Shown here piece by piece: positions 1-64,000 of a stretch of DNA of 64,000 nt. This DNA comes from Alphaproteobacteria bacterium. Lineage in GTDB: Bacteria; Pseudomonadota; Alphaproteobacteria; Caedimonadales; UBA1908. Location: positions 67,001-131,000 of the forward strand of contig JAJTHL010000003.1 in the NCBI GenBank assembly GCA_021298595.1, read 5' to 3'. A program made the translations under genes and the position numbers. Numbering within the stretch: the stretch's first letter is position 1; every line of letters begins with the position of its first letter. The notes below the pieces were generated by a model that made no database searches, was not told the DNA's origin, and saw nothing but the letters and a program-made list of their open reading frames with translations.

Positions 1-2
1 AA

Positions 3-176
3 AAACAAAATCCTCCTTCAACAAGCGCTGAATTGGCACACGAGCAGATTCGCAAAAATGTACAGATTGCTCAGAAAATGGCCCTGAGATTCTCAAAAGA
101 TATTTCTGACACGGCTGAAAAAGAGCATCTCAACCGCAAGGAGCTTCTTAAACGTGTTATGGCCTTTCTTGAATAA
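3..176 (+). CDS. 3-prime end of an unidentified gene that runs off the window start (partial)
   Basis: The frame is open from the window edge to TAA at 174-176 (...ELAHEQIRKNVQIAQKMALRFSKDISDTAEKEHLNRKELLKRVMAFLE*). No family recognised. Confidence 0.3.
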   Translation, partial: KQNPPSTSAELAHEQIRKNVQIAQKMALRFSKDISDTAEKEHLNRKELLKRVMAFLE

Positions 177-178
177 AT

Positions 179-207
179 AGACAGACCGAAATAAACAGAC
201 AGACCGA
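179..207. repeat. 11-nt direct repeat AGACAGACCGA x2 (179-189 and 197-207) upstream of pstS
   Basis: Two exact copies are read directly, and a related ATCACAG follows at 213-219. On the opposite strand these read CTGTCT/CTGTGAT, loosely like Pho-box half sites. Function unproven. Confidence 0.5.
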
Positions 208-296
208 CGAAAATCACAGCTTTTCTTAGAAAGAAATATTTTGTTAATCATTAATTAAATTTTTAAGTTTATGCTCGCTTTTCGTTACCTTCGTTG

Positions 297-1376
297 ATGG
301 AGATCATAATGGCATTTCGATTCTTACCGCTCGCTCTTACGTGCTTTTTAACATTCCTCACCCCACAGCAGGCTGCTTGCAGTGAAAAAGCAGCCCCCAA
401 AGAAATTACCGGCGCAGGCGCCACATTTCCCTACCCCCTTTACGCTAAATGGGCGGAGGCTTATCAAAAGGAAACCAACACACAACTTAACTACCAGTCC
501 ATAGGATCGGGCGGAGGTATCAAGCAAATAAAAGCAGGCACAGTGAACTTTGGTGCCAGCGATAAACCGCTTAATGATAAAGATTTAAAAGATAGTAACC
601 TCATGCAATTCCCAGCAACCATCGGGGGTATTGTTCCCATCTTTAACATCAAGGGTATAGATAGAATCACCCTGGATGGGCAAACACTGGGGGCTATTTT
701 TTCTGGTAAAATCACAAAGTGGAACGACGAAGCTCTTGCAGCTTTGAATCCTGGTGTCAGACTTCCCGATGAGGCAATCGTGGTTGTCCACCGCTCCGAT
801 GGATCTGGCACAACTTTTCTTTTTAGCCACTACCTGTTTGATGTGAGCAATGACTGGAAGGCCACACAGGGGTGGGACGCAAAAAATCCAGATAAAGTAA
901 AGCCCGACTCCACAGCTCAGTGGCCAAATGGGAGTATTGCTGGCAAAGGAAATGAAGGTGTTGCAGGAATGGTATCTAATACGCCCAACAGCATTGGCTA
1001 TGTTGAATATGCCTTCGCCACTGAAAACAAATTGACTCACACGGTGCTCAAAAATAAAGAGGGTGAAGTGGTTGAGCCGAGTGTTGAAGCCTTTAGTGCC
1101 GCAGCCGAAAATGTGGACTGGTCAAAAGCACCCTCATTTTACGTGATTATGACAAATCAACCGGGTAAAATGAGTTGGCCCATTACAGGAGCAAGCTTCA
1201 TTTTGCTCCGCACAGAAGACACTTATAAGGATAAAAACAAAGAAGTCTGCCAGTTTTTTAACTGGGCTTTTAAAAATGGACAAGAAATGGCGACGGATCT
1301 TCACTATATTCCCTTGCCCGCCTCGCTCGTCACACTCATCGAGAAATCTTGGCAAGATCATAAGATTGCGCCGTAA
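297..1376 (+). CDS. pstS: Phosphate ABC transporter substrate-binding protein PstS
   Basis: Signal peptide followed by GAGATFPYPLYAKWAEAY...YQSIGSGGGIKQI...FGASDKPL, typical of PstS. First gene of a pstSCAB operon. Start uncertain: TTG 294, ATG 297, or ATG 309 preceded by GGAG. Confidence 0.95.
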   Translation: MEIIMAFRFLPLALTCFLTFLTPQQAACSEKAAPKEITGAGATFPYPLYAKWAEAYQKETNTQLNYQSIGSGGGIKQIKAGTVNFGASDKPLNDKDLKDSNLMQFPATIGGIVPIFNIKGIDRITLDGQTLGAIFSGKITKWNDEALAALNPGVRLPDEAIVVVHRSDGSGTTFLFSHYLFDVSNDWKATQGWDAKNPDKVKPDSTAQWPNGSIAGKGNEGVAGMVSNTPNSIGYVEYAFATENKLTHTVLKNKEGEVVEPSVEAFSAAAENVDWSKAPSFYVIMTNQPGKMSWPITGASFILLRTEDTYKDKNKEVCQFFNWAFKNGQEMATDLHYIPLPASLVTLIEKSWQDHKIAP

Positions 1377-1462
1377 CCTTATACCCCACGCGGTCTCTAG
1401 TCCAAAAAGAGACCGCATGCTCTCGACACAAAAACAGTGGTTTCTTTTTTCATAGGTCTGCC

Positions 1463-2383
1463 ATGCTTGATCGTTTTTTCCAAGGAATCAGTTTGGGTGC
1501 CACCACCCTACTCCTTGCCTTGATTGGGGTCATTCTGGTCAGCCTGATCATAGGGGGGTCACTGTGTCTAGAAACATTTGGCTGGCGATTCTTGCTATCC
1601 TCCGCCTGGAACCCAGCCGCAGAAGAATTCGGTGCGCTCGCCCCCGTTCTTGGGACGCTTACGACCACAACCCTTGCCCTCATTTTTGCCATTCCCACGA
1701 GTTTTTTTGTGGCCTATGCCCTGAGTGAGTACATTCCTTATTTTTTTAGGTTGCCCCTCACCATTCTCACAGAACTTTTGGCGGTTATTCCCAGTATAAT
1801 ATATGGCATGTGGGGTCTGTTTATCTTTATTCCCTTTATCGGGATTGACCTTACAAGTTGGCTTGCACAAAACTTAGGTTCTCAACTTGTGATTGGAAGC
1901 CTCTTTCATGGCCCCTCATCAGGAATATCAGTCCTAACAGCTGGTCTTGTGCTGTCTTTGATGATTGTGCCCTTTATTACGATTACCTTTAAAGACGCGT
2001 TTGATCTTGTTCCCTTTACCTTAAAGGAATCAGGTTATGCCCTTGGGTGCACTCACTGGGAAATGATTTGGAACATTATGGTCCCTTATACCAGAGCACA
2101 GCTTATTGGCGGCGCCATGCTCGGCCTTACACGCGCCCTTGGCGAAACCATGGCCGTCGCCTTTGTCATTGGAAATGCATATAACGTCACGGCCTCCCTT
2201 CTCCACCCTGGCACCACTATTTCTTCTTCTTTAGCCAACGAATTCACCGAAGCCGAATCGGAACTTTATACGTCCTCTCTCGTCACCATTGGTCTCATTT
2301 TATTTGCCGTCACCTTCGTCGTCTCAGGAAGTGCAAGACTTCTTTTAAGGCGCCTGTCACGCCCAGGAGATCGATCTTCATGA
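1463..2383 (+). CDS. pstC: Phosphate ABC transporter permease PstC
   Basis: Polytopic membrane protein with the permease EAA-type loop (LGLTRALGETMAV). Position between pstS and pstA. Its TGA stop overlaps the pstA ATG (ATGA). Confidence 0.93.
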   Translation: MLDRFFQGISLGATTLLLALIGVILVSLIIGGSLCLETFGWRFLLSSAWNPAAEEFGALAPVLGTLTTTTLALIFAIPTSFFVAYALSEYIPYFFRLPLTILTELLAVIPSIIYGMWGLFIFIPFIGIDLTSWLAQNLGSQLVIGSLFHGPSSGISVLTAGLVLSLMIVPFITITFKDAFDLVPFTLKESGYALGCTHWEMIWNIMVPYTRAQLIGGAMLGLTRALGETMAVAFVIGNAYNVTASLLHPGTTISSSLANEFTEAESELYTSSLVTIGLILFAVTFVVSGSARLLLRRLSRPGDRSS

Positions 2384-3228
2384 ATGCTCATCTCGTTCGC
2401 ATGCGTCGTCTCAAAACCATGATCAGCAAAATTTTTGCTTTTGTTTTTCTTACCTTAATGCTCTTTTTTTTAGGATGGATCTTAGCCACCCTAATTACCA
2501 AAGGCATAGAAGGGTTCAGCTTACAACTATTTACTCAAATGACGCCGCCACCAGGCAGTCAGGGCGGTCTTCTTAATGCCATCGTGGGGAGTCTTCTTAT
2601 GGTCACCGCTGCGACCTTTTGTAGTGGGATTTTGGCATTCTTTATCGCTGTATATTTTTCAGAATACGGATCTAGAAGCCCTTTGACCCCCCTTTCCCGA
2701 TTCATGACAAATATTCTTTTAACAGCGCCTTCGGTGATTGTTGGCCTTTTTGTGTACGATATTTATGTCGTGCCAGCTGGTCACTTTTCCTCGTGGGCAG
2801 GTGCTCTTTCTCTTATGATTATCGCGCTACCTGTTATTATTAATACAACCGACAACGTGTTTTCCCTCGTGCCCCATGAATTAAGAGAAGCCGCCGTCGC
2901 CCTTGGAGCGCCCAGATGGAAAATAATTTGGAAGATTTTATTGCCCCTGACGAAAACAGGCTTCATATCAGGTGTGATTTTGTCTGTGGCACGCATTAGC
3001 GGAGAAACAGCCCCCCTTTTGTTTACTGCCCTTAATAATCAGTTTTGGAGCCTAAACATGAACAAACCCATGGCAAGCTTACCGGTTGTAATCTTTCAAT
3101 ATGGTATGAGCCCTTATAAAGACTGGCAACATTTGGGATGGGCAGGTGCCCTTCTTTTGACCGTCTTTGTTTTTACTCTGAATATTCTTGTACGGATATT
3201 TTTTAGGCGAAAAATTGTTATACGTTAG
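2380..3228 (+). CDS. pstA: Phosphate ABC transporter permease PstA
   Basis: Membrane permease with REAAVALGAPRWKII...ARISGETAPLLFT. Start is translationally coupled to the pstC stop. Confidence 0.93.
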   Translation: MNAHLVRMRRLKTMISKIFAFVFLTLMLFFLGWILATLITKGIEGFSLQLFTQMTPPPGSQGGLLNAIVGSLLMVTAATFCSGILAFFIAVYFSEYGSRSPLTPLSRFMTNILLTAPSVIVGLFVYDIYVVPAGHFSSWAGALSLMIIALPVIINTTDNVFSLVPHELREAAVALGAPRWKIIWKILLPLTKTGFISGVILSVARISGETAPLLFTALNNQFWSLNMNKPMASLPVVIFQYGMSPYKDWQHLGWAGALLLTVFVFTLNILVRIFFRRKIVIR

Positions 3229-3242
3229 GAAAGTCTTACACC

Positions 3243-3998
3243 ATGGAATCCCCCAAACTAAACGTGCAAAATCTTGATTTCTTTTATGGAAAAAACCAGG
3301 TGTTGCATAAGATCAACCTGGGTGTCCACGCGCATACCGTCACTGCTCTCATGGGACACTCAGGGAGCGGCAAATCAACGCTTATCAGGACCTTTAACCG
3401 TATTTACGAATTATCCCCAGGAAGCCTGTCTGTTGGTGAGATTCACTTTGCTGGTCTTCAAATTTTAGATTCTCAAACAGATCTTTTTTCTCTTAGACGT
3501 CGTATTGGAATGGTTTTTCAAAAACCTACCCCCTTTCCCATGAGCATTTTTGACAATATCGCCTTTGGCGTGGCCCTTTATGAAAAACTCTCAAAACCTG
3601 AGATGGCGTCACGCGTCACATGGGCTCTTGAGAAAGCTGGACTTTGGACAGAGGTTAAGGACAAACTCGCCGCCAGCAGCCTAGCGTTATCCCAAGGACA
3701 GCAGCAGCGCCTGTGTATCGCCAGGACCATTGCCATTAAACCAGAAGTTCTTCTCTTGGACGAACCCACAGCTTCACTGGACCCCTTATCCACAAGTACT
3801 ATTGAGGACCTGATCTTAGAACTTAAAAACGAATATACAATCGTCCTTGTCACCCACAATCTCAAGCAAGCAAAAAGAATCGCTGATATAACAGCCCATA
3901 TGCACCACGGCGAAATCATTACCTGTGGCCCCACGTCTCTTGTGTTTTCAAATCCCGATCATCCCATCACAAAAAAGTATATTGAGTTTGCTGATTAA
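3243..3998 (+). CDS. pstB: Phosphate ABC transporter ATP-binding protein PstB
   Basis: Walker A GHSGSGKST, signature LSQGQQQRLCIAR, Walker B LLLDEPTASLD, and the PstB-typical FQKPTPFPMSIFDNIAFG. Confidence 0.96.
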   Translation: MESPKLNVQNLDFFYGKNQVLHKINLGVHAHTVTALMGHSGSGKSTLIRTFNRIYELSPGSLSVGEIHFAGLQILDSQTDLFSLRRRIGMVFQKPTPFPMSIFDNIAFGVALYEKLSKPEMASRVTWALEKAGLWTEVKDKLAASSLALSQGQQQRLCIARTIAIKPEVLLLDEPTASLDPLSTSTIEDLILELKNEYTIVLVTHNLKQAKRIADITAHMHHGEIITCGPTSLVFSNPDHPITKKYIEFAD

Positions 3999-4080
3999 GG
4001 AGGCTCACGCGGCGCCTTGTCTGGGCTTGTCTCTCCTGCTAGCTTAAGGGAATGTTGTGTTGAGCCCATGCCATAAAAAA

Positions 4081-5124
4081 ATGCCCCTTGACCCTAATGC
4101 CATTACCGTCACAGCCCCCCCTCATTCTCCTGAGGACATCGACCCATTCCTTTACCCCGCATCCCCTGCCCTTGAGGAGGGATACCTGACCGTTTCTCAG
4201 CGCCATAGTTTGTGGTACGCAACCTATGGAAATCCCAAGGGTATCCCGCTTGTGTTTCTGCACGGCGGCCCCGGGGCGGGGTGTCACGATTTTGTGGCAA
4301 AACTTTTTGATCCTGAGACTTACTACCTGATTCTTTTGGATCAACGAGGGGCGGGGCGTTCTCGTCCTTGGGGAGTACTCGAGGAAAACACAACGCAAAA
4401 TCTTATCTGTGATCTAGAAAAACTAAGAGCGCATCTTGCTCTTTCAAAATGGGCCCTGACAGGCGGCTCTTGGGGATCAACCCTCGCCCTTGCCTATGGG
4501 CAGGCGCATCCAGAGCGGTGTTTGGGATTTCTTTTGCGGGGTGTCTACTTGGGTGACCGCGCGGCCCTTGATCATTTTTGGTACGGCACCCGAACTCTTT
4601 TTCCCGAAGCCTGGGAAAAGCTTAGCTGCTTTATTCCCGAAAACGAACGCAGCGATCTTGTGCGTGCCTATCACAAGCGCACCAATGGCCAAAACTCAGC
4701 AGACCAAAAAGACGCTATCGCGGCCTTGATGAACTTTGATTTGACCTTGAGTTTTTTCCACATCACGCCTTTTGAGGTTGAAAAAATTCTGACAAAAGAA
4801 AAAAATATGGTGGACTTTGTTGCCCGCGCTTTTATGCATTACGCCGCCAATGATTTTTTTCTTTCAGAAGGACAGCTTTTGGAAAACATCGGGGTGATTT
4901 CACACCTTCCATGCTTTATCGTCCATAGCAGATATGACGCGCTGTGCCGCGTGGCGGGTGCTTACGATCTTTTCGCTCGTTGGCCAGGCGCTCATCTGAC
5001 CATTGTTTCCGAGGCCGGACACGCCAGCATGGAACCTGAAACCGTCAAAGCCATGATAAGCGCCGGCAATGACCTTAAAAACTGTCTCCTAGAGCGCGTG
5101 CCTCTATATAAAAAAGCGCTTTAG
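4081..5124 (+). CDS. pip: Prolyl aminopeptidase (proline iminopeptidase), alpha/beta hydrolase
   Basis: LHGGPGAG oxyanion motif, nucleophile elbow GGSWGSTLALAY, RGVYL and a C-terminal AGHA. An alternative GTG start lies at 4057. Confidence 0.9.
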   Translation: MPLDPNAITVTAPPHSPEDIDPFLYPASPALEEGYLTVSQRHSLWYATYGNPKGIPLVFLHGGPGAGCHDFVAKLFDPETYYLILLDQRGAGRSRPWGVLEENTTQNLICDLEKLRAHLALSKWALTGGSWGSTLALAYGQAHPERCLGFLLRGVYLGDRAALDHFWYGTRTLFPEAWEKLSCFIPENERSDLVRAYHKRTNGQNSADQKDAIAALMNFDLTLSFFHITPFEVEKILTKEKNMVDFVARAFMHYAANDFFLSEGQLLENIGVISHLPCFIVHSRYDALCRVAGAYDLFARWPGAHLTIVSEAGHASMEPETVKAMISAGNDLKNCLLERVPLYKKAL

Positions 5125-5783
5125 GCGCCGGGATAATGCACACCGTCCCGCCCAGTTATCAGGACTGCTGGCTCTAAAAGCTTACCTTCCTTATAATGCG
5201 CCACGCGGTACGCAGTGCCGTCGGCATAGTAATAAACGAGGCGCCCATCTTTTAGATCATTTTTAAAATCAATGGTTTTCATCAACTCACCCGTGGGGTA
5301 GAAATTACGGCACTCTCCCTCACGGCGGTCATTGACATAAGGCATGATCCGCGTAATTTTTCCCGTCTCATCAAAAGACACCATGTCCCCATGTTTGCGG
5401 TCTTCAACATAGTCTATCGTATTCACTAAATTTCCACCACTATCATAGAAAACGGCTTTGCCGTGCTTCTTGCCTTCGAGATAGGGCATCATGGCGCACA
5501 AATTGCCCCGTCTGTATACTTCCATACAGCCGTCAAGTTTTCCTTCCTTGTGGCTTGTAACCCGGGATACCTCTCCTTCTTTATCATACTTCAAGGAAAT
5601 CCCATGGGGCTTACCATTGGCAACAGAAAGTCTTGCCCGCACACGCCCTTGTTGATCGAACCGCTCTAACACACCGTCCACAAGACCACGCCTGTGCTCT
5701 TGGCGCGCCCGAAGGCGACCACTTGGATCGTAATGTTCTTTTGTGCCGTTCATTTGCACGGCTAGCGACTTTTTTTCAGCCAT
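5121..5783 (-). CDS. MORN-repeat-variant protein (YwqK-family, immunity/antitoxin-like)
   Basis: Seven to eight tandem units of about 23 aa of the type G(K/R)xHGxxxxYxxxGxlxxxxxY (e.g. GKPHGISLKYDKEGEV, GKKHGKAVFYDSGGNL, DRKHGDMVSFDETGKI, DLKDGRLVYYYADGT). Lies 18 nt downstream of the DUF4280 gene. Confidence 0.8.
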   Translation of the reverse strand: MAEKKSLAVQMNGTKEHYDPSGRLRARQEHRRGLVDGVLERFDQQGRVRARLSVANGKPHGISLKYDKEGEVSRVTSHKEGKLDGCMEVYRRGNLCAMMPYLEGKKHGKAVFYDSGGNLVNTIDYVEDRKHGDMVSFDETGKITRIMPYVNDRREGECRNFYPTGELMKTIDFKNDLKDGRLVYYYADGTAYRVAHYKEGKLLEPAVLITGRDGVHYPGA

Positions 5784-5801
5784 GAATGCCCCCTGTCCCT
5801 A

Positions 5802-6179
5802 TTAAACAAAAACCGTAAAATTCATGGGGTCGAGGATCATCACAAATCCCGGACCCACATCGTCTGCGCCTCCTGTGACCACTGCCAAGACCGCTGACAC
5901 AGTGAGGCACGGCGCAATGGAAATTTGTGGGAGCGAAGGTATGCCGTCAAAAAGGACTGTGGGATCACCTGCTATCCACATGAATGTTCCCGGTGCACAA
6001 ATCCCCAAGATGTCGCAAGCGGGAAAGCTAGGAATATTCGCCTCGGGAATGGCATCGATGATTGTGCCTGCAATACTACCCTCCACAAAGAGGGGAATAG
6101 GATCCGTGATCAGTTCTGTGGGCCCAGGACTAAGAGTGCACTGAATTTGTGCGCCCATCACTGTTTCAAGTCCTAGCAT
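5802..6179 (-). CDS. DUF4280 (PAAR-like) domain protein
   Basis: Matches the pattern GAxxxCxxxPGPxxL...D..PxxNIPxFxxC....C.P....W..G.PTV...G.P.L......C, as in DUF4280 PAAR-like proteins. Perfect SD AAGGAGG lies 5 nt upstream of the ATG. Confidence 0.75.
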   Translation of the reverse strand: MLGLETVMGAQIQCTLSPGPTELITDPIPLFVEGSIAGTIIDAIPEANIPSFPACDILGICAPGTFMWIAGDPTVLFDGIPSLPQISIAPCLTVSAVLAVVTGGADDVGPGFVMILDPMNFTVFV

Positions 6180-6234
6180 TTTGCCTCCTTTGCTGTTTTT
6201 TTACTTTTTTTGTCATCCAATCCTTGTGAATGAT

Positions 6235-7029
6235 CTAATGAATATATGATTTTAGAACCCCCATACGGAACGGCGCGCTGGAAACCGACATTTCTCCCGA
6301 GAAGGGGTAATCCAAATTAAAAGCAATGGATACGTTAAAGGCAATCACCATAATGACAAGGCTCACACAAACCACGTGAACGCCTTTATCTCGCTCAGAG
6401 AGAAGGGATAAAAGAAAAGTAATGATGAAGATGCCCAAGACTAAAAAAAAGCGAAGAGGCTCTGTTAAAACACTTTCAATGGCATCGATGCGTTCATGAC
6501 GTTTTTCAAGAAATAAATCTGCACTTTTCACAAGAGAGGCATAAAAGGCTTTCTCCCCATCTGTTTTGGGGGTCACGGTTAACAAAGATTTTAGCAGATC
6601 AACAGCCGCACTTTCTGCTTCTGGGGATGAATGACCCACCCTCATGAGAGGCCACTCTTGGCTCACTACAAGATTGACGTATTTCCCAATACGTTCATCA
6701 AGTTCGTTCTGTTGATGTGGCGCCAGTGCTGACTTGTGGTGAACGATCGACATTAAATGATTTGCTTCCGCTGAAACCAGGGACTCTGCATGATTAAAGC
6801 TCTGCCATAGCACAATGACAACAAACCCAAGAAAAAATCCGTAGTTTGCACTGGCTATCACAGCAATGGTCGGCAGATATGAGTTATTTTCCTTGTGAAT
6901 CCAGTGGGATAGTTTTCTTTTTACAAAGAAAAAAACTAAACTTGCGCATGACATAAAAAAGAGAACGCACACCAAAATGCAAGCCCACGCAGGCAAGACG
7001 TTCATTATGAAGCGCGTCATCTCCCCCAT
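6235..7029 (-). CDS. Membrane protein, DUF4239-like (bestrophin-like topology)
   Basis: One N-terminal TM helix plus a second TM, a soluble helical middle (EANHLMSIV...YVNLVVSQEWPLM) and two C-terminal TM helices. The family call is from memory of DUF4239 architecture. Confidence 0.6.
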   Translation of the reverse strand: MGEMTRFIMNVLPAWACILVCVLFFMSCASLVFFFVKRKLSHWIHKENNSYLPTIAVIASANYGFFLGFVVIVLWQSFNHAESLVSAEANHLMSIVHHKSALAPHQQNELDERIGKYVNLVVSQEWPLMRVGHSSPEAESAAVDLLKSLLTVTPKTDGEKAFYASLVKSADLFLEKRHERIDAIESVLTEPLRFFLVLGIFIITFLLSLLSERDKGVHVVCVSLVIMVIAFNVSIAFNLDYPFSGEMSVSSAPFRMGVLKSYIH

Positions 7030-7113
7030 ACTCCCCCCGTTTATCTTTATGTCGTCACTTTATCATACAAACATAGCGTTACATATTTTATGACACGGCG
7101 CTACTACAAAGCG

Positions 7114-7797
7114 TTACTGGGCTTCAAGTTCTGGGGCTGACTCTGGCGGTTCCTCTTCCACTCCCTCAAGGCCGCGGTGGAACGCGTCGAGTTGAGCTTT
7201 CTCTTCCATTGGCGAAGGGGCAGCATAAGTTTTGTCAGGCACGTCCTCAGGGGGAAGTGGCCCCGTATTAACGGCGCGTTTTGCAGCAGAAGAGGATGCA
7301 ATGTCAGCGAGTCCCGCTGTCCGTTTGGAGGACTCATCGGTGGAAAGAGAGCCAACGATCACTGTGCTCTCAAGACTTTCTTTGGAGGTAGGCCCTTCAC
7401 ACCCCACAAGCCAAATATCGTATACAGGATGTTCCATGGCGGAAATGGAGGGGGCAGAGGCAAACATCCATCCAGTAAAAATCGGTAGTTTTTCATCTCC
7501 CTTACTAGTTTCCGTGATTTCAAGAAAGGCAAGCGCCTCTGGAGGATCCTCTGGGAGCGAGGTGCGACACTGTCTTGCCGTTATTTGAAGTTTACCAAAT
7601 TTAGCTTCTTCACCGATGGCAAGCTCTAACGTCTGCACATGACCCGTGACCTTATCAAGACCCCGTAGAGTCAGTTTCTTGGCCAGCAGCGGTACTTTTT
7701 GTTGAGCGATACTGTGATTTAAAGAAGTAAATCCACTTTGAGGAAAGAACCCCAAAAGACTGGTCATGAGAACTTTAAGAGTGTTTTTCATGGGCAT
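7114..7797 (-). CDS. DUF2155 domain protein with a long Pro/Glu/Ser-rich C-terminal tail
   Basis: Signal peptide, then LRGLDKVTGHVQTLELAIGEEAKFGKLQITARQC...ALAFLEI, typical of DUF2155. Conserved alphaproteobacterial position after mlaD. Confidence 0.75.
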   Translation of the reverse strand: MPMKNTLKVLMTSLLGFFPQSGFTSLNHSIAQQKVPLLAKKLTLRGLDKVTGHVQTLELAIGEEAKFGKLQITARQCRTSLPEDPPEALAFLEITETSKGDEKLPIFTGWMFASAPSISAMEHPVYDIWLVGCEGPTSKESLESTVIVGSLSTDESSKRTAGLADIASSSAAKRAVNTGPLPPEDVPDKTYAAPSPMEEKAQLDAFHRGLEGVEEEPPESAPELEAQ

Positions 7798-8257
7798 CTT
7801 TTGCTTTATCTTGATCTTTTTTATTGCTAAAGATCAGCTGACCAATCATCGCCTCAAGGCTGACAGACGCTTGTGTATGGGCAATCACGTCACCTGACTT
7901 TAGGTTGGCGTCATCCCCCCCTGGCACAAGAGCAATATACTTACCCCCCAAAAGACCGTCGGTGACGATTTCAGCAGACGAATCTTTTGGAAGCTTGATG
8001 TCTTGGGTGACGCTTAACTTGATGACTGCAAGAAACGTGGTTGGATCTATGGACATACTTTTAATAGCGCCTACCTTCACCCCACTTAAGCGCACATCAT
8101 TCCCGACCTGTAAGCCGTCCACACGGTCAAAACGCGCCAAGAACTCTTGCCCGCCTTTATCATGATACCCGCTACTGTTATAGGCGAAAACAAGAAAAAA
8201 AGCGGCCACACCCAACACAACTGCGCCCATGATTGTTTCGATGGCATTCTGAGACAT
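7775..8257 (-). CDS. mlaD: Outer-membrane lipid asymmetry maintenance protein MlaD (MCE domain)
   Basis: N-terminal TM anchor (ETIMGAVVLGVAAFFLVFAY) plus an MCE domain (FDRVDGLQVGNDVRLSGVKVG). Lies between the NDUFA12-like and DUF2155 genes. Confidence 0.88.
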   Translation of the reverse strand: MSQNAIETIMGAVVLGVAAFFLVFAYNSSGYHDKGGQEFLARFDRVDGLQVGNDVRLSGVKVGAIKSMSIDPTTFLAVIKLSVTQDIKLPKDSSAEIVTDGLLGGKYIALVPGGDDANLKSGDVIAHTQASVSLEAMIGQLIFSNKKDQDKAKDAHEKHS

Positions 8258-8274
8258 GAAAAACTTAATCCTAA

Positions 8275-8634
8275 CTATGCATCACTGCCTTTGTTTGAAG
8301 ATGAAGGCACCCAAGCCGTATAAGACTTTTTAATCTTGCTGGACGGATTAAGCAAGCTTCCTTTTGGTTTGTGGGCGTGCGTCGTACCCGTCAAGTTCTG
8401 AAGATGTTTCTTTTGCCAACTATGCCTCGGTCGGTTAAGGGGGTTTTCGTAAGTAAAGTGGAGCCATCCATGCCATTCCGGAGGTACTTTTGAGGCATCT
8501 GGTTCTGTGGCAAAAGTTACCCAGCGTTTAGGAGGGCGATCGGGTTTCGAAAAGAGGAACTTTTCTTCGAAGTAACGGTTACCGTATGCATCTTGTCCCA
8601 CAAATCGCCCTTTTATCCAGGTGCGAATTTTCAT
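8275..8634 (-). CDS. NADH:ubiquinone oxidoreductase subunit NDUFA12-family protein
   Basis: GQDAYGNRYFEEK...RWVTFA...DASKVPPEWHGWLHFTYENP matches the NDUFA12/B17.2 family. The start could be 8643 or 8634. Confidence 0.88.
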   Translation of the reverse strand: MKIRTWIKGRFVGQDAYGNRYFEEKFLFSKPDRPPKRWVTFATEPDASKVPPEWHGWLHFTYENPLNRPRHSWQKKHLQNLTGTTHAHKPKGSLLNPSSKIKKSYTAWVPSSSNKGSDA

Positions 8635-8857
8635 AATAATCATAGACGTTCTACCGCAAGATCTTGTGCTAGCAGCAATTATGACAGCACGCGCCCGCGA
8701 CGTCCACGCTTACTTTCATTCGGTTGGCAGTTTACAACTTCTTTTTTCTTGTAAAGACACTTTTTGCTCCTTTTTGAAAACATGATTCTATGCTAGTAAA
8801 AATCCATCTCCCAGGTTTGCACGCGCCTTATCAAAAGCCAAAGGATACGATGATATT

Positions 8858-10336
8858 ATGACAGTGGTGGCCCTTTCAACATCTCAAGACCGACCCCTTG
8901 CGTTGAGCGAGAATGCCCCGCCTGCCAATCTCGAGGCCGAGCAAGCGCTTCTTGGCGCCCTTCTTCACCACAACGGCGCGTACGAGCAGCTATGTGAATA
9001 CTTAAAACCAGAACACTTTGCCGATGCAACCAACGGCCGCATTTACGCCGCCATGGGGCGCCTCATCGAACGGGGGCAAATTGCTGACCCCATTACCCTT
9101 CGTGATTTCTTTTCCCGGGATAAAAGCCTTGACGATATCGGTGGGACAGAATACCTGGCCTATCTTGCGACCTGTGTAATATCCCTGGGGAATACCCAAA
9201 CCTACGGCAAAATCATCCATGAACTGGCCCTCAGGCGCGCGCTCATTGACCTTGGCAGCCAAATCGCCCAAGAGGCCATCACCCCAACAAGCGAAGAAGA
9301 AACACCCCAACGGCAAATCGAAAAAGCCGAACAGCGCCTTTATGATCTGGCCACGACCGGCCAGTCGGACCGTGGGTTTGTTGCCTTTTCTGGGGCTCTT
9401 GCCACGGCCATTCAAGCAGCCCAACTCGCACGCCAACGCCAAGCAAGCATTGTGGGTGTCACAACCGGGCTTGAAGACCTTGATAAGCAATTAGGGGGAC
9501 TGCACCCCTCGGACCTCATCATCTTGGCAGGACGCCCCTCCATGGGAAAAACCGCCCTTGCAACCAACATTGCCTTTAACGCCGCCCTTGCTAAGCTTGA
9601 GGATAATGAGGGGCCCGGCGCAGGAGTTGCCTTTTTCTCCCTTGAGATGTCGGCAGATCAGCTAGCAGGGCGACTTCTTGCCCAAGAAAGCGACGTGCCC
9701 TCGGACCATATCCGCCGAGGTCAAATCAATGACACGGTTTTTCCGCGCTTCCGCCTGGTGGCCGAGCGATGCGCGAATCTGCCCCTTTATATTGACGATA
9801 CCCCAGCTTTGACAATTTCAGCTGTGCGTACAAGATCAAGACGCCTCAAGCGCAAACACGGCCTTGGTCTTATCATTATCGATTATTTACAGCTCTTGCA
9901 AGGCAGTAACGGCGGCAAAGAAGGGCGCGTTCAGGAAATTTCCGAAATCACAAGGGGGCTTAAGGCCCTTGCCAAGGAACTGAACGTCCCTGTCATTGCC
10001 CTCTCCCAGCTTTCGCGTGCGGTCGAGCAGCGCGATGACAAGCGCCCGCAGCTCTCGGACTTGCGTGAATCGGGATCCATCGAACAGGACGCGGACGTTG
10101 TGATCTTTGTGTACCGAGAGGAATATTATCTTGCCAGGCAAGAACCATCCGATAAGGGTGGACAGAAATATCTCGAGTGGGAAACAAAAATGACCCATGC
10201 CCGCAATGTGGGCGAGGCCATCATCTCAAAGCAGCGCCACGGCCCCATTGGTACGGTGCGTCTCTACTTTGATGCGTCTTTGACCCGTTTTGGAAATTTG
10301 AAATCGAAAGAGCACTTGCCCGATGCTAGGTACTAA
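8858..10336 (+). CDS. dnaB: Replicative DNA helicase DnaB
   Basis: PANLEAEQALLGALL N-terminal motif, Walker A GRPSMGKTALATNIA, IIIDYLQLL, SQLSRAVEQR and ESGSIEQDADVV. Confidence 0.97.
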   Translation: MTVVALSTSQDRPLALSENAPPANLEAEQALLGALLHHNGAYEQLCEYLKPEHFADATNGRIYAAMGRLIERGQIADPITLRDFFSRDKSLDDIGGTEYLAYLATCVISLGNTQTYGKIIHELALRRALIDLGSQIAQEAITPTSEEETPQRQIEKAEQRLYDLATTGQSDRGFVAFSGALATAIQAAQLARQRQASIVGVTTGLEDLDKQLGGLHPSDLIILAGRPSMGKTALATNIAFNAALAKLEDNEGPGAGVAFFSLEMSADQLAGRLLAQESDVPSDHIRRGQINDTVFPRFRLVAERCANLPLYIDDTPALTISAVRTRSRRLKRKHGLGLIIIDYLQLLQGSNGGKEGRVQEISEITRGLKALAKELNVPVIALSQLSRAVEQRDDKRPQLSDLRESGSIEQDADVVIFVYREEYYLARQEPSDKGGQKYLEWETKMTHARNVGEAIISKQRHGPIGTVRLYFDASLTRFGNLKSKEHLPDARY

Positions 10337-10340
10337 TCCC

Positions 10341-11429
10341 ATGTCTCTTCCCGACACGCCGCTTACAACGCCTTCGTGTGTGGCACATATTGATCTTGGG
10401 GCCGTGCGTCATAACTTTACCCTTTTGCAAAAGGCCCATCCCGCTCAAAAAATTGCCGCCGTCATTAAGGCAGACGCCTACGGTCTTGGGACCGCCCCCA
10501 TTGCCAGGTCTTTGGCGCTGGCGGGCTGTCAGCATTTTGTCGTGGCTTTTCCAGAAGAAGGGCTTTTTCTGCGCACGGTCCTTAAGGACGCTAAGATCTA
10601 TGTGCTGTCAGGTGCGTGGGAGGGGATGGAGCGCACCTTTGTGAACGAAAAGCTCATTCCTGTCCTCAACGATCTTGAAAGCGCCAAGCGCTGGCACAGC
10701 GCCGCGCCAGGCGCTCCTTGCGCCCTCCACGTTGATACCGGCATGGCGCGCACAGGGTTTGAAACCCATGACTTGCTTCAAGAAAAAACCTTTCTTGAGA
10801 CCTTGAATCTTCAGTTTATCATGAGCCACTATGCCAATAGTGACGATTCCCACCATCCTTCTAATAAGGCACAGCATGATCTTTTTGACGAGATCGCGCG
10901 TCATTTTCCAACGATTCCAACGTGCCTTGCAAACTCTTGCGCCCTGTCGCTTGATGACACGTATTGGGGGAATTTCGTGCGCCCAGGCTTGAAGCTCTAC
11001 GGTCTTTCTCCTGATACCGTCCAAAAGGACGGATATCTGCCTGCGGTGCGTGTCTCAACCAGGATCCTGCAAGTCAGAGAGATTACCCCAGGGCAAAATG
11101 TTGGCTACGGTAACACCTGGGCGGCCACTCGCCCCACACGTCTTGCAACCCTTGCCATGGGCTATGCTGACGGTCTTCTTCGCACCCTCAGTAATAAGGG
11201 ACATGTGTGGATTCAAGGACAAAAAGCCCCCCTTGTTGGCCGTGTGTCCATGGATTTTGCGACCATTGACGTCACAGATCTTGATCCCGCCATCACAGCA
11301 GTTGGCAGTTGGGTCGATCTCTTTTATGATGCTAAAAGCTTATATGAACAAGCGCATGCGGCCGACACAGCTCCCCACGAGTTTCTTGTGGGCCTCAGCA
11401 CACGGTGCACGCGCCTTTACACAGCATAG
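10341..11429 (+). CDS. alr: Alanine racemase
   Basis: PLP-lysine motif AVIKADAYGLG, and C-terminal GYADG...VGRVSMD. ATG 10341 lies just after the dnaB stop. The track ORF begins at 10323. Confidence 0.93.
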   Translation: MSLPDTPLTTPSCVAHIDLGAVRHNFTLLQKAHPAQKIAAVIKADAYGLGTAPIARSLALAGCQHFVVAFPEEGLFLRTVLKDAKIYVLSGAWEGMERTFVNEKLIPVLNDLESAKRWHSAAPGAPCALHVDTGMARTGFETHDLLQEKTFLETLNLQFIMSHYANSDDSHHPSNKAQHDLFDEIARHFPTIPTCLANSCALSLDDTYWGNFVRPGLKLYGLSPDTVQKDGYLPAVRVSTRILQVREITPGQNVGYGNTWAATRPTRLATLAMGYADGLLRTLSNKGHVWIQGQKAPLVGRVSMDFATIDVTDLDPAITAVGSWVDLFYDAKSLYEQAHAADTAPHEFLVGLSTRCTRLYTA

Positions 11430-11443
11430 GAGACACCAAAAGC

Positions 11444-12223
11444 ATGCTTCGTTTTATCCCCCTGACGGGACGCCTTTTTTTGACGTTCTTACAAACGGTG
11501 GGAAGACTCTTCCTTTTCGGTGCAAACGCCCTTGGCGCTGGGTTTCGCCCCCCTTACTATCCGCGCCAACTCATGCGTCAGCTCATGGATATTGGGTATA
11601 ACTCTTTGCCGGTCGTGGGGCTTACGGCGGCCTTTACAGGCATGGTTCTCGCCCTTCAAAGCTATACGGGGTTTGCACGTTTTTCAGCAGAAGGCGCGGT
11701 GGCGACGGTGGTGGTTCTGTCGGTCACAAGGGAGCTTTCTCCGGTCCTGGCAGGCCTGATGGTGGCAGGACGTGTGGGCGCTGCCATGGCGGCTGAAATC
11801 GGCACCATGCGCGTGACCGAGCAAGTGGACGCCCTTGTCACGCTCTCCACCAATCCCCTTCAATACCTGGTGGCGCCCCGTATTCTGGCAGGCCTTGTGA
11901 TGCTGCCATGCCTTGTGTTAGTGGGGGACATTATTGGTGTTTTTGGTGGATACCTTGTCTCTGTCTACAAGCTAGGCTTCAATCCCGGGCAATACTTATA
12001 CCGAACTTTTGAGTACCTTCAGACCATGGACGTGGTCTCGGGCCTTGTGAAGGCGGCCGTTTTTGGATTTTGCATTTCCCTAATGGGCTGTTATCACGGT
12101 TATCACTCCAGGGGCGGCGCTCAAGGCGTGGGGGCTGCCACAACCCAGGCCGTGGTCTCGGCTTCTATCTTGATTTTGATCTTTAACTATCTCATCACCG
12201 CCCTCTTTTTTAGCGAGGCCTAA
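11444..12223 (+). CDS. mlaE: MlaE-family ABC transporter permease
   Basis: MlaE/YrbE hallmarks: GxxSLPVVGLTAAFTGMVLALQ, VTRELSPVLAGLMVAGRVGAAMAAEIGTMRVTEQVDAL. Followed directly by mlaF. Confidence 0.92.
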   Translation: MLRFIPLTGRLFLTFLQTVGRLFLFGANALGAGFRPPYYPRQLMRQLMDIGYNSLPVVGLTAAFTGMVLALQSYTGFARFSAEGAVATVVVLSVTRELSPVLAGLMVAGRVGAAMAAEIGTMRVTEQVDALVTLSTNPLQYLVAPRILAGLVMLPCLVLVGDIIGVFGGYLVSVYKLGFNPGQYLYRTFEYLQTMDVVSGLVKAAVFGFCISLMGCYHGYHSRGGAQGVGAATTQAVVSASILILIFNYLITALFFSEA

Positions 12224-12227
12224 GTCC

Positions 12228-12983
12228 ATGATCCACGTCCAGCACCTGAAAAAGAGTTTTGGTAAAAAGCAAGTCCTCAAGGACGTCAGTTTTGACGTTG
12301 CCAAGGGAGAATCCCTTGTGATCATCGGGGGGTCCGGCTCTGGAAAATCCGTCACCCTGAAATGCCTTTTGGGCCTTTTGCCAGCGGATAGCGGTAGCCT
12401 TCAAATTGACGGGCAAGAGCTTTACGGTGCACCCACGTCCGACTATGACGCCCTTCGCCCTCGTATGGGGATGCTTTTTCAAGGAGCTGCCCTTTTTGAC
12501 AGTCTGCCTGTGTGGGAGAATATTTTTTTCGCCCCCCTCCAGCAAAAGAAAATGACAAGGGCCGAGGCCAAAGACGAAGCCCCTCACCGTCTTGTGGCGG
12601 TCGGTCTTCAAAAAGAGGTCGCGGACCTTTATCCCGCAGAGCTTTCTGGCGGGATGCAGCGCCGTGTGGGCCTTGCGCGCGCCGTTGCAAGCAGGCCCGA
12701 GATCATTTTCTTTGACGAACCCACCGCCGGCCTTGATCCCATCATCAGCGGTGTCATCAATGATCTGATTGTGGAGAACGTGAAAGGACTTGGTGCCACC
12801 ACCATTACCATTACCCATGATATGCATAGTGTGCGCACCATCGCCGACCGGGTCGCCATGATTTACGGTGGAGAAATTGTATGGTGCGGCACCAAGGCAG
12901 ACCTTGATCACAGCGATAATCCCTATGTGGAGCAGTTCATCCATGGTCGCACAAAAGGGCCGATCCACGTGGAGGGTGCATAA
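12228..12983 (+). CDS. mlaF: MlaF-type ABC transporter ATP-binding protein
   Basis: Walker A GGSGSGKS, signature LSGGMQRRVGLARA, Walker B IIFFDEPTAGLDP. Immediately downstream of mlaE. Confidence 0.92.
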   Translation: MIHVQHLKKSFGKKQVLKDVSFDVAKGESLVIIGGSGSGKSVTLKCLLGLLPADSGSLQIDGQELYGAPTSDYDALRPRMGMLFQGAALFDSLPVWENIFFAPLQQKKMTRAEAKDEAPHRLVAVGLQKEVADLYPAELSGGMQRRVGLARAVASRPEIIFFDEPTAGLDPIISGVINDLIVENVKGLGATTITITHDMHSVRTIADRVAMIYGGEIVWCGTKADLDHSDNPYVEQFIHGRTKGPIHVEGA

Positions 12984-14366
12984 GTGGCCAAACCCCAACG
13001 TCTTTTTGCTTGTCAGCAGTGCGGTCTGACCCAACCTAAATGGTCCGGACAGTGTTCCGGGTGCGAAAGTTGGAATACTTTTGTTGAGGAAATGACAAGC
13101 GCCCCCCCGGGCTTGCCTTCCGCGCCTAAAACCGGACGCGTTTTATCCTTCACCACCTTGGACGCCCCCCTGACCCCTCTCCTTCGCGCGAGTTGCGGTA
13201 TCGAAGAATTTGACCGTGTATGCGGGGGTGGCCTTGTACCAGGATCGGTACTTCTTGTGGGCGGGGACCCAGGCATTGGCAAATCTACCCTTTTGTTGCA
13301 GGTCGCAGCCTCCCTTTCCCTGCAACATCCTTGCCTTTATATCTCTGGTGAAGAAGCCGTTGACCAGGTGCGGCTTCGCGCCCAGCGCCTGCAGGTGCAA
13401 AACACACCCATGCGCCTGGCGTCCGCCACCAACCTTAATGACGTCATCGCCACCCTTGAAAAAGAACGCGACCTGCCAGCTCTTGTCATTATTGACTCCA
13501 TTCAGACTATGTATCTCGAGCAACTGGACTCCGCGCCTGGGTCTGTGTCCCAAGTGCGCGCGTGCACAAGCGAGCTCATCCGCCTTGCCAAAAAGCGCCA
13601 CATTACCTTTATCCTGGTGGGACACGTCACCAAAGAGGGCGCCATTGCAGGTCCCAGAGTCCTTGAACATATGGTGGATACGGTTTTGTATTTCGAGGGC
13701 GAGCGTGGCCATCACTTTAGGATTCTTCGCGGCGTTAAAAACCGGTTTGGGGCCACAGACGAAATCGGGGTGTTTGAAATGGCGCAGCAGGGCCTGACCC
13801 AAGTTCCCAATCCGTCCGCGCTTTTTCTCTCTCAAAAAGGCGAAAACGTCCCGGGGTCTGTGATTTTTGCAGGTCTTGAGGGCACACGCCCCGTTCTTGT
13901 GGAGATTCAAACCCTTGTGGCACCCACAAGCTTTGGCACGCCCAGACGCTCTGTTATCGGGTGGGACGCCAACCGTCTTTCCATGGTGATCGCCGTCCTT
14001 GAGGCGCGCTGCGGCATTCAGCTGGGGGCAAGGGACGTATACTTAAGCGTTGTGGGCGGCCTTCGTATTCAAGAGCCTGCCGCTGACCTCGCGGTGGCAG
14101 CTGCCCTTGTGTCCTCCCTTAATAATGTGCCCTGCCCCTCTGACGCCGTCTATTTCGGCGAGATTGGCCTTTCCGGCGAGGTACGCAGCGTCAGCCAAGA
14201 AGAGCTTCGCTTGAAAGAAGCACAAAAACTAGGCTTCAAACGCGCCTTTGTGCCGCGCCGCCACACATCTACGACAAAAAGTAGACCATCCGCGCTTTCC
14301 ATTGACGAGATTTCATATTTAGCCGAAATTGGCAGCAGCTTTGATCAGGAAAGAACGCCGTCATGA
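12984..14366 (+). CDS. radA: DNA repair protein RadA/Sms
   Basis: N-terminal zinc ribbon CQQCG...CSGCESWNT, Walker A GDPGIGKSTLLLQ, KNRFG motif and a Lon-like C-terminal domain. GTG start abuts the mlaF stop. Confidence 0.96.
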   Translation: MAKPQRLFACQQCGLTQPKWSGQCSGCESWNTFVEEMTSAPPGLPSAPKTGRVLSFTTLDAPLTPLLRASCGIEEFDRVCGGGLVPGSVLLVGGDPGIGKSTLLLQVAASLSLQHPCLYISGEEAVDQVRLRAQRLQVQNTPMRLASATNLNDVIATLEKERDLPALVIIDSIQTMYLEQLDSAPGSVSQVRACTSELIRLAKKRHITFILVGHVTKEGAIAGPRVLEHMVDTVLYFEGERGHHFRILRGVKNRFGATDEIGVFEMAQQGLTQVPNPSALFLSQKGENVPGSVIFAGLEGTRPVLVEIQTLVAPTSFGTPRRSVIGWDANRLSMVIAVLEARCGIQLGARDVYLSVVGGLRIQEPAADLAVAAALVSSLNNVPCPSDAVYFGEIGLSGEVRSVSQEELRLKEAQKLGFKRAFVPRRHTSTTKSRPSALSIDEISYLAEIGSSFDQERTPS

Positions 14367-15097
14367 CCCCTGAGGTAACACCTCCTTCTGCTGCGAACCC
14401 CTACGATTTAATTGTGCTGGGCGTTTTCTTTTTTTCGGCTGCCATGGGGATCTACCGCGGCCTTACCAAAGAGGTCCTCAGCATCGCGGCCTGGGTGGGC
14501 GCAGGTCTGACAGCAACCTTTTGTTATCTGCCTTTCAGAGATATGTTTCGAGGTTTCATCAGCTACGTCTTCATCGCCGACATCGCGAACATCTTAGTCG
14601 TCTTTGTGACAAGTCTTGTCATCATGACCATGCTCATCAGCACGGTTTCTGAAAAGATCAAACATTCTAAACTTGGCGGCCTTGACAGGTCTCTTGGATG
14701 TCTTTTTGGGGCGACCCGGGCCTTTTTGATGCTTGAGGCGATTTTTCTCTTATCCTTCATGATCTGGAAAAAACCAGAAGACCGCGCGCAAGCTCTGCCT
14801 GCCCTACAACACGCCAGATCCCTTCCCTTTTTAGAAAAAGGCGCGCGCATCCTCTTGAATCTCGCTCCCCACGGTCTTGTTCCTGCCCACTTTGAAGAAC
14901 AGTTCAAGCCAGAAGCCATGCGTTCTTCCCACGAAATGGTCGAAGCACTCTCAAAGCCCAAACCTCAAGAAATTAAAAAGCTTGAAGGCAAACACGACAC
15001 CGCCCCCGCTTACGGCAAAGGAAGCGTCCAAGATTTAGACCGCCTCTTTAAAACCATTGAAAAACCTCTTGATAACGCATTAGGCAACAAAAAATAG
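14363..15097 (+). CDS. cvpA: CvpA-family membrane protein (colicin V production protein family)
   Basis: Four TM helices in CvpA arrangement. Conserved radA-cvpA adjacency with a 4-nt ATGA overlap. Confidence 0.8.
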   Translation: MTPEVTPPSAANPYDLIVLGVFFFSAAMGIYRGLTKEVLSIAAWVGAGLTATFCYLPFRDMFRGFISYVFIADIANILVVFVTSLVIMTMLISTVSEKIKHSKLGGLDRSLGCLFGATRAFLMLEAIFLLSFMIWKKPEDRAQALPALQHARSLPFLEKGARILLNLAPHGLVPAHFEEQFKPEAMRSSHEMVEALSKPKPQEIKKLEGKHDTAPAYGKGSVQDLDRLFKTIEKPLDNALGNKK

Positions 15098-15128
15098 CGT
15101 CTTATTTCAAATCCCCTCTTAGTCGCTT

Positions 15129-16085
15129 TTAAGATGAGGTTGTCGTCTTAATATAAACGTCAAGCTGTTGTCCGACGTAAAGGTGCTTTGCCTCTCCCAC
15201 CACGCGGTACACAACCTCGACAACCCTTGTATCAACGGTTTCGGCACTATCGCCCCTGAGGTCTCTTTTTGATTGCATATAGGGCTCAAGGCGCACAAAA
15301 CTCAACTGATACTTTAGGTTCCCGTTACTTTTATGGATGGCGACGGCGGGCATGTCTTTTTGAAAGCGCCACACGTCCGTTTCATCAATTTGGACCCTGA
15401 CATGAAAGGGATCAGTGTTACCCATTTTTACAGGCACTGGTTGGTTCAATGAGTTTGCAACAAACTCGCCTTTGACAATATTAATTTTCAAAATAATGCC
15501 GTCTTGAGGCGCCTTGACGGTGAGTTGGTCCAAATTGACCTTTGTGAGCGCGATGTCTGCAAGGGCTTTGGCGTATGACGCCTCATCGTAGGCGATTTGG
15601 GCTTTTGCTCTGGCCACATTGAAGCGACGTTTTTGATAGTCTTGCTCTGTGATACTAAAGCCTTTATCCAGTCCCTTACCTCTCTTGAGCTGGTCTTCAT
15701 AATCAGCTAAATCAACGTACGCCTGGGCAATTTTCTGTTTAGTGACGCGCGCCGCTTCTTGCTGCTGCGCAAGTTCTGCTTTTAAGACCTCTTCGTCAAG
15801 GACAAAAAGAGGGGTGCCCTTTTTCACATAATCCCCTTCTTTCACTAAAATGCGATCTACAATCCCGTTGGAAAAAGTACTCACATCCGTGTTCTTTGTA
15901 TTTCCTTCCACGTAACCTGCCCCAGAAATTTTATGATCAAAGGGGGCTTCTGCTGGCAGAGCAAGTTGGTTAGGCGGAGGGGCCTTGGGATCTCCCCAGG
16001 TCAAAGTAAACCCGACGGTTAAAAGAAGCCCAGCGCCACCAAGCAATGTCAAACCATGGGTTTTAAGAAAAGTACTAAAGGACAT
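15129..16085 (-). CDS. HlyD-family periplasmic adaptor (membrane fusion protein) of an ABC exporter
   Basis: N-terminal TM anchor, lipoyl/barrel motifs (GIVDRILVKEGDYVKKGTPLFVLD) and a coiled-coil hairpin (LAQQQEAARV...). ATG 16085 overlaps the upstream ATPase stop by 11 nt. Confidence 0.85.
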   Translation of the reverse strand: MSFSTFLKTHGLTLLGGAGLLLTVGFTLTWGDPKAPPPNQLALPAEAPFDHKISGAGYVEGNTKNTDVSTFSNGIVDRILVKEGDYVKKGTPLFVLDEEVLKAELAQQQEAARVTKQKIAQAYVDLADYEDQLKRGKGLDKGFSITEQDYQKRRFNVARAKAQIAYDEASYAKALADIALTKVNLDQLTVKAPQDGIILKINIVKGEFVANSLNQPVPVKMGNTDPFHVRVQIDETDVWRFQKDMPAVAIHKSNGNLKYQLSFVRLEPYMQSKRDLRGDSAETVDTRVVEVVYRVVGEAKHLYVGQQLDVYIKTTTSS

Positions 16086-16788
16086 GATGCGATTCTTCCT
16101 GTGTTTCAATTTTAGTGATTCTGCCGTCATCCATGTGGGCGATGCGATCAGCGTAGGTGAAAATCCGAGGATCGTGTGTGACGATGACAAAGGTTGTGCG
16201 CACGCGACGACTCATCTCTTTCATAAGTGTCAGAATCATTTGACCTGACTCATGGTCAAGGGCGCTTGTGGGCTCGTCGCAAATCACAAGGGAGGGGCTG
16301 TGAATGAGGGCTCGTGCAATCGCCACGCGCTGTTGTTGTCCACCTGATAAACGGCTCGGCGGCATCTCGGTTTTGTCTTGAAGGCCTACGTCCATCAAAA
16401 TTGTGCGCGCTTGCCCTAGGGCTTTTTCAGTAGGATGGCCTTGAATAATCAAGGGAATCGCCACGTTTTCTGCCACACTTAAGGACGGTATTAAATTGAA
16501 AGCCTGAAATATGAATCCAATTTCTTTTGAGCGGAATGATAAGAGTGCTTTTTTTGATAAGTCAGCATAGCTTTTATTGTGGACATGACAGACCCCCTCA
16601 TCAGGAGTCAGAATCCCTGCTATAACAGAAATAAAGGTGGTTTTTCCGCAGCCAGAGGGACCCACGAGCATGAAAAATTCGCCCTGGTTAACGCTCAGGT
16701 CCACACCACGCAGCGCAGTCGTGATGGTTCCCCCACTCTCAAAGGTCTTTTTAATTCCCCGACACTCCACGATGATGGATTGTGACAT
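16075..16788 (-). CDS. ABC transporter ATP-binding protein (MacB/LolD/DevA-like)
   Basis: Walker A GPSGCGKTT, signature LSGGQQQRVAIARAL, Walker B LVICDEPTSALD, H-loop VTHD. Confidence 0.92.
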   Translation of the reverse strand: MSQSIIVECRGIKKTFESGGTITTALRGVDLSVNQGEFFMLVGPSGCGKTTFISVIAGILTPDEGVCHVHNKSYADLSKKALLSFRSKEIGFIFQAFNLIPSLSVAENVAIPLIIQGHPTEKALGQARTILMDVGLQDKTEMPPSRLSGGQQQRVAIARALIHSPSLVICDEPTSALDHESGQMILTLMKEMSRRVRTTFVIVTHDPRIFTYADRIAHMDDGRITKIETQEESHHVL

Positions 16789-16792
16789 GGAA

Positions 16793-17989
16793 TTAACTCC
16801 TGAAAACAACAGACGGATCCACTTTTATGACACGTCTGAGCCCAAAAAAAGCAGCAAGGAGAACAATCGTCAGAACACCAGCGGCCGAAAAAAGCATAAG
16901 CCAGAAAGGCATACGAAACGCTAAGACCGAGTCATGAAATTGAATCCCAAAAAGAGAGGTCAGTCCAACCCCAATCCCGTATCCCACTGTCCCCACAAAA
17001 AAGGCCTGTAGTAACACCATACGGATCAACACACTTTGGGAAAGACCCATGGCTTTGAGGGAGGCATAGTGTTTAATGTTTTCCTGGACAAAATTATAAA
17101 AGGTTTGGCCGACCACGGCTGCTCCTACGATAAATCCAAGAAGAACCGAAATGCCAAAGTTAATGGGTATGCCTGTGTTTTTCATCCAATAGTTAAGGTT
17201 GACATCCTCGAAGGAATTGGCGTCTAAAGCGCGAAGACCTGTTGTGCGCTGAATGTTTTGGCAAAGCTCTTGAAGGTCCACACCCTTCACGGCTTTGACC
17301 AAAACATATGTGAGTTGTTTGCGATCGGGTGGATCATAGCTGAGGGCACGCGAATAGGTGGTATAAACCTGGGGCTGTAAAACAAAATTACGTGTTGTTT
17401 TGACATATCCCACCACAAGGGCCCGTTTATCGTTTAACTCGAGGACGTCCCCAATGAGAAGCGGCCTTGTTGTCCCATCCTTGAGGTTAATCCTTAGACG
17501 CGAATGCGCCGCTTCTTCATCGACAAAAACAGCGTCTTTTCGTCGAAAATCTGTAATGTTGGCTCCCATAATTTTATAGGGCGCCCCCACAAGGGTTCCG
17601 TCATCAAGCCCTGTCAAATCTACGGTTTTCGAATACCCATCGGGCATTCTTGCCCGGACAAGGCTTTTGTACAAAGGCACGGCCCATAACACCCCCTTAA
17701 TGCCTCGAATGCGACTGAGTTCCGTGTCACGTAGGGGTTTATGTTCTTCCACAAATTGCACGCCCGGATCCATAACCCAAATATCAGGCAAGGAAATGTC
17801 CTTCACAAAACTATAGGTTCTGGAAACAAGACCAAAAAAGATCGCGGGTTGTTGGGACATGATCAAAGACGCAAAGGCAATCCCTACCACCATTCCTATA
17901 TACTTTCCCCTGTCACCTAGGAGCATTCTAAGGGCGATGCCATACATTTTTTTTTGAGATGCGAAACTATACCTTTTAAGATACCCCAT
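16793..17989 (-). CDS. ABC exporter permease, FtsX/DevC-like
   Basis: One N-terminal TM, a large periplasmic domain, and three C-terminal TM helices with an FtsX-like core (YASLKAMGLSQSVLIRMVLLQA). The start could be TTG 18001, ATG 17989 or ATG 17947. Confidence 0.85.
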   Translation of the reverse strand: MGYLKRYSFASQKKMYGIALRMLLGDRGKYIGMVVGIAFASLIMSQQPAIFFGLVSRTYSFVKDISLPDIWVMDPGVQFVEEHKPLRDTELSRIRGIKGVLWAVPLYKSLVRARMPDGYSKTVDLTGLDDGTLVGAPYKIMGANITDFRRKDAVFVDEEAAHSRLRINLKDGTTRPLLIGDVLELNDKRALVVGYVKTTRNFVLQPQVYTTYSRALSYDPPDRKQLTYVLVKAVKGVDLQELCQNIQRTTGLRALDANSFEDVNLNYWMKNTGIPINFGISVLLGFIVGAAVVGQTFYNFVQENIKHYASLKAMGLSQSVLIRMVLLQAFFVGTVGYGIGVGLTSLFGIQFHDSVLAFRMPFWLMLFSAAGVLTIVLLAAFFGLRRVIKVDPSVVFRS

Positions 17990-18072
17990 GTGGGTCTGCA
18001 AGAAAAGGGACGAACTGATTGTGCGGGCTGTTAAAACTTGCTAATCACAAAAAGAAAGGATGGTAGACTATC

Positions 18073-18480
18073 ATGATTGTTGGGGTTGGCACAGATTTCG
18101 TCGAGATTGCCAGGATCGATACGCTTCTTGAACGTTTCGGTCAGCGCTTTGAAAAACGATGTTTTACCTTGTCCGAACGCGCGGCTGCGCGCAGGCGCGG
18201 GCACGCGGGGGCTTATTACGCCAAGCGGTATGCCGCAAAAGAGGCGGTCTTAAAGGCCCTTGGTACAGGTTTTCGCGGCGCCGTTTCATGGCAAGATATG
18301 GAGATTCTCTCAAACGATCAAGGCGCTCCTTGTCTCACCTTAAGGGGCGAGGTACACCGCCTGCTTCTTGCAAAGTCTGGGCCCCAAAGCACCTTATCCT
18401 ACCATCTCTCCCTTTCCGATACACAGGATCATGCCCTTGCCTTTGTGGTCATTGAATGTCTAGGGGGGACGCCGTGTTAA
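18073..18480 (+). CDS. acpS: Holo-[acyl-carrier-protein] synthase
   Basis: MIVGVGTDFVEIARI and FAAKEAVLKALGTG motifs. About 135 aa. Confidence 0.93.
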   Translation: MIVGVGTDFVEIARIDTLLERFGQRFEKRCFTLSERAAARRRGHAGAYYAKRYAAKEAVLKALGTGFRGAVSWQDMEILSNDQGAPCLTLRGEVHRLLLAKSGPQSTLSYHLSLSDTQDHALAFVVIECLGGTPC

Positions 18481-18968
18481 CGCTGACGCTTTCTGTGGCC
18501 TCTTTGATGGAAACACAAGAAATTGCTATATTTTTCGCCCAAAAACTCAAACGAGGCGATATCATGACCTTGAGGGGCCCTTTAGGCGTTGGAAAATCTG
18601 CCTTTGCCAGAGCCTTTATCCAGCATTTGACCTCACCCGAAGAGGAGGTGCCAAGCCCGACATTTACCTTGGTGCAAACTTATCAAACGTCCATGTGCGA
18701 GGTCTGGCATTTCGATTTGTACCGGTTATCACAGCCAGAAGAGATATGGGAGCTTGGTTTTGAAGAAGCGCCAGGCGTTGCCATCAGCTTGATAGAATGG
18801 CCCGAGCGCATTGACGCGCTTGGTGTCCTTGCCAACGCCCTGAGCCTGACTTTGGCGCTGGGGGCAGCTGAAGGGGCGCGGCTTTTACATTTTCAAGGCT
18901 CCCTTTCTTGGAACGCCCTCTTGGGCGATGCCCAAAAGCGTTTTGGAGGGATTCTTGGGTCTTTATAG
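18456..18968 (+). CDS. tsaE: tRNA t6A37 biosynthesis ATPase TsaE
   Basis: P-loop GPLGVGKSAFARAFI, PSPTFTLVQTY, HFDLYRL, IEWPE. Confidence 0.9.
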   Translation: MSRGDAVLTLTLSVASLMETQEIAIFFAQKLKRGDIMTLRGPLGVGKSAFARAFIQHLTSPEEEVPSPTFTLVQTYQTSMCEVWHFDLYRLSQPEEIWELGFEEAPGVAISLIEWPERIDALGVLANALSLTLALGAAEGARLLHFQGSLSWNALLGDAQKRFGGILGSL

Positions 18969-21771
18969 AATCTCAAGTTTTCATGATCCTTTGGGTCAGG
19001 TGGCAAATTACCTGCTTAGCCACCATAAGGAAACACCCCTAGAGCTGGCGAAGGTTCACTGTTTTGTACCCACACGGCGCGCTGGGCGTCGCCTCATGCG
19101 CCTTCTTTTGGAAAACGCCCCCACCACGAGTATCATTCTGCCCAAGATTCTGTGCCTTTCTGACGTGCAAAGAACAGACTTTGGCCTTGCCCAACAAAAA
19201 GTTTATAGTGACGAAGAAGCCCTTTTCCAGTTCGTGTCATTTTTAACCAAAGAAGGCCTTATCCCTGATACCATCTCGGCCCTGTCTTGGGGAAAAAGCC
19301 TTCTTGATTTGATTCATGAATGCCTCTTATGGCAGGTCAGCCCCATGGACGCCCTGTGTCGCCTTTTGCAAGAAGAACACGCGCGCCACCGCCAAGAAGC
19401 TCTAGAGCGTCTTGATCACTTTCTTGCACGCTGGCTAAGCGCCCCGCGCCCCCTGCTAAAGAAAGAAGACCACAAGTTAGCCTTAGAGTCTTTGACACAA
19501 GGATGGCAAGAAACACCCCCTTCGTTCACGGTCATCTGTGTGGGGGTCACGGCAACCTGTCCGTTATACCGAGATTTTTTGCGCGCAACCGCCCAAGCTC
19601 CTGGCACGCACGTGCTTTTGACGGATTTTGAGCCACATCATTTTCATGGGGAGGTTTCGCCAGCCCATCCCGCGTGGGCACACGCCGAGCTGTTGAAGGC
19701 TCTTGGACTCGGGGCAGAAGACGTTCCCCTTTGGCCTCATATCCGCAGCGGTTTTTTCACGCCAGATCAAAAAGACCGTCACGATTTTTTGGCAACCATT
19801 TTTGAAGACACGTTTACGCTGCCAGCATCCCTGCCCGCTTCGCCCAAGGGATGGTCTTATGTGTCTTGCGAGCATCGACATGATGAGGCCTGGGCCATTA
19901 GTCTTTTGATTCGTCAGCACCTAGAAAATCCTGAAACACGCATACTTCTTGTGACGCCTGATGACGCCTTGTCGTCTTTTGTTTCGCAGATCTTAAGCCA
20001 CTGGCAAGTGGTCCCCGATCAGGGGGCAGGTCTTCCTGCCCTTGAAACACCTGCCTTTACTTTTTGCCGTCGTCTTATCGAAGCCGTTCATCAAGACTTT
20101 GCACCTTTGCCTTTGATTTCCCTCCTGAAACACCCCCTTTTTCTTTGCGCACGCACACCAGGAGAAGTGCGTCGCCTGGCACGGTTGATTGAGGTCACAG
20201 CGCTTCGCACGCCTTTTTACGCGACAACTCTTGTTGATTTACTTCACAAAATGCAAGGTCATGACGATGCAACGGCTTTGTTGAAAACCTTGTGCGAAAT
20301 AGTGACTCCTTTACAGTGCGCTCTCAAAAAGCCCAGTACGGATCTTCACACCCTTTTTACCCTTCACCTTGACACGGCCGAGCTCCTTGCCGGGGGAACA
20401 AGTATTTTGTGGCAGGGGGAATATGCGGGCGAACTTGAAGAGATTCGAGACACCTTAGAAGTTGCCATGTCGTCTTTTCCTCCCATTGCCGGAAAAGAGT
20501 ACCCAGCCATTTTCAACAGCCTCCTTGCCAGCCGCAGTGTGCGTCGACAACACGGCGTGCATCCCCGCGTGGGCATCCTGTCCCCTGAAAAGGCGACCCA
20601 CATCACAGCAGATGTCGTGATTATCGGAGGTCTAAATGATGACCAATGGCCTCTCAAGCCCAGTCCAGACCCGTGGTTAAGCCCTCTTATGCGCGCGCGA
20701 CTAAACCTTTCATCCCCAGCCCATGGGGTAGGGACTTTGCACCGCTTCTTTTGGGAGCTGGCCTCTCAAAAAACCGTGATCATGACAAGGTCTTTGAGGG
20801 TAGACGGAGCAATCCAAGCACCGGCTCGTTGCCTTCGCCGCCTGACAACTGCCCTCAAAGCACGCGCACAAAGTCTTCCCCCTGTGACCCTTCCTTGGAA
20901 ACAATGGCAGCAAGCCCTCATTAACCAGGAAAACATATCCAGATACGCAAAGCCTTCCCCTTGTCCACCCGCGGAAGCACGTCCACAAAAACTTTCCGTG
21001 TCAGCCCTTTGTTTACTGCAAAAAGACCCTTATCGCTTTTATACCGAGAGAATTTTGAAACTCTCACCCTTACTCCCCTTAGCGCCTGTCCCCGATGCCC
21101 GCCTTTTTGGGATTGTGATCCACGAGTTGCTCGATCGGTTCATGGGCCAAGATGATCGCTCTCTTGAGTGTCTCCTCCAAATCGGTGAACAAATCTTTGC
21201 CCCCTTAAAACCTTTTGCATGGGTTTATCTCTTTTGGTGGCAGCGTCTATGTGTGCTAGCCCCTTGGATCATTGAGCAAGCAGCACACTATTCTCCCGAC
21301 ACAATCCTTTATCTGGAAAAGACAGGGTGCGCCTTTTTTGCCTGCCACAACGACAGGGGGTTTACCCTTACTGCCAAGGCGGACCAACTGGTTTATGATC
21401 CAAAATTGGGCTGCATCACCCTCATAGATTATAAAACCGGCACCCTTCCCACTAAAAAGGAAATTAAAGAAGGCCTCGCTCTCCAGCTACCTTTAGAGCG
21501 TTTGATTTTGAAAAAAGGAGGGTTCGACCCCCTGCCCCAAGATAGCCCTTGCACTCTGGTATATTGGCATTTAAAAGCGCCTGTCTCCAAGATGACTCTT
21601 GACGACATCCCAGAGTTAGAGAAGACTTGCCAACAGACCCTTGCGCGTTTGTGGACTCACTATTACGAAAACCAGGGATCTTATGAACCCCTTTTAACTT
21701 TTTTCTCAAACGCACCTTCTGAGCACACTCACTTTTCAAGGATTCAGGAATGGCATCCCCTTTCCCATTAG
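18928..21771 (+). CDS. addB: Double-strand break repair protein AddB (alphaproteobacterial type)
   Basis: About 950 aa protein directly upstream of addA, with a C-terminal PD-(D/E)xK nuclease motif (ITLIDYKTG). Overlaps tsaE by 41 nt if ATG 18928 is used. Confidence 0.88.
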   Translation: MPKSVLEGFLGLYRISSFHDPLGQVANYLLSHHKETPLELAKVHCFVPTRRAGRRLMRLLLENAPTTSIILPKILCLSDVQRTDFGLAQQKVYSDEEALFQFVSFLTKEGLIPDTISALSWGKSLLDLIHECLLWQVSPMDALCRLLQEEHARHRQEALERLDHFLARWLSAPRPLLKKEDHKLALESLTQGWQETPPSFTVICVGVTATCPLYRDFLRATAQAPGTHVLLTDFEPHHFHGEVSPAHPAWAHAELLKALGLGAEDVPLWPHIRSGFFTPDQKDRHDFLATIFEDTFTLPASLPASPKGWSYVSCEHRHDEAWAISLLIRQHLENPETRILLVTPDDALSSFVSQILSHWQVVPDQGAGLPALETPAFTFCRRLIEAVHQDFAPLPLISLLKHPLFLCARTPGEVRRLARLIEVTALRTPFYATTLVDLLHKMQGHDDATALLKTLCEIVTPLQCALKKPSTDLHTLFTLHLDTAELLAGGTSILWQGEYAGELEEIRDTLEVAMSSFPPIAGKEYPAIFNSLLASRSVRRQHGVHPRVGILSPEKATHITADVVIIGGLNDDQWPLKPSPDPWLSPLMRARLNLSSPAHGVGTLHRFFWELASQKTVIMTRSLRVDGAIQAPARCLRRLTTALKARAQSLPPVTLPWKQWQQALINQENISRYAKPSPCPPAEARPQKLSVSALCLLQKDPYRFYTERILKLSPLLPLAPVPDARLFGIVIHELLDRFMGQDDRSLECLLQIGEQIFAPLKPFAWVYLFWWQRLCVLAPWIIEQAAHYSPDTILYLEKTGCAFFACHNDRGFTLTAKADQLVYDPKLGCITLIDYKTGTLPTKKEIKEGLALQLPLERLILKKGGFDPLPQDSPCTLVYWHLKAPVSKMTLDDIPELEKTCQQTLARLWTHYYENQGSYEPLLTFFSNAPSEHTHFSRIQEWHPLSH

Positions 21772-24700
21772 AAACCTCTCTTGATAAAAGCGCTTCCCGA
21801 GCGCCTGGCACCCATCCCGAGAAAAGTGCATGGGTTGCCGCGTCAGCCGGGACTGGAAAAACAAAAATTCTCACGGACCGTGTCCTCTCGCTTCTTCTTT
21901 CAGGTGTCCCCCTTGAAAAGATATTGTGCCTGACCTTTACCAAAGCGGGGGCGACGGAAATGATGGACCGCGTTATGACACGTCTGAGCGCGTGGGCGAT
22001 TATGGCCCCTCAAGATCTCGAAACCGAGCTCGCGCCCCTTGGAGGCGCCACGCCTTTTCACCTGGCGCGGGCACGAACCCTTTTTGCCGAGCTTCTGGAC
22101 CACCCCACAGGTCTCACCTTGCAAACCCTCCACAGTTTTTGTCAGTCTCTTTTGCAGCGTTTCCCCATGGAGGCCGGGCTTTCGTGTGCCTTTAGTATTG
22201 CCGATGAAAGTACAGCCCTTGATCTTTTAACCCAAGCACAACAAGATACGTTAAGCTCTCCATGTCCTCAAATACAAAAGGCTCTTGTGTTCCTTGCCTC
22301 GTCCTTTGGCCAAGAGCGGTTTCAAGACCTTTTTGAAAGCCTTTTTCAAAGCAGACAGCAAGAGTATATGCCTCTTACTGACGATCCCGTACAAGTGCTT
22401 TTACAAACCTTTGGTGTTAATCCACAAGAAAGCCCCCAGAACGTTCTAAATTCCTCATTGAATCATGCGGCTCTTCAAGAACGTCTATCTCCTTTTTTGA
22501 CCTTCCTCGAAACGGGGGGCAAAGAAGACCAAGAGCGCGCGCGCCTCCTAAAAGCCTATCTCGAAAAAGAAACCCCCAATGTCAGTGATTTTTTGAGTGC
22601 TGCCAAAACTTTTTTAACTCAAGAAGGCGACGTGCGCGCGCGTCTCGTTTCTAAAGCACTGGCATCGGCGCGACCTGACTGCTTAGCTGCCCTCCAAGAC
22701 CTGGCCCGCCAGATCAAAAACACACGGGACCTCTTACAATGCTTGCATATCGCTCAGCATTCACTTTCTTTTTTTCAGCTTTATCAAGAAGTCACAGAAC
22801 GTTATCAAACACTTAAGTCAGATTTGAACCGTTTAGACTATGACGATCTGATTGAAAAAGCCTGCCTTCTGCTTCACGATCCAGCTGTCTGTGACTGGGT
22901 ACGGTATAAAATGGATGGTGGCATCGATCATATTTTGGTGGATGAGGCCCAAGACACCAATGACCGACAATGGGCTCTTGTGAGCGCCCTGACTGAAGAG
23001 TTTTTCAGTGGTGATGGCGCCAAGGCTCGTCCGACTACGCTGTTCGCCGTCGGGGACGTCAAACAATCCATTTACCGTTTTCAAGGCGCCATGCCTGCCC
23101 TCTTTGAAGATATGCGCACGCACTTTTCGGCGCGTGCCGAGCGCGCCTCACACGACTGGGAAGATGTAAGCCTGAATAAGTCCTACCGGTCCAGCAGCGC
23201 CGTTCTAGCCCTCGTTGACCACCTCATTGATCAAACACCAGCTTATGCCGGTGTGCGCTCACTGGAGTCGCGTCCCCTGCCGCACTTATGCGCAAAACCC
23301 CTTCCAGGAGGACAGGTATGCCTTTGGCCTTTGGCTCCCAAAGCTGAAGACGAAGCGCGTGTCCCTGAACAGGAGCTCGCTAAAGAAATCGCCGCAACAA
23401 TCCGGCAGTGGCTTAATGAAGGACGCATCTTAGAAAGCACAGGCGCGCCCTTAGAACCACAGGACATTATGGTGCTGATCCAGCGTCGCCACGCCTTTGT
23501 CGGCCATTTGACCCGTGCCCTGAGAGAACAGGGTGTTCCAGTTGCAGGAGAAGACCGCATCATTCTCGAAAACCACTTGGCAGTTCAAGATCTTGTGGCC
23601 TTTGGACGATTTCTTCTTTTACCTCAAGATGATTGGAGCCTTGGGTGTTGCCTTAAGTCCCCCTTGGGCGGCTTGGATGATCAAGAGTTGGAATCCCTTT
23701 GCCTTGGGCGCCAAGGAACTCTTTGGCAAGCCTTGTGTGTACGCGCGCAAGAGACTCCATTTCACGAACCGCACGCTTTGTTGTCGGATATGCTGCGAAA
23801 AGTGGATCAAATCTCGGTTTTCTCCCTTTATGGCGAAGTTCTTTATACGCGGGGATATTTCAAGCATTTTGTGGCCCGGTTTGGCGACAGTGTTCAAGAA
23901 ATCCTTTATGAATTTTTGATGTTATCCAAAAAAGATGAACAAACCCACGGCTCCTGCTTAGAAGGATTTCTTGACAGGCTGAGCAAAACTCAAAACATTC
24001 TCAAGAAAGACTTTGCAAACAATACGCTTAACCAAGTGCGCATTCTGACAGTACACGGCGCGAAAGGCCTTCAAGCACCCCTGGTTATTTTAGCAGACAC
24101 CACCACCGCGCCTACCTTAAAAGAGAGCTTTATGTGGCACAGGGGTGTATGTATTTGGCTGCCTCCCCGCGACCAGGAGCCCCCCCTTGTACGTGACCTC
24201 AAGAAAACGCCCCTTGGATCCTTGGCAGAAGACGGTCACCGCCTTTTGTACGTTGCGCTGACCCGAGCCCAAGATGAGATTCACGTTTGGGGATGGGAAA
24301 ATGCAAGGGGTGTCAGCGAAAAAAGTTGGTACCGCCTTGTGGAAGAATCGCTCCTCAAGATTGGGAGTCTAAAAGAAGATGGCCCCCTTGTCCTCTCTCA
24401 CCGGGACCCGGCTTTGCGCGTGCCGCGTTCTTCCCTCGCCACTCATATTGATCCCTCACTTTCCCAGGATAAAGAGTCTGCGTCCTGGCTTTTTAAGCCC
24501 CTGCCACGAGAAAGTGACGCCCTTACCTCTCAAGCTCAAGCCGTCACAGAACAAAAGCACGATATGATGCACGCGCCGCAAAGTGCCCGCCTTCGGGGAA
24601 CTGTCCTGCACACGCTCCTAGAGTGGCTTCCGCGCCTTTCCATCGCTGAGCGCTCCTCTACCCTTGAATCCTATTTAGACACCTACGACGATACGCTTTT

Positions 24701-25070
24701 ACCCTCTCTTGAAAAAGAAACGATCCGCGAAAACGTCGACGCCCTTTTGACCCATCCGGATTTACAAAAGTTTTTTGGGGTGCGCGCTCTTCATGAAGTG
24801 CCCCTTTCCGGTTTCCTTGAGGGTAATCCAGTCACAGGGCGTATTGATTTATTGCTCCAAGATGGGAAAGATTTATTGATTGTTGACTTCAAAAGCACCC
24901 CTGCGCCGCCCCTCACAATCCCTGCCGCCTACGTTGAGCAGCTTCGTCTTTACCAAAGGCTTTTGCAGCCCCTCTATCCCCACCACAAGATAACCACATG
25001 GATCTTGTGGACCAGTACCGCGACCCTTGTTAAAGTCCACGAAGCCTCCCCGCAAGAAATCGCCGCTTAG
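21750..25070 (+). CDS. addA: Double-strand break repair helicase-nuclease AddA
   Basis: UvrD-type Walker A AASAGTGKTKIL, DEAQDT, VGDVKQSIYRFQGA, TVHGAKGLQAP, and a C-terminal nuclease motif LLIVDFKS. Confidence 0.95.
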   Translation: MASPFPLETSLDKSASRAPGTHPEKSAWVAASAGTGKTKILTDRVLSLLLSGVPLEKILCLTFTKAGATEMMDRVMTRLSAWAIMAPQDLETELAPLGGATPFHLARARTLFAELLDHPTGLTLQTLHSFCQSLLQRFPMEAGLSCAFSIADESTALDLLTQAQQDTLSSPCPQIQKALVFLASSFGQERFQDLFESLFQSRQQEYMPLTDDPVQVLLQTFGVNPQESPQNVLNSSLNHAALQERLSPFLTFLETGGKEDQERARLLKAYLEKETPNVSDFLSAAKTFLTQEGDVRARLVSKALASARPDCLAALQDLARQIKNTRDLLQCLHIAQHSLSFFQLYQEVTERYQTLKSDLNRLDYDDLIEKACLLLHDPAVCDWVRYKMDGGIDHILVDEAQDTNDRQWALVSALTEEFFSGDGAKARPTTLFAVGDVKQSIYRFQGAMPALFEDMRTHFSARAERASHDWEDVSLNKSYRSSSAVLALVDHLIDQTPAYAGVRSLESRPLPHLCAKPLPGGQVCLWPLAPKAEDEARVPEQELAKEIAATIRQWLNEGRILESTGAPLEPQDIMVLIQRRHAFVGHLTRALREQGVPVAGEDRIILENHLAVQDLVAFGRFLLLPQDDWSLGCCLKSPLGGLDDQELESLCLGRQGTLWQALCVRAQETPFHEPHALLSDMLRKVDQISVFSLYGEVLYTRGYFKHFVARFGDSVQEILYEFLMLSKKDEQTHGSCLEGFLDRLSKTQNILKKDFANNTLNQVRILTVHGAKGLQAPLVILADTTTAPTLKESFMWHRGVCIWLPPRDQEPPLVRDLKKTPLGSLAEDGHRLLYVALTRAQDEIHVWGWENARGVSEKSWYRLVEESLLKIGSLKEDGPLVLSHRDPALRVPRSSLATHIDPSLSQDKESASWLFKPLPRESDALTSQAQAVTEQKHDMMHAPQSARLRGTVLHTLLEWLPRLSIAERSSTLESYLDTYDDTLLPSLEKETIRENVDALLTHPDLQKFFGVRALHEVPLSGFLEGNPVTGRIDLLLQDGKDLLIVDFKSTPAPPLTIPAAYVEQLRLYQRLLQPLYPHHKITTWILWTSTATLVKVHEASPQEIAA

Positions 25071-25326
25071 CTCTTTGCACGCTTTTCCTGATTTCTTATA
25101 GTACTAAAGTGCACTGTTTCTTCACATGACAAATTTAGCAATGTGTATTATTTTCATAGGAATGAGATCAGTGAAAAATGGATTCTGGCAATTGCTGCAG
25201 ATTATTTTACCCCCGATTGCCCTTTACAAGCGTCGGTGAAATGACGTTACTAGATGCCTTAGCCTTTACCCCACAAAGAAAAGCCGATACCCACAAGGGC
25301 CCTCTTTCAAAAAGGCGCTTGATCTC

Positions 25327-25581
25327 ATGGTGGATGCTTCTATGCAGCACTCCTACCAAAAGATTTATGCCCATTGGGAGAACCCCTCAGCAACCCAGCA
25401 TTCTACCACCTCCATGAATCAAAGAGAGGATTCAACGCCTTCAAAAAGCTTACGTCGAGAGTCCCCGGCAAACGACAAACCTTGTGGTTTTCATCTTGAA
25501 AACATGACCCATTTTATGCAGCTAAAAAAGGTAAGGGCTCACTTCATCAACAAAAGAGCTCAGTACGAGCCCTCGTGTTGA
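25327..25581 (+). CDS. Hypothetical small ORF in the addA-lon gap (doubtful)
   Basis: 84-aa ORF with no recognisable family. It overlaps another 79-aa ORF out of frame. No clear SD noticed. Confidence 0.2.
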   Translation: MVDASMQHSYQKIYAHWENPSATQHSTTSMNQREDSTPSKSLRRESPANDKPCGFHLENMTHFMQLKKVRAHFINKRAQYEPSC

Positions 25582-25590
25582 TATGTCTGG

Positions 25591-27981
25591 CTACACCATG
25601 GGCGGCGACACCGGGGGCTGATGATCCGCCGAGACCGGTGGGAGATCTGCCAGTGGCACCGTTTCACGAATAAGAGCGTGCTCTATCACTTGCTCGACTT
25701 TTTCAACACAAATGATTTCCAAATCCCTCGTGGCGTTTTCAGGGATATCAGCAAGGTCTTTGCGGTTATCTTCAGGAATCAAGACGCGTTTGATGCCACC
25801 ACGGTGCGCTGCGAGGAGTTTTTCTTTGAGACCGCCGATGGCAAGGACGCGCCCACGCAGGGTCACCTCGCCTGTCATGGCGACATCTTTGCGCACAGGA
25901 ATACCCGTCAAAAGAGAAATAATCGTTGTACACATGGCGATACCCGCCGACGGACCATCTTTGGGGATGGCCCCTTCTGGAACGTGGACATGGATATCGT
26001 TCTTTTCAAAAAGCTCGGGATTAATGCCATAATGACGCGCCCGAGAACGTACATAACTTGCCGCTGCTTGGACAGATTCTTGCATGACCTCTCCTAGCTT
26101 GCCTGTGGTGGTCATCTTGCCTTTACCTGGAATCAAGACTGCCTCGACAGTCAGAAGCTCGCCGCCGACTTCTGTCCAGGCCAGACCAGTCGTCGCGCCT
26201 ACTTGATCTTCTATTTCAGACACGCCGTAACGGTATCTTGGAATCCCCGCAAACTTCTCAAGGTTATCGACGGTCACGGCTATGGTTTTTTCTTGCGTGG
26301 TCATCAGTTCCTTTGTTGCTTTGCGCAAAAGATTGGCGATCTCACGTTCAAGATTACGCACGCCGGACTCCCTTGTGTAAAGGCGAATCAACTTTATAAG
26401 AGCGGCATCCTCAATTCGCCACTCCTCCTTTTTGAGACCGTGAGACTTCATTTGTTTAGGAATTAAATGATGTCTGACGATCTCTAGCTTTTCCTCTTCG
26501 GTATACCCCGATAAACGAATAATCTCCATGCGGTCCAAAAGAGGCTGTGGCATATTGAGGCTATTGGCAGTCGTGACAAACATCACATCCGACAGATCAT
26601 AATCAACCTCTAAATAGTGGTCATTAAAGGTAGAATTCTGTTCAGGATCCAGGACTTCGAGAAGAGCCGATGCAGGATCACCCCGCCAATCAGCCCCAAG
26701 CTTATCTATTTCATCCAAAAGAAAAAGAGGGTTTGAACTTTTTGCCTTTTTCATACCTTGGATGACTTTTCCAGGCATGGACCCGATATAAGTGCGGCGG
26801 TGCCCTCTGATTTCAGCTTCATCTCGTACGCCACCAAGGGAAATACGCACAAAGCTGCGCCCGGTGGCTTTGGCAATGGACTGGCCCAAGGACGTCTTAC
26901 CTACACCGGGAGCCCCCACAAGGCAAAGAATCGGTCCTTTGATTTGCCCCACCCGTGCCTGGACGGCTAAATACTCCACAATGCGTTCCTTGACCTTTTT
27001 CAAACCGTAATGATCTTCATCTAAGATTTTCTCTGCGCTTGCGAGATCTTTTTTTACTTTTGTAGGTTTCTTCCAAGGAATATCCAACAGCCATTCAAGA
27101 TAATTTCGCACAACGGTGGCTTCAGAGGACATGGGGTTCATGGCACGCAGCTTGCGAAGCTCGGACGTTGCCTTTTCTTTGGCTTCTTTGGAGAGTTTTG
27201 TCTTTGAAATACGGTCCTCAAGGGCGCTGATTTCGTCCTGACCATCCTCAGAATCACCAAGCTCTTTTTGAATGGCCTTCATTTGCTCGTTCAAATAGTA
27301 TTCGCGCTGCGATTTTTCCATTTGGCGTTTAACGCGCCCTCTGATGCGTTTTTCCGTTTGAAGAATGGCAATCTCACCTTCCATGTGAGCACAAACACGT
27401 TCCAATCTGTCATTAACATTTGAAATTTCAAGGATATCCTGCTTTTCAGAAACACGGATCGCCAAATGGGATGCAAGGGTATCGGCAAGTTTTTCAGGTT
27501 GATCGATTTTGCTGACTGAGAGCAAAAGATCAGGTGGGATTTTAGTATTGAGCTTTAGGTACTGCTCGAAAAGACTCACAGCTGTGCGCATTAGGGCTTC
27601 ATTTTCTGTTGCGTCTCCTGGGACCTCATCCAAGATTTCAATGCTTCCTTGAAAAAAATCTTTTTCCTCAGAAAATCTCAAAATTCTGGCCCGTGAATGT
27701 CCCTCCACCAAGATTTTAACGGTTCCGTCGGGAAGCTTTAGAAGCTGCATGATGCGCCCAAGGGTTCCTATAGTGTAAAGATCTCGTGCCTTGGGTTCCT
27801 CCAAAGAGGCATCCTTTTGGGTGACAAGGAGGATTTCTTGATCTTCTTGCATGACGCTTTCAAGGGCGCGCACAGAGCGTTCTCGCCCCACAAACAGAGG
27901 AACCACCATATAGGGGAACACAACGATATCGCGCAGTGGCAAAATGGGGTACATACTTCCCCGAGGTAACTCTAGCGTCAT
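25591..27981 (-). CDS. lon: ATP-dependent Lon protease
   Basis: N-terminal LPLRDIVVFPYMVVPLFVGRERS, Walker A GAPGVGKTS, catalytic PKDGPSAG and a Lys-bearing GGLKEKLLAAHRGG. ATG 27981 gives the canonical N-terminus. The track ORF extends to 28053. Confidence 0.97.
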   Translation of the reverse strand: MTLELPRGSMYPILPLRDIVVFPYMVVPLFVGRERSVRALESVMQEDQEILLVTQKDASLEEPKARDLYTIGTLGRIMQLLKLPDGTVKILVEGHSRARILRFSEEKDFFQGSIEILDEVPGDATENEALMRTAVSLFEQYLKLNTKIPPDLLLSVSKIDQPEKLADTLASHLAIRVSEKQDILEISNVNDRLERVCAHMEGEIAILQTEKRIRGRVKRQMEKSQREYYLNEQMKAIQKELGDSEDGQDEISALEDRISKTKLSKEAKEKATSELRKLRAMNPMSSEATVVRNYLEWLLDIPWKKPTKVKKDLASAEKILDEDHYGLKKVKERIVEYLAVQARVGQIKGPILCLVGAPGVGKTSLGQSIAKATGRSFVRISLGGVRDEAEIRGHRRTYIGSMPGKVIQGMKKAKSSNPLFLLDEIDKLGADWRGDPASALLEVLDPEQNSTFNDHYLEVDYDLSDVMFVTTANSLNMPQPLLDRMEIIRLSGYTEEEKLEIVRHHLIPKQMKSHGLKKEEWRIEDAALIKLIRLYTRESGVRNLEREIANLLRKATKELMTTQEKTIAVTVDNLEKFAGIPRYRYGVSEIEDQVGATTGLAWTEVGGELLTVEAVLIPGKGKMTTTGKLGEVMQESVQAAASYVRSRARHYGINPELFEKNDIHVHVPEGAIPKDGPSAGIAMCTTIISLLTGIPVRKDVAMTGEVTLRGRVLAIGGLKEKLLAAHRGGIKRVLIPEDNRKDLADIPENATRDLEIICVEKVEQVIEHALIRETVPLADLPPVSADHQPPVSPPMV

Positions 27982-28075
27982 TGTCTCTTTTAAATTAGGT
28001 AACCAGTTACAGATTGCATATAAAAAAGGCGGGATGCAAGTCCCGCCTTTCAAGTTTTGCTAATTTAATGAGGGA

Positions 28076-29356
28076 TTAGGCTTTTGCGCCCTTTGATGCT
28101 TTTGCTCCTTCTGCCTTATGATCCTCATGAATCAAAAGGGGCTCGGCTTTACCATCGATGACCTCTGGACCAACCACCACCTCTTTGATGGTTTCTTGAC
28201 CAGGGATTTCATACATGGTGTTTAGGAGCGCATTCTCCATAATGGATCGAAGCCCCCTTGCTCCTGTTTTACGTTCTATGGCTTTCTTAGCAACCTGCGC
28301 AAGCGCTTCGTCGGTAAAAGTGAGTGCTACATTTTCCATTTCGAAAAGCTTTTGATACTGCTTAAGAAGCGCGTTTTTAGGCTCTCTTAAAATCGTGACA
28401 AGCGCAGCTTCATCAAGATCTTCTAGGGTCGCAACCACCGGCAATCTTCCAACAAACTCAGGAATCAAGCCGTACTTTAAAAGATCTTCTGGCTCAATCT
28501 CTCCCAAAAGCTCGCCAACGCGCCGATCATCAGGAGATTGCACGTTAGCACCAAATCCAATGGAGGTTGCCTTACCACGCGCGGCGATGATGCGATCGAC
28601 CCCCGCAAAGGCCCCTCCACAAATAAAGAGGATGTTGGTCGTATCCACTTGCAAAAATTCTTGTTGTGGATGCTTACGCCCTCCCTGGGGGGGGACTGAG
28701 GCAACAGTGCCTTCCATGATTTTCAAAAGCGCTTGCTGAACGCCTTCACCCGACACGTCACGTGTGATGGAGGGATTATCGGACTTTCTTGAAATCTTGT
28801 CGACCTCGTCAATGTAGACGATACCGCGCTGGGCACGCTCGACGTTATAATCAGCCGCCTGTAAAAGCTTGAGAATAATGTTCTCAACGTCTTCCCCCAC
28901 ATAGCCCGCTTCTGTGAGTGAAGTCGCATCCGCAATGGTGAAGGGCACATCAAGAATACGCGCAAGGGTTTGCGCAAGAAGGGTTTTACCGCACCCCGTT
29001 GGCCCAATCAAAAGAATATTTGATTTCGAAAGCTCAACATCTGATTTCTTCCCTAAATTTTCGATACGTTTGTAGTGGTTGTATACAGCAACAGCCAAAA
29101 CCCTTTTAGCCCGCTCTTGGCCAATCACATAGTCGTTGAGGACTTCGGCAATTTTCGCAGGTGACGGAATAGCCCCGTCTCCAAGACCAACAGGAGTTCC
29201 AGCCTCTTCTCGAATGATTTCAAGGCAAAGATCAACACACTCATCACAAATGAAAACACTAGGTCCCGCAATGAGCTTTTTTACCTCATGTTGACTCTTG
29301 CCACAAAAGGAGCAGTGGAGGATCTCCTTCGTTTTGTCCGCATCTGATTTCGACAT
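28076..29356 (-). CDS. clpX: ATP-dependent Clp protease ATP-binding subunit ClpX
   Basis: Zinc-binding CSFCGK...FICDECV, Walker [22 protein letters not shown], and the ClpP-docking LIPEFVGR motif. Confidence 0.98.
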
Positions 29357-29502
29357 TTCCTATACCACTTTCCTCTCACGACCTTTCATTTCAGTGTGAG
29401 ATTTATCTTTTCTTCCCCACACTCTTAGCATGACGAAAACAACATAATAAAAAGTTAACAAAGCAAGATAAAGTTAAATTGCTTTTTAACAATGTGGCAG
29501 AC

Positions 29503-30129
29503 TCAAGCTGCCTTTTTATCTTTGCGAGGCGCCACAACCTCGTCAATCAAACCAAACTTAAGGGCTTGTTCTGGTGACATAAAGTTGTCGCGTTCCATGG
29601 CCTGGATCACCACTTCTTTTGACTGTCCTGTGGTCTCGGCATAGATATCATGGAGACGCTCTTTCATTTCTTGAATCTCTCGGGCATGAATCTGAATATC
29701 CGTTGCCTGCCCTCTAAAGCCGCCAAGGGGTTGGTGAATCATCACGCGTCCATTGGGAAGAGCGCGGCGCATACCGGGCTCACCTGCTGTCAGAAGCAGT
29801 GACCCCACAGAACACGCTTGCCCGATGCACATGGTCGCCACAGGAGATCTAACGTAGCGCATGGTATCAAACATGGCAAAGCCGGCTGTTAGAACGCCTC
29901 CGGGCGAATTGATGTAAAAGGAAATTTCTTTGGTAGGGTTCTCGGATTCAAGAAAAAGAAGCTGGGCACACACAAGGGTTGCAACATCGTCGTTCACTTC
30001 TCCCACTAAAAAAATAATTCTTTCTTTTAAGAGTCTTGAGTAAATATCAAAGGACCTTTCCCCCCGATTGGTCTGTTCGATCACCATGGGCACAAGGGTG
30101 TTTTGGTAGATGTCTAAGGGGTCTCTCAT
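29503..30129 (-). CDS. clpP: ATP-dependent Clp protease proteolytic subunit ClpP
   Basis: [11 protein letters not shown], nucleophile region [19 protein letters not shown]. Confidence 0.97.
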
Positions 30130-30239
30130 GGGCGGCGCTCCTACTATTATTTTATGTTCTTACTAGGGCATTGTAAAAAGCGTCCCATAAAGAATCAACC
30201 TTTATGAGACGCGGACTAGTAAAAGCTTTGATTTTTCTC

Positions 30240-31616
30240 TTAGGAAGTGGCTTCTTGAAGATCTTCTTCCCCTTCTGTGACGTTCTTGAAGGCAGCCACA
30301 AGCTCTTCCAGCGGCAAGTCCTTGTGAGTAATATTGGCTTTGTCGAGGATGAGCTGCACTACCTTATCTTCGAAGATTGGGGCGCGCAGGCTTGCTTGTG
30401 CCGCTTCATTGCTGCGAAAATATTCAACAATATCACGCTCACGCCCAGGATAGGCTCGTGCTGTCTCCATAATGGCACGCTCGAGTTCTCGCTGTGTCAC
30501 ACCAACTTCGTATTGACGACCAACCTCAGCAAGAACAAGACCCAAGCGGACACGCCTCACGGCGATCTCTTTATATTGTGCCTTGTCTTTTTCCATTTCC
30601 TCAGGGGTGGGCTTTTCTTCCTCAGCGCCCTCGTCATTGGCCGCAGAAGCAGCGCGACTTTCATACTGTTGCCAAATGCTTTCGAACTCAGCTTTTACAA
30701 GTCCTTCCGGCACTTCAAAGGAGAATTTCGAGGCAAGATCATCCAAAACAGCGCGCTTGGCAACAAGGAAAGACATGCGCTCACGATCAGCCGAAATTTG
30801 CGTACGAGCCGCTTCTTTCAGCGCGTCAAGGCTTTCAAACCCAATTTGCTTGGCAAAGGCATCATTCAGTTCTGGCAAAACTTTTGTATGGATTTCCAAA
30901 AGATTGATCTTGAAAATTGTCTCTTGTCCTGCCAAATCCTTTGACGGATAGTCCGCAGGAAAAGTAACGGTAATATCGAAAGACTCACCGGGCTTGTGGC
31001 CCTCGATTTGCTCTTCAAAGCCTGGAATAAAGGTCCCTGAGCCAAGCTCAAGCTTTGTGCCGCTTGCTTTACCACCGGCAAAGGCCACACCATTCAAAAA
31101 GCCTTCGAAATCAATAACGGCAACGTCACCTTTTTTAGCGGCGCGTGCTTTTTTGACTTCTTCTGTGATGGCGTTATTGCCGCGCAGTTGATCAAGAGCC
31201 TTGGTGAGCTCTTCTTCCGGCACAAGGCACCGAAGCTTTTCATAGGAAAGCTTTTCCAAAGTGGGGGCGGTAATCTCTGGCAGAATTTCAACGCTGACAT
31301 CAAGGCTGAGATCGCCTTGCTCTTCGTAGTTTTCTATTTTGACATCTGGACGCAAAGCGATTTTCAATTGGTGCTCTTTAATCAGCGCGCCAACGCCATC
31401 TTGAATTGCTTTTTCAATCACTTCCCCTTGGACACTTGTGCCATAACGCTGTTTCAATATTGGAAGGGGTGCCTTTCCTGGCCTAAAACCTGGAATCTTA
31501 GCGGTCTCACCAATTTTTTGAAGACGCTCGTTTAAGCAGAGCTCTAGGTGATTTTTGGGGATTTTAACTTTAAAGGTTTTTTTCAGGCCTTCCGTTGTGA
31601 GGGCTGTAAATTCCAT
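30240..31616 (-). CDS. tig: Trigger factor
   Basis: N-terminal ribosome-binding GFRPGKAP motif, central FKBP-type PPIase (IDFEGFLNGVAFAGGKA). Position upstream of clpP-clpX-lon. Confidence 0.96.
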   Translation of the reverse strand: MEFTALTTEGLKKTFKVKIPKNHLELCLNERLQKIGETAKIPGFRPGKAPLPILKQRYGTSVQGEVIEKAIQDGVGALIKEHQLKIALRPDVKIENYEEQGDLSLDVSVEILPEITAPTLEKLSYEKLRCLVPEEELTKALDQLRGNNAITEEVKKARAAKKGDVAVIDFEGFLNGVAFAGGKASGTKLELGSGTFIPGFEEQIEGHKPGESFDITVTFPADYPSKDLAGQETIFKINLLEIHTKVLPELNDAFAKQIGFESLDALKEAARTQISADRERMSFLVAKRAVLDDLASKFSFEVPEGLVKAEFESIWQQYESRAASAANDEGAEEEKPTPEEMEKDKAQYKEIAVRRVRLGLVLAEVGRQYEVGVTQRELERAIMETARAYPGRERDIVEYFRSNEAAQASLRAPIFEDKVVQLILDKANITHKDLPLEELVAAFKNVTEGEEDLQEATS

Positions 31617-31671
31617 AGCTGTGCTTCCTTAACTTTCTTTAAGTCTTTATGGCCAACGAAAGGGTCTTCGT

Positions 31672-31756
<85 letters not shown>

Positions 31757-31812
31757 ATGAGCGAATTAGAACCAACACGTCCTTGATACCCTTGATTGAG
31801 ACAAATTGCAAC

Positions 31813-32370
31813 ATGCCCTCTTCACCTCTTTTAAAAAAAATGCGAAAAATATCAGGGTCTCGTTTTGCTGTGGTCCTTTTACGAATGTCTCATCCAAGAT
31901 GGCAACTTATCCATGCTACGGCCCTATGCCTTGGCGGGATAGGATTTTTGTTGATGGGAAAAAGCAGAAGCGGAAAATCGGATTTTGCTCTCCGTCTCAT
32001 CATGGAAGAGGGTGCGCGCCTTGTGGGTGATGATGCTTGTGAGGTGGCATGGTGTTATGGTGGTGCCTTTGTGAGAGGCACGCCTTCTCTCTCTGGCATC
32101 CTTGAGGTTAGACCTTGGGGACCCACCCGTTTGGCACGGGAACAAATTATCCCCCGCGCAAAGCTAGGCTTTGTGTGTACGTTAGATGACAGCGCCCCTT
32201 TTGCACCAGATCTGCATCATAAGGGCATAGACGTTCCTGTCTATCCCGTTGCGCCCTTCGAAAGAGCTGCGAGCGCTAAACTCAGGCTGCTGGTGCAAGG
32301 GGTGCAAGGTTTGTCGTCACCGGAGCCTCTTTGTCTTGATTTTCCCAAGCGGGTAAAACCGCCCCTTTAA
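31813..32370 (+). CDS. hprK: HPr kinase/phosphorylase-like protein (short alphaproteobacterial form, catalytic domain only)
   Basis: IHATALCLGGIGFLLMGKSRSGKSDFALRLI..GARLVGDDACEV...LSGILEVRPWG matches the HprK C-terminal P-loop domain. The true start may be 31813, 31840 or 31885. The track start at 31690 lies inside tRNA-Leu. Confidence 0.75.
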   Translation: MPSSPLLKKMRKISGSRFAVVLLRMSHPRWQLIHATALCLGGIGFLLMGKSRSGKSDFALRLIMEEGARLVGDDACEVAWCYGGAFVRGTPSLSGILEVRPWGPTRLAREQIIPRAKLGFVCTLDDSAPFAPDLHHKGIDVPVYPVAPFERAASAKLRLLVQGVQGLSSPEPLCLDFPKRVKPPL

Positions 32371-33130
32371 ATTTGTTTTGAATGAACTTTCTCGTGGCGT
32401 CTGCGTGATAAAGGCTTACGAGCTTTTTGATTTCTGGTTTATCCACGTCGCACGCTTTTGTGACAAGAATGTTCGCATAAGGCGAAGTTGTGTCTTCTTT
32501 TGCAAGGGCTTTTTGAGGATCCAAGCCAGAGACCAGCACCCAGTCCGTGTTGATCACAGCGATATCCACATCGGGCAAGACACGGGGCAGCTGAGGGGCT
32601 TCCACTTCCACAATCTTTAAGTGCTTGGGATTCGTCGCAATATCTAGCACACTTGGCGCCAGGCCTGCTTCTGGTTTTAAGGTCAAGAGGCCCATCTTTT
32701 CCAAAAGCCGTAGGGCCCTACCTCCATTGGTCACATCATTGGGAATGGCGATCTTCGCCCCGTACGGCAAAGCGGCAAGATCAGTCAGTTTCTCGGCGTA
32801 AACTCCAAACGGCATTAGAACAGTTTTTGCTACGCTCGCAAGCTTAAGCCCTCTTGTCTCGTTCTGATCCTTTAAAAAGGGCTCGTGTTGGTAGGAGTTC
32901 GCGTCGATGTCGCCTTCTGAAAGGGCTGTATTGGGTAAAATAAAGTCATTGAATTCGATGACTTCGATCTCAAGGCCCTCCTTTTTGCCCTCTTCTTTGA
33001 GAAAGGCCATGATGTCAGCGTGGGGCCCTGCCGTCACGCCTACTTTAAGTTTAGCATGGACGTTTTGAAAAGCGCTCACAAGCACCAAGCTTGCGCACAA
33101 AAGCACCGTTTTCTTTCCGAAAAATGACAC
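32282..33130 (-). CDS. metQ: Methionine ABC transporter substrate-binding protein MetQ (NlpA family)
   Basis: Signal peptide then KLKVGVTAGPHADI..., NSYQHEPFL, and the NlpA-family C-terminal end. Last gene of metNIQ. GTG 33130 lies directly after the metI stop. The track ORF begins at 33166. Confidence 0.9.
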   Translation of the reverse strand: MSFFGKKTVLLCASLVLVSAFQNVHAKLKVGVTAGPHADIMAFLKEEGKKEGLEIEVIEFNDFILPNTALSEGDIDANSYQHEPFLKDQNETRGLKLASVAKTVLMPFGVYAEKLTDLAALPYGAKIAIPNDVTNGGRALRLLEKMGLLTLKPEAGLAPSVLDIATNPKHLKIVEVEAPQLPRVLPDVDIAVINTDWVLVSGLDPQKALAKEDTTSPYANILVTKACDVDKPEIKKLVSLYHADATRKFIQNKFKGAVLPAWENQDKEAPVTTNLAPLAPAA

Positions 33131-33131
33131 G

Positions 33132-33770
33132 TTACTTCTCCAATCTTTTAGTCCAATAGTCACCAAGACTTTGTACGATTTGCACTAGAATAACCAAAAC
33201 GACGACAATTTCAAGGATCATCATGGTATCATAGCGTTGATACCCATACCGGATGGCAAGATCCCCAAGACCACCCCCACCCACTGTGCCCGCCATGGCG
33301 GAAAAACCAATGAGATTCACAATGACAAGGGTGATACCAGATACAAGGGAGGGCAGTGCCTCGGGCAAAAGAATTTTTGTGACCATCTTAAAGCGCGTGG
33401 CACCCATGGAAATGGCGGCCATCAAAGGTCCTTTCGGCAGCACACGAAGCGCTTCTTCACACACACGCGCGGTTAACAGAATCGCTGCCACGGACAAAGG
33501 CACGCAGGCCGCCAAAGTCCCTAGGGATGTCCCCACCAGCCACCTGGTCACGGGCAAGAGCGCAATCACAAGTATAAGATACGGCACAGAACGAAGGGCG
33601 TTCACTAGAAAGGATGACACAGCCCTAAGACTCTTGTTCTTCAAAAGGGCCTCTTCCGTGCTGGCAAAAAGAAGCACACCCAGGGGGACGCCCCCTAGGA
33701 CCCCCATCACACTTGCCATAATGACCATAACAAGCGTTTCTATAAGACTGCTAAAAAACAGATCAACCAT
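33132..33770 (-). CDS. metI: Methionine ABC transporter permease MetI
   Basis: Five-TM permease with an EAA-type loop (EEALRVLPKGPLMAAISMGATRFKMV). Confidence 0.92.
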   Translation of the reverse strand: MVDLFFSSLIETLVMVIMASVMGVLGGVPLGVLLFASTEEALLKNKSLRAVSSFLVNALRSVPYLILVIALLPVTRWLVGTSLGTLAACVPLSVAAILLTARVCEEALRVLPKGPLMAAISMGATRFKMVTKILLPEALPSLVSGITLVIVNLIGFSAMAGTVGGGGLGDLAIRYGYQRYDTMMILEIVVVLVILVQIVQSLGDYWTKRLEK

Positions 33771-34812
33771 CTGACAAATAACCTAAAAATGTTGTGATCA
33801 CTTTCTTTCCCGTTAAATATTCTTTGGTACGTTCAATCAAACTTTCATCATAAGGGACCGACACGATCAAGGTCCCGCAAAGAGAATCCCCCAACGGATC
33901 AAGGGCTCCACCTGCGATATTGAGGGGGATTTGCTGCTCGCGGATCAACCCGGCCACAACGGCTTCTTTAGCGCTTGCACCGGTAAAGAACAACTGAAAC
34001 AAGGCCTGACTCGTTTCTGGGGTAGGCTCTTCTGTCAATCGCCGACTAATGACCCTAGGCACCCGTGCGTTAAAAAGATGCTGAACCAGAGCGGCCGTGA
34101 CCTCGTGAGTGGGCGCTTGGAAGACCCTTTCCACCCGGCCTTTCTCTACCACGCATCCTTGGTCCATGACCACTACATCGGTACACAGATCCCGCACAAT
34201 GGCCATTTCATGGGTAATCAAAACAATGGTAAGGCCAAGCTTATGATTGAGATCAGAGAGAAGGCTTAGAATTTCTTGGGTGGTTTCGGGATCAAGGGCT
34301 GAGGTTGCTTCATCGCACAATAGAACATGGGGCTCACATGCAAGGGCCCTTGCAATGGCCACGCGTTGAGCTTGGCCACCACTTAACTCTCTTGGGTAGG
34401 CAGCCTGTTTGGCCTCGAGTCCCACAAGGGCCAAAGCCTCTAGAGCGCGCCTTTGACATTCCTTTTTGGAAAACCCCATAAATTCAAGACCGAGAGCAAC
34501 ATTTTCAAGGGCAGTACGACGCCTAAGCAAATTAAAATGCTGAAAAATCATGCCGATTTTCTGACGCACAAACCGGAGCTGAGATGGCGCATAAGCATCA
34601 AGGGATTGATCTTCGAAATAAAGGTGACCGGCATCAGGTTTTTCAAGACCATTGAGGCAACGAAGAAGGGTACTTTTTCCAGCACCACTCTTACCCACAA
34701 TACCCGTAATTGAGCCCTTGCCTATCTGGAAGGATACGTCTTTTAAAGCCCATACATCCCCCACGCCGCTTTGAAAGCGTCTTGAGATGCTATCTACACG
34801 AAAAATATCCAC
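33763..34812 (-). CDS. metN: Methionine ABC transporter ATP-binding protein MetN
   Basis: Walker A GKSGAGKSTLLRC, signature LSGGQAQRVAIARAL, Walker B LLCDEATSALDP, plus a C-terminal NIL regulatory domain. Confidence 0.94.
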   Translation of the reverse strand: MDIFRVDSISRRFQSGVGDVWALKDVSFQIGKGSITGIVGKSGAGKSTLLRCLNGLEKPDAGHLYFEDQSLDAYAPSQLRFVRQKIGMIFQHFNLLRRRTALENVALGLEFMGFSKKECQRRALEALALVGLEAKQAAYPRELSGGQAQRVAIARALACEPHVLLCDEATSALDPETTQEILSLLSDLNHKLGLTIVLITHEMAIVRDLCTDVVVMDQGCVVEKGRVERVFQAPTHEVTAALVQHLFNARVPRVISRRLTEEPTPETSQALFQLFFTGASAKEAVVAGLIREQQIPLNIAGGALDPLGDSLCGTLIVSVPYDESLIERTKEYLTGKKVITTFLGYLSDG

Positions 34813-34869
34813 GTTTTATCCCTTCCGATGAACCTCTCCCCTCAAGGGAATAGGACCATAAGAGTTGAC

Positions 34870-37080
34870 TTATTTTGTGTGCAAATGCAAGACCCCATCC
34901 CAATCTTCAGGAGGAGGCTCGTTAATAAACGCCTTACAGCGCTCAATGTACAAGATGGCAACTGGATCTTTTGGTTTCTTCATAAGCACTTGCTCATAAA
35001 GGGCAATAGAGCCTTCCCAGTCTCTGGCAAGGTACTTTTCAAAGGCTTGCGCAGTCAGGTCACACCAAAGCTCTTGCTCGGGCGTTGCGGCGAACTCAGG
35101 ATCCTCTGTATACTGGGCAACAAGCTCAAAAATGCGGACCCCTTTTTCTTTCCCTTTTACAGCCACGATATCCAATGGACGCGTCAAAAAGCTACCTTGT
35201 AACGCGTCATGGACAAATTCGCTGATCAACATGTATGTATGATAGACCTTGTTAATGCCCTCAAGACGCGAAGCAAGATTCACCTGATCCCCAATGATCG
35301 TATAGTTCATCCGGTCCGCTGATCCCATATTGCCTACAATGACCTCGCCAAAATTTAGGCCAATACGTGTGGGAAGGGCCGGCAATCCTTTCAAACGCCA
35401 TTGTTGGTTGAGTGTTTCCAGCCTTTTTGAGCACTTAAGAGCCGCTTTGCAAGCGTTGATGGCGGCTCTGGGATCTTCTTCTGGTGCGCCCCAGAAAGCC
35501 ATGATGGAATCCCCAATGTACTTATCAATGGTTCCCTTATAGATCAAAACAATGTTACTGAGTTCACTGATGTAGGTTGAGAGGTGATTCATCAACGCAT
35601 CCGAGTCCATATTTTCTGAGATGCTGGTAAAATTCTCAATATCTGAGAACAAAATCGCCACATTACGCCGCTCGCCACCCAGGCTAACGGCGTTTCCCTT
35701 TTGAATGAGCGTACGGACAAGATTTTTAGGCACAAACTTACCAAAGGCAGAAAGTCCTTCCCGCATGGCATTCAAGGCATTTTCCATTTGCGTAATTTCA
35801 AAAAAGTGAGACTCAAGGGGTTTGGGGGGATCAAGATCAAGATCTCTGATACGGCGCATTTGACCAGCTAAAACTTCGATGGGGTATGAAATTTTTTGTG
35901 CGAATACCACAAGCAAAATAATCGAACCAAACAAAATAACTAGCGAGATGAGAATCACGTCTTTACTGATTTCACGAATGGGGCCCATAAAGTCATCATA
36001 GGGAGCAACTAGGCCAAGAATCCAATCTTGTGAAAAAAGATCACCAAAGTAAGAAAAATTTGCCACATATCTGATATCTTCCTTGGTATATTGAAAGTGT
36101 TGCTTTCCTTCTTTCAAGAATACGTTATAGGCTTCTAAAATATTGTTCTCGCCAAGCTCATTCACTTTAGCAAGGCGCATACCGGCCTCAGGTCCCACAA
36201 TACTTTGAACTTGGTGGGTCATAATATAGTTTTTACCCTGATCTGGAAAAGCGACAACCTCGCCTTTCTTGTTGATGATAAAGTTAATGCCCGAACGACT
36301 TGCCTTTTGACGACGCAGAAGAAGGGAAATGTTATCAATACCAATGTCGCAGGCCAGGGCGCCGACAAACTTTCCTTTGTGATCAAAAAGAGGAACCGTT
36401 GCCGTTACTACGAAGTCCGATGAAAACCAACTGGGATAAACGTCTGACCAATTGGGCTTAAGCTCCGTTTTAGTTTTCACGTACCAGTCTCTTTTTCGGT
36501 TGTCATATTGCTCCGATGGCTTGACGTTTGGTTTGTATTCGCGGGCGAGCTCTTTTCCCGTTTTATCAATATAGGACCTCGATTCCTTATACTGACCCCC
36601 TCTTCTATCAACAATATCAAGCACATATGCGCTTTCATGCGGAATAGGTTTATCTAAATCGTACAAGTATACGCGTTTGTCAGGAATATGACCTACGGAC
36701 ACCATATTGCCTTCCTCGTCGGACGCAAAAACAAGGGTTGTTTGCTCGAGCGCGTCAAGACATCCCCTCAAAAAGGCAATCACAGGGGCATTCTCAAGGA
36801 TGGGTGCGTCGGCCGCGCGCTCGACCGATGAGCCAAGGGTCATAATCTTCATGGCTGGGGTAAAATATGAGATGGTGTCGTCTACAATGGTTTTTTGTGT
36901 TTTACTAATAAGGTCTTGGGCGGTCAATTCGACAGCCTTTTGGATGTTAAGATGGGTATAAGTTGTGGTCAATACAATGGATGACACCAAAAGGCCCACA
37001 AAGATTCCAAGGATCCCAAATCGAATCCTGTGCTGTCCTTTAAAAACACCCAGAAAAGAAAGAACCCTTTCTTTTTGCAC
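34870..37080 (-). CDS. Membrane sensor adenylate/guanylate cyclase (class III) with periplasmic Cache-like domain, HAMP and C-terminal helical tail
   Basis: TM, about 330-aa extracytoplasmic domain, TM, HAMP-like linker, then the cyclase core (VAILFSDIENFTSISE...YKGTIDKYIGDSIMAFWGAP...RIGLNFGEVIVGNMGS..RMNYTIIGDQVNLASRLEG). Confidence 0.88.
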   Translation of the reverse strand: MQKERVLSFLGVFKGQHRIRFGILGIFVGLLVSSIVLTTTYTHLNIQKAVELTAQDLISKTQKTIVDDTISYFTPAMKIMTLGSSVERAADAPILENAPVIAFLRGCLDALEQTTLVFASDEEGNMVSVGHIPDKRVYLYDLDKPIPHESAYVLDIVDRRGGQYKESRSYIDKTGKELAREYKPNVKPSEQYDNRKRDWYVKTKTELKPNWSDVYPSWFSSDFVVTATVPLFDHKGKFVGALACDIGIDNISLLLRRQKASRSGINFIINKKGEVVAFPDQGKNYIMTHQVQSIVGPEAGMRLAKVNELGENNILEAYNVFLKEGKQHFQYTKEDIRYVANFSYFGDLFSQDWILGLVAPYDDFMGPIREISKDVILISLVILFGSIILLVVFAQKISYPIEVLAGQMRRIRDLDLDPPKPLESHFFEITQMENALNAMREGLSAFGKFVPKNLVRTLIQKGNAVSLGGERRNVAILFSDIENFTSISENMDSDALMNHLSTYISELSNIVLIYKGTIDKYIGDSIMAFWGAPEEDPRAAINACKAALKCSKRLETLNQQWRLKGLPALPTRIGLNFGEVIVGNMGSADRMNYTIIGDQVNLASRLEGINKVYHTYMLISEFVHDALQGSFLTRPLDIVAVKGKEKGVRIFELVAQYTEDPEFAATPEQELWCDLTAQAFEKYLARDWEGSIALYEQVLMKKPKDPVAILYIERCKAFINEPPPEDWDGVLHLHTK

Positions 37081-37223
37081 AACCTTACCCCTGCTTTATA
37101 TTTTATTTCGTTGAGTTTATCATGTTCATGGTGCGGTGAAAATAGACCCACCTCTTAAAAAGATGTTTCCCTTGGTTTTTTTTTCTGTCATAGGTGATCT
37201 GTCGTTCGTTTACGCTTCTTTCC

Positions 37224-37400
37224 ATGAGTACCTTTCAAGCGCCTTCGTCAAATGATCTCTGTCCTTTATGCCATAAAACCACTGACCATCATTTTCGCCC
37301 GTTCTGTTCAAAACGATGCAAAGAAGTGGATTTAGGTCGGTGGTTTCAAGAAACTTATCGCGTACCATCCAATGGGGATGGCAATGAGGTGACCGATTGA
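37224..37400 (+). CDS. yacG: DNA gyrase inhibitor YacG (zinc-ribbon protein)
   Basis: CPLCHK...RPFCSKRCKEVDLGRW matches the YacG zinc finger and C-terminal Trp motif. Confidence 0.8.
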   Translation: MSTFQAPSSNDLCPLCHKTTDHHFRPFCSKRCKEVDLGRWFQETYRVPSNGDGNEVTD

Positions 37401-37434
37401 CAGCGCAGTTTATACCTTTGCGCTTACTTCGCTG

Positions 37435-38103
37435 TCAGACATTGTTTTGCAAATCCATCTGATCACTCTCGTGACGTAATTTATTCACAAAATCCGCCAT
37501 GCCTCGCAGTCGCCGACGCTTTAAGCGTTCACTGGATAGAATGCCGTGAATTTGGGCCAAGGTTCTATCAAGATCACGGTTTACAACCACATAATCATAC
37601 TCCGCCCAGTGACTCATTTCATCGTTGGCGCGGGCCATGCGCCTTAGCACGACCTCTTCTGAATCTTGGGCGCGATTTCTTAGACGCCTTTCCAGCTCTT
37701 GTCTACTAGGAGGCAATATAAACACTTTTACCACATCCCCTTGAGCCGAGTAGGTCAAAGACTGCGCCCCTTGCCAGTCAATATCAAAAAGCACGTCAAA
37801 GCCGTCGCAAAGCGCGCGCTCTACAGGGGCTTTGGGGGTCCCGTAATATTGATCAAAAACGCAAGCTGATTCAAGGAACTCACCTGCCTCTCTTAGGCGT
37901 CTAAATTCTTCATGGGTCACAAAATGGTAATCTTTGCCATTAACCTCACCAGGTCTTGGGGGACGCGTTGTGGCAGAAATGGAAACGGTCAAACGGGGGT
38001 CCCCTTCAAGAAGACGTCTTGTCAGGGTAGTTTTTCCCGCGCCAGAAGGAGATGACAGGACAAACATGAGCCCACGCCTGGGAATTTCTTGAGAAGCCGG
38101 CAC
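37435..38103 (-). CDS. gmk: Guanylate kinase
   Basis: P-loop SSPSGAGKTTL, TTRPPRPGEVNGKDYHFV, and a YDYVVVN-type end. Confidence 0.95.
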   Translation of the reverse strand: MPASQEIPRRGLMFVLSSPSGAGKTTLTRRLLEGDPRLTVSISATTRPPRPGEVNGKDYHFVTHEEFRRLREAGEFLESACVFDQYYGTPKAPVERALCDGFDVLFDIDWQGAQSLTYSAQGDVVKVFILPPSRQELERRLRNRAQDSEEVVLRRMARANDEMSHWAEYDYVVVNRDLDRTLAQIHGILSSERLKRRRLRGMADFVNKLRHESDQMDLQNNV

Positions 38104-38203
38104 ACCAAAACCCTATTGCAAACCATGGAAGATCTTACCATTACACGTGATTTTGGTCCAGTTGCTTGAAGGGGTGGCCCAAGACTTGTCCCTACAACTG
38201 TTT

Positions 38204-39274
38204 TTAACTCTCAAAAGCTTTCTTCACAAAAAGAATATGAAGATCTTCTTGAGGTTTAAAGTTGGTGAGATGCAAGGACAGAACTCCTTGGGCATCTTGG
38301 GTGTATGCTGCCCCTTGCGGCGCACAGAAGGTGGCGATCATGCCCGTTAATGGTTTCACTTTCAAAGTAAAGTCTTTGATTGGCCCTTTCCAATTAGCCC
38401 CCGTTTTCAGAACATAATCTACGACAGCAATACGCCTCACTTGCGGAACATTGGAGGAGGCATTGTTTTGAAATAGTCCCAGAATGGTTTTTTCAAATTC
38501 GGGACGAGGACAGAATTCTTTCCAAGTGAGTTTAGCCTCAGCAAGGGAGAGATCTTCAAGGGACTTGCCTTTCCCTTGAAGATAAGCCCAATAATAGCCT
38601 GTGGCAGGCTTGTACGTGTGTGTTACAAGGCTTTTCTTTTGCGGGGGAAAACGCTGTGTCCAGTAAAAAATCGTATGGTCTTGCCATCTCGGCATCCCTT
38701 TTTCATCGAGCAAACCTAGTTTTTTTACTTTCTTTTTAAGGGCCGGATTTCTATCAAGCCAACTCTCTTCTTGGATACCCAAAAGAAAGGCGCGTGAGAG
38801 GGGGATCCGGTTTTTAGCCAGAAGTTTTGTAATATCTTTGCCATCGGGAAGAAGGGCGACAACTTTGCTAAGATAACCGTAGCTTTCTCCGTCGACTGTC
38901 CGTTTAAAATTCAAAAAAGGACGCGCTTCCAAAACAGAAGCAAGGGAGGATGTTTCCTCTTCTGTATAGCGTTCCAGTTTTTTATACGCAAAGTACTGCT
39001 CGTCCCAGATTTCCGAGTAAGGCGTCATGGTGGGCAAAGGAAAGGCCACCTCGGCCGTGATCTCGTGGTTTGCATGATTAAAGAATTCATAGGAAACGCT
39101 GACCTCTTCGGGCGAAATGGTTAGTTCCTCCCTTTGCATTTCAACGTCGTCGCTGACTTTATACACGATCTCGCCCGACTTCACGGACGCCAGGGTGTCA
39201 TTGGCCTTTGCCGAAAGGGCGCCCAGAAGACACAAAACGCTGCCCCAGATCACTTTAGATGTACGCATCCCCAC
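38204..39274 (-). CDS. Secreted hypothetical protein, possibly DUF4424 family
   Basis: Clear signal peptide (VLCLLGALSAKA) on a 356-aa ORF. The N-terminal region (EELTISPEEVSVSYEFFNHANHEITAEVAFPLP) resembles what I recall of DUF4424. Coding status is strong, the family call tentative. Confidence 0.6.
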   Translation of the reverse strand: MGMRTSKVIWGSVLCLLGALSAKANDTLASVKSGEIVYKVSDDVEMQREELTISPEEVSVSYEFFNHANHEITAEVAFPLPTMTPYSEIWDEQYFAYKKLERYTEEETSSLASVLEARPFLNFKRTVDGESYGYLSKVVALLPDGKDITKLLAKNRIPLSRAFLLGIQEESWLDRNPALKKKVKKLGLLDEKGMPRWQDHTIFYWTQRFPPQKKSLVTHTYKPATGYYWAYLQGKGKSLEDLSLAEAKLTWKEFCPRPEFEKTILGLFQNNASSNVPQVRRIAVVDYVLKTGANWKGPIKDFTLKVKPLTGMIATFCAPQGAAYTQDAQGVLSLHLTNFKPQEDLHILFVKKAFES

Positions 39275-39333
39275 CCCTTTTTCTTTTATCCTTCTTCATA
39301 GTGCCTGCAGCTTTTGTCAGACGCAAGGGCGCG

Positions 39334-40089
39334 TTATCTAAGCCCTGCGGTTAATAGTTCCTCAAGTCCTTTTTTATTTTCAAGAATCTCCCTTGCCTGC
39401 GCTGTATAGGTCCCATCATCTTCGTGTACAATCAGGGGGAAAATGTTTTGCAAGGGTGTTTTTACACCTTTGCGACCCGTTAAAAGGAATCTTTTACATG
39501 GACCACCCGCCTTTGATAAAATTGGATATAGACAAATTCCCCCAACGCGCCTCCATAAAAAAGCCATGATTTGGTCCAAGCGATCCGTGCGGTGGATCAT
39601 GGTGAAGGTGCCCCTATCCTTTAAAAGGCAAAGACACGCCTTAAGCCATCCCTCTACGTTTTGGTGAGCATCTTCGTGGTGCGCTTTCATTTTTAGGGTG
39701 TTTGGAGGCGGTGTGTGTCCTGCCTCCATGAACGGAGGGTTCGTCATCACGTGATCAAAGCACGGCGCTTTTGGAAAATTAGACAGCCCAAACAGGTCAT
39801 CACAAAATCCCTCAACGCGCGCCTCGACGCCGGTATCACAGGCGTTTTGTCGCAAAAGGGTGACGAGCGTCTCTTCGCGTTCAAGGGCGCTCACCAGACA
39901 ACCAGGCACGCGCACAGCAAGACAAAGGCTTGCCGCCCCCACGCCTGCCCCGACGTCAAGGACCCGTTCACCAGGACCCGCGTTGCAGGCGGCGGCTAAG
40001 TATACAGGATCGATCCCCGCTCGGTAACCCATTCGCAGTTGGCGCAGGTGTACCGCGCCCTTTAATAAATAATCTTGGGTTGTGTCCAT
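39334..40089 (-). CDS. SAM-dependent N6-adenine methyltransferase (tRNA1-Val m6A37 YfiC/TrmN6-like)
   Basis: GYRAGIDPVYLAA, SAM motif VLDVGAGVGAASL, and the catalytic NPPF tetrad (VMTNPPFMEAG). The track ORF extends to 40140. Confidence 0.8.
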   Translation of the reverse strand: MDTTQDYLLKGAVHLRQLRMGYRAGIDPVYLAAACNAGPGERVLDVGAGVGAASLCLAVRVPGCLVSALEREETLVTLLRQNACDTGVEARVEGFCDDLFGLSNFPKAPCFDHVMTNPPFMEAGHTPPPNTLKMKAHHEDAHQNVEGWLKACLCLLKDRGTFTMIHRTDRLDQIMAFLWRRVGGICLYPILSKAGGPCKRFLLTGRKGVKTPLQNIFPLIVHEDDGTYTAQAREILENKKGLEELLTAGLR

Positions 40090-40154
40090 CTTCCTTATTG
40101 CGCGCACTTTTTCTTGGCGATACCCTACCACAGAAAGCACATTAAAGGGATGGG

Positions 40155-40604
40155 ATGGTGGAAGATATTCTAGGGGGTTTTTTTATACTAACTGCCCTTT
40201 ATCTCATTTATATTGATATAAAAACATATTCTTTACCAAACTGGGGTGTGAGCTTTGTTGCCTTACTCGGCATCATCTATATCATGAACGGCGACGCATC
40301 GATGATGAATGCCTTTGTTTCCAGCATACTTCTCATGGGGTTAATGATGACCCTAAAGGCGCTCTGTGAAAAAAAAAGTAAGGTCCCGATCTTGGGCGGG
40401 GGAGATATCAAGCTTTTCGGCGCCCTTGGCCTTTGGCTCACGCCCCAGGATCTTCCATACTTTTTAATGGGTGTTGGCGGAGCCGGTATTCTCTGGGCTT
40501 TCCTTTGGCAACGCGTCGTTCAAAAAAGAATTTTTCCTTTTGCTCCGCCTATTTACGCGGGTTATGGCATTCTTTGTATTGCTAGGGTTTGCAAGTGGCT
40601 TTAA
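40155..40604 (+). CDS. A24-family prepilin peptidase (CpaA-like, short form)
   Basis: Polytopic 149-aa membrane protein with GGGDIKLFGALGLWL, the second catalytic Asp motif of A24 peptidases. Confidence 0.7.
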   Translation: MVEDILGGFFILTALYLIYIDIKTYSLPNWGVSFVALLGIIYIMNGDASMMNAFVSSILLMGLMMTLKALCEKKSKVPILGGGDIKLFGALGLWLTPQDLPYFLMGVGGAGILWAFLWQRVVQKRIFPFAPPIYAGYGILCIARVCKWL

Positions 40605-40658
40605 TTAGGGCATGCTATAAACGGATACTTTTCATAAACACAACAGGAGAGCGTACAT

Positions 40659-41324
40659 ATGATAAATGGCCCCTCTTTGCGCCCTACCCAAGGACGTGTG
40701 GAACACCTTGTTGTCTTGCTTCATGGGTATGGCACCAACGGCGAAGATTTGCTTTCCTTGGGTCACTCCTGGCGCAAATATTTGCCACAGGCAGAATTTA
40801 TTGCGCCTCATGCCCCCTTTGCCTGCGAAAACTCGCCTTTTTTTGGGCGTCAATGGTTTGACATCTCCCATTGGACGCCTGAGTCCTTGCTGGCAGGAGC
40901 CAAAGAGTGCGCGCCGTATCTCAACGAATTTTTGGATACCACCCTAAGCGATCGTGGCCTTAGAAGCGAGGACCTCGCCCTTGCAGGTTTTTCCCAAGGC
41001 ACCATGATGGCCCTTCACTGTGCCCTTAGTAGGCCAGCCCCTTGCGCGGGCGTGCTTGGATACTCAGGCGCGCTACTCATTGAGGATGCACAGGTCAAAA
41101 GCAAACCCCCTGTGCTTCTTATTCACGGAGAAGAAGATCATGTGGTTGATTTTTACGAAATGGAGCGCGCATCAAATCTTTTACATTCTTGGAAAGTACC
41201 CGTTGAAACACGGGCACGGCCGGGGATGGGGCACGGCATTGATGAAGAAAGTGTCAGCTTAGGGGGGCACTTCTTGCAACAAGCCCTGCAGCACAAACGT
41301 CAACGATCTGCGGCCTTACGGTAA
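40659..41324 (+). CDS. Phospholipase/carboxylesterase-family alpha/beta hydrolase
   Basis: LVVLLHGYGTNGEDL, nucleophile elbow GFSQGTMMAL, IHGEEDHVV, and a GMGHGI catalytic His. Confidence 0.85.
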   Translation: MINGPSLRPTQGRVEHLVVLLHGYGTNGEDLLSLGHSWRKYLPQAEFIAPHAPFACENSPFFGRQWFDISHWTPESLLAGAKECAPYLNEFLDTTLSDRGLRSEDLALAGFSQGTMMALHCALSRPAPCAGVLGYSGALLIEDAQVKSKPPVLLIHGEEDHVVDFYEMERASNLLHSWKVPVETRARPGMGHGIDEESVSLGGHFLQQALQHKRQRSAALR

Positions 41325-42314
<990 letters not shown>

Positions 42315-42324
42315 ACTATGTGCA

Positions 42325-42350
42325 AGTGCGGCCGCCCTGCAGGCCGCACT
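42325..42350 (+). terminator. GC-rich hairpin downstream of mdh (possible terminator, no U-tract)
   Basis: AGTGCGGCC-8 nt loop-GGCCGCACT, a 9-bp perfect stem starting 11 nt after the mdh stop. It is followed by GGACACG rather than a T-run. Confidence 0.4.
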
Positions 42351-42494
42351 GGACACGATTCCTCAGACAAAACCCTTCACAGCAACCCTTTAAGCGCTTT
42401 CTTCATATTTTTCTAAAAATGTAACTGCTTTGGGGTGACAAGCCGCCTCAAGCTCGCTACAATGAAAGCTTGAGAGATAAAATGGATCTTATGC

Positions 42495-43850
42495 ATGCGG
42501 TATTTACAGGCTTTAATTTGGGCGTTTGTGATAACTTTTTCCTTAAGTGCCTCCAGTGTTTTTGGGGCAAAAGCTCCTAAAAACAAATATGCAGCCGTCG
42601 TTATTGATGCCAAAACAGGGACCATTTTCCATCGAGAATCCTCAGATGTTTCACGTTATCCCGCATCCACCACAAAGATCATGACCCTTTACTTACTGTT
42701 CGAGGCTCTGGAAAATAAAAAACTAACCCTACGTACAAAGCTACCCGTGTCCGCACGTGCCGCCAAGCAGCCTCCTTGCAAATTAGGCCTCAAGGCTGGC
42801 ACTATGATTACTGTTAAGGACGCCCTTCTTGGCATTATTACAAAGTCTGCCAATGATGCCTCTGTGGCTGTGGCTGAATATCTGGCAGGCAGTGAAGACC
42901 GATTTGCCCTGCTCATGACGCAAAAAGCGCGTTCCTTTGGCATGAAGAGTACAACTTTCAAGAATTCTCACGGTCTTCATGACGCGGCACAAGTGACCAC
43001 CGCCCATGACCTTGCTCGTCTTGGGCAGCAAATCTATAAGCGTTTTCCCAAATATTACACCTACTTTAGGACTCAAGCATTTTGGTATAATGGGCAACGC
43101 CATAACAACCACAACAAGCTTCTTGCAAAAGTCCCCGGTGTGGATGGCATTAAAACAGGCTTTACTAATCCTGCGGGTTTTAACCTTGTCGCCTCCGCTC
43201 AAAGAGGAGACAGACGCATCATTGCTGTTGTCCTGGGTGGTGACACGGGTGCTTCCAGAGACCGCCGGATTACCCACTTGATGGAAGCCGCTTTTAAGGG
43301 TCAGAAAACGGACCGTCAGTTGGTAAAAGAGGAGGGGTTGACAGCCCCCCTTCGTCACGCGTCCTTTGAAAAGAAGTCAACCAAGGATCTTTGCCGGGAC
43401 GCGCTTGCTGATGGGCAAGATCCCATTGGAGATACCATTCGGTCCGTTTGCTTGAAAGAAAACGACTCACCTGCTCTTGCTCAAAAACAAATCAAAAAAA
43501 CCGAATCACATCCTGATTTTATTGGCGCCAAGATCAGAGCTGTTTCGGCGACAACATCAGACCGTCCGGTACGCAAATGGTCCATCCAAGTTGGCGCCTA
43601 TGCCAAAGCCCAAGACGCTCAGGCTGCAGCCAAGACTCAGTTGCTTGCTATTAAGAGTATTGCCAAGGCTAAAGTGTCTGTATCGGCCTCCAACAAGAAA
43701 AGAAAACGCCTCTACCAAGCAAAGCTGACGGGTCTTACTGAACAAGAAGCCCTAGCCGCCTGTAAGGCACTGGCGAAAAAAGGACAACAGTGTTTGCTGC
43801 TTCGACCTAGAACGTCCTCCACACTTATTTCCGCAGAAAATACGAGATAA
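42495..43850 (+). CDS. D-alanyl-D-alanine carboxypeptidase (PBP5/6, S11 family) with C-terminal SPOR domain
   Basis: SxxK (ASTTKIMT), SxN (SANDA) and KTG (KTGFT) motifs. The C-terminal WSIQVGAYAKAQDAQAA...YQAKLTGLTEQEALAACKAL matches a SPOR repeat. Confidence 0.9.
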   Translation: MRYLQALIWAFVITFSLSASSVFGAKAPKNKYAAVVIDAKTGTIFHRESSDVSRYPASTTKIMTLYLLFEALENKKLTLRTKLPVSARAAKQPPCKLGLKAGTMITVKDALLGIITKSANDASVAVAEYLAGSEDRFALLMTQKARSFGMKSTTFKNSHGLHDAAQVTTAHDLARLGQQIYKRFPKYYTYFRTQAFWYNGQRHNNHNKLLAKVPGVDGIKTGFTNPAGFNLVASAQRGDRRIIAVVLGGDTGASRDRRITHLMEAAFKGQKTDRQLVKEEGLTAPLRHASFEKKSTKDLCRDALADGQDPIGDTIRSVCLKENDSPALAQKQIKKTESHPDFIGAKIRAVSATTSDRPVRKWSIQVGAYAKAQDAQAAAKTQLLAIKSIAKAKVSVSASNKKRKRLYQAKLTGLTEQEALAACKALAKKGQQCLLLRPRTSSTLISAENTR

Positions 43851-43872
43851 GACCCGGCATAGAAAGAATTCA

Positions 43873-45228
43873 ATGAAGAAAATTCTCGGAAAAGAAGAGT
43901 GGTGCGCCCTGCCTGCTTTAGGTATTCCGGTCATCAAAATAAAGGCAGACTCAGGGGCGAGAACCTCAGCACTCCACGCCTTTAACGTTCGCTATAGCGA
44001 AGAAGACGGGCAAACCTTTGTGTCCTTTGACGTACACCCCATTCAACGCAACAACAAAATCGTAAGGTCTTGCAAGGCGCCCCTTCTTGATAAACGCATC
44101 GTTAAAAGCTCGAGCGGGGACAAAGAGCGCCGTCCTGTGATTAAAACACTCATCCATTTGGGTGATGAAGAGTGGGAAATTGAGGTCACCCTAACCGACA
44201 GAGACGCCATGGGCTACCGCATGCTTTTGGGGCGTGAAGCCATGGAAAACCGTTTTCTTATAGATCCTGATTCGTCCTTTTGTCTTGGGGTAAAGCTTGA
44301 TAGTGACGTACACGAAAACTATACGCCCCATGCGATGAAAGGAAGGCCCTTACGAATTTTGGTTTTGGCAAGTAATCCCACTCTCTACTCTAACCAAAGG
44401 CTGATTGAGGCCGGTGAAAAACGTGGGCACCATGTTCAATTTGTGAATATCAAACACTGTTATGTGAATATTAGCGCTGCAAGCTCGAAGGTCTATTACC
44501 GCGGTGGTGAAGCCCTTGATCATGTGGACGCTGTAATTCCCCGCATCCGTCCGTCCGCAACCTTTTATGGGTGCGCGCTTTTACGCCAATTCCAGCTGAC
44601 AGGTGCATATTGCCTCAATGAAGCAAGCGCCATTGCGCGCGCACGTGACAAGCTGCGAACCCTGCAAAACCTTGCCCTAAACGGCATTCAAATGCCCGTG
44701 ACCGCCATGGCAGGCTCTCCCCTTGATACCACCGAAATTATCAAGCTTGTGGGCGGAGTGCCTTTAATTGTGAAACTCCTTGAAGGCGCACAGGGCACAG
44801 GAGTCGTACTCGCTGAAACAAAAAAGGCCGCCGAAAGTGTGATCAACGCCTTTAAAAGCTTGCGCACCAATCTTTTGGTGCAAGAATTTGTGAAAGAAGC
44901 CAACGGCAAAGATCTTCGTTGTTTTGTGATAGACGGCAAGGTTGTCGGCGCCATGCAGCGCCAAGCCAAGGACGGTGAGTTCCGCTCGAACCTTCATTTA
45001 GGAGGTGTTGCGAGTTCTGTTAAAATCACCGCTGAAGAACGCCGTATGGCCATCAAAGCCGCCAAAGTTATGGGCCTTAAAGTAGCAGGGGTTGATATTA
45101 TTCGCTCTGACACAGGCCCCAAGGTCCTTGAGGTGAACTCGTCACCTGGCCTTGAGGGGATTGAAACAACGCTTAATAAGGACATTGCGGGACTTTTCTA
45201 CGATTGTATTGAAAAGCATGTTTGGTAA
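43873..45228 (+). CDS. rimK: RimK-type alpha-L-glutamate ligase fused to an N-terminal DUF785 (retropepsin-like / putative zinc protease) domain
   Basis: N-terminal about 140 aa: GKEEWCALPALGIPVIKIKADSGARTSALHA...YRMLLGREAM. C-terminal ATP-grasp: IVKLLEGAQGTGVVL, FRSNLHLGG, AGVDIIRS..GPKVLEVNSSPGLEGIE. Confidence 0.9.
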   Translation: MKKILGKEEWCALPALGIPVIKIKADSGARTSALHAFNVRYSEEDGQTFVSFDVHPIQRNNKIVRSCKAPLLDKRIVKSSSGDKERRPVIKTLIHLGDEEWEIEVTLTDRDAMGYRMLLGREAMENRFLIDPDSSFCLGVKLDSDVHENYTPHAMKGRPLRILVLASNPTLYSNQRLIEAGEKRGHHVQFVNIKHCYVNISAASSKVYYRGGEALDHVDAVIPRIRPSATFYGCALLRQFQLTGAYCLNEASAIARARDKLRTLQNLALNGIQMPVTAMAGSPLDTTEIIKLVGGVPLIVKLLEGAQGTGVVLAETKKAAESVINAFKSLRTNLLVQEFVKEANGKDLRCFVIDGKVVGAMQRQAKDGEFRSNLHLGGVASSVKITAEERRMAIKAAKVMGLKVAGVDIIRSDTGPKVLEVNSSPGLEGIETTLNKDIAGLFYDCIEKHVW

Positions 45229-45331
45229 GACGTTTTTGGGTCACACCCTTGTGCGCCTTGTGAAATTTGTGCTCTCATCTCCTTTGCACACCTTGATCTT
45301 TCTTCCTTTTCCGGGTAAGAGCATAGGTGTC

Positions 45332-45422
45332 GGAGGGATGCCAGAGCGGTTGAATGGGGCGGTCTCGAAAACCGTTGTGCGTTTTTAACGTACCGAGGGT
45401 TCGAATCCCTCTCCCTCCGCCA
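45332..45422 (+). tRNA. tRNA-Ser (anticodon CGA), class II, CCA encoded
   Basis: Folded by hand: acceptor GGAGGGA/TCCCTCC, anticodon stem GCGGT/ACCGT with loop CT-CGA-AA, long variable arm, T-loop GGTTCGAATCC, 3-prime GCCA. 91 nt. Confidence 0.92.
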
Positions 45423-45488
45423 ACACTAAACCCTAGGTCAAATCTCTAAAATCCTTCATAGCGCCGCAAAGAAGTTCATTGGTATTGT

Positions 45489-45875
45489 TTAGGACATCGC
45501 TTGGGAAATTTCTATGAGGTTTTCATCTGGATCTCTGATGTAAACGGATAAAATGGGCCCCTGGGCACCTGTGCGCTCAAGGGGCCCTGCTTCGATGGTA
45601 ATGCTTAAGCTGTTCAAGTGATGGATGACATCAAGGAGGGGCGTATGGGTCAAAAAACATAAATCTGCCGAGCCTGGTGTAGGCACGTATGCTTTGGGTT
45701 CGTATTCTTTTCCCAATTCATGCACATTTATTTTTTGTCGCCCAAAAATCAGGGCCTTTCGGTTACCCTGAAAAGTTATAAGATCCATCCCCAGCACATC
45801 AACGTAAAAGGCACACGTTCGCTCAATGCTCCTTACCGTTAAAACAATATGGTCCAAACGATCAAGTACAATCAT
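45489..45875 (-). CDS. VOC-family (glyoxalase/bleomycin-resistance/dioxygenase fold) protein
   Basis: LDHIVLTVRSIERTCAFYVDVLGM N-terminal beta-alpha-beta-beta-beta motif, and a C-terminal YIRDPDENLIEI. Confidence 0.85.
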   Translation of the reverse strand: MIVLDRLDHIVLTVRSIERTCAFYVDVLGMDLITFQGNRKALIFGRQKINVHELGKEYEPKAYVPTPGSADLCFLTHTPLLDVIHHLNSLSITIEAGPLERTGAQGPILSVYIRDPDENLIEISQAMS

Positions 45876-46233
45876 TGTATGACGAGGTTCTTATTATTTC
45901 ATCTGATTTACTATAATTGAATTTTATAGCAAAACCCTTCGATCATGTAGGGAAAATCTCTTGAGGAAAATTATTTATCACATTTCAAATGCCCTTATTT
46001 CGGAACGACGCCTACATTTATCTTAAACATGAAAATAAACCAGTTATTCTCTACTTGAAGATACCTTTTTTCTTTTTAAGAGTACCAAAGCCTAAACATA
46101 CATCTGGACATCTTAGTCTTCCAAGTAAACCTAATTTGTGAAAAATATCTTTATACTAAGACATTACTTTTAATACATATTTCACTTTTTTCTTTAAATC
46201 TAAGATGATCATAAACTACTAAAAAAGGTAAAA

Positions 46234-46815
46234 ATGCTCTCTTCTCAATCTAAAAACTCCATCACGCTTGCTCTTATTTTAGTGATGACCATGTGGGGGG
46301 GCGCCGTCTCTGTCCTTGCCCACAAAGGTGTTTTTCTAATGTTTCCTATGCCTTGGTTCGCTTTGCTTGTGGCCCTTGGTATTCTCATTCCCACGGCCGT
46401 ATACTTTTTATCCCCTGCCCTCAAGGAATATTCTTTGGAGATTGGTCACCGGCCTATTTTAATTTTTCATGTTTGGCGTGTTCCTGCCGCATTAATGTTC
46501 TTTTGGTATGGCATGAAAGGTGAGCTCCCTCCCATTTTTTGGGTTCTCTCGGGTGTGGGCGACTTTCTAGCCGGTCTCCTTGCCTTCTACACAGCAAACA
46601 AACCGCTCACAACTCAATCCATACGATTTTTTCACCGATTTGGTTTTGCAGACTTTGTGGTGGCTGTCGTCAGTGGCCTTGTACACACCCTTGCCCTCGA
46701 TCCCCGTATGGCAAAGGTTGCTGTTCTTCCCATGGTTCTGATTCCCCTTTTTGGCGTTGGTATCTCAGGAACGACACACTTGATTGCGTTTCATATGCTG
46801 CGAAGCAAGCCTTAA
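46234..46815 (+). CDS. Hypothetical integral membrane protein (about 5-6 TM helices)
   Basis: 193-aa ORF made almost entirely of hydrophobic helices. Preceded by a 358-bp AT-rich spacer and an AAAAAGG SD-like run. No family recognised. Confidence 0.6.
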   Translation: MLSSQSKNSITLALILVMTMWGGAVSVLAHKGVFLMFPMPWFALLVALGILIPTAVYFLSPALKEYSLEIGHRPILIFHVWRVPAALMFFWYGMKGELPPIFWVLSGVGDFLAGLLAFYTANKPLTTQSIRFFHRFGFADFVVAVVSGLVHTLALDPRMAKVAVLPMVLIPLFGVGISGTTHLIAFHMLRSKP

Positions 46816-47145
46816 ACTGCAAAGAGACCCCTTGCTTTGCCCAAAGCGTTTCTTTTGAGGGAGCTCAGGTGACGTTAAGGGTGATAACCTTGGATAAACT
46901 GGCCAGCAAAATGTCAGGTGACGCGCCTATAAAAGTATTTACTTAAAGATAACGCGCTAAATAGGGTTTGATGTTTGGTTCTTACCTGCCCAAAAAATCA
47001 TAGGATTGAGCGGTATAACTCGAAATAACCAAGTCTGATAAGTTCTATTGATGACTCTCATAAGATTAGATCCACCTTGCTCAAAATTCTTTATTTTTAT
47101 ATTATTCGACTCACTTGACACAGAATATTTTGCACAGTGGAGCAT

Positions 47146-47541
47146 ATGATGAAAACCCTTGTTGAATTTAAAGCATCGAAGTTTCCCCCCTACGAGGGCG
47201 AGGAAGAAGAAATTAATCCAGGCATTTGGGGAAAGAGGCTTGCGCAGTACCTGACTAAGCATCTGGCAAAGCATAACATTCATATATCGGAGATCATTGC
47301 GGAGGATTGGGGTTACTATTTGCCGATTCAACACGAGCGAGCAAAAATAGCCCTTTGCTGCGCGAATCAAGGCGGCGAGCGCGAACAATTCGTATGTTTC
47401 ATTGATCCCAGAAAGCCTAAAGTGAGACGTTTTTTTGGTAGGATTGATCTAACACCTGACTATCAAAGTCTTTATGAGGCGCTAAAAAGTGTTCTTGAAA
47501 GTGACCCAGATATTCGCGATCTTGTATGGCAAGACGCTTAA
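47146..47541 (+). CDS. Hypothetical small cytoplasmic protein
   Basis: About 131-aa ORF with balanced, non-repetitive composition (FPPYEGEEEEINPGIWGKRLAQYL...). It ends 37-39 nt before the MFS gene start. No family recognised. The opposite-strand ORF 46957-47388 was judged a shadow. Confidence 0.5.
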   Translation: MMKTLVEFKASKFPPYEGEEEEINPGIWGKRLAQYLTKHLAKHNIHISEIIAEDWGYYLPIQHERAKIALCCANQGGEREQFVCFIDPRKPKVRRFFGRIDLTPDYQSLYEALKSVLESDPDIRDLVWQDA

Positions 47542-47580
47542 GCCTTCGCGCCCTTTCGGACCTCCAAAAGGACTCCTTTG

Positions 47581-48987
47581 ATGCGACCAAAAGCCTTTGC
47601 CGCTTCCTCTACAAAAGGTACCCTTTTCACGCTGTGCATCGGGGTGCTGTTTCCCTCCCTTGGGATCAGCATTGCCAATGTTGCGCTGCCAACCCTTGCC
47701 ACAAGTTTTCAGGCTTCTTTCCATGAAACTCAGTGGGTGATTCTTTCTTATCTTTTGTCCATCACCACCCTCATCGTGGCAGCGGGTCGCCTTGGGGACC
47801 TCGTGGACCCCAGACGCCTTTTCCTGTGCGGCGTCGCGATCTTTGGACTTTCCTCGCTTGCCGGTGGTTTTGCGCCCACCCTCTTTTTCTTGATTATCGC
47901 GGGCCTTGCCCAAGGTATGGGGGCTGCCATTTTGATGAGTCTTAGTGTCGCCCTCATAAGCCGTGTAGTCAGCAAAGAACACACAGGTAGTGCCATGGGT
48001 CTTGTGGGCGCTACTTCTGCCCTTGGCACGGCCCTTGGTCCCTCCCTTGGTGGCGCACTTATTTATCTTTTTGGTTGGCGATCTATCTTCTTTATTTATG
48101 CTCCCTTTTGTTGCCTTCTTTTTTTGATGGCCCTCAAAACCCTCACCCCTCAAAAAAGAATCCCTTTATCACATAAAACCCATTTAGATTATCCTGGGGT
48201 TTTCTTGCTTTCCACATGCCTTGCCTCCTATGCCCTTCTCCTCACTTTTGAAGAAAGGCTTTTTTGCAAGATCAACGTGATTTTTCTCCTCACGTGTCTT
48301 CTCAGTCTAGTGCTTTTTATCCAAAGAGAACAAAAAACGCCTTACCCTTTGATCCCCGTAAGTCTCTTCACCGAGAGAGGGGTTAAGAAACACCTGGGTC
48401 TTAGCGCTTTGACTTCAGGTATTCTCATGACTAACCTTGTGGTAGGCCCCTTCTACCTCACCCATGGTATGGGCCTGAGTACACAGCATGTGGGACTCGT
48501 CATGTCGTTTGGTCCTATGATCGTGGTCGTGACTGGTGTTCACGCAGGACGACTTGTGGATCGATATGGCTTTAACGCCTTAACGCTGTTGGGTCTTTTA
48601 AGCCTGAGCCTTGGATCGTTCCTTGTGGCTCTTATTCCCATGTCCCAAGGTATCCCGGGATATCTCGGGGCCGTGATCCTGATTGCAGGGGGATTTGCAG
48701 TTTTTCAAACGGCCTATAACACCGCACTTTTTAGAAACGTGGCAGATCACCATCGCGGGATGATGTCAGGGCTCTTAAATTTGTCTCGCTATCTCGGTCT
48801 CATAACAGGAACTTGTGTGATGGGGGCCGTCTTTTCCTTTGCCACGGGCACCCCCCATATTGAAAGCGCGCTGGCCCAGGATGTGGCCGTGGGCATGCAC
48901 ACAACCTTCGCCGTCACAAGCACTGTTGGATTCTTCATCACCATCATCTTGTTTTACAAAGGATGGGTGAAGCGACAAGACAAGTGA
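47581..48987 (+). CDS. MFS transporter, 14-TM drug:H+ antiporter (DHA2/EmrB-like)
   Basis: About 14 hydrophobic segments, N-terminal LGISIANVALPTL, motif-A-like GRLGDLVDPRR, and motif C GLAQGMGAAILMS. Confidence 0.88.
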   Translation: MRPKAFAASSTKGTLFTLCIGVLFPSLGISIANVALPTLATSFQASFHETQWVILSYLLSITTLIVAAGRLGDLVDPRRLFLCGVAIFGLSSLAGGFAPTLFFLIIAGLAQGMGAAILMSLSVALISRVVSKEHTGSAMGLVGATSALGTALGPSLGGALIYLFGWRSIFFIYAPFCCLLFLMALKTLTPQKRIPLSHKTHLDYPGVFLLSTCLASYALLLTFEERLFCKINVIFLLTCLLSLVLFIQREQKTPYPLIPVSLFTERGVKKHLGLSALTSGILMTNLVVGPFYLTHGMGLSTQHVGLVMSFGPMIVVVTGVHAGRLVDRYGFNALTLLGLLSLSLGSFLVALIPMSQGIPGYLGAVILIAGGFAVFQTAYNTALFRNVADHHRGMMSGLLNLSRYLGLITGTCVMGAVFSFATGTPHIESALAQDVAVGMHTTFAVTSTVGFFITIILFYKGWVKRQDK

Positions 48988-48996
48988 CGCCTACTT

Positions 48997-50178
48997 TCAG
49001 CATCGCTCGATGGCCATGGCGACCCCTTGTCCCCCTCCAATGCAAAGAGAAATAACACCCTTTTGAAGCCCTTCGCGCGCCATGGCGTGAATAAGCCTTG
49101 TGGTCAAAATCGCGCCCGTGGCGCCAATGGGATGGCCGTGGGCAATGGCCCCGCCCTCGACGTTTACGCGCGCAGCATCAAGACCAAGCTCTTTGATCAC
49201 GGCCAAAGGCACGGCTGCGTACGCTTCATTGATTTCAAAGCGGTCAACGTCTTCCAGGCGCCATCCCGCCCTTTGTAAAACAAGGCGAATGGCAGGGGCT
49301 GGCGCAATGCCAAAAAAGCCAGGTTCAACGGCACTGACAGCGTACGCAAGAACCCGTGCGTTGGGAGAAATACCCTGGTCTTTAGCATTTTTCAAGGTTG
49401 TCACCACCATGGCGGCGGCCCCTGTATTAAGACCTGGAGAATTCCCTGCCGTTAGGCTTCCCTCGGGTCTAAAGGCCGCCTTTAGTTTTTGCAGCGCCTC
49501 AAGGGTTGTGCCGGGACGATTAGACGTATCCGCAGAGATAAGCACCGCTCCTTTTTTCTCTTTAACCTCTATCCCTATGATTTCTTCATGAAAAAGGCCT
49601 GAGGCTTGGGCGCGTGCAAACCGCGCTTGAGAGTTGTACGCCCATAAATCTTGCTCTTCACGCGAGATGTTGTACTTTGTAATGAGATCCTCGGTATGCC
49701 AGCCCGAATGATGGTCAGAAAATGCGTCATGAAGACCGTCTCGCAGCATACTGTCATACATAGACGCGTCACCCATGCGGTACCCCCAGCGCCCGCCGGG
49801 CACAAGATAGGGTGCCATATCCATATTTTCCATGCCGCCTGCAACCGCAAAGGCTGAGGTCCCGAGAGCGATCTCTTGAACGGCGTTAAAAACTGCCTGG
49901 AGCCCAGAGCCGCACACACGGTTCACGGTCATGGCAGGTGTGTGAGGGGAAAGTCCCCCTTGCATGGCGGCTTGACGCACGGGGTTCATCTTGTTCCCCG
50001 CCTGCACAACGTTTCCCATGAAGACAGCGTCCACTTTTTCAGGGTCAAGACCCGCCCGTTTGACGGTTTCCTTGATAACAGCTGCGCCAAGCTCTGTGGC
50101 TGGGATTTGTTTAAATACGCCGCCATATGCCCCAATGGGGGTTCTGGTGGGCGCGACGAGAACAATATCTTTGAACAT
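48997..50178 (-). CDS. Acetyl-CoA C-acetyltransferase (thiolase II)
   Basis: Active-site VNRVCGSGLQAV, NEAYA, GHPIGATG and CIGGGQG motifs. ATG 50178 is preceded by GGGAGG. The track ORF extends to 50220. Confidence 0.95.
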   Translation of the reverse strand: MFKDIVLVAPTRTPIGAYGGVFKQIPATELGAAVIKETVKRAGLDPEKVDAVFMGNVVQAGNKMNPVRQAAMQGGLSPHTPAMTVNRVCGSGLQAVFNAVQEIALGTSAFAVAGGMENMDMAPYLVPGGRWGYRMGDASMYDSMLRDGLHDAFSDHHSGWHTEDLITKYNISREEQDLWAYNSQARFARAQASGLFHEEIIGIEVKEKKGAVLISADTSNRPGTTLEALQKLKAAFRPEGSLTAGNSPGLNTGAAAMVVTTLKNAKDQGISPNARVLAYAVSAVEPGFFGIAPAPAIRLVLQRAGWRLEDVDRFEINEAYAAVPLAVIKELGLDAARVNVEGGAIAHGHPIGATGAILTTRLIHAMAREGLQKGVISLCIGGGQGVAMAIERC

Positions 50179-50678
50179 TTTGTGCCTCCCTTTTTTCTTT
50201 ATTCTAGGCCTAATCAGCACCCCATGACCATGAGAGATGTTCTAAGACTGTTTTTTTCTTAGGCGTACATCCTTGAGATGGTGACCTTAGGTTAAGATCT
50301 TAAAAAAGCTTTTTGCGGCAAAACCGATCACCCTTTGGAGACGTTTAATCCTCAGGAAATGTGACGTACACAGGGACCTATTTACTGTATCCAGGAAAAG
50401 GACATCAGGGCCTTTAGTGTCAACACAAATGACTCATGTCCCAAACAAGGGGCTCGATCTAAAAATAGGCAGCGGTCTCGTAACGAGTCCAGGCCTTGAA
50501 TCGGCGCTTGCGCGCGTATCCTGTGCAAGGTCAACGACATTTTTCCAACTGCTTATACCAAGAATTATGCCCCCTTTATCCAAAATTTTCCACCCTATTG
50601 ATAGCTTACGTGTCACCGATGCCCCTCAAACACCGGATGTCCTTTAAGGCAAAGGCGCCGTCACTCAACTGAGAATTC

Positions 50679-50876
50679 ATGCTTGCCAAATCAAGGCACC
50701 AGGTTCACCCCGAAAGCCAAGGGCACATCCTTGAAAAAATCGCGCACCTCGTTCAAGAAAAGCGTCTTTTTTCAACCCTTAATACAGCGACTAATGCAAC
50801 GATTCAAAATCTAACTTATGCCCATACAATTTTAGAAAAAGGGCAAAGTTACGGAAAAATACTTCTATCTTGGTAA
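50679..50876 (+). pseudogene. Probable C-terminal remnant of a zinc-type/quinone oxidoreductase (MDR family)
   Basis: The 65-aa ORF ends ...LEKIAHLVQEKRLFSTLNTA....NLTYAHTILEKGQSYGKILLSW, resembling the conserved MDR C-terminus (AH..le.g...GKivL). No intact N-terminal Rossmann or catalytic part is found upstream. Confidence 0.4.
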
Positions 50877-51069
50877 AATGATTCAGTATTGCTCCTCTAA
50901 TCAAAAAGAGTCGGAATTATAGAATTAATTTACTTAAAATATCACGAATAAAGACGAACAAATTCAACATGATATTTAAAAATTTTACCTTAAGTGTTAC
51001 TTCCATTTTCTCAATTCAGTCTTTATCAATATCTTGTTAACTTTTTTTCTTTAGAGTTTAAAGAGACGT

Positions 51070-52392
51070 ATGGAATTTTTGGAGAAAAAAATGAAAAAAT
51101 CTCACTTTCCTTTTATTCTGATGCTGGCGCTTTGGCCACTTCAAGTATTTGCGGATGCATCGCCCCCTGCGCCCCACATTGACTCTGGTAACACAGCTTG
51201 GCTGTTGGTTTCCGCGGCGCTCGTGATGCTCATGACACCAGGTCTAGCCTTTTTCTATGCCGGGATGGTGAATAAAAAGAACGTGGTATCCACGCTTCTT
51301 CAAAACTACATTGCCCTTGCGCTCGTGGGACTCTTGTGGGTGGTGATTGGGTACAGTTTGGTTTTTTCAGAAGGAAATGGGGTGATAGGTGGTCTTGGTT
51401 ATCTATTTTTAAAAGGCCAAGTAGGCACCGTTTATGCGGCAGGTAACGTACCAAACATGGCTTACATGGCTTTTCAGATGATGTTTGCCATCATCACGCC
51501 CGCTCTGATTACAGGGGCCTTTGCTGAACGTGTCAGATTCAAGGGATGGCTTTTTATCATGGCACTTTGGAGCCTTCTTGTGTACGTCCCAGTCGCACAC
51601 TGGGTATGGGGACCAAAGGGATGGATTGCTGAATTAGGGGGCATTGACTTTGCCGGTGGTCTTGTTGTGCATATTACCGCGGGCTTTTCAGGACTTGTGG
51701 CTGCTATCCTCTTTGGCAAGCGTCACAATAAGTCCACTCACGCAAAACCCTATGACGTTTCCATGATTATGCTAGGCGCCGCTCTACTGTGGTTTGGCTG
51801 GTTTGGCTTCAACGCAGGCTCGGCCATCACGTCTGGCGCTCTCGCCGCCCACGCATTTGTTTTGACCTTTGTGGGCGCAGCCACCAGCTTTGTTGTGTGG
51901 ATGCTTGTGGATTGGATGGTGACTGGTAAACCCTCCGCCGTAGGCGCTGCAACCGGCATTGTTGTGGGACTTGTGTGTATTACCCCGGCTGCCGGGTTCG
52001 TCGAGCTCGACGGCGCCATTATTATGTGCGCCATCGCTGGCGTTGTGTGTAACCTTGCCGGAAGACAAATCAAGAAAATAAGCCACCTTGATGACGCCCT
52101 TGACGTTTTTACGTGTCACGGCATTGGCGCAGTGATCGGGTCTGTGCTCACGGGCGCTTACGCTTCTAAGCTTGTCAATGACGCAGTGTCTGTTCAAGGC
52201 CTTTTTGTCAGCGGAGAAACAAAGACCTTTATGGCTAATCTCATTGGTGTGATTGCTGTGTCCATATATTCGATGCTGGCCACCTACATCATCATCAAAA
52301 TCGTGAATGTGTTTACTCCCATCAAAGCCACCATTGAAGAGCAAACGTCTGGCCTTGATAGCACAATGCACGGAGAGCAAGCTAAAGATTAG
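51070..52392 (+). CDS. amtB: Ammonium transporter AmtB
   Basis: Signal peptide, DSGNTAWLLVSAALVMLMTPGLAFFYAGMV, DFAGGLVVHITAGFSGL, GWFGFNAGS, and a conserved His pair region (CHGIGAVIG). Confidence 0.96.
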   Translation: MEFLEKKMKKSHFPFILMLALWPLQVFADASPPAPHIDSGNTAWLLVSAALVMLMTPGLAFFYAGMVNKKNVVSTLLQNYIALALVGLLWVVIGYSLVFSEGNGVIGGLGYLFLKGQVGTVYAAGNVPNMAYMAFQMMFAIITPALITGAFAERVRFKGWLFIMALWSLLVYVPVAHWVWGPKGWIAELGGIDFAGGLVVHITAGFSGLVAAILFGKRHNKSTHAKPYDVSMIMLGAALLWFGWFGFNAGSAITSGALAAHAFVLTFVGAATSFVVWMLVDWMVTGKPSAVGAATGIVVGLVCITPAAGFVELDGAIIMCAIAGVVCNLAGRQIKKISHLDDALDVFTCHGIGAVIGSVLTGAYASKLVNDAVSVQGLFVSGETKTFMANLIGVIAVSIYSMLATYIIIKIVNVFTPIKATIEEQTSGLDSTMHGEQAKD

Positions 52393-52398
52393 CAAGGC

Positions 52399-52442
52399 AA
52401 AGTGCCATGGCAGTGCCCCGAGTGCGCCCGCCATGGCACTTT
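52399..52442 (+). terminator. Long hairpin between amtB and glnA (13-bp perfect stem)
   Basis: AAAGTGCCATGGC-18 nt loop-GCCATGGCACTTT, starting 7 nt after the amtB TAG. Only a 3-T tail, so it could be a terminator, attenuator or processing site. Confidence 0.45.
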
Positions 52443-52575
52443 AAGTCATGTTCAAATGTGTCGAAATACCGGTGTATTGACAATACGTACCACTCTTTTC
52501 CAGCAACTTTCGTAAACCAACCGGGATTTAATCATTTATTAAACAGAATACTCTAGAATAAATAGAAATGCATAC

Positions 52576-54015
52576 ATGAGGACAAAAAAAATGACAGAAG
52601 GCAGTGATATAAAGAAATTTCTCAAAGATCTTTCAGACTCAAACACAGAGTTCGTTGACTTTAGGTACACAGATATGACGGGGATGTGGCGTACAATCAC
52701 ATATCATCAAAGCATTCTATCGGAATCCGTCTTTAATGATGGCATTATGTTTGATGGCTCGTCCATTCCTGGATGGCGCGGCATTGAAAACTCCGATATG
52801 GTGCTAAGGCCTGATTTGTCTAAAGTTTACAATGATGTTTATGCGGACCAGCCCACCAAGGTTGTCATTTGCGATGTCATCGACCCCGTTACAAACCAAG
52901 GTTACAGCAGAGATCCCCGCACCGTTGCAAAACGTGCAGAGCAATATCTTCTGTCCACAGGCATTGGTGACAAAGCCTTTTACGGTCCTGAGCCTGAGTT
53001 TTTTGTCTTCGATGAAGTACAATTTAACGTCTCTCCCTTTGAGATTTTTGCTCAGATGCTTTCCAGAGAAACAACCGCCGCCCATGAAGGGGCCTTATTT
53101 AGCTCTCATTTTGACCCCACAACAAGTGGCCAAAAGATTGATAAGGGCAAGGGGTATTGTCAGACTTCTCCCCTAGACCAAGGTACGAATATCCGCGGCC
53201 ACATGCTCAGTGCCATGAAAGAAGCTGGACTTGTGGTGATTAAGCATCACCACGAAGTAGGAACATCACAACATGAGCTCTCTTTTGAGTATGACAAATT
53301 AACGCGCACAGCCGACAATTTGCAGATGTACAAGAACGTTGTGCGAGCAACAGCTTATGCTCAAGGCCAGACAGCCACCTTCATGCCCAAACCTGTCTTT
53401 GATGAAAACGGCTCTGGGATGCACGTCCATATGTCAGTGTGGAAAGGGGACACACCTCTGTTTCTTGGCAATCAATACTGTGACATGTCCGAACTAGGGC
53501 TTTATTTTATTGGGGGCATTCTCAAACACGCAAGAGCCCTTAACGCTTTTACAAACTCCACCACCAACAGCTACAAACGCCTTGTTCCCGGATACGAAGC
53601 GCCTGTGTATCTGGCCTACGCCGCAAACAACCGTTCTGCAGCCATTCGTATCCCGCACGTGGAAAATAAAAAAGCAAAAAGGATCGAAGCACGATTTCCT
53701 GATCCGCTCTCAAACCCTTACTTTGCCTTCTCGGCCATGCTCATGGCAGGTCTTGATGGCATTCAAAACAAAATTCTGCCGGGTGACCCCATGGAACGTA
53801 ACCTTTATGAAGACGAATCTGCACAAAAGAAAAGCATGTGTGGATCGCTGCGAGAAGCCCTAGAAGAACTCAATCGTGATCGGGACTTCCTCTTGAAAGG
53901 GAATGTTTTTGAAAGCGATCTTATCGACGCTTATATCGAGCTTAAACTCAAAGAAGTAGCAGAGCTTGAGCGTCGCCCACACCCTGTGGAATTTAGTCTT
54001 TACTACGCAAGGTAA
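52576..54015 (+). CDS. glnA: Glutamine synthetase type I
   Basis: FVDFRYTDMTGMW, FDGSSIPGW, GPEPEFFVFD, HHHEV, GSGMHVHMSVW, NSYKRLVPGYEAP, NRSAAIRIP. The start could be 52576 or 52591. Confidence 0.97.
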   Translation: MRTKKMTEGSDIKKFLKDLSDSNTEFVDFRYTDMTGMWRTITYHQSILSESVFNDGIMFDGSSIPGWRGIENSDMVLRPDLSKVYNDVYADQPTKVVICDVIDPVTNQGYSRDPRTVAKRAEQYLLSTGIGDKAFYGPEPEFFVFDEVQFNVSPFEIFAQMLSRETTAAHEGALFSSHFDPTTSGQKIDKGKGYCQTSPLDQGTNIRGHMLSAMKEAGLVVIKHHHEVGTSQHELSFEYDKLTRTADNLQMYKNVVRATAYAQGQTATFMPKPVFDENGSGMHVHMSVWKGDTPLFLGNQYCDMSELGLYFIGGILKHARALNAFTNSTTNSYKRLVPGYEAPVYLAYAANNRSAAIRIPHVENKKAKRIEARFPDPLSNPYFAFSAMLMAGLDGIQNKILPGDPMERNLYEDESAQKKSMCGSLREALEELNRDRDFLLKGNVFESDLIDAYIELKLKEVAELERRPHPVEFSLYYAR

Positions 54016-54025
54016 CCCTTCATCA

Positions 54026-54061
54026 GGAGCAGCAAGGACCTTCCTTGCTGCTCCTTCTTTT
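54026..54061 (+). terminator. Rho-independent terminator of glnA
   Basis: GGAGCAGCAAGG-5 nt loop-CCTTGCTGCTCC followed by TTCTTTT. Starts 11 nt after the stop codon. Confidence 0.85.
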
Positions 54062-54154
54062 GTTAACGGCTGTTCCTTTCCCTTTTTAAAATATCTACTT
54101 CCAAGGGTATTGGCTCATTTTTAGCCGTCAAGAAAATGCTCAAGCGCCGCGAAC

Positions 54155-54174
54155 AGGGATCCTCATGGATCCCT
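54155..54174 (-). terminator. Short hairpin downstream of the 54194-55177 gene (possible terminator)
   Basis: AGGGATCC-TCAT-GGATCCCT, an 8-bp stem 20 nt beyond the stop of the minus-strand gene. No U-tract. Confidence 0.3.
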
Positions 54175-54193
54175 CTTGTGGGGTGTGTGGTTT

Positions 54194-55177
54194 TTACTTC
54201 CAACGCGCAGTCGGTAATTTGAGAATTCCTTGGGCATTTGTGCGCAACTTGGCAAGCTCTTCTGAGGTCACGGGCTCGGTTTCATTTCCATACCGCACAA
54301 CCATCAGCTTGAAATAGCGATTGGGATCATTGGTGTACAGTTCGTATGTTGTGGATGTTAACGTATGATGAACAGGTTTTTTTTCGGGTGTTTCTTTCAA
54401 AAAAATAAACGTGCTGGAGCTTTGCCGTTGTTGATCAATTAATAAGTCAACAAAGGAAGCTGGGTCAATGTCTTGGCACCTTGGCACATAGGTTGTGCTA
54501 AAGGGGCTATTGCCAGCAGACGCTTTTGTATGAATTAACTGACCATACTCCACGTCATAAATCATGCATTCGCCGTGATAGTAATCAGCATTTCCCCTCA
54601 GGCCTGTAATGTTGCGAAAAGTTACACCTTTCCACTGCTCACAAGAAGCGCCCTGCAGATGAAAGTCGACAATCCATTCGTGCACAAGCCCCAAATTAAT
54701 GTCAGTAAATTTGTCACGCTCTGTTTTGGGATCCATCCGCAAAGACCATTTTTGCCGAACAAGGGCGTCACTAAAGCCCCAAGGCACCTCCTCTACTGCT
54801 TCACTTGTATGAATGGTACGAGAAGGAGCGCCTTGGGTGCTGCTTGCTGCGGTTGTACTTGTAGATCCCAAGAGAGATGAGGTGGACGGTGAAAAACCTG
54901 AAACAGTGCCAAAAGGTAAGGGTGACGGAGTAGACATGGGGGATTTAGACAAGGCGACTGGTTCTTCGCTTTTAGAGACTGGCACGACTGCCCCTGTTGA
55001 AACCGGCAAGACGGCACTTGTTGATGATGCGTTCGAGAGATCTTCAGGAGGGCTGATGCTGCCTGAGGGGCTAGCCCCGACGTGGGGCTTTTCTTTATCG
55101 TCCGTCCCGTCGCTGGCCAGTCCCGTGCCTTGCCAAAAGCAGCATACCAGCGCAGTATAAATTAATAGGTTTTTCAT
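54194..55177 (-). CDS. Secreted hypothetical protein: signal peptide, about 110-aa Ser/Thr/Pro-rich region, about 190-aa unknown C-terminal domain
   Basis: MKNLLIYTALVCCFWQGTGLA signal peptide. AGGAGG SD 6 nt upstream of the ATG. A low-complexity S/T/P tract, then a Cys-containing globular part beginning VPWGF. Confidence 0.75.
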   Translation of the reverse strand: MKNLLIYTALVCCFWQGTGLASDGTDDKEKPHVGASPSGSISPPEDLSNASSTSAVLPVSTGAVVPVSKSEEPVALSKSPMSTPSPLPFGTVSGFSPSTSSLLGSTSTTAASSTQGAPSRTIHTSEAVEEVPWGFSDALVRQKWSLRMDPKTERDKFTDINLGLVHEWIVDFHLQGASCEQWKGVTFRNITGLRGNADYYHGECMIYDVEYGQLIHTKASAGNSPFSTTYVPRCQDIDPASFVDLLIDQQRQSSSTFIFLKETPEKKPVHHTLTSTTYELYTNDPNRYFKLMVVRYGNETEPVTSEELAKLRTNAQGILKLPTARWK

Positions 55178-55532
55178 TTGATCCGCCTCCTCTTATCCAC
55201 GTTGACTTTTTTATAGATAATTTATTTAAACATGGAACCTTTCCCTTGTCACCATGCCGAGGGGGAAATAAATCGATAGGGATAACTTAAAAAAGATGTT
55301 ATAATTCATTCTTTCTAAGAACCTAAAAATGCGCTCATTCTGGGAAATCACTAACCGTTGCTTTTTCTCTTGCCGCCCACATCCTGTCTTATTGACTAAA
55401 AGTTAAGGGGCATTGGTAATAGGCTTTGTATCACAAACCCCATGGAACGAATCACGTGGTCGAAGGATCAAGAGGAATTGCATCATGCCTTGGGACCCGT
55501 TACTCTAGAAAAATAGCAAAAAGGTGGTGTCT

Positions 55533-56369
55533 ATGGAAAAAGTTTGGCTTGTTACGGGATGCTCAAAGGGATTCGGTCACGTCCTAGTGGACAGACTTCT
55601 TGCCACAACCTCAGATCTGGTGGTCGCCACCGCCCGCACCCTTGACGCCTTGCGCCCTTTTGAAGACGCGCACCGTGACAGAGTCTTGTTGTGTAAGCTT
55701 GATGTCACCCGTGAGGCCGATATCACAGCCTGCGTAGCCCAAGCGACTGAGCGTTTTGGGCGCATTGACGTCCTTGTGAATAACGCCGGCTACGGCCTTG
55801 CTGGCGCCCTAGAAGAATGAGCCATGGACGAGATCAGGCAGATTTTTGACACCAACGTCTTCGGTCTTATGCGCATGACAAAAGAAGTCCTGCCCCACAT
55901 GCGTGGAAAACGAGCGGGCCACATTATTAACATGTCCTCCATTGCGGGACTTGTGTCGGCGGCCGGCATGAGCCTTTACAACAGTACTAAATTCGCCGTC
56001 GAGGGCCTCTGCGAAGGGCTGGCCCTTGAGCTTGCTGATTTTAACATCAAAGTAACCCTCATTGAGCCAGGCCCATTTCGGACGGACTTTGCAGGAGGCT
56101 CTATTCGCATTGCGCCCGTACACCCTGACTACGCCGGCAAAACAGCCGACTACGTGCGTACTTATCTTTCGGAAATGGACCAAGCACAACCTGGCGATCC
56201 CCTTAAGGCGGCGCACCTCATCATGGACTTGGCGCGCATGGAGGCCCCTGCCCTTCGCCTTCTTTTAGGCAACCTTGCGGTTGATCGTCTGCAGGCAAAA
56301 ACAAAGAAACAAGCGGAAGAATTTGCGCGGTACGAAGCCCTTGCCAGATCAGCCGACTTTGATCAATGA
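55533..56369 (+). pseudogene. Short-chain dehydrogenase/reductase (classical SDR) interrupted by one in-frame TGA at 55818-55820
   Basis: The two track ORFs (55524-55820 and 55824-56369) are in the same frame. Together they give a complete SDR: TGCSKGFG, NNAGYG, GALEE-[TGA]-AMDEIRQIFDTNVFG, NMSS, YNSTK, EPGPFRTDF. Confidence 0.85.
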
Positions 56370-56382
56370 TGTTTTCAAGTAG

Positions 56383-58398
56383 TTAGGACTGCTTAGAAAA
56401 ATCTAGGTTCTTGTAATGCCCTAAGAAACTCAGGATCGTTGCGGTAAATTTCCCGGGAGCGCTTTCCTCAAGCTGGTAGACAAAACGGTGCTCATGGTCT
56501 ACACGTCTTGAATACGTGTTCTTGGCTCCCACAAGCGTCTTTAGGCGGCCCGATTTGTAACGTTGCTGCAAGGGATCTGCCTCAATTTCTGAGATATAGA
56601 GATCAATTTTATCTTTGATGTAAGCCGGCATTTTTTTAAGGCTGTCGCGCTGCTTTGTCACGTGCCTGGTGGCAAACCCCCATGTCACTGTTGGGGCCGC
56701 ACTGACAGAGGACGATGACGACCCAGTGGAGGACGATGAAGCAGACGCAAGGGGCGCCGCCGGTAAAGCCGGCTTTGTCTTGCCGTGCCCGAACAGATAC
56801 CGCACATTCATACTTTCTGGCAGCGTAAAGATAGGCCCAGGATTTTCAGCAAAGGCTAAGAAGTGAGCTTTGTTGGCTTGTTTTAAGCGCGCCGCTTGGA
56901 ACAAAGTATGTCTTCTTGACCAGTCCCTGTGAAGAGCCTCTATTTCACGCAATTCTTGGTGCGCACGCGTCACAGGATTAACACTTTGGGGCGCAGAAGA
57001 CAAAGACGTGTGAGAAGATGAGGAGGACGCGGCACCAGATGATGAAGCCGCAGGTGGCGCAGGAACTGATGGCGCAGAAGATGAGGAGGACTCGGCGCCA
57101 GATGATGAAGCCGCAGCTGGCGCAGGAACTGATGGTGCAGAAGACGAAGACGTGTGAGAAGATGAGGAGGACGCGGCGCCAGATGATGAAGCCGTGCGAG
57201 ACGCAGGAACTGACGGCGCAGAGATTCCATGAGGCGCACGCTTAATCTCTGCTTCGAGGGCAACACAAGCACCATAATGTGTGAGCATTTTTTCGCGCAG
57301 GGTGGTAAGCGCCTCGTCTTCTGTTTTCGTGACTTTGTCTAAAAGAGCTTTTGCTTGTGCCCTAACGCTTGATACCACACTAACCTGCATCGCGTGAACT
57401 GTTGAGTCCCTTAGGCCTGCCCTTTGTTTGGTTGTTGAAGGCTTTGCCCCTCGCCGCGCACGCCCCTTGGTGGTTTTTTTGGGTGGCAGTAACTCAGACA
57501 TAATGCTTAGTCTTTCTAAGTCAAACTCGTCCAAATCAGAAAGTGGTATTTTTTTATAGACTGCGAGGGCGCTGTCAAGCTTTCTTTCAGTAATGAAGGA
57601 TAGCGCAGCCAAACGGCAAGCGCTCGGCGTAACTTGCTCTGCCAGCGAGAAATACGTGTCCCAAGCAGTACAGGCGTTCTTATGCTCTCCCAGTTCACTA
57701 TAAATGCTTGCAGCGTTATGGTGAACGGCGGCTGGTAAAGCAAGGGTTCCATTGAACCGCGCATAAAGGTTTTTCACCTCATCGTGCTTCTTAGACATGA
57801 TATAGCTGCGGATAGCGCCAGCAACTAAAGTCCCGTGAGACTTTATCCCTGGGGTTTCAAAATAGTAACGCCAAAAATGACAAGAATCCTCGTAACGCCC
57901 CACTTGATAAAACACAAGTGCGATAGCTGAAGCATGTTCTATATTAATAGATGTCTGGGTCGCGGACGCAATTTCAATAAAACGGTCAAAGTGCTTGGCG
58001 GCAGTTTCAAAATCCTTTGCCCCCACACAAGAAAACGCTGCCTCTTTGAGATAAACCATCATTGGATCTGGCACTTTTTTAAAATACTTTGTCCATATTT
58101 TAGCCGCCATTGCGTAGTCTTCTGCCGAATCAAGGGCTCTTGCATAGGAGATATAGTAATGGGGATCAGGATTGTAAGCAGTCTCAAAGTACTGGCCCCA
58201 AAAGTGAGCAGCCATCTTGAAATCTCTCCATTCTTCAGCGTCACGGGCGTATCCAATGTTGAGATCTTCCCTCGTTGCAGAATAGCTTCTATCTGAGTCT
58301 CTGGATTCGTCCCATGGGAACGACGCCTGCACAACGGGCACGAGACTTGTTCCCAATGACAAAAGAACTGGAAAAGAAAACAGAGAAAGAGACTTCAT
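56383..58398 (-). CDS. Secreted multidomain protein (paralog 1): signal peptide, six TPR-like helical repeats, Ser-rich tandem repeats, conserved middle region, C-terminal YoeB/Txe-like toxin domain
   Basis: MKSLSLFSFPVLLSLGTSLVPVVQA signal. Recurring AxxxW/FxxYF units. The C-terminus DKIDLYISEIEADPL...KNTYSRRVDHEHRFVYQLEE...ILSFLGHY parallels E. coli YoeB KKINELIKDTRRTPF...GFWSRRITEEHRLVYAV...ACRYHY. The track ORF extends to 58416. Confidence 0.85.
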   Translation of the reverse strand: MKSLSLFSFPVLLSLGTSLVPVVQASFPWDESRDSDRSYSATREDLNIGYARDAEEWRDFKMAAHFWGQYFETAYNPDPHYYISYARALDSAEDYAMAAKIWTKYFKKVPDPMMVYLKEAAFSCVGAKDFETAAKHFDRFIEIASATQTSINIEHASAIALVFYQVGRYEDSCHFWRYYFETPGIKSHGTLVAGAIRSYIMSKKHDEVKNLYARFNGTLALPAAVHHNAASIYSELGEHKNACTAWDTYFSLAEQVTPSACRLAALSFITERKLDSALAVYKKIPLSDLDEFDLERLSIMSELLPPKKTTKGRARRGAKPSTTKQRAGLRDSTVHAMQVSVVSSVRAQAKALLDKVTKTEDEALTTLREKMLTHYGACVALEAEIKRAPHGISAPSVPASRTASSSGAASSSSSHTSSSSAPSVPAPAAASSSGAESSSSSAPSVPAPPAASSSGAASSSSSHTSLSSAPQSVNPVTRAHQELREIEALHRDWSRRHTLFQAARLKQANKAHFLAFAENPGPIFTLPESMNVRYLFGHGKTKPALPAAPLASASSSSTGSSSSSVSAAPTVTWGFATRHVTKQRDSLKKMPAYIKDKIDLYISEIEADPLQQRYKSGRLKTLVGAKNTYSRRVDHEHRFVYQLEESAPGKFTATILSFLGHYKNLDFSKQS
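56991..57215 (-). repeat. In-frame tandem repeat of 81, 63 and 81 nt encoding Ser-rich linker units inside paralog 1
   Basis: Plus-strand copies at 56991-57071, 57072-57134 and 57135-57215 share GCGCAGAAGA...TGAGGAGGAC.CGGCGCCAGATGATGAAGCCG...GCGCAGGAACTGA. The middle copy lacks an 18-nt block. They encode (S)APSVPAP.AASSSGA.SSSSS(HTS.SS). Confidence 0.9.
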
Positions 58399-58451
58399 AT
58401 TTAAACTCACGAACAATGAAAAGCAATGAAATATGTCAAAAAATTAAAAAA

Positions 58452-58468
58452 ATGTCAATTAATTTATC
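58452..58468 (-). promoter_or_regulatory. Conserved upstream motif GATAAATTAATTGACAT (contains a TTGACA -35-like box), about 60 nt before the paralog 1 ATG
   Basis: In gene orientation it matches 15 of 17 nt with the motif at the equivalent distance upstream of paralog 2. CATATT lies 17 nt downstream of TTGACA. A second TTGACAT sits at 58433-58439. Confidence 0.4.
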
Positions 58469-58573
58469 AATAAAATGAACTTGCTACAATAAAGAGAATC
58501 AAACTATACATGTGACTTCGTACAAAGACCCATCCAGATCAACAAACTTTGACAATTGATCTGTTCTAAACAC

Positions 58574-64000: not shown

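Follow-up and report, generated by a model that had tools for sequence, protein, structure and literature searches.

A candidate spike-tip module of a dispersed type VI secretion system: a DUF4280–MORN_2 gene pair in an alphaproteobacterial housekeeping block

A gene for a PAAR-like protein of the DUF4280 family, followed 18 nt later by a gene for a YwqK-type protein with MORN_2 repeats, lies in a 64-kb stretch of alphaproteobacterial DNA (hereafter the window), and the question it raises is what a spike-tip family protein and its partner do among housekeeping genes. A first-pass annotation had proposed a remnant of a toxin–immunity cassette, a spike-tip and adaptor/immunity pair serving an apparatus encoded elsewhere, or a new use of the PAAR-like fold. 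Here we argue, from domain profiles, gene order in relatives and published clusters, that the pair is on balance probably the spike-tip module of a type VI secretion system (T6SS) whose other genes are dispersed to other places. Two genes otherwise called "hypothetical" or "antitoxin" thereby become a likely T6SS spike-tip unit in this genome, and, by implication, a widespread freshwater alphaproteobacterium would possess a dispersed T6SS.

Architecture and setting of the pair

The locus comprises the following features, with positions numbered along the window.

5115–5129, minus strand: terminator-like hairpin GGCGC-CTAAA-GCGCT, then TTTTTT (consensus scan only; number of such sites in the region not above chance)
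5121–5783, minus strand: MORN_2/YwqK-type gene, 220 aa, PF07661
5784–5801, minus strand: intergenic spacer of 18 nt, TAA-TAG-GGACAGGGGGCATTC-ATG
5802–6179, minus strand: DUF4280 (PAAR-like) gene, 125 aa, PF14107
6184–6190, minus strand: Shine–Dalgarno sequence AAGGAGG, 4 nt upstream of the DUF4280 ATG
6235–7029, minus strand: gene for a Bestrophin-like membrane protein, PF14023, 144 bits

The perfect AAGGAGG that had been noticed in front of the DUF4280 gene is indeed present, and alignment with the related loci L009, L017 and L020 revealed it as the sole conserved element of the upstream intergenic region. The 18-nt spacer contains a further in-frame stop codon and a GGGGG run, a G-rich ribosome-binding stretch, and leaves no room for a promoter, suggesting that the DUF4280 and MORN_2 genes form one transcription unit. 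The equivalent spacing in relatives is 15–19 nt (L009, L011, L013), and the open reading frames listed for L020 overlap by 8 nt. Upstream of the DUF4280 gene, at a distance of 55 nt, the Bestrophin-like gene is read from the same strand; consensus scanning and alignment revealed no promoter-like or terminator-like site between the DUF4280 gene and the genes upstream of it, and the Bestrophin-like gene is probably carried on the same transcript. It is the conserved upstream neighbour, linked to the pair by position. At the other end, the hairpin overlaps the stop of the MORN_2 gene as well as the end of pip, which is convergent with it; promoter and terminator consensus scans of the region performed no better than chance. 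Contigs from RNA runs that match the window at 100% identity span positions 5118–5531, in the MORN_2 gene.

The pair had been placed inside a housekeeping block, and so it is: pip (TIGR01249, 300 bits), the Bestrophin-like gene (PF14023) and the genes for DUF2155, MlaD, NDUFA12, DnaB and Alr surround it. A compositional anomaly of the pair was ruled out, its GC fraction (0.46–0.53) lying inside the range of the surroundings (0.40–0.57).

Identity and conservation of the two proteins

Both family assignments, originally read from sequence pattern, passed the profile check. The 125-aa protein scored 35.9 bits with PF14107, whose gathering cut-off is 26.3 (E = 1.2e-8), its residues 7–100 aligning with model positions 2–104 of 109, and the 220-aa protein 18 nt downstream scored 65.9 bits with PF07661 (cut-off 29.6, E = 8.5e-19). 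The window DUF4280 protein falls into a divergent and rare subfamily of Alphaproteobacteria. Among 5.8 billion proteins this subfamily has 18 members, and each of them carries cysteines C14, C55, C61 and C91. The same four cysteines also align with those of canonical DUF4280 proteins embedded in the T6SS of Paraburkholderia, Cupriavidus and Azospirillum, and we predict that they bind metal. Four cysteines, each needed for the function of IglG, define the PAAR-like family (PMC5014421, PMC5349215), and they coordinate Zn or Fe in DUF4280 (PMC5014421). Relative to canonical DUF4280, the Ala-rich loop has been lost from the subfamily and an insert near the C terminus acquired. What had been taken for a C-terminal extension of about 25 aa proved in the alignment to be this variable insert of 17–22 aa and, after it, the domain's conserved final strand, PxNFTVFV, and the window protein is therefore not a PAAR–toxin fusion; two 109-aa members of the subfamily lack the insert only and keep the rest. 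The alignment revealed no toxin or extension domain on either the N-terminal or the C-terminal side of the PAAR-like core. The NCBIfam IglG model scored 14 bits on the window protein (cut-off 200), profile and sequence searches returned no solved DUF4280 homologue in the PDB, and AlphaFold2 run on the 18-sequence alignment gave a mean pLDDT of 51 and a pTM of 0.44, too poor for a fold search.

The 220-aa protein reads as eight tandem MORN_2 repeats of 23–24 residues each and carries no signal peptide. AlphaFold modelling of this protein alone reached a pLDDT of 41, likewise too poor for a fold search, and an exhaustive phmmer search was dominated by repeat arrays of 800–1,100 aa, with one orthologue-like representative. 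PADLOC returned no match for the DUF4280, MORN_2 or Bestrophin-like proteins, and PHROGs no meaningful match for either protein of the pair.

Conservation of the pair contradicts the suggestion that it is a remnant of a toxin–immunity cassette. Both genes were intact in every copy found, and no relative carries an adjacent toxin gene. Against L009, dN/dS was 0.046 and 0.050 for the two genes and 0.013–0.106 for their neighbours; overall, the values were 0.03–0.05 for DUF4280 and 0.05 for MORN_2, which places both under strong purifying selection. In the sister species the MORN_2 protein is 95% and the DUF4280 tip 89% identical. In the sequence collection the exact protein occurs in 44 blocks, with identical synteny at each place shown, and a scan of metagenome contigs returned two loci only. 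The pair is thus intact, vertically inherited and not decaying, an ordinary though tidy example rather than a decaying toxin cassette.

Nor does the pair look as if it had been inserted between pip and the Bestrophin-like (DUF4239) gene. The order Bestrophin-like–DUF4280–MORN persists in relatives down to approximately 50% identity, its position next to NDUFA12–MlaD–DUF2155 is kept in two clades at that distance, and the flank that varies among relatives is the pip side; a recent insertion is ruled out by this synteny. The Bestrophin-like gene occurs in the same order in L009 and L017 and in two copies in L019, L020 and L022, and MORN_2 orthologues lie downstream of DUF4280 in L009, L011, L013, L017, L019 and L020. 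Across the subfamily we distinguished five context types, four of them with no vgrG nearby and three others than the window's own without the Bestrophin-like gene. Two context types, represented by a member 24 nt after petA–petB/C1 and another alone before yebC–ruvCAB, have no MORN gene within the 1–10 kb examined on each side, indicating that the partner is not obligatory in cis.

The missing apparatus and the link to vgrG

The first-pass annotation had reported no VgrG, Hcp, baseplate, sheath or toxin-domain gene anywhere in the 64 kb. The structural part of this statement stood: Pfam searches of called genes and tblastn with the VgrG proteins of relatives found no VgrG, Hcp, sheath or baseplate gene in the window, T6SS structural genes were absent from it and from 4–6 kb beyond, and the window held no sheath, tube or baseplate genes of the Afp/PVC-like extracellular contractile injection systems (eCIS). 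The part on toxins did not, as toxin-domain genes are present approximately 50 kb from the pair:

56383–60460: tandem genes for proteins of 677 aa and 628 aa, each with a C-terminal YoeB_toxin domain (28.1 bits for the first, against a cut-off of 27, and 19.7 bits for the second)

Relatives connect the pair to vgrG. In a sister clade (L011, L013) the gene order is vgrG (888 aa)–X–DUF4280–MORN, with DUF4280 and MORN orthologues 58–63% identical to those of the window and a VgrG of T6SS type (Phage_GPD, Phage_base_V, Gp5_trimer_C and DUF2345). Protein X evolves fast, being 46% identical in this clade where VgrG is 83% identical. In L023, X follows vgrG without DUF4280 or MORN, and in L024–L027 a 216-aa MORN_2 orthologue (37% identity, E = 6e-40) directly follows vgrG without X. 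The VgrG orthologue groups parallel the three clades (between-clade identities of 75%, 67% and 67%), and among named matches this VgrG lineage is closest to the protist endosymbionts Caedimonas, Paracaedibacter and Odyssella.

Clades with the detached arrangement also appear to have kept vgrG. The sister species MCMED-G24 shares the arrangement of the window (L017); its DUF4280 protein, MBA4749837.1, is encoded on a 976-kb contig, and only 237 accessions away comes MBA4750074.1, a VgrG from this lineage encoded on a 422-kb contig. This proximity of accessions suggests that the VgrG belongs to the MCMED-G24 genome, although these are MAGs, in which a binning error is possible. A further VgrG, P0303, is 96.4% identical to MBA4750074.1, comes from NCBI, JGI, ENA and Logan sources and has recent MFN/MFO protein accessions; on these grounds it is likely the window species' own copy, again within the limits of binning in MAGs. 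Another VgrG, P0024, showed vgrG–ywqK adjacency and was ruled out as the window-genome copy, as it belongs to other MAGs.

This genomic setting bears on a reading in which no T6SS is involved and the divergent DUF4280 protein was recruited to an envelope or respiratory role together with its co-transcribed genes (Bestrophin-like, Mla/DUF2155, NDUFA12, cytochrome bc1). The conserved position beside NDUFA12–MlaD–DUF2155 in two clades, the members next to petA–petB/C1 and yebC–ruvCAB, the lost Ala-rich loop and gained insert, and the lack of promoter-like or terminator-like sites towards the upstream genes all fit such a role. We nevertheless consider it quite improbable, because the housekeeping neighbours vary between members, leaving no single conserved partner, because the subfamily sits behind vgrG in one clade and orthologous vgrG persists in clades with the detached arrangement, because the protein retains every residue that defines the PAAR-like family, and because in other lineages the MORN partner, too, is linked to vgrG. 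In its strictest form, suggested by the repeated position of the subfamily at the 3′ end of housekeeping operons (NDUFA12–MlaD–DUF2155–Bestrophin, cytochrome bc1) or upstream of yebC–ruvCAB, the loop-remodelled protein would no longer be a spike tip and would act as a four-cysteine envelope or respiratory metalloprotein with a MORN_2 partner in some lineages. The PAAR fold would then, for the first time, be seen to serve something other than injection, a possibility that we regard as highly improbable.

The spike-tip reading, by comparison, draws on the vgrG-linked orthologues, the vgrG of the sister species and the occurrence of vgrG–YwqK–DUF4280 in known T6SS. Of the earlier proposal of a spike-tip and adaptor/immunity pair for an apparatus encoded elsewhere, the tip and its distant apparatus gained support, and immunity is the weaker half. 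The window genome would then have a working T6SS, in which the four cysteines of the DUF4280 protein would hold it in the shape of a small metal-stabilised cone that caps the blunt end of the VgrG trimer, sharpening the spike. The co-translated MORN_2/YwqK protein would be its cognate cytoplasmic partner, and the two proteins may be expected to bind each other and VgrG.

Role of the MORN_2 partner

The YwqK family is named after Bacillus subtilis YwqK, which acts as antitoxin to YwqJ, a toxin of the LXG type, and databases name YwqK/MORN_2 proteins antitoxins, with PGAP attaching the label "YwqK family antitoxin" to such proteins. The MORN_2 protein could accordingly be an immunity protein, either an orphan against toxins of relatives or cognate to a distant effector, the tip being kept by co-transcription. 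The fast-evolving X between vgrG and DUF4280 in the sister clade could be such an effector, and vgrG-linked YwqK has been named an immunity protein in two papers (bioRxiv 10.1101/719211, PMC8163844), where the label is an annotation transfer and not an experimental result. Several observations make an effector–immunity relationship distinctly unlikely. No toxin domain is adjacent in any locus read, the window neighbours being DUF4280 and the convergent pip; core clusters place YwqK directly between vgrG and DUF4280, with no effector; and X (L023) and MORN (L024–L027) each occur after vgrG without the other and thus do not form a fixed pair. The dN/dS of 0.05 and the sister-species identity, above that of the tip, are unlike those of fast-diversifying immunity genes. 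The notorious insolubility of DUF4280 proteins (PMC5014421) and the dedicated chaperone of DUF4150 (PMC11883445) likewise argue against immunity. The protein is probably not an immunity protein; it is more likely a partner of the tip, whether chaperone, adaptor or cargo.

As cargo, the MORN_2 protein would be secreted on the DUF4280 tip and have its effect inside the target cell. It might, for instance, bind membranes or lipids there, a property of eukaryotic MORN repeats. Its best matches in a PDB sequence search were eukaryotic MORN-type domains (SET7/9, RSPH1, PIP5K), albeit weak ones, the 18-nt spacer couples its gene tightly to the tip, and the VgrG lineage is nearest to protist endosymbionts, in which eukaryote-directed effectors are expected. 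A precedent exists in IglF, proposed to ride on IglG (PMC5349215). However, high conservation and presence in core clusters of free-living soil bacteria suit a structural accessory better, and profile searches recognised no catalytic domain in this 220-aa beta-repeat protein, so that a passenger carried out on the tip seems to us unlikely. The partner would most likely serve as a chaperone or adaptor that keeps a poorly soluble tip, or the tip–VgrG complex, loadable, by analogy with DUF2169 for DUF4150/PIPY. If true, this would be a second case beside DUF2169–PIPY, and many annotations would need correcting: a YwqK/MORN_2 protein of approximately 215–240 aa accompanies VgrG and DUF4280 in Alpha- and Betaproteobacteria, core clusters included, and is not mentioned in a 2026 review of T6SS accessory factors.

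Comparison with known systems

The closest parallels in gene content are core T6SS clusters. The order clpV–vgrG–YwqK–DUF4280 occurs on Paraburkholderia phymatum pBPHY01, where vgrG–YwqK–PAAR-like of T6SS-b is described in the literature (Bphy_5985–5987; PMC8356804), and on Cupriavidus sp. P-10 pMTS1, and Azospirillum brasilense Sp7 p1 carries vgrG–YwqK with DUF4280 convergent; in all three the unit stands at the end of the core cluster. Among 19 PLSDB replicons with canonical DUF4280, 11 have a YwqK-like match within 1.7 kb. As in the window, a MORN_2 gene (212–240 aa) adjoins DUF4280 (128–129 aa) in all three organisms; theirs lie next to vgrG in T6SS clusters, whereas the window pair stands in a housekeeping block with no vgrG adjacent and in reversed order, tip first. 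The core-cluster and window DUF4280 proteins share the four cysteines and approximately 15 other identical positions, but identity between the window proteins and those of Burkholderiaceae and Azospirillum is only 27–28% (27% for MORN against Burkholderiaceae YwqK, where repeats inflate E-values). The window DUF4280 lacks the Ala-rich segment of approximately 19 aa between the second and third cysteines, has the extra 17–22-aa insert before the last strand, and scores 36 bits against Pfam DUF4280, compared with 121–125 bits for the core-cluster proteins.

Francisella IglG, the founding DUF4280 PAAR-like protein and proposed VgrG cap, with IglF as its partner (PMC5014421, PMC5349215), shares with the window protein the DUF4280 domain and four conserved cysteines, which are metal-binding in IglG. 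It differs in that its gene is part of the FPI cluster and in its N-terminal amphipathic helix, which binds IglF; the window protein lacks any N-terminal extension, and its MORN_2 partner is unrelated to IglF. The PAAR-like tip DUF4150 (PIPY) needs the dedicated chaperone DUF2169 (PMC11883445), and DUF2169–DUF4150–VgrG resembles the window in that a non-canonical tip is genetically linked to an accessory protein; the families are unrelated, and the requirement is experimental for DUF2169, whereas for the window it is drawn from gene linkage only.

Detachment from vgrG is itself common, as only 62% of PAAR genes, among which PAAR_H is the DUF4280 type, have a vgrG within 20 genes (PMC8651086). 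Like such orphan PAARs, the window gene encodes a single-domain PAAR-type protein away from vgrG; unlike a mobile fragment of a vgrG island, the pair was detached long ago, is syntenic across clades and has a fixed partner gene. Dispersed T6SS with at least four loci are described in Paracaedibacteraceae, Caedimonadaceae and Bodocaedibacteraceae, with [ywqK–vgrG] as a fixed unit (PMC8163844, bioRxiv 10.1101/719211). That unit resembles the loci of the window's relatives in which vgrG is followed by the 37%-identical MORN_2 orthologue (L024–L027). No PAAR-like gene is reported in the endosymbiont papers, in which YwqK is named an immunity protein (PMC8163844, bioRxiv 10.1101/719211); the YwqK of the endosymbionts travels with vgrG, whereas that of the window travels with the PAAR-like tip.

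The DUF4280–MORN_2 pair

The pair and its surroundings comprise the following features:

5121–5783, minus strand: MORN_2 (YwqK-type) gene, 220 aa; PF07661, 65.9 bits (cut-off 29.6)
5802–6179, minus strand: DUF4280 gene, 125 aa; PF14107, 35.9 bits (gathering cut-off 26.3)
6184–6190, minus strand: AAGGAGG, 4 nt ahead of the DUF4280 ATG
Downstream, convergent: pip, prolyl aminopeptidase gene (TIGR01249)
Upstream, same strand: Bestrophin-like membrane protein gene (PF14023; 'DUF4239' in the first-pass annotation)
Upstream beyond it, same strand: DUF2155, MlaD and NDUFA12 genes
Farther out: dnaB and alr

Both domain assignments of the first-pass annotation passed the Pfam check with scores above cut-off, and the sequence bore out the AAGGAGG and the gap between the genes, which is exactly 18 nt long and includes a GGGGG run and a second in-frame stop. 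Read directly from the sequence, the MORN protein consists of eight tandem 23–24-residue repeats and lacks a signal peptide. The MORN stop codon overlaps a terminator-like hairpin, from a scan that yields sites at no more than chance, and the GC content of the pair is unremarkable against its surroundings.

A word-indexed search of 5.8 billion proteins, run with the single protein first and a profile second, revealed only 18 relatives in the DUF4280 subfamily (17 at E <= 1e-33, the next at 6e-5). C14, C55, C61 and C91 are invariant throughout and correspond in the alignment to the cysteine quartet of canonical DUF4280 proteins, which forms the defining metal site; each of these cysteines is needed for IglG function (PMC5014421, PMC5349215). 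In contrast to canonical proteins, the subfamily lacks an approximately 19-aa Ala-rich segment between the second and third cysteines and has a 17–22-aa insert ahead of the last strand (PxNFTVFV). What had been described as a C-terminal extension is, in the alignment, this insert plus the normal domain end, with no effector tail.

In the assembly collection, 44 blocks list the exact DUF4280 protein; they come from freshwater metagenomes and MAG GCA_046316735.1, with identical synteny wherever shown. A sister species (loci L009 and L017, the latter from MAG 'Alphaproteobacteria bacterium MCMED-G24') has the same arrangement at approximately 83–85% DNA identity, and dN/dS against L009 (Nei–Gojobori) was 0.046 for DUF4280 and 0.050 for MORN, compared with 0.013–0.106 for six housekeeping neighbours. 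Because the pair is intact across assemblies, with synteny kept and dN/dS at housekeeping level, the proposal that it is a remnant of a toxin-immunity cassette found no support. Contigs from two RNA runs match segments of the MORN, Bestrophin-like and mlaD genes of the window at 100% identity, a weak hint of expression given that DNA carry-over is possible. Window positions 4900–8700 also recur in many freshwater or lake metagenomes and three 'fungus metagenome' runs (X1, X9, X19) with 81–100% of sampled words; the organism may live in association with aquatic fungi or with hosts of such fungi.

Genomic contexts and age of the arrangement

Genomic contexts of DUF4280 genes in the window and in related loci (L numbers) from public assemblies

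Context A: NDUFA12–MlaD–DUF2155–Bestrophin-like–DUF4280–MORN; window clade and a clade at approximately 50–54% identity (L019, L020 'Ca. Puniceispirillum sp.', L022)
Context B: vgrG (888 aa)–X (257/304 aa, no Pfam match)–DUF4280–MORN; L011/L012/L018 (UBA1908, Tara Oceans) and L013
Context C: solitary DUF4280 upstream of yebC–ruvCAB(–tolQR); L028 (9859–10248) and L029
Context D: petA–petB/C1 (petB/C1 fused), 24 nt, DUF4280, 273-aa protein; L030 (6686–7075) to L032
Context E: short contigs, no context

The L019/L020/L022 clade has two copies of the Bestrophin-like gene, and in L013 the vgrG–X–DUF4280–MORN cassette also adjoins NDUFA12–MlaD–DUF2155, in divergent orientation. No MORN gene or vgrG lies in the 1–10 kb of sequence available on each side of the DUF4280 genes of L028 and L030, and the 273-aa protein of context D has a hydrophobic, signal-peptide-like N-terminus. 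Near its solitary DUF4280 gene, L028 encodes (5098–7272) a 45% identical counterpart of a 736-aa dCache_1 and guanylate/adenylate cyclase protein of the window (34870–37080, minus strand). The window also encodes a 226-aa protein that matches HPr kinase in the C-terminal domain only (31690–32370, plus strand; 36 bits, cut-off 33), adjoined by tRNA-Leu (31672–31756).

The three main clades lie at roughly similar distances from one another (MlaD identities 72–76% and 69%), which leaves the ancestral gene order without polarity. The Bestrophin–DUF4280–MORN order is common to the clade at approximately 50–54% identity and therefore old, so that the pair was not inserted recently, and the pip side varies; the suggested insertion between pip and the DUF4239 gene thus did not hold. 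In L017, synteny with the window stops inside pip, which points to a rearrangement breakpoint right after the MORN gene. There the pip match (L017 approximately 11058–11222, window 4057–5124) is restricted to the last 55 residues, and DNA similarity ends at window position 4893.

VgrG and toxin-like genes

A survey of Pfam matches of genes called on public contigs carrying window proteins, covering nearly the whole 64 kb with gaps filled separately, detected no gene for VgrG, Hcp, a sheath, a baseplate or an eCIS, and tblastn of the window with the relatives' VgrG and X proteins gave no match. The earlier statement that structural and toxin-domain genes are absent therefore stood for the former and failed for the latter, given two YoeB_toxin-domain paralogues at 56383–60460:

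56383–58416, minus strand: 677 aa; C-terminal YoeB_toxin, 28.1 bits (cut-off 27)
58574–60460, minus strand: 628 aa; C-terminal YoeB_toxin, 19.7 bits (cut-off 27)

These tandem paralogues are 46% identical, each with weak TPR matches and a hydrophobic, signal-peptide-like N-terminus, and no adjoining YefM-like gene was recognised. Such large proteins are an unusual setting for a YoeB/RelE-type domain. An 837-aa protein of L019 (5580–8093, minus strand; YoeB_toxin, 20 bits) resembles them at its C-terminus (33% over 80 aa); its gene, missing from the close relative L020, lies between the DUF2155 and Bestrophin-like genes, approximately 2 kb upstream of DUF4280–MORN, and could encode an effector or be there by coincidence.

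The nearest named relatives of the L013 VgrG are those of Caedimonas, Caedimonadaceae, Paracaedibacter and Odyssella. A VgrG cluster 67% identical to it (P0010) includes MBA4750074.1 ('T6SS tip protein VgrG [Alphaproteobacteria bacterium]'), which lies on a contig of 422 kb; the DUF4280 protein of MCMED-G24, MBA4749837.1, is encoded on a contig of 976 kb. As the accessions are 237 apart and NCBI numbering is sequential, both probably belong to one assembly. Another VgrG (P0303), 96.4% identical to MBA4750074.1 and found in NCBI, JGI, ENA and Logan sources, has MFN/MFO accessions, like proteins of sibling GCA_0463... MAGs, and is probably the window species' own copy. A further cluster (P0011) includes proteins that bear the labels '[Proteobacteria bacterium]' and '[Candidatus Puniceispirillum sp.]', in agreement with L019 and L020; in its locus L023, vgrG is followed by an X homologue, DUF4424 and a gene for a 574-aa protein, with no DUF4280. 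VgrG identities between clades (75%, 67% and 67%) parallel those of housekeeping proteins, so by sequence comparison the inheritance of VgrG seems to be vertical in all three clades, with linkage to DUF4280–MORN in clade B only.

The X family (L011 9207–9980; L013 9090–10004; L023 12639–13292), without Pfam or PHROG match, is always encoded 3′ of this VgrG lineage, with or without DUF4280–MORN, and evolves fast (46% identity where VgrG has 83%; 29–33% between clades); its proteins may act as adaptors or effectors. Directly 3′ of vgrG–X, L023 encodes a DUF4424 protein with a signal peptide (13295–14443), 36% identical to that of the window (38204–39274, minus strand; 182 bits), whose gene is flanked by gmk and a methyltransferase gene.

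YwqK-type proteins as companions of VgrG and DUF4280

In other alphaproteobacterial MAGs (L024–L027), a 216-aa protein encoded directly after vgrG is 37% identical to the window MORN protein along its entire length (E 6e-40). The genes around this unit in L024 and L025 (GCA_046317875.1, GCA_046337505.1) encode proteins of 678 aa (LRR_5), 681 aa (faint Sel1 matches) and 368 aa (weak match to NEL, an E3 ligase; E 0.03) and include an isolated phage terminase gene, a neighbourhood that resembles the set of effectors expected in a bacterium associated with eukaryotes. P. phymatum pBPHY01 and Cupriavidus sp. P-10 pMTS1 carry clpV–vgrG–MORN_2 (238–240 aa)–DUF4280 (128 aa, 121–125 bits), and Azospirillum brasilense Sp7 has vgrG–MORN_2 (212 aa) followed by a convergent DUF4280 gene. 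A match to the window MORN protein lies within 1.7 kb in 11 of the 19 PLSDB replicons with canonical DUF4280 (within approximately 210 nt in nine of these 11); among all 72,556 replicons, only 25 have any match to this MORN protein. The order vgrG–YwqK–PAAR-like has been reported for P. phymatum T6SS-b (PMC8356804), and a fixed [ywqK–vgrG] unit for Paracaedibacter-like endosymbionts, whose T6SS is dispersed (PMC8163844, bioRxiv 10.1101/719211).

With these recurrent vgrG–YwqK–DUF4280 modules and a same-lineage VgrG probably encoded elsewhere in the sister assembly, the proposal of a tip and partner serving a distant apparatus gained support: the pair is best read as a divergent orphan PAAR-like tip gene with a YwqK companion. 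A T6SS-independent role tied to housekeeping operons is unlikely, synteny being its only positive support. As a tip, the DUF4280 protein would cap the VgrG trimer and be stabilised by metal, as established for the family, and the YwqK-type protein, encoded on the same message, would be its cognate partner. This partner could possibly be cargo, or an immunity protein, as the reports above term YwqK (antitoxin/immunity) from annotation only; a 2026 review of T6SS accessory factors makes no mention of it. We favour a chaperone or adaptor, because core clusters place YwqK between the vgrG and tip genes without an effector, because it is better conserved than the tip and in the loci read is never adjacent to a toxin, because DUF4280 proteins are poorly soluble and hard to keep in solution (PMC5014421), and because the analogous PAAR-like DUF4150 tip requires the accessory DUF2169 (PMC11883445). 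The comparative evidence points to YwqK/MORN_2 as a conserved spike-module component, not an antitoxin, a more useful by-product than the pair itself.
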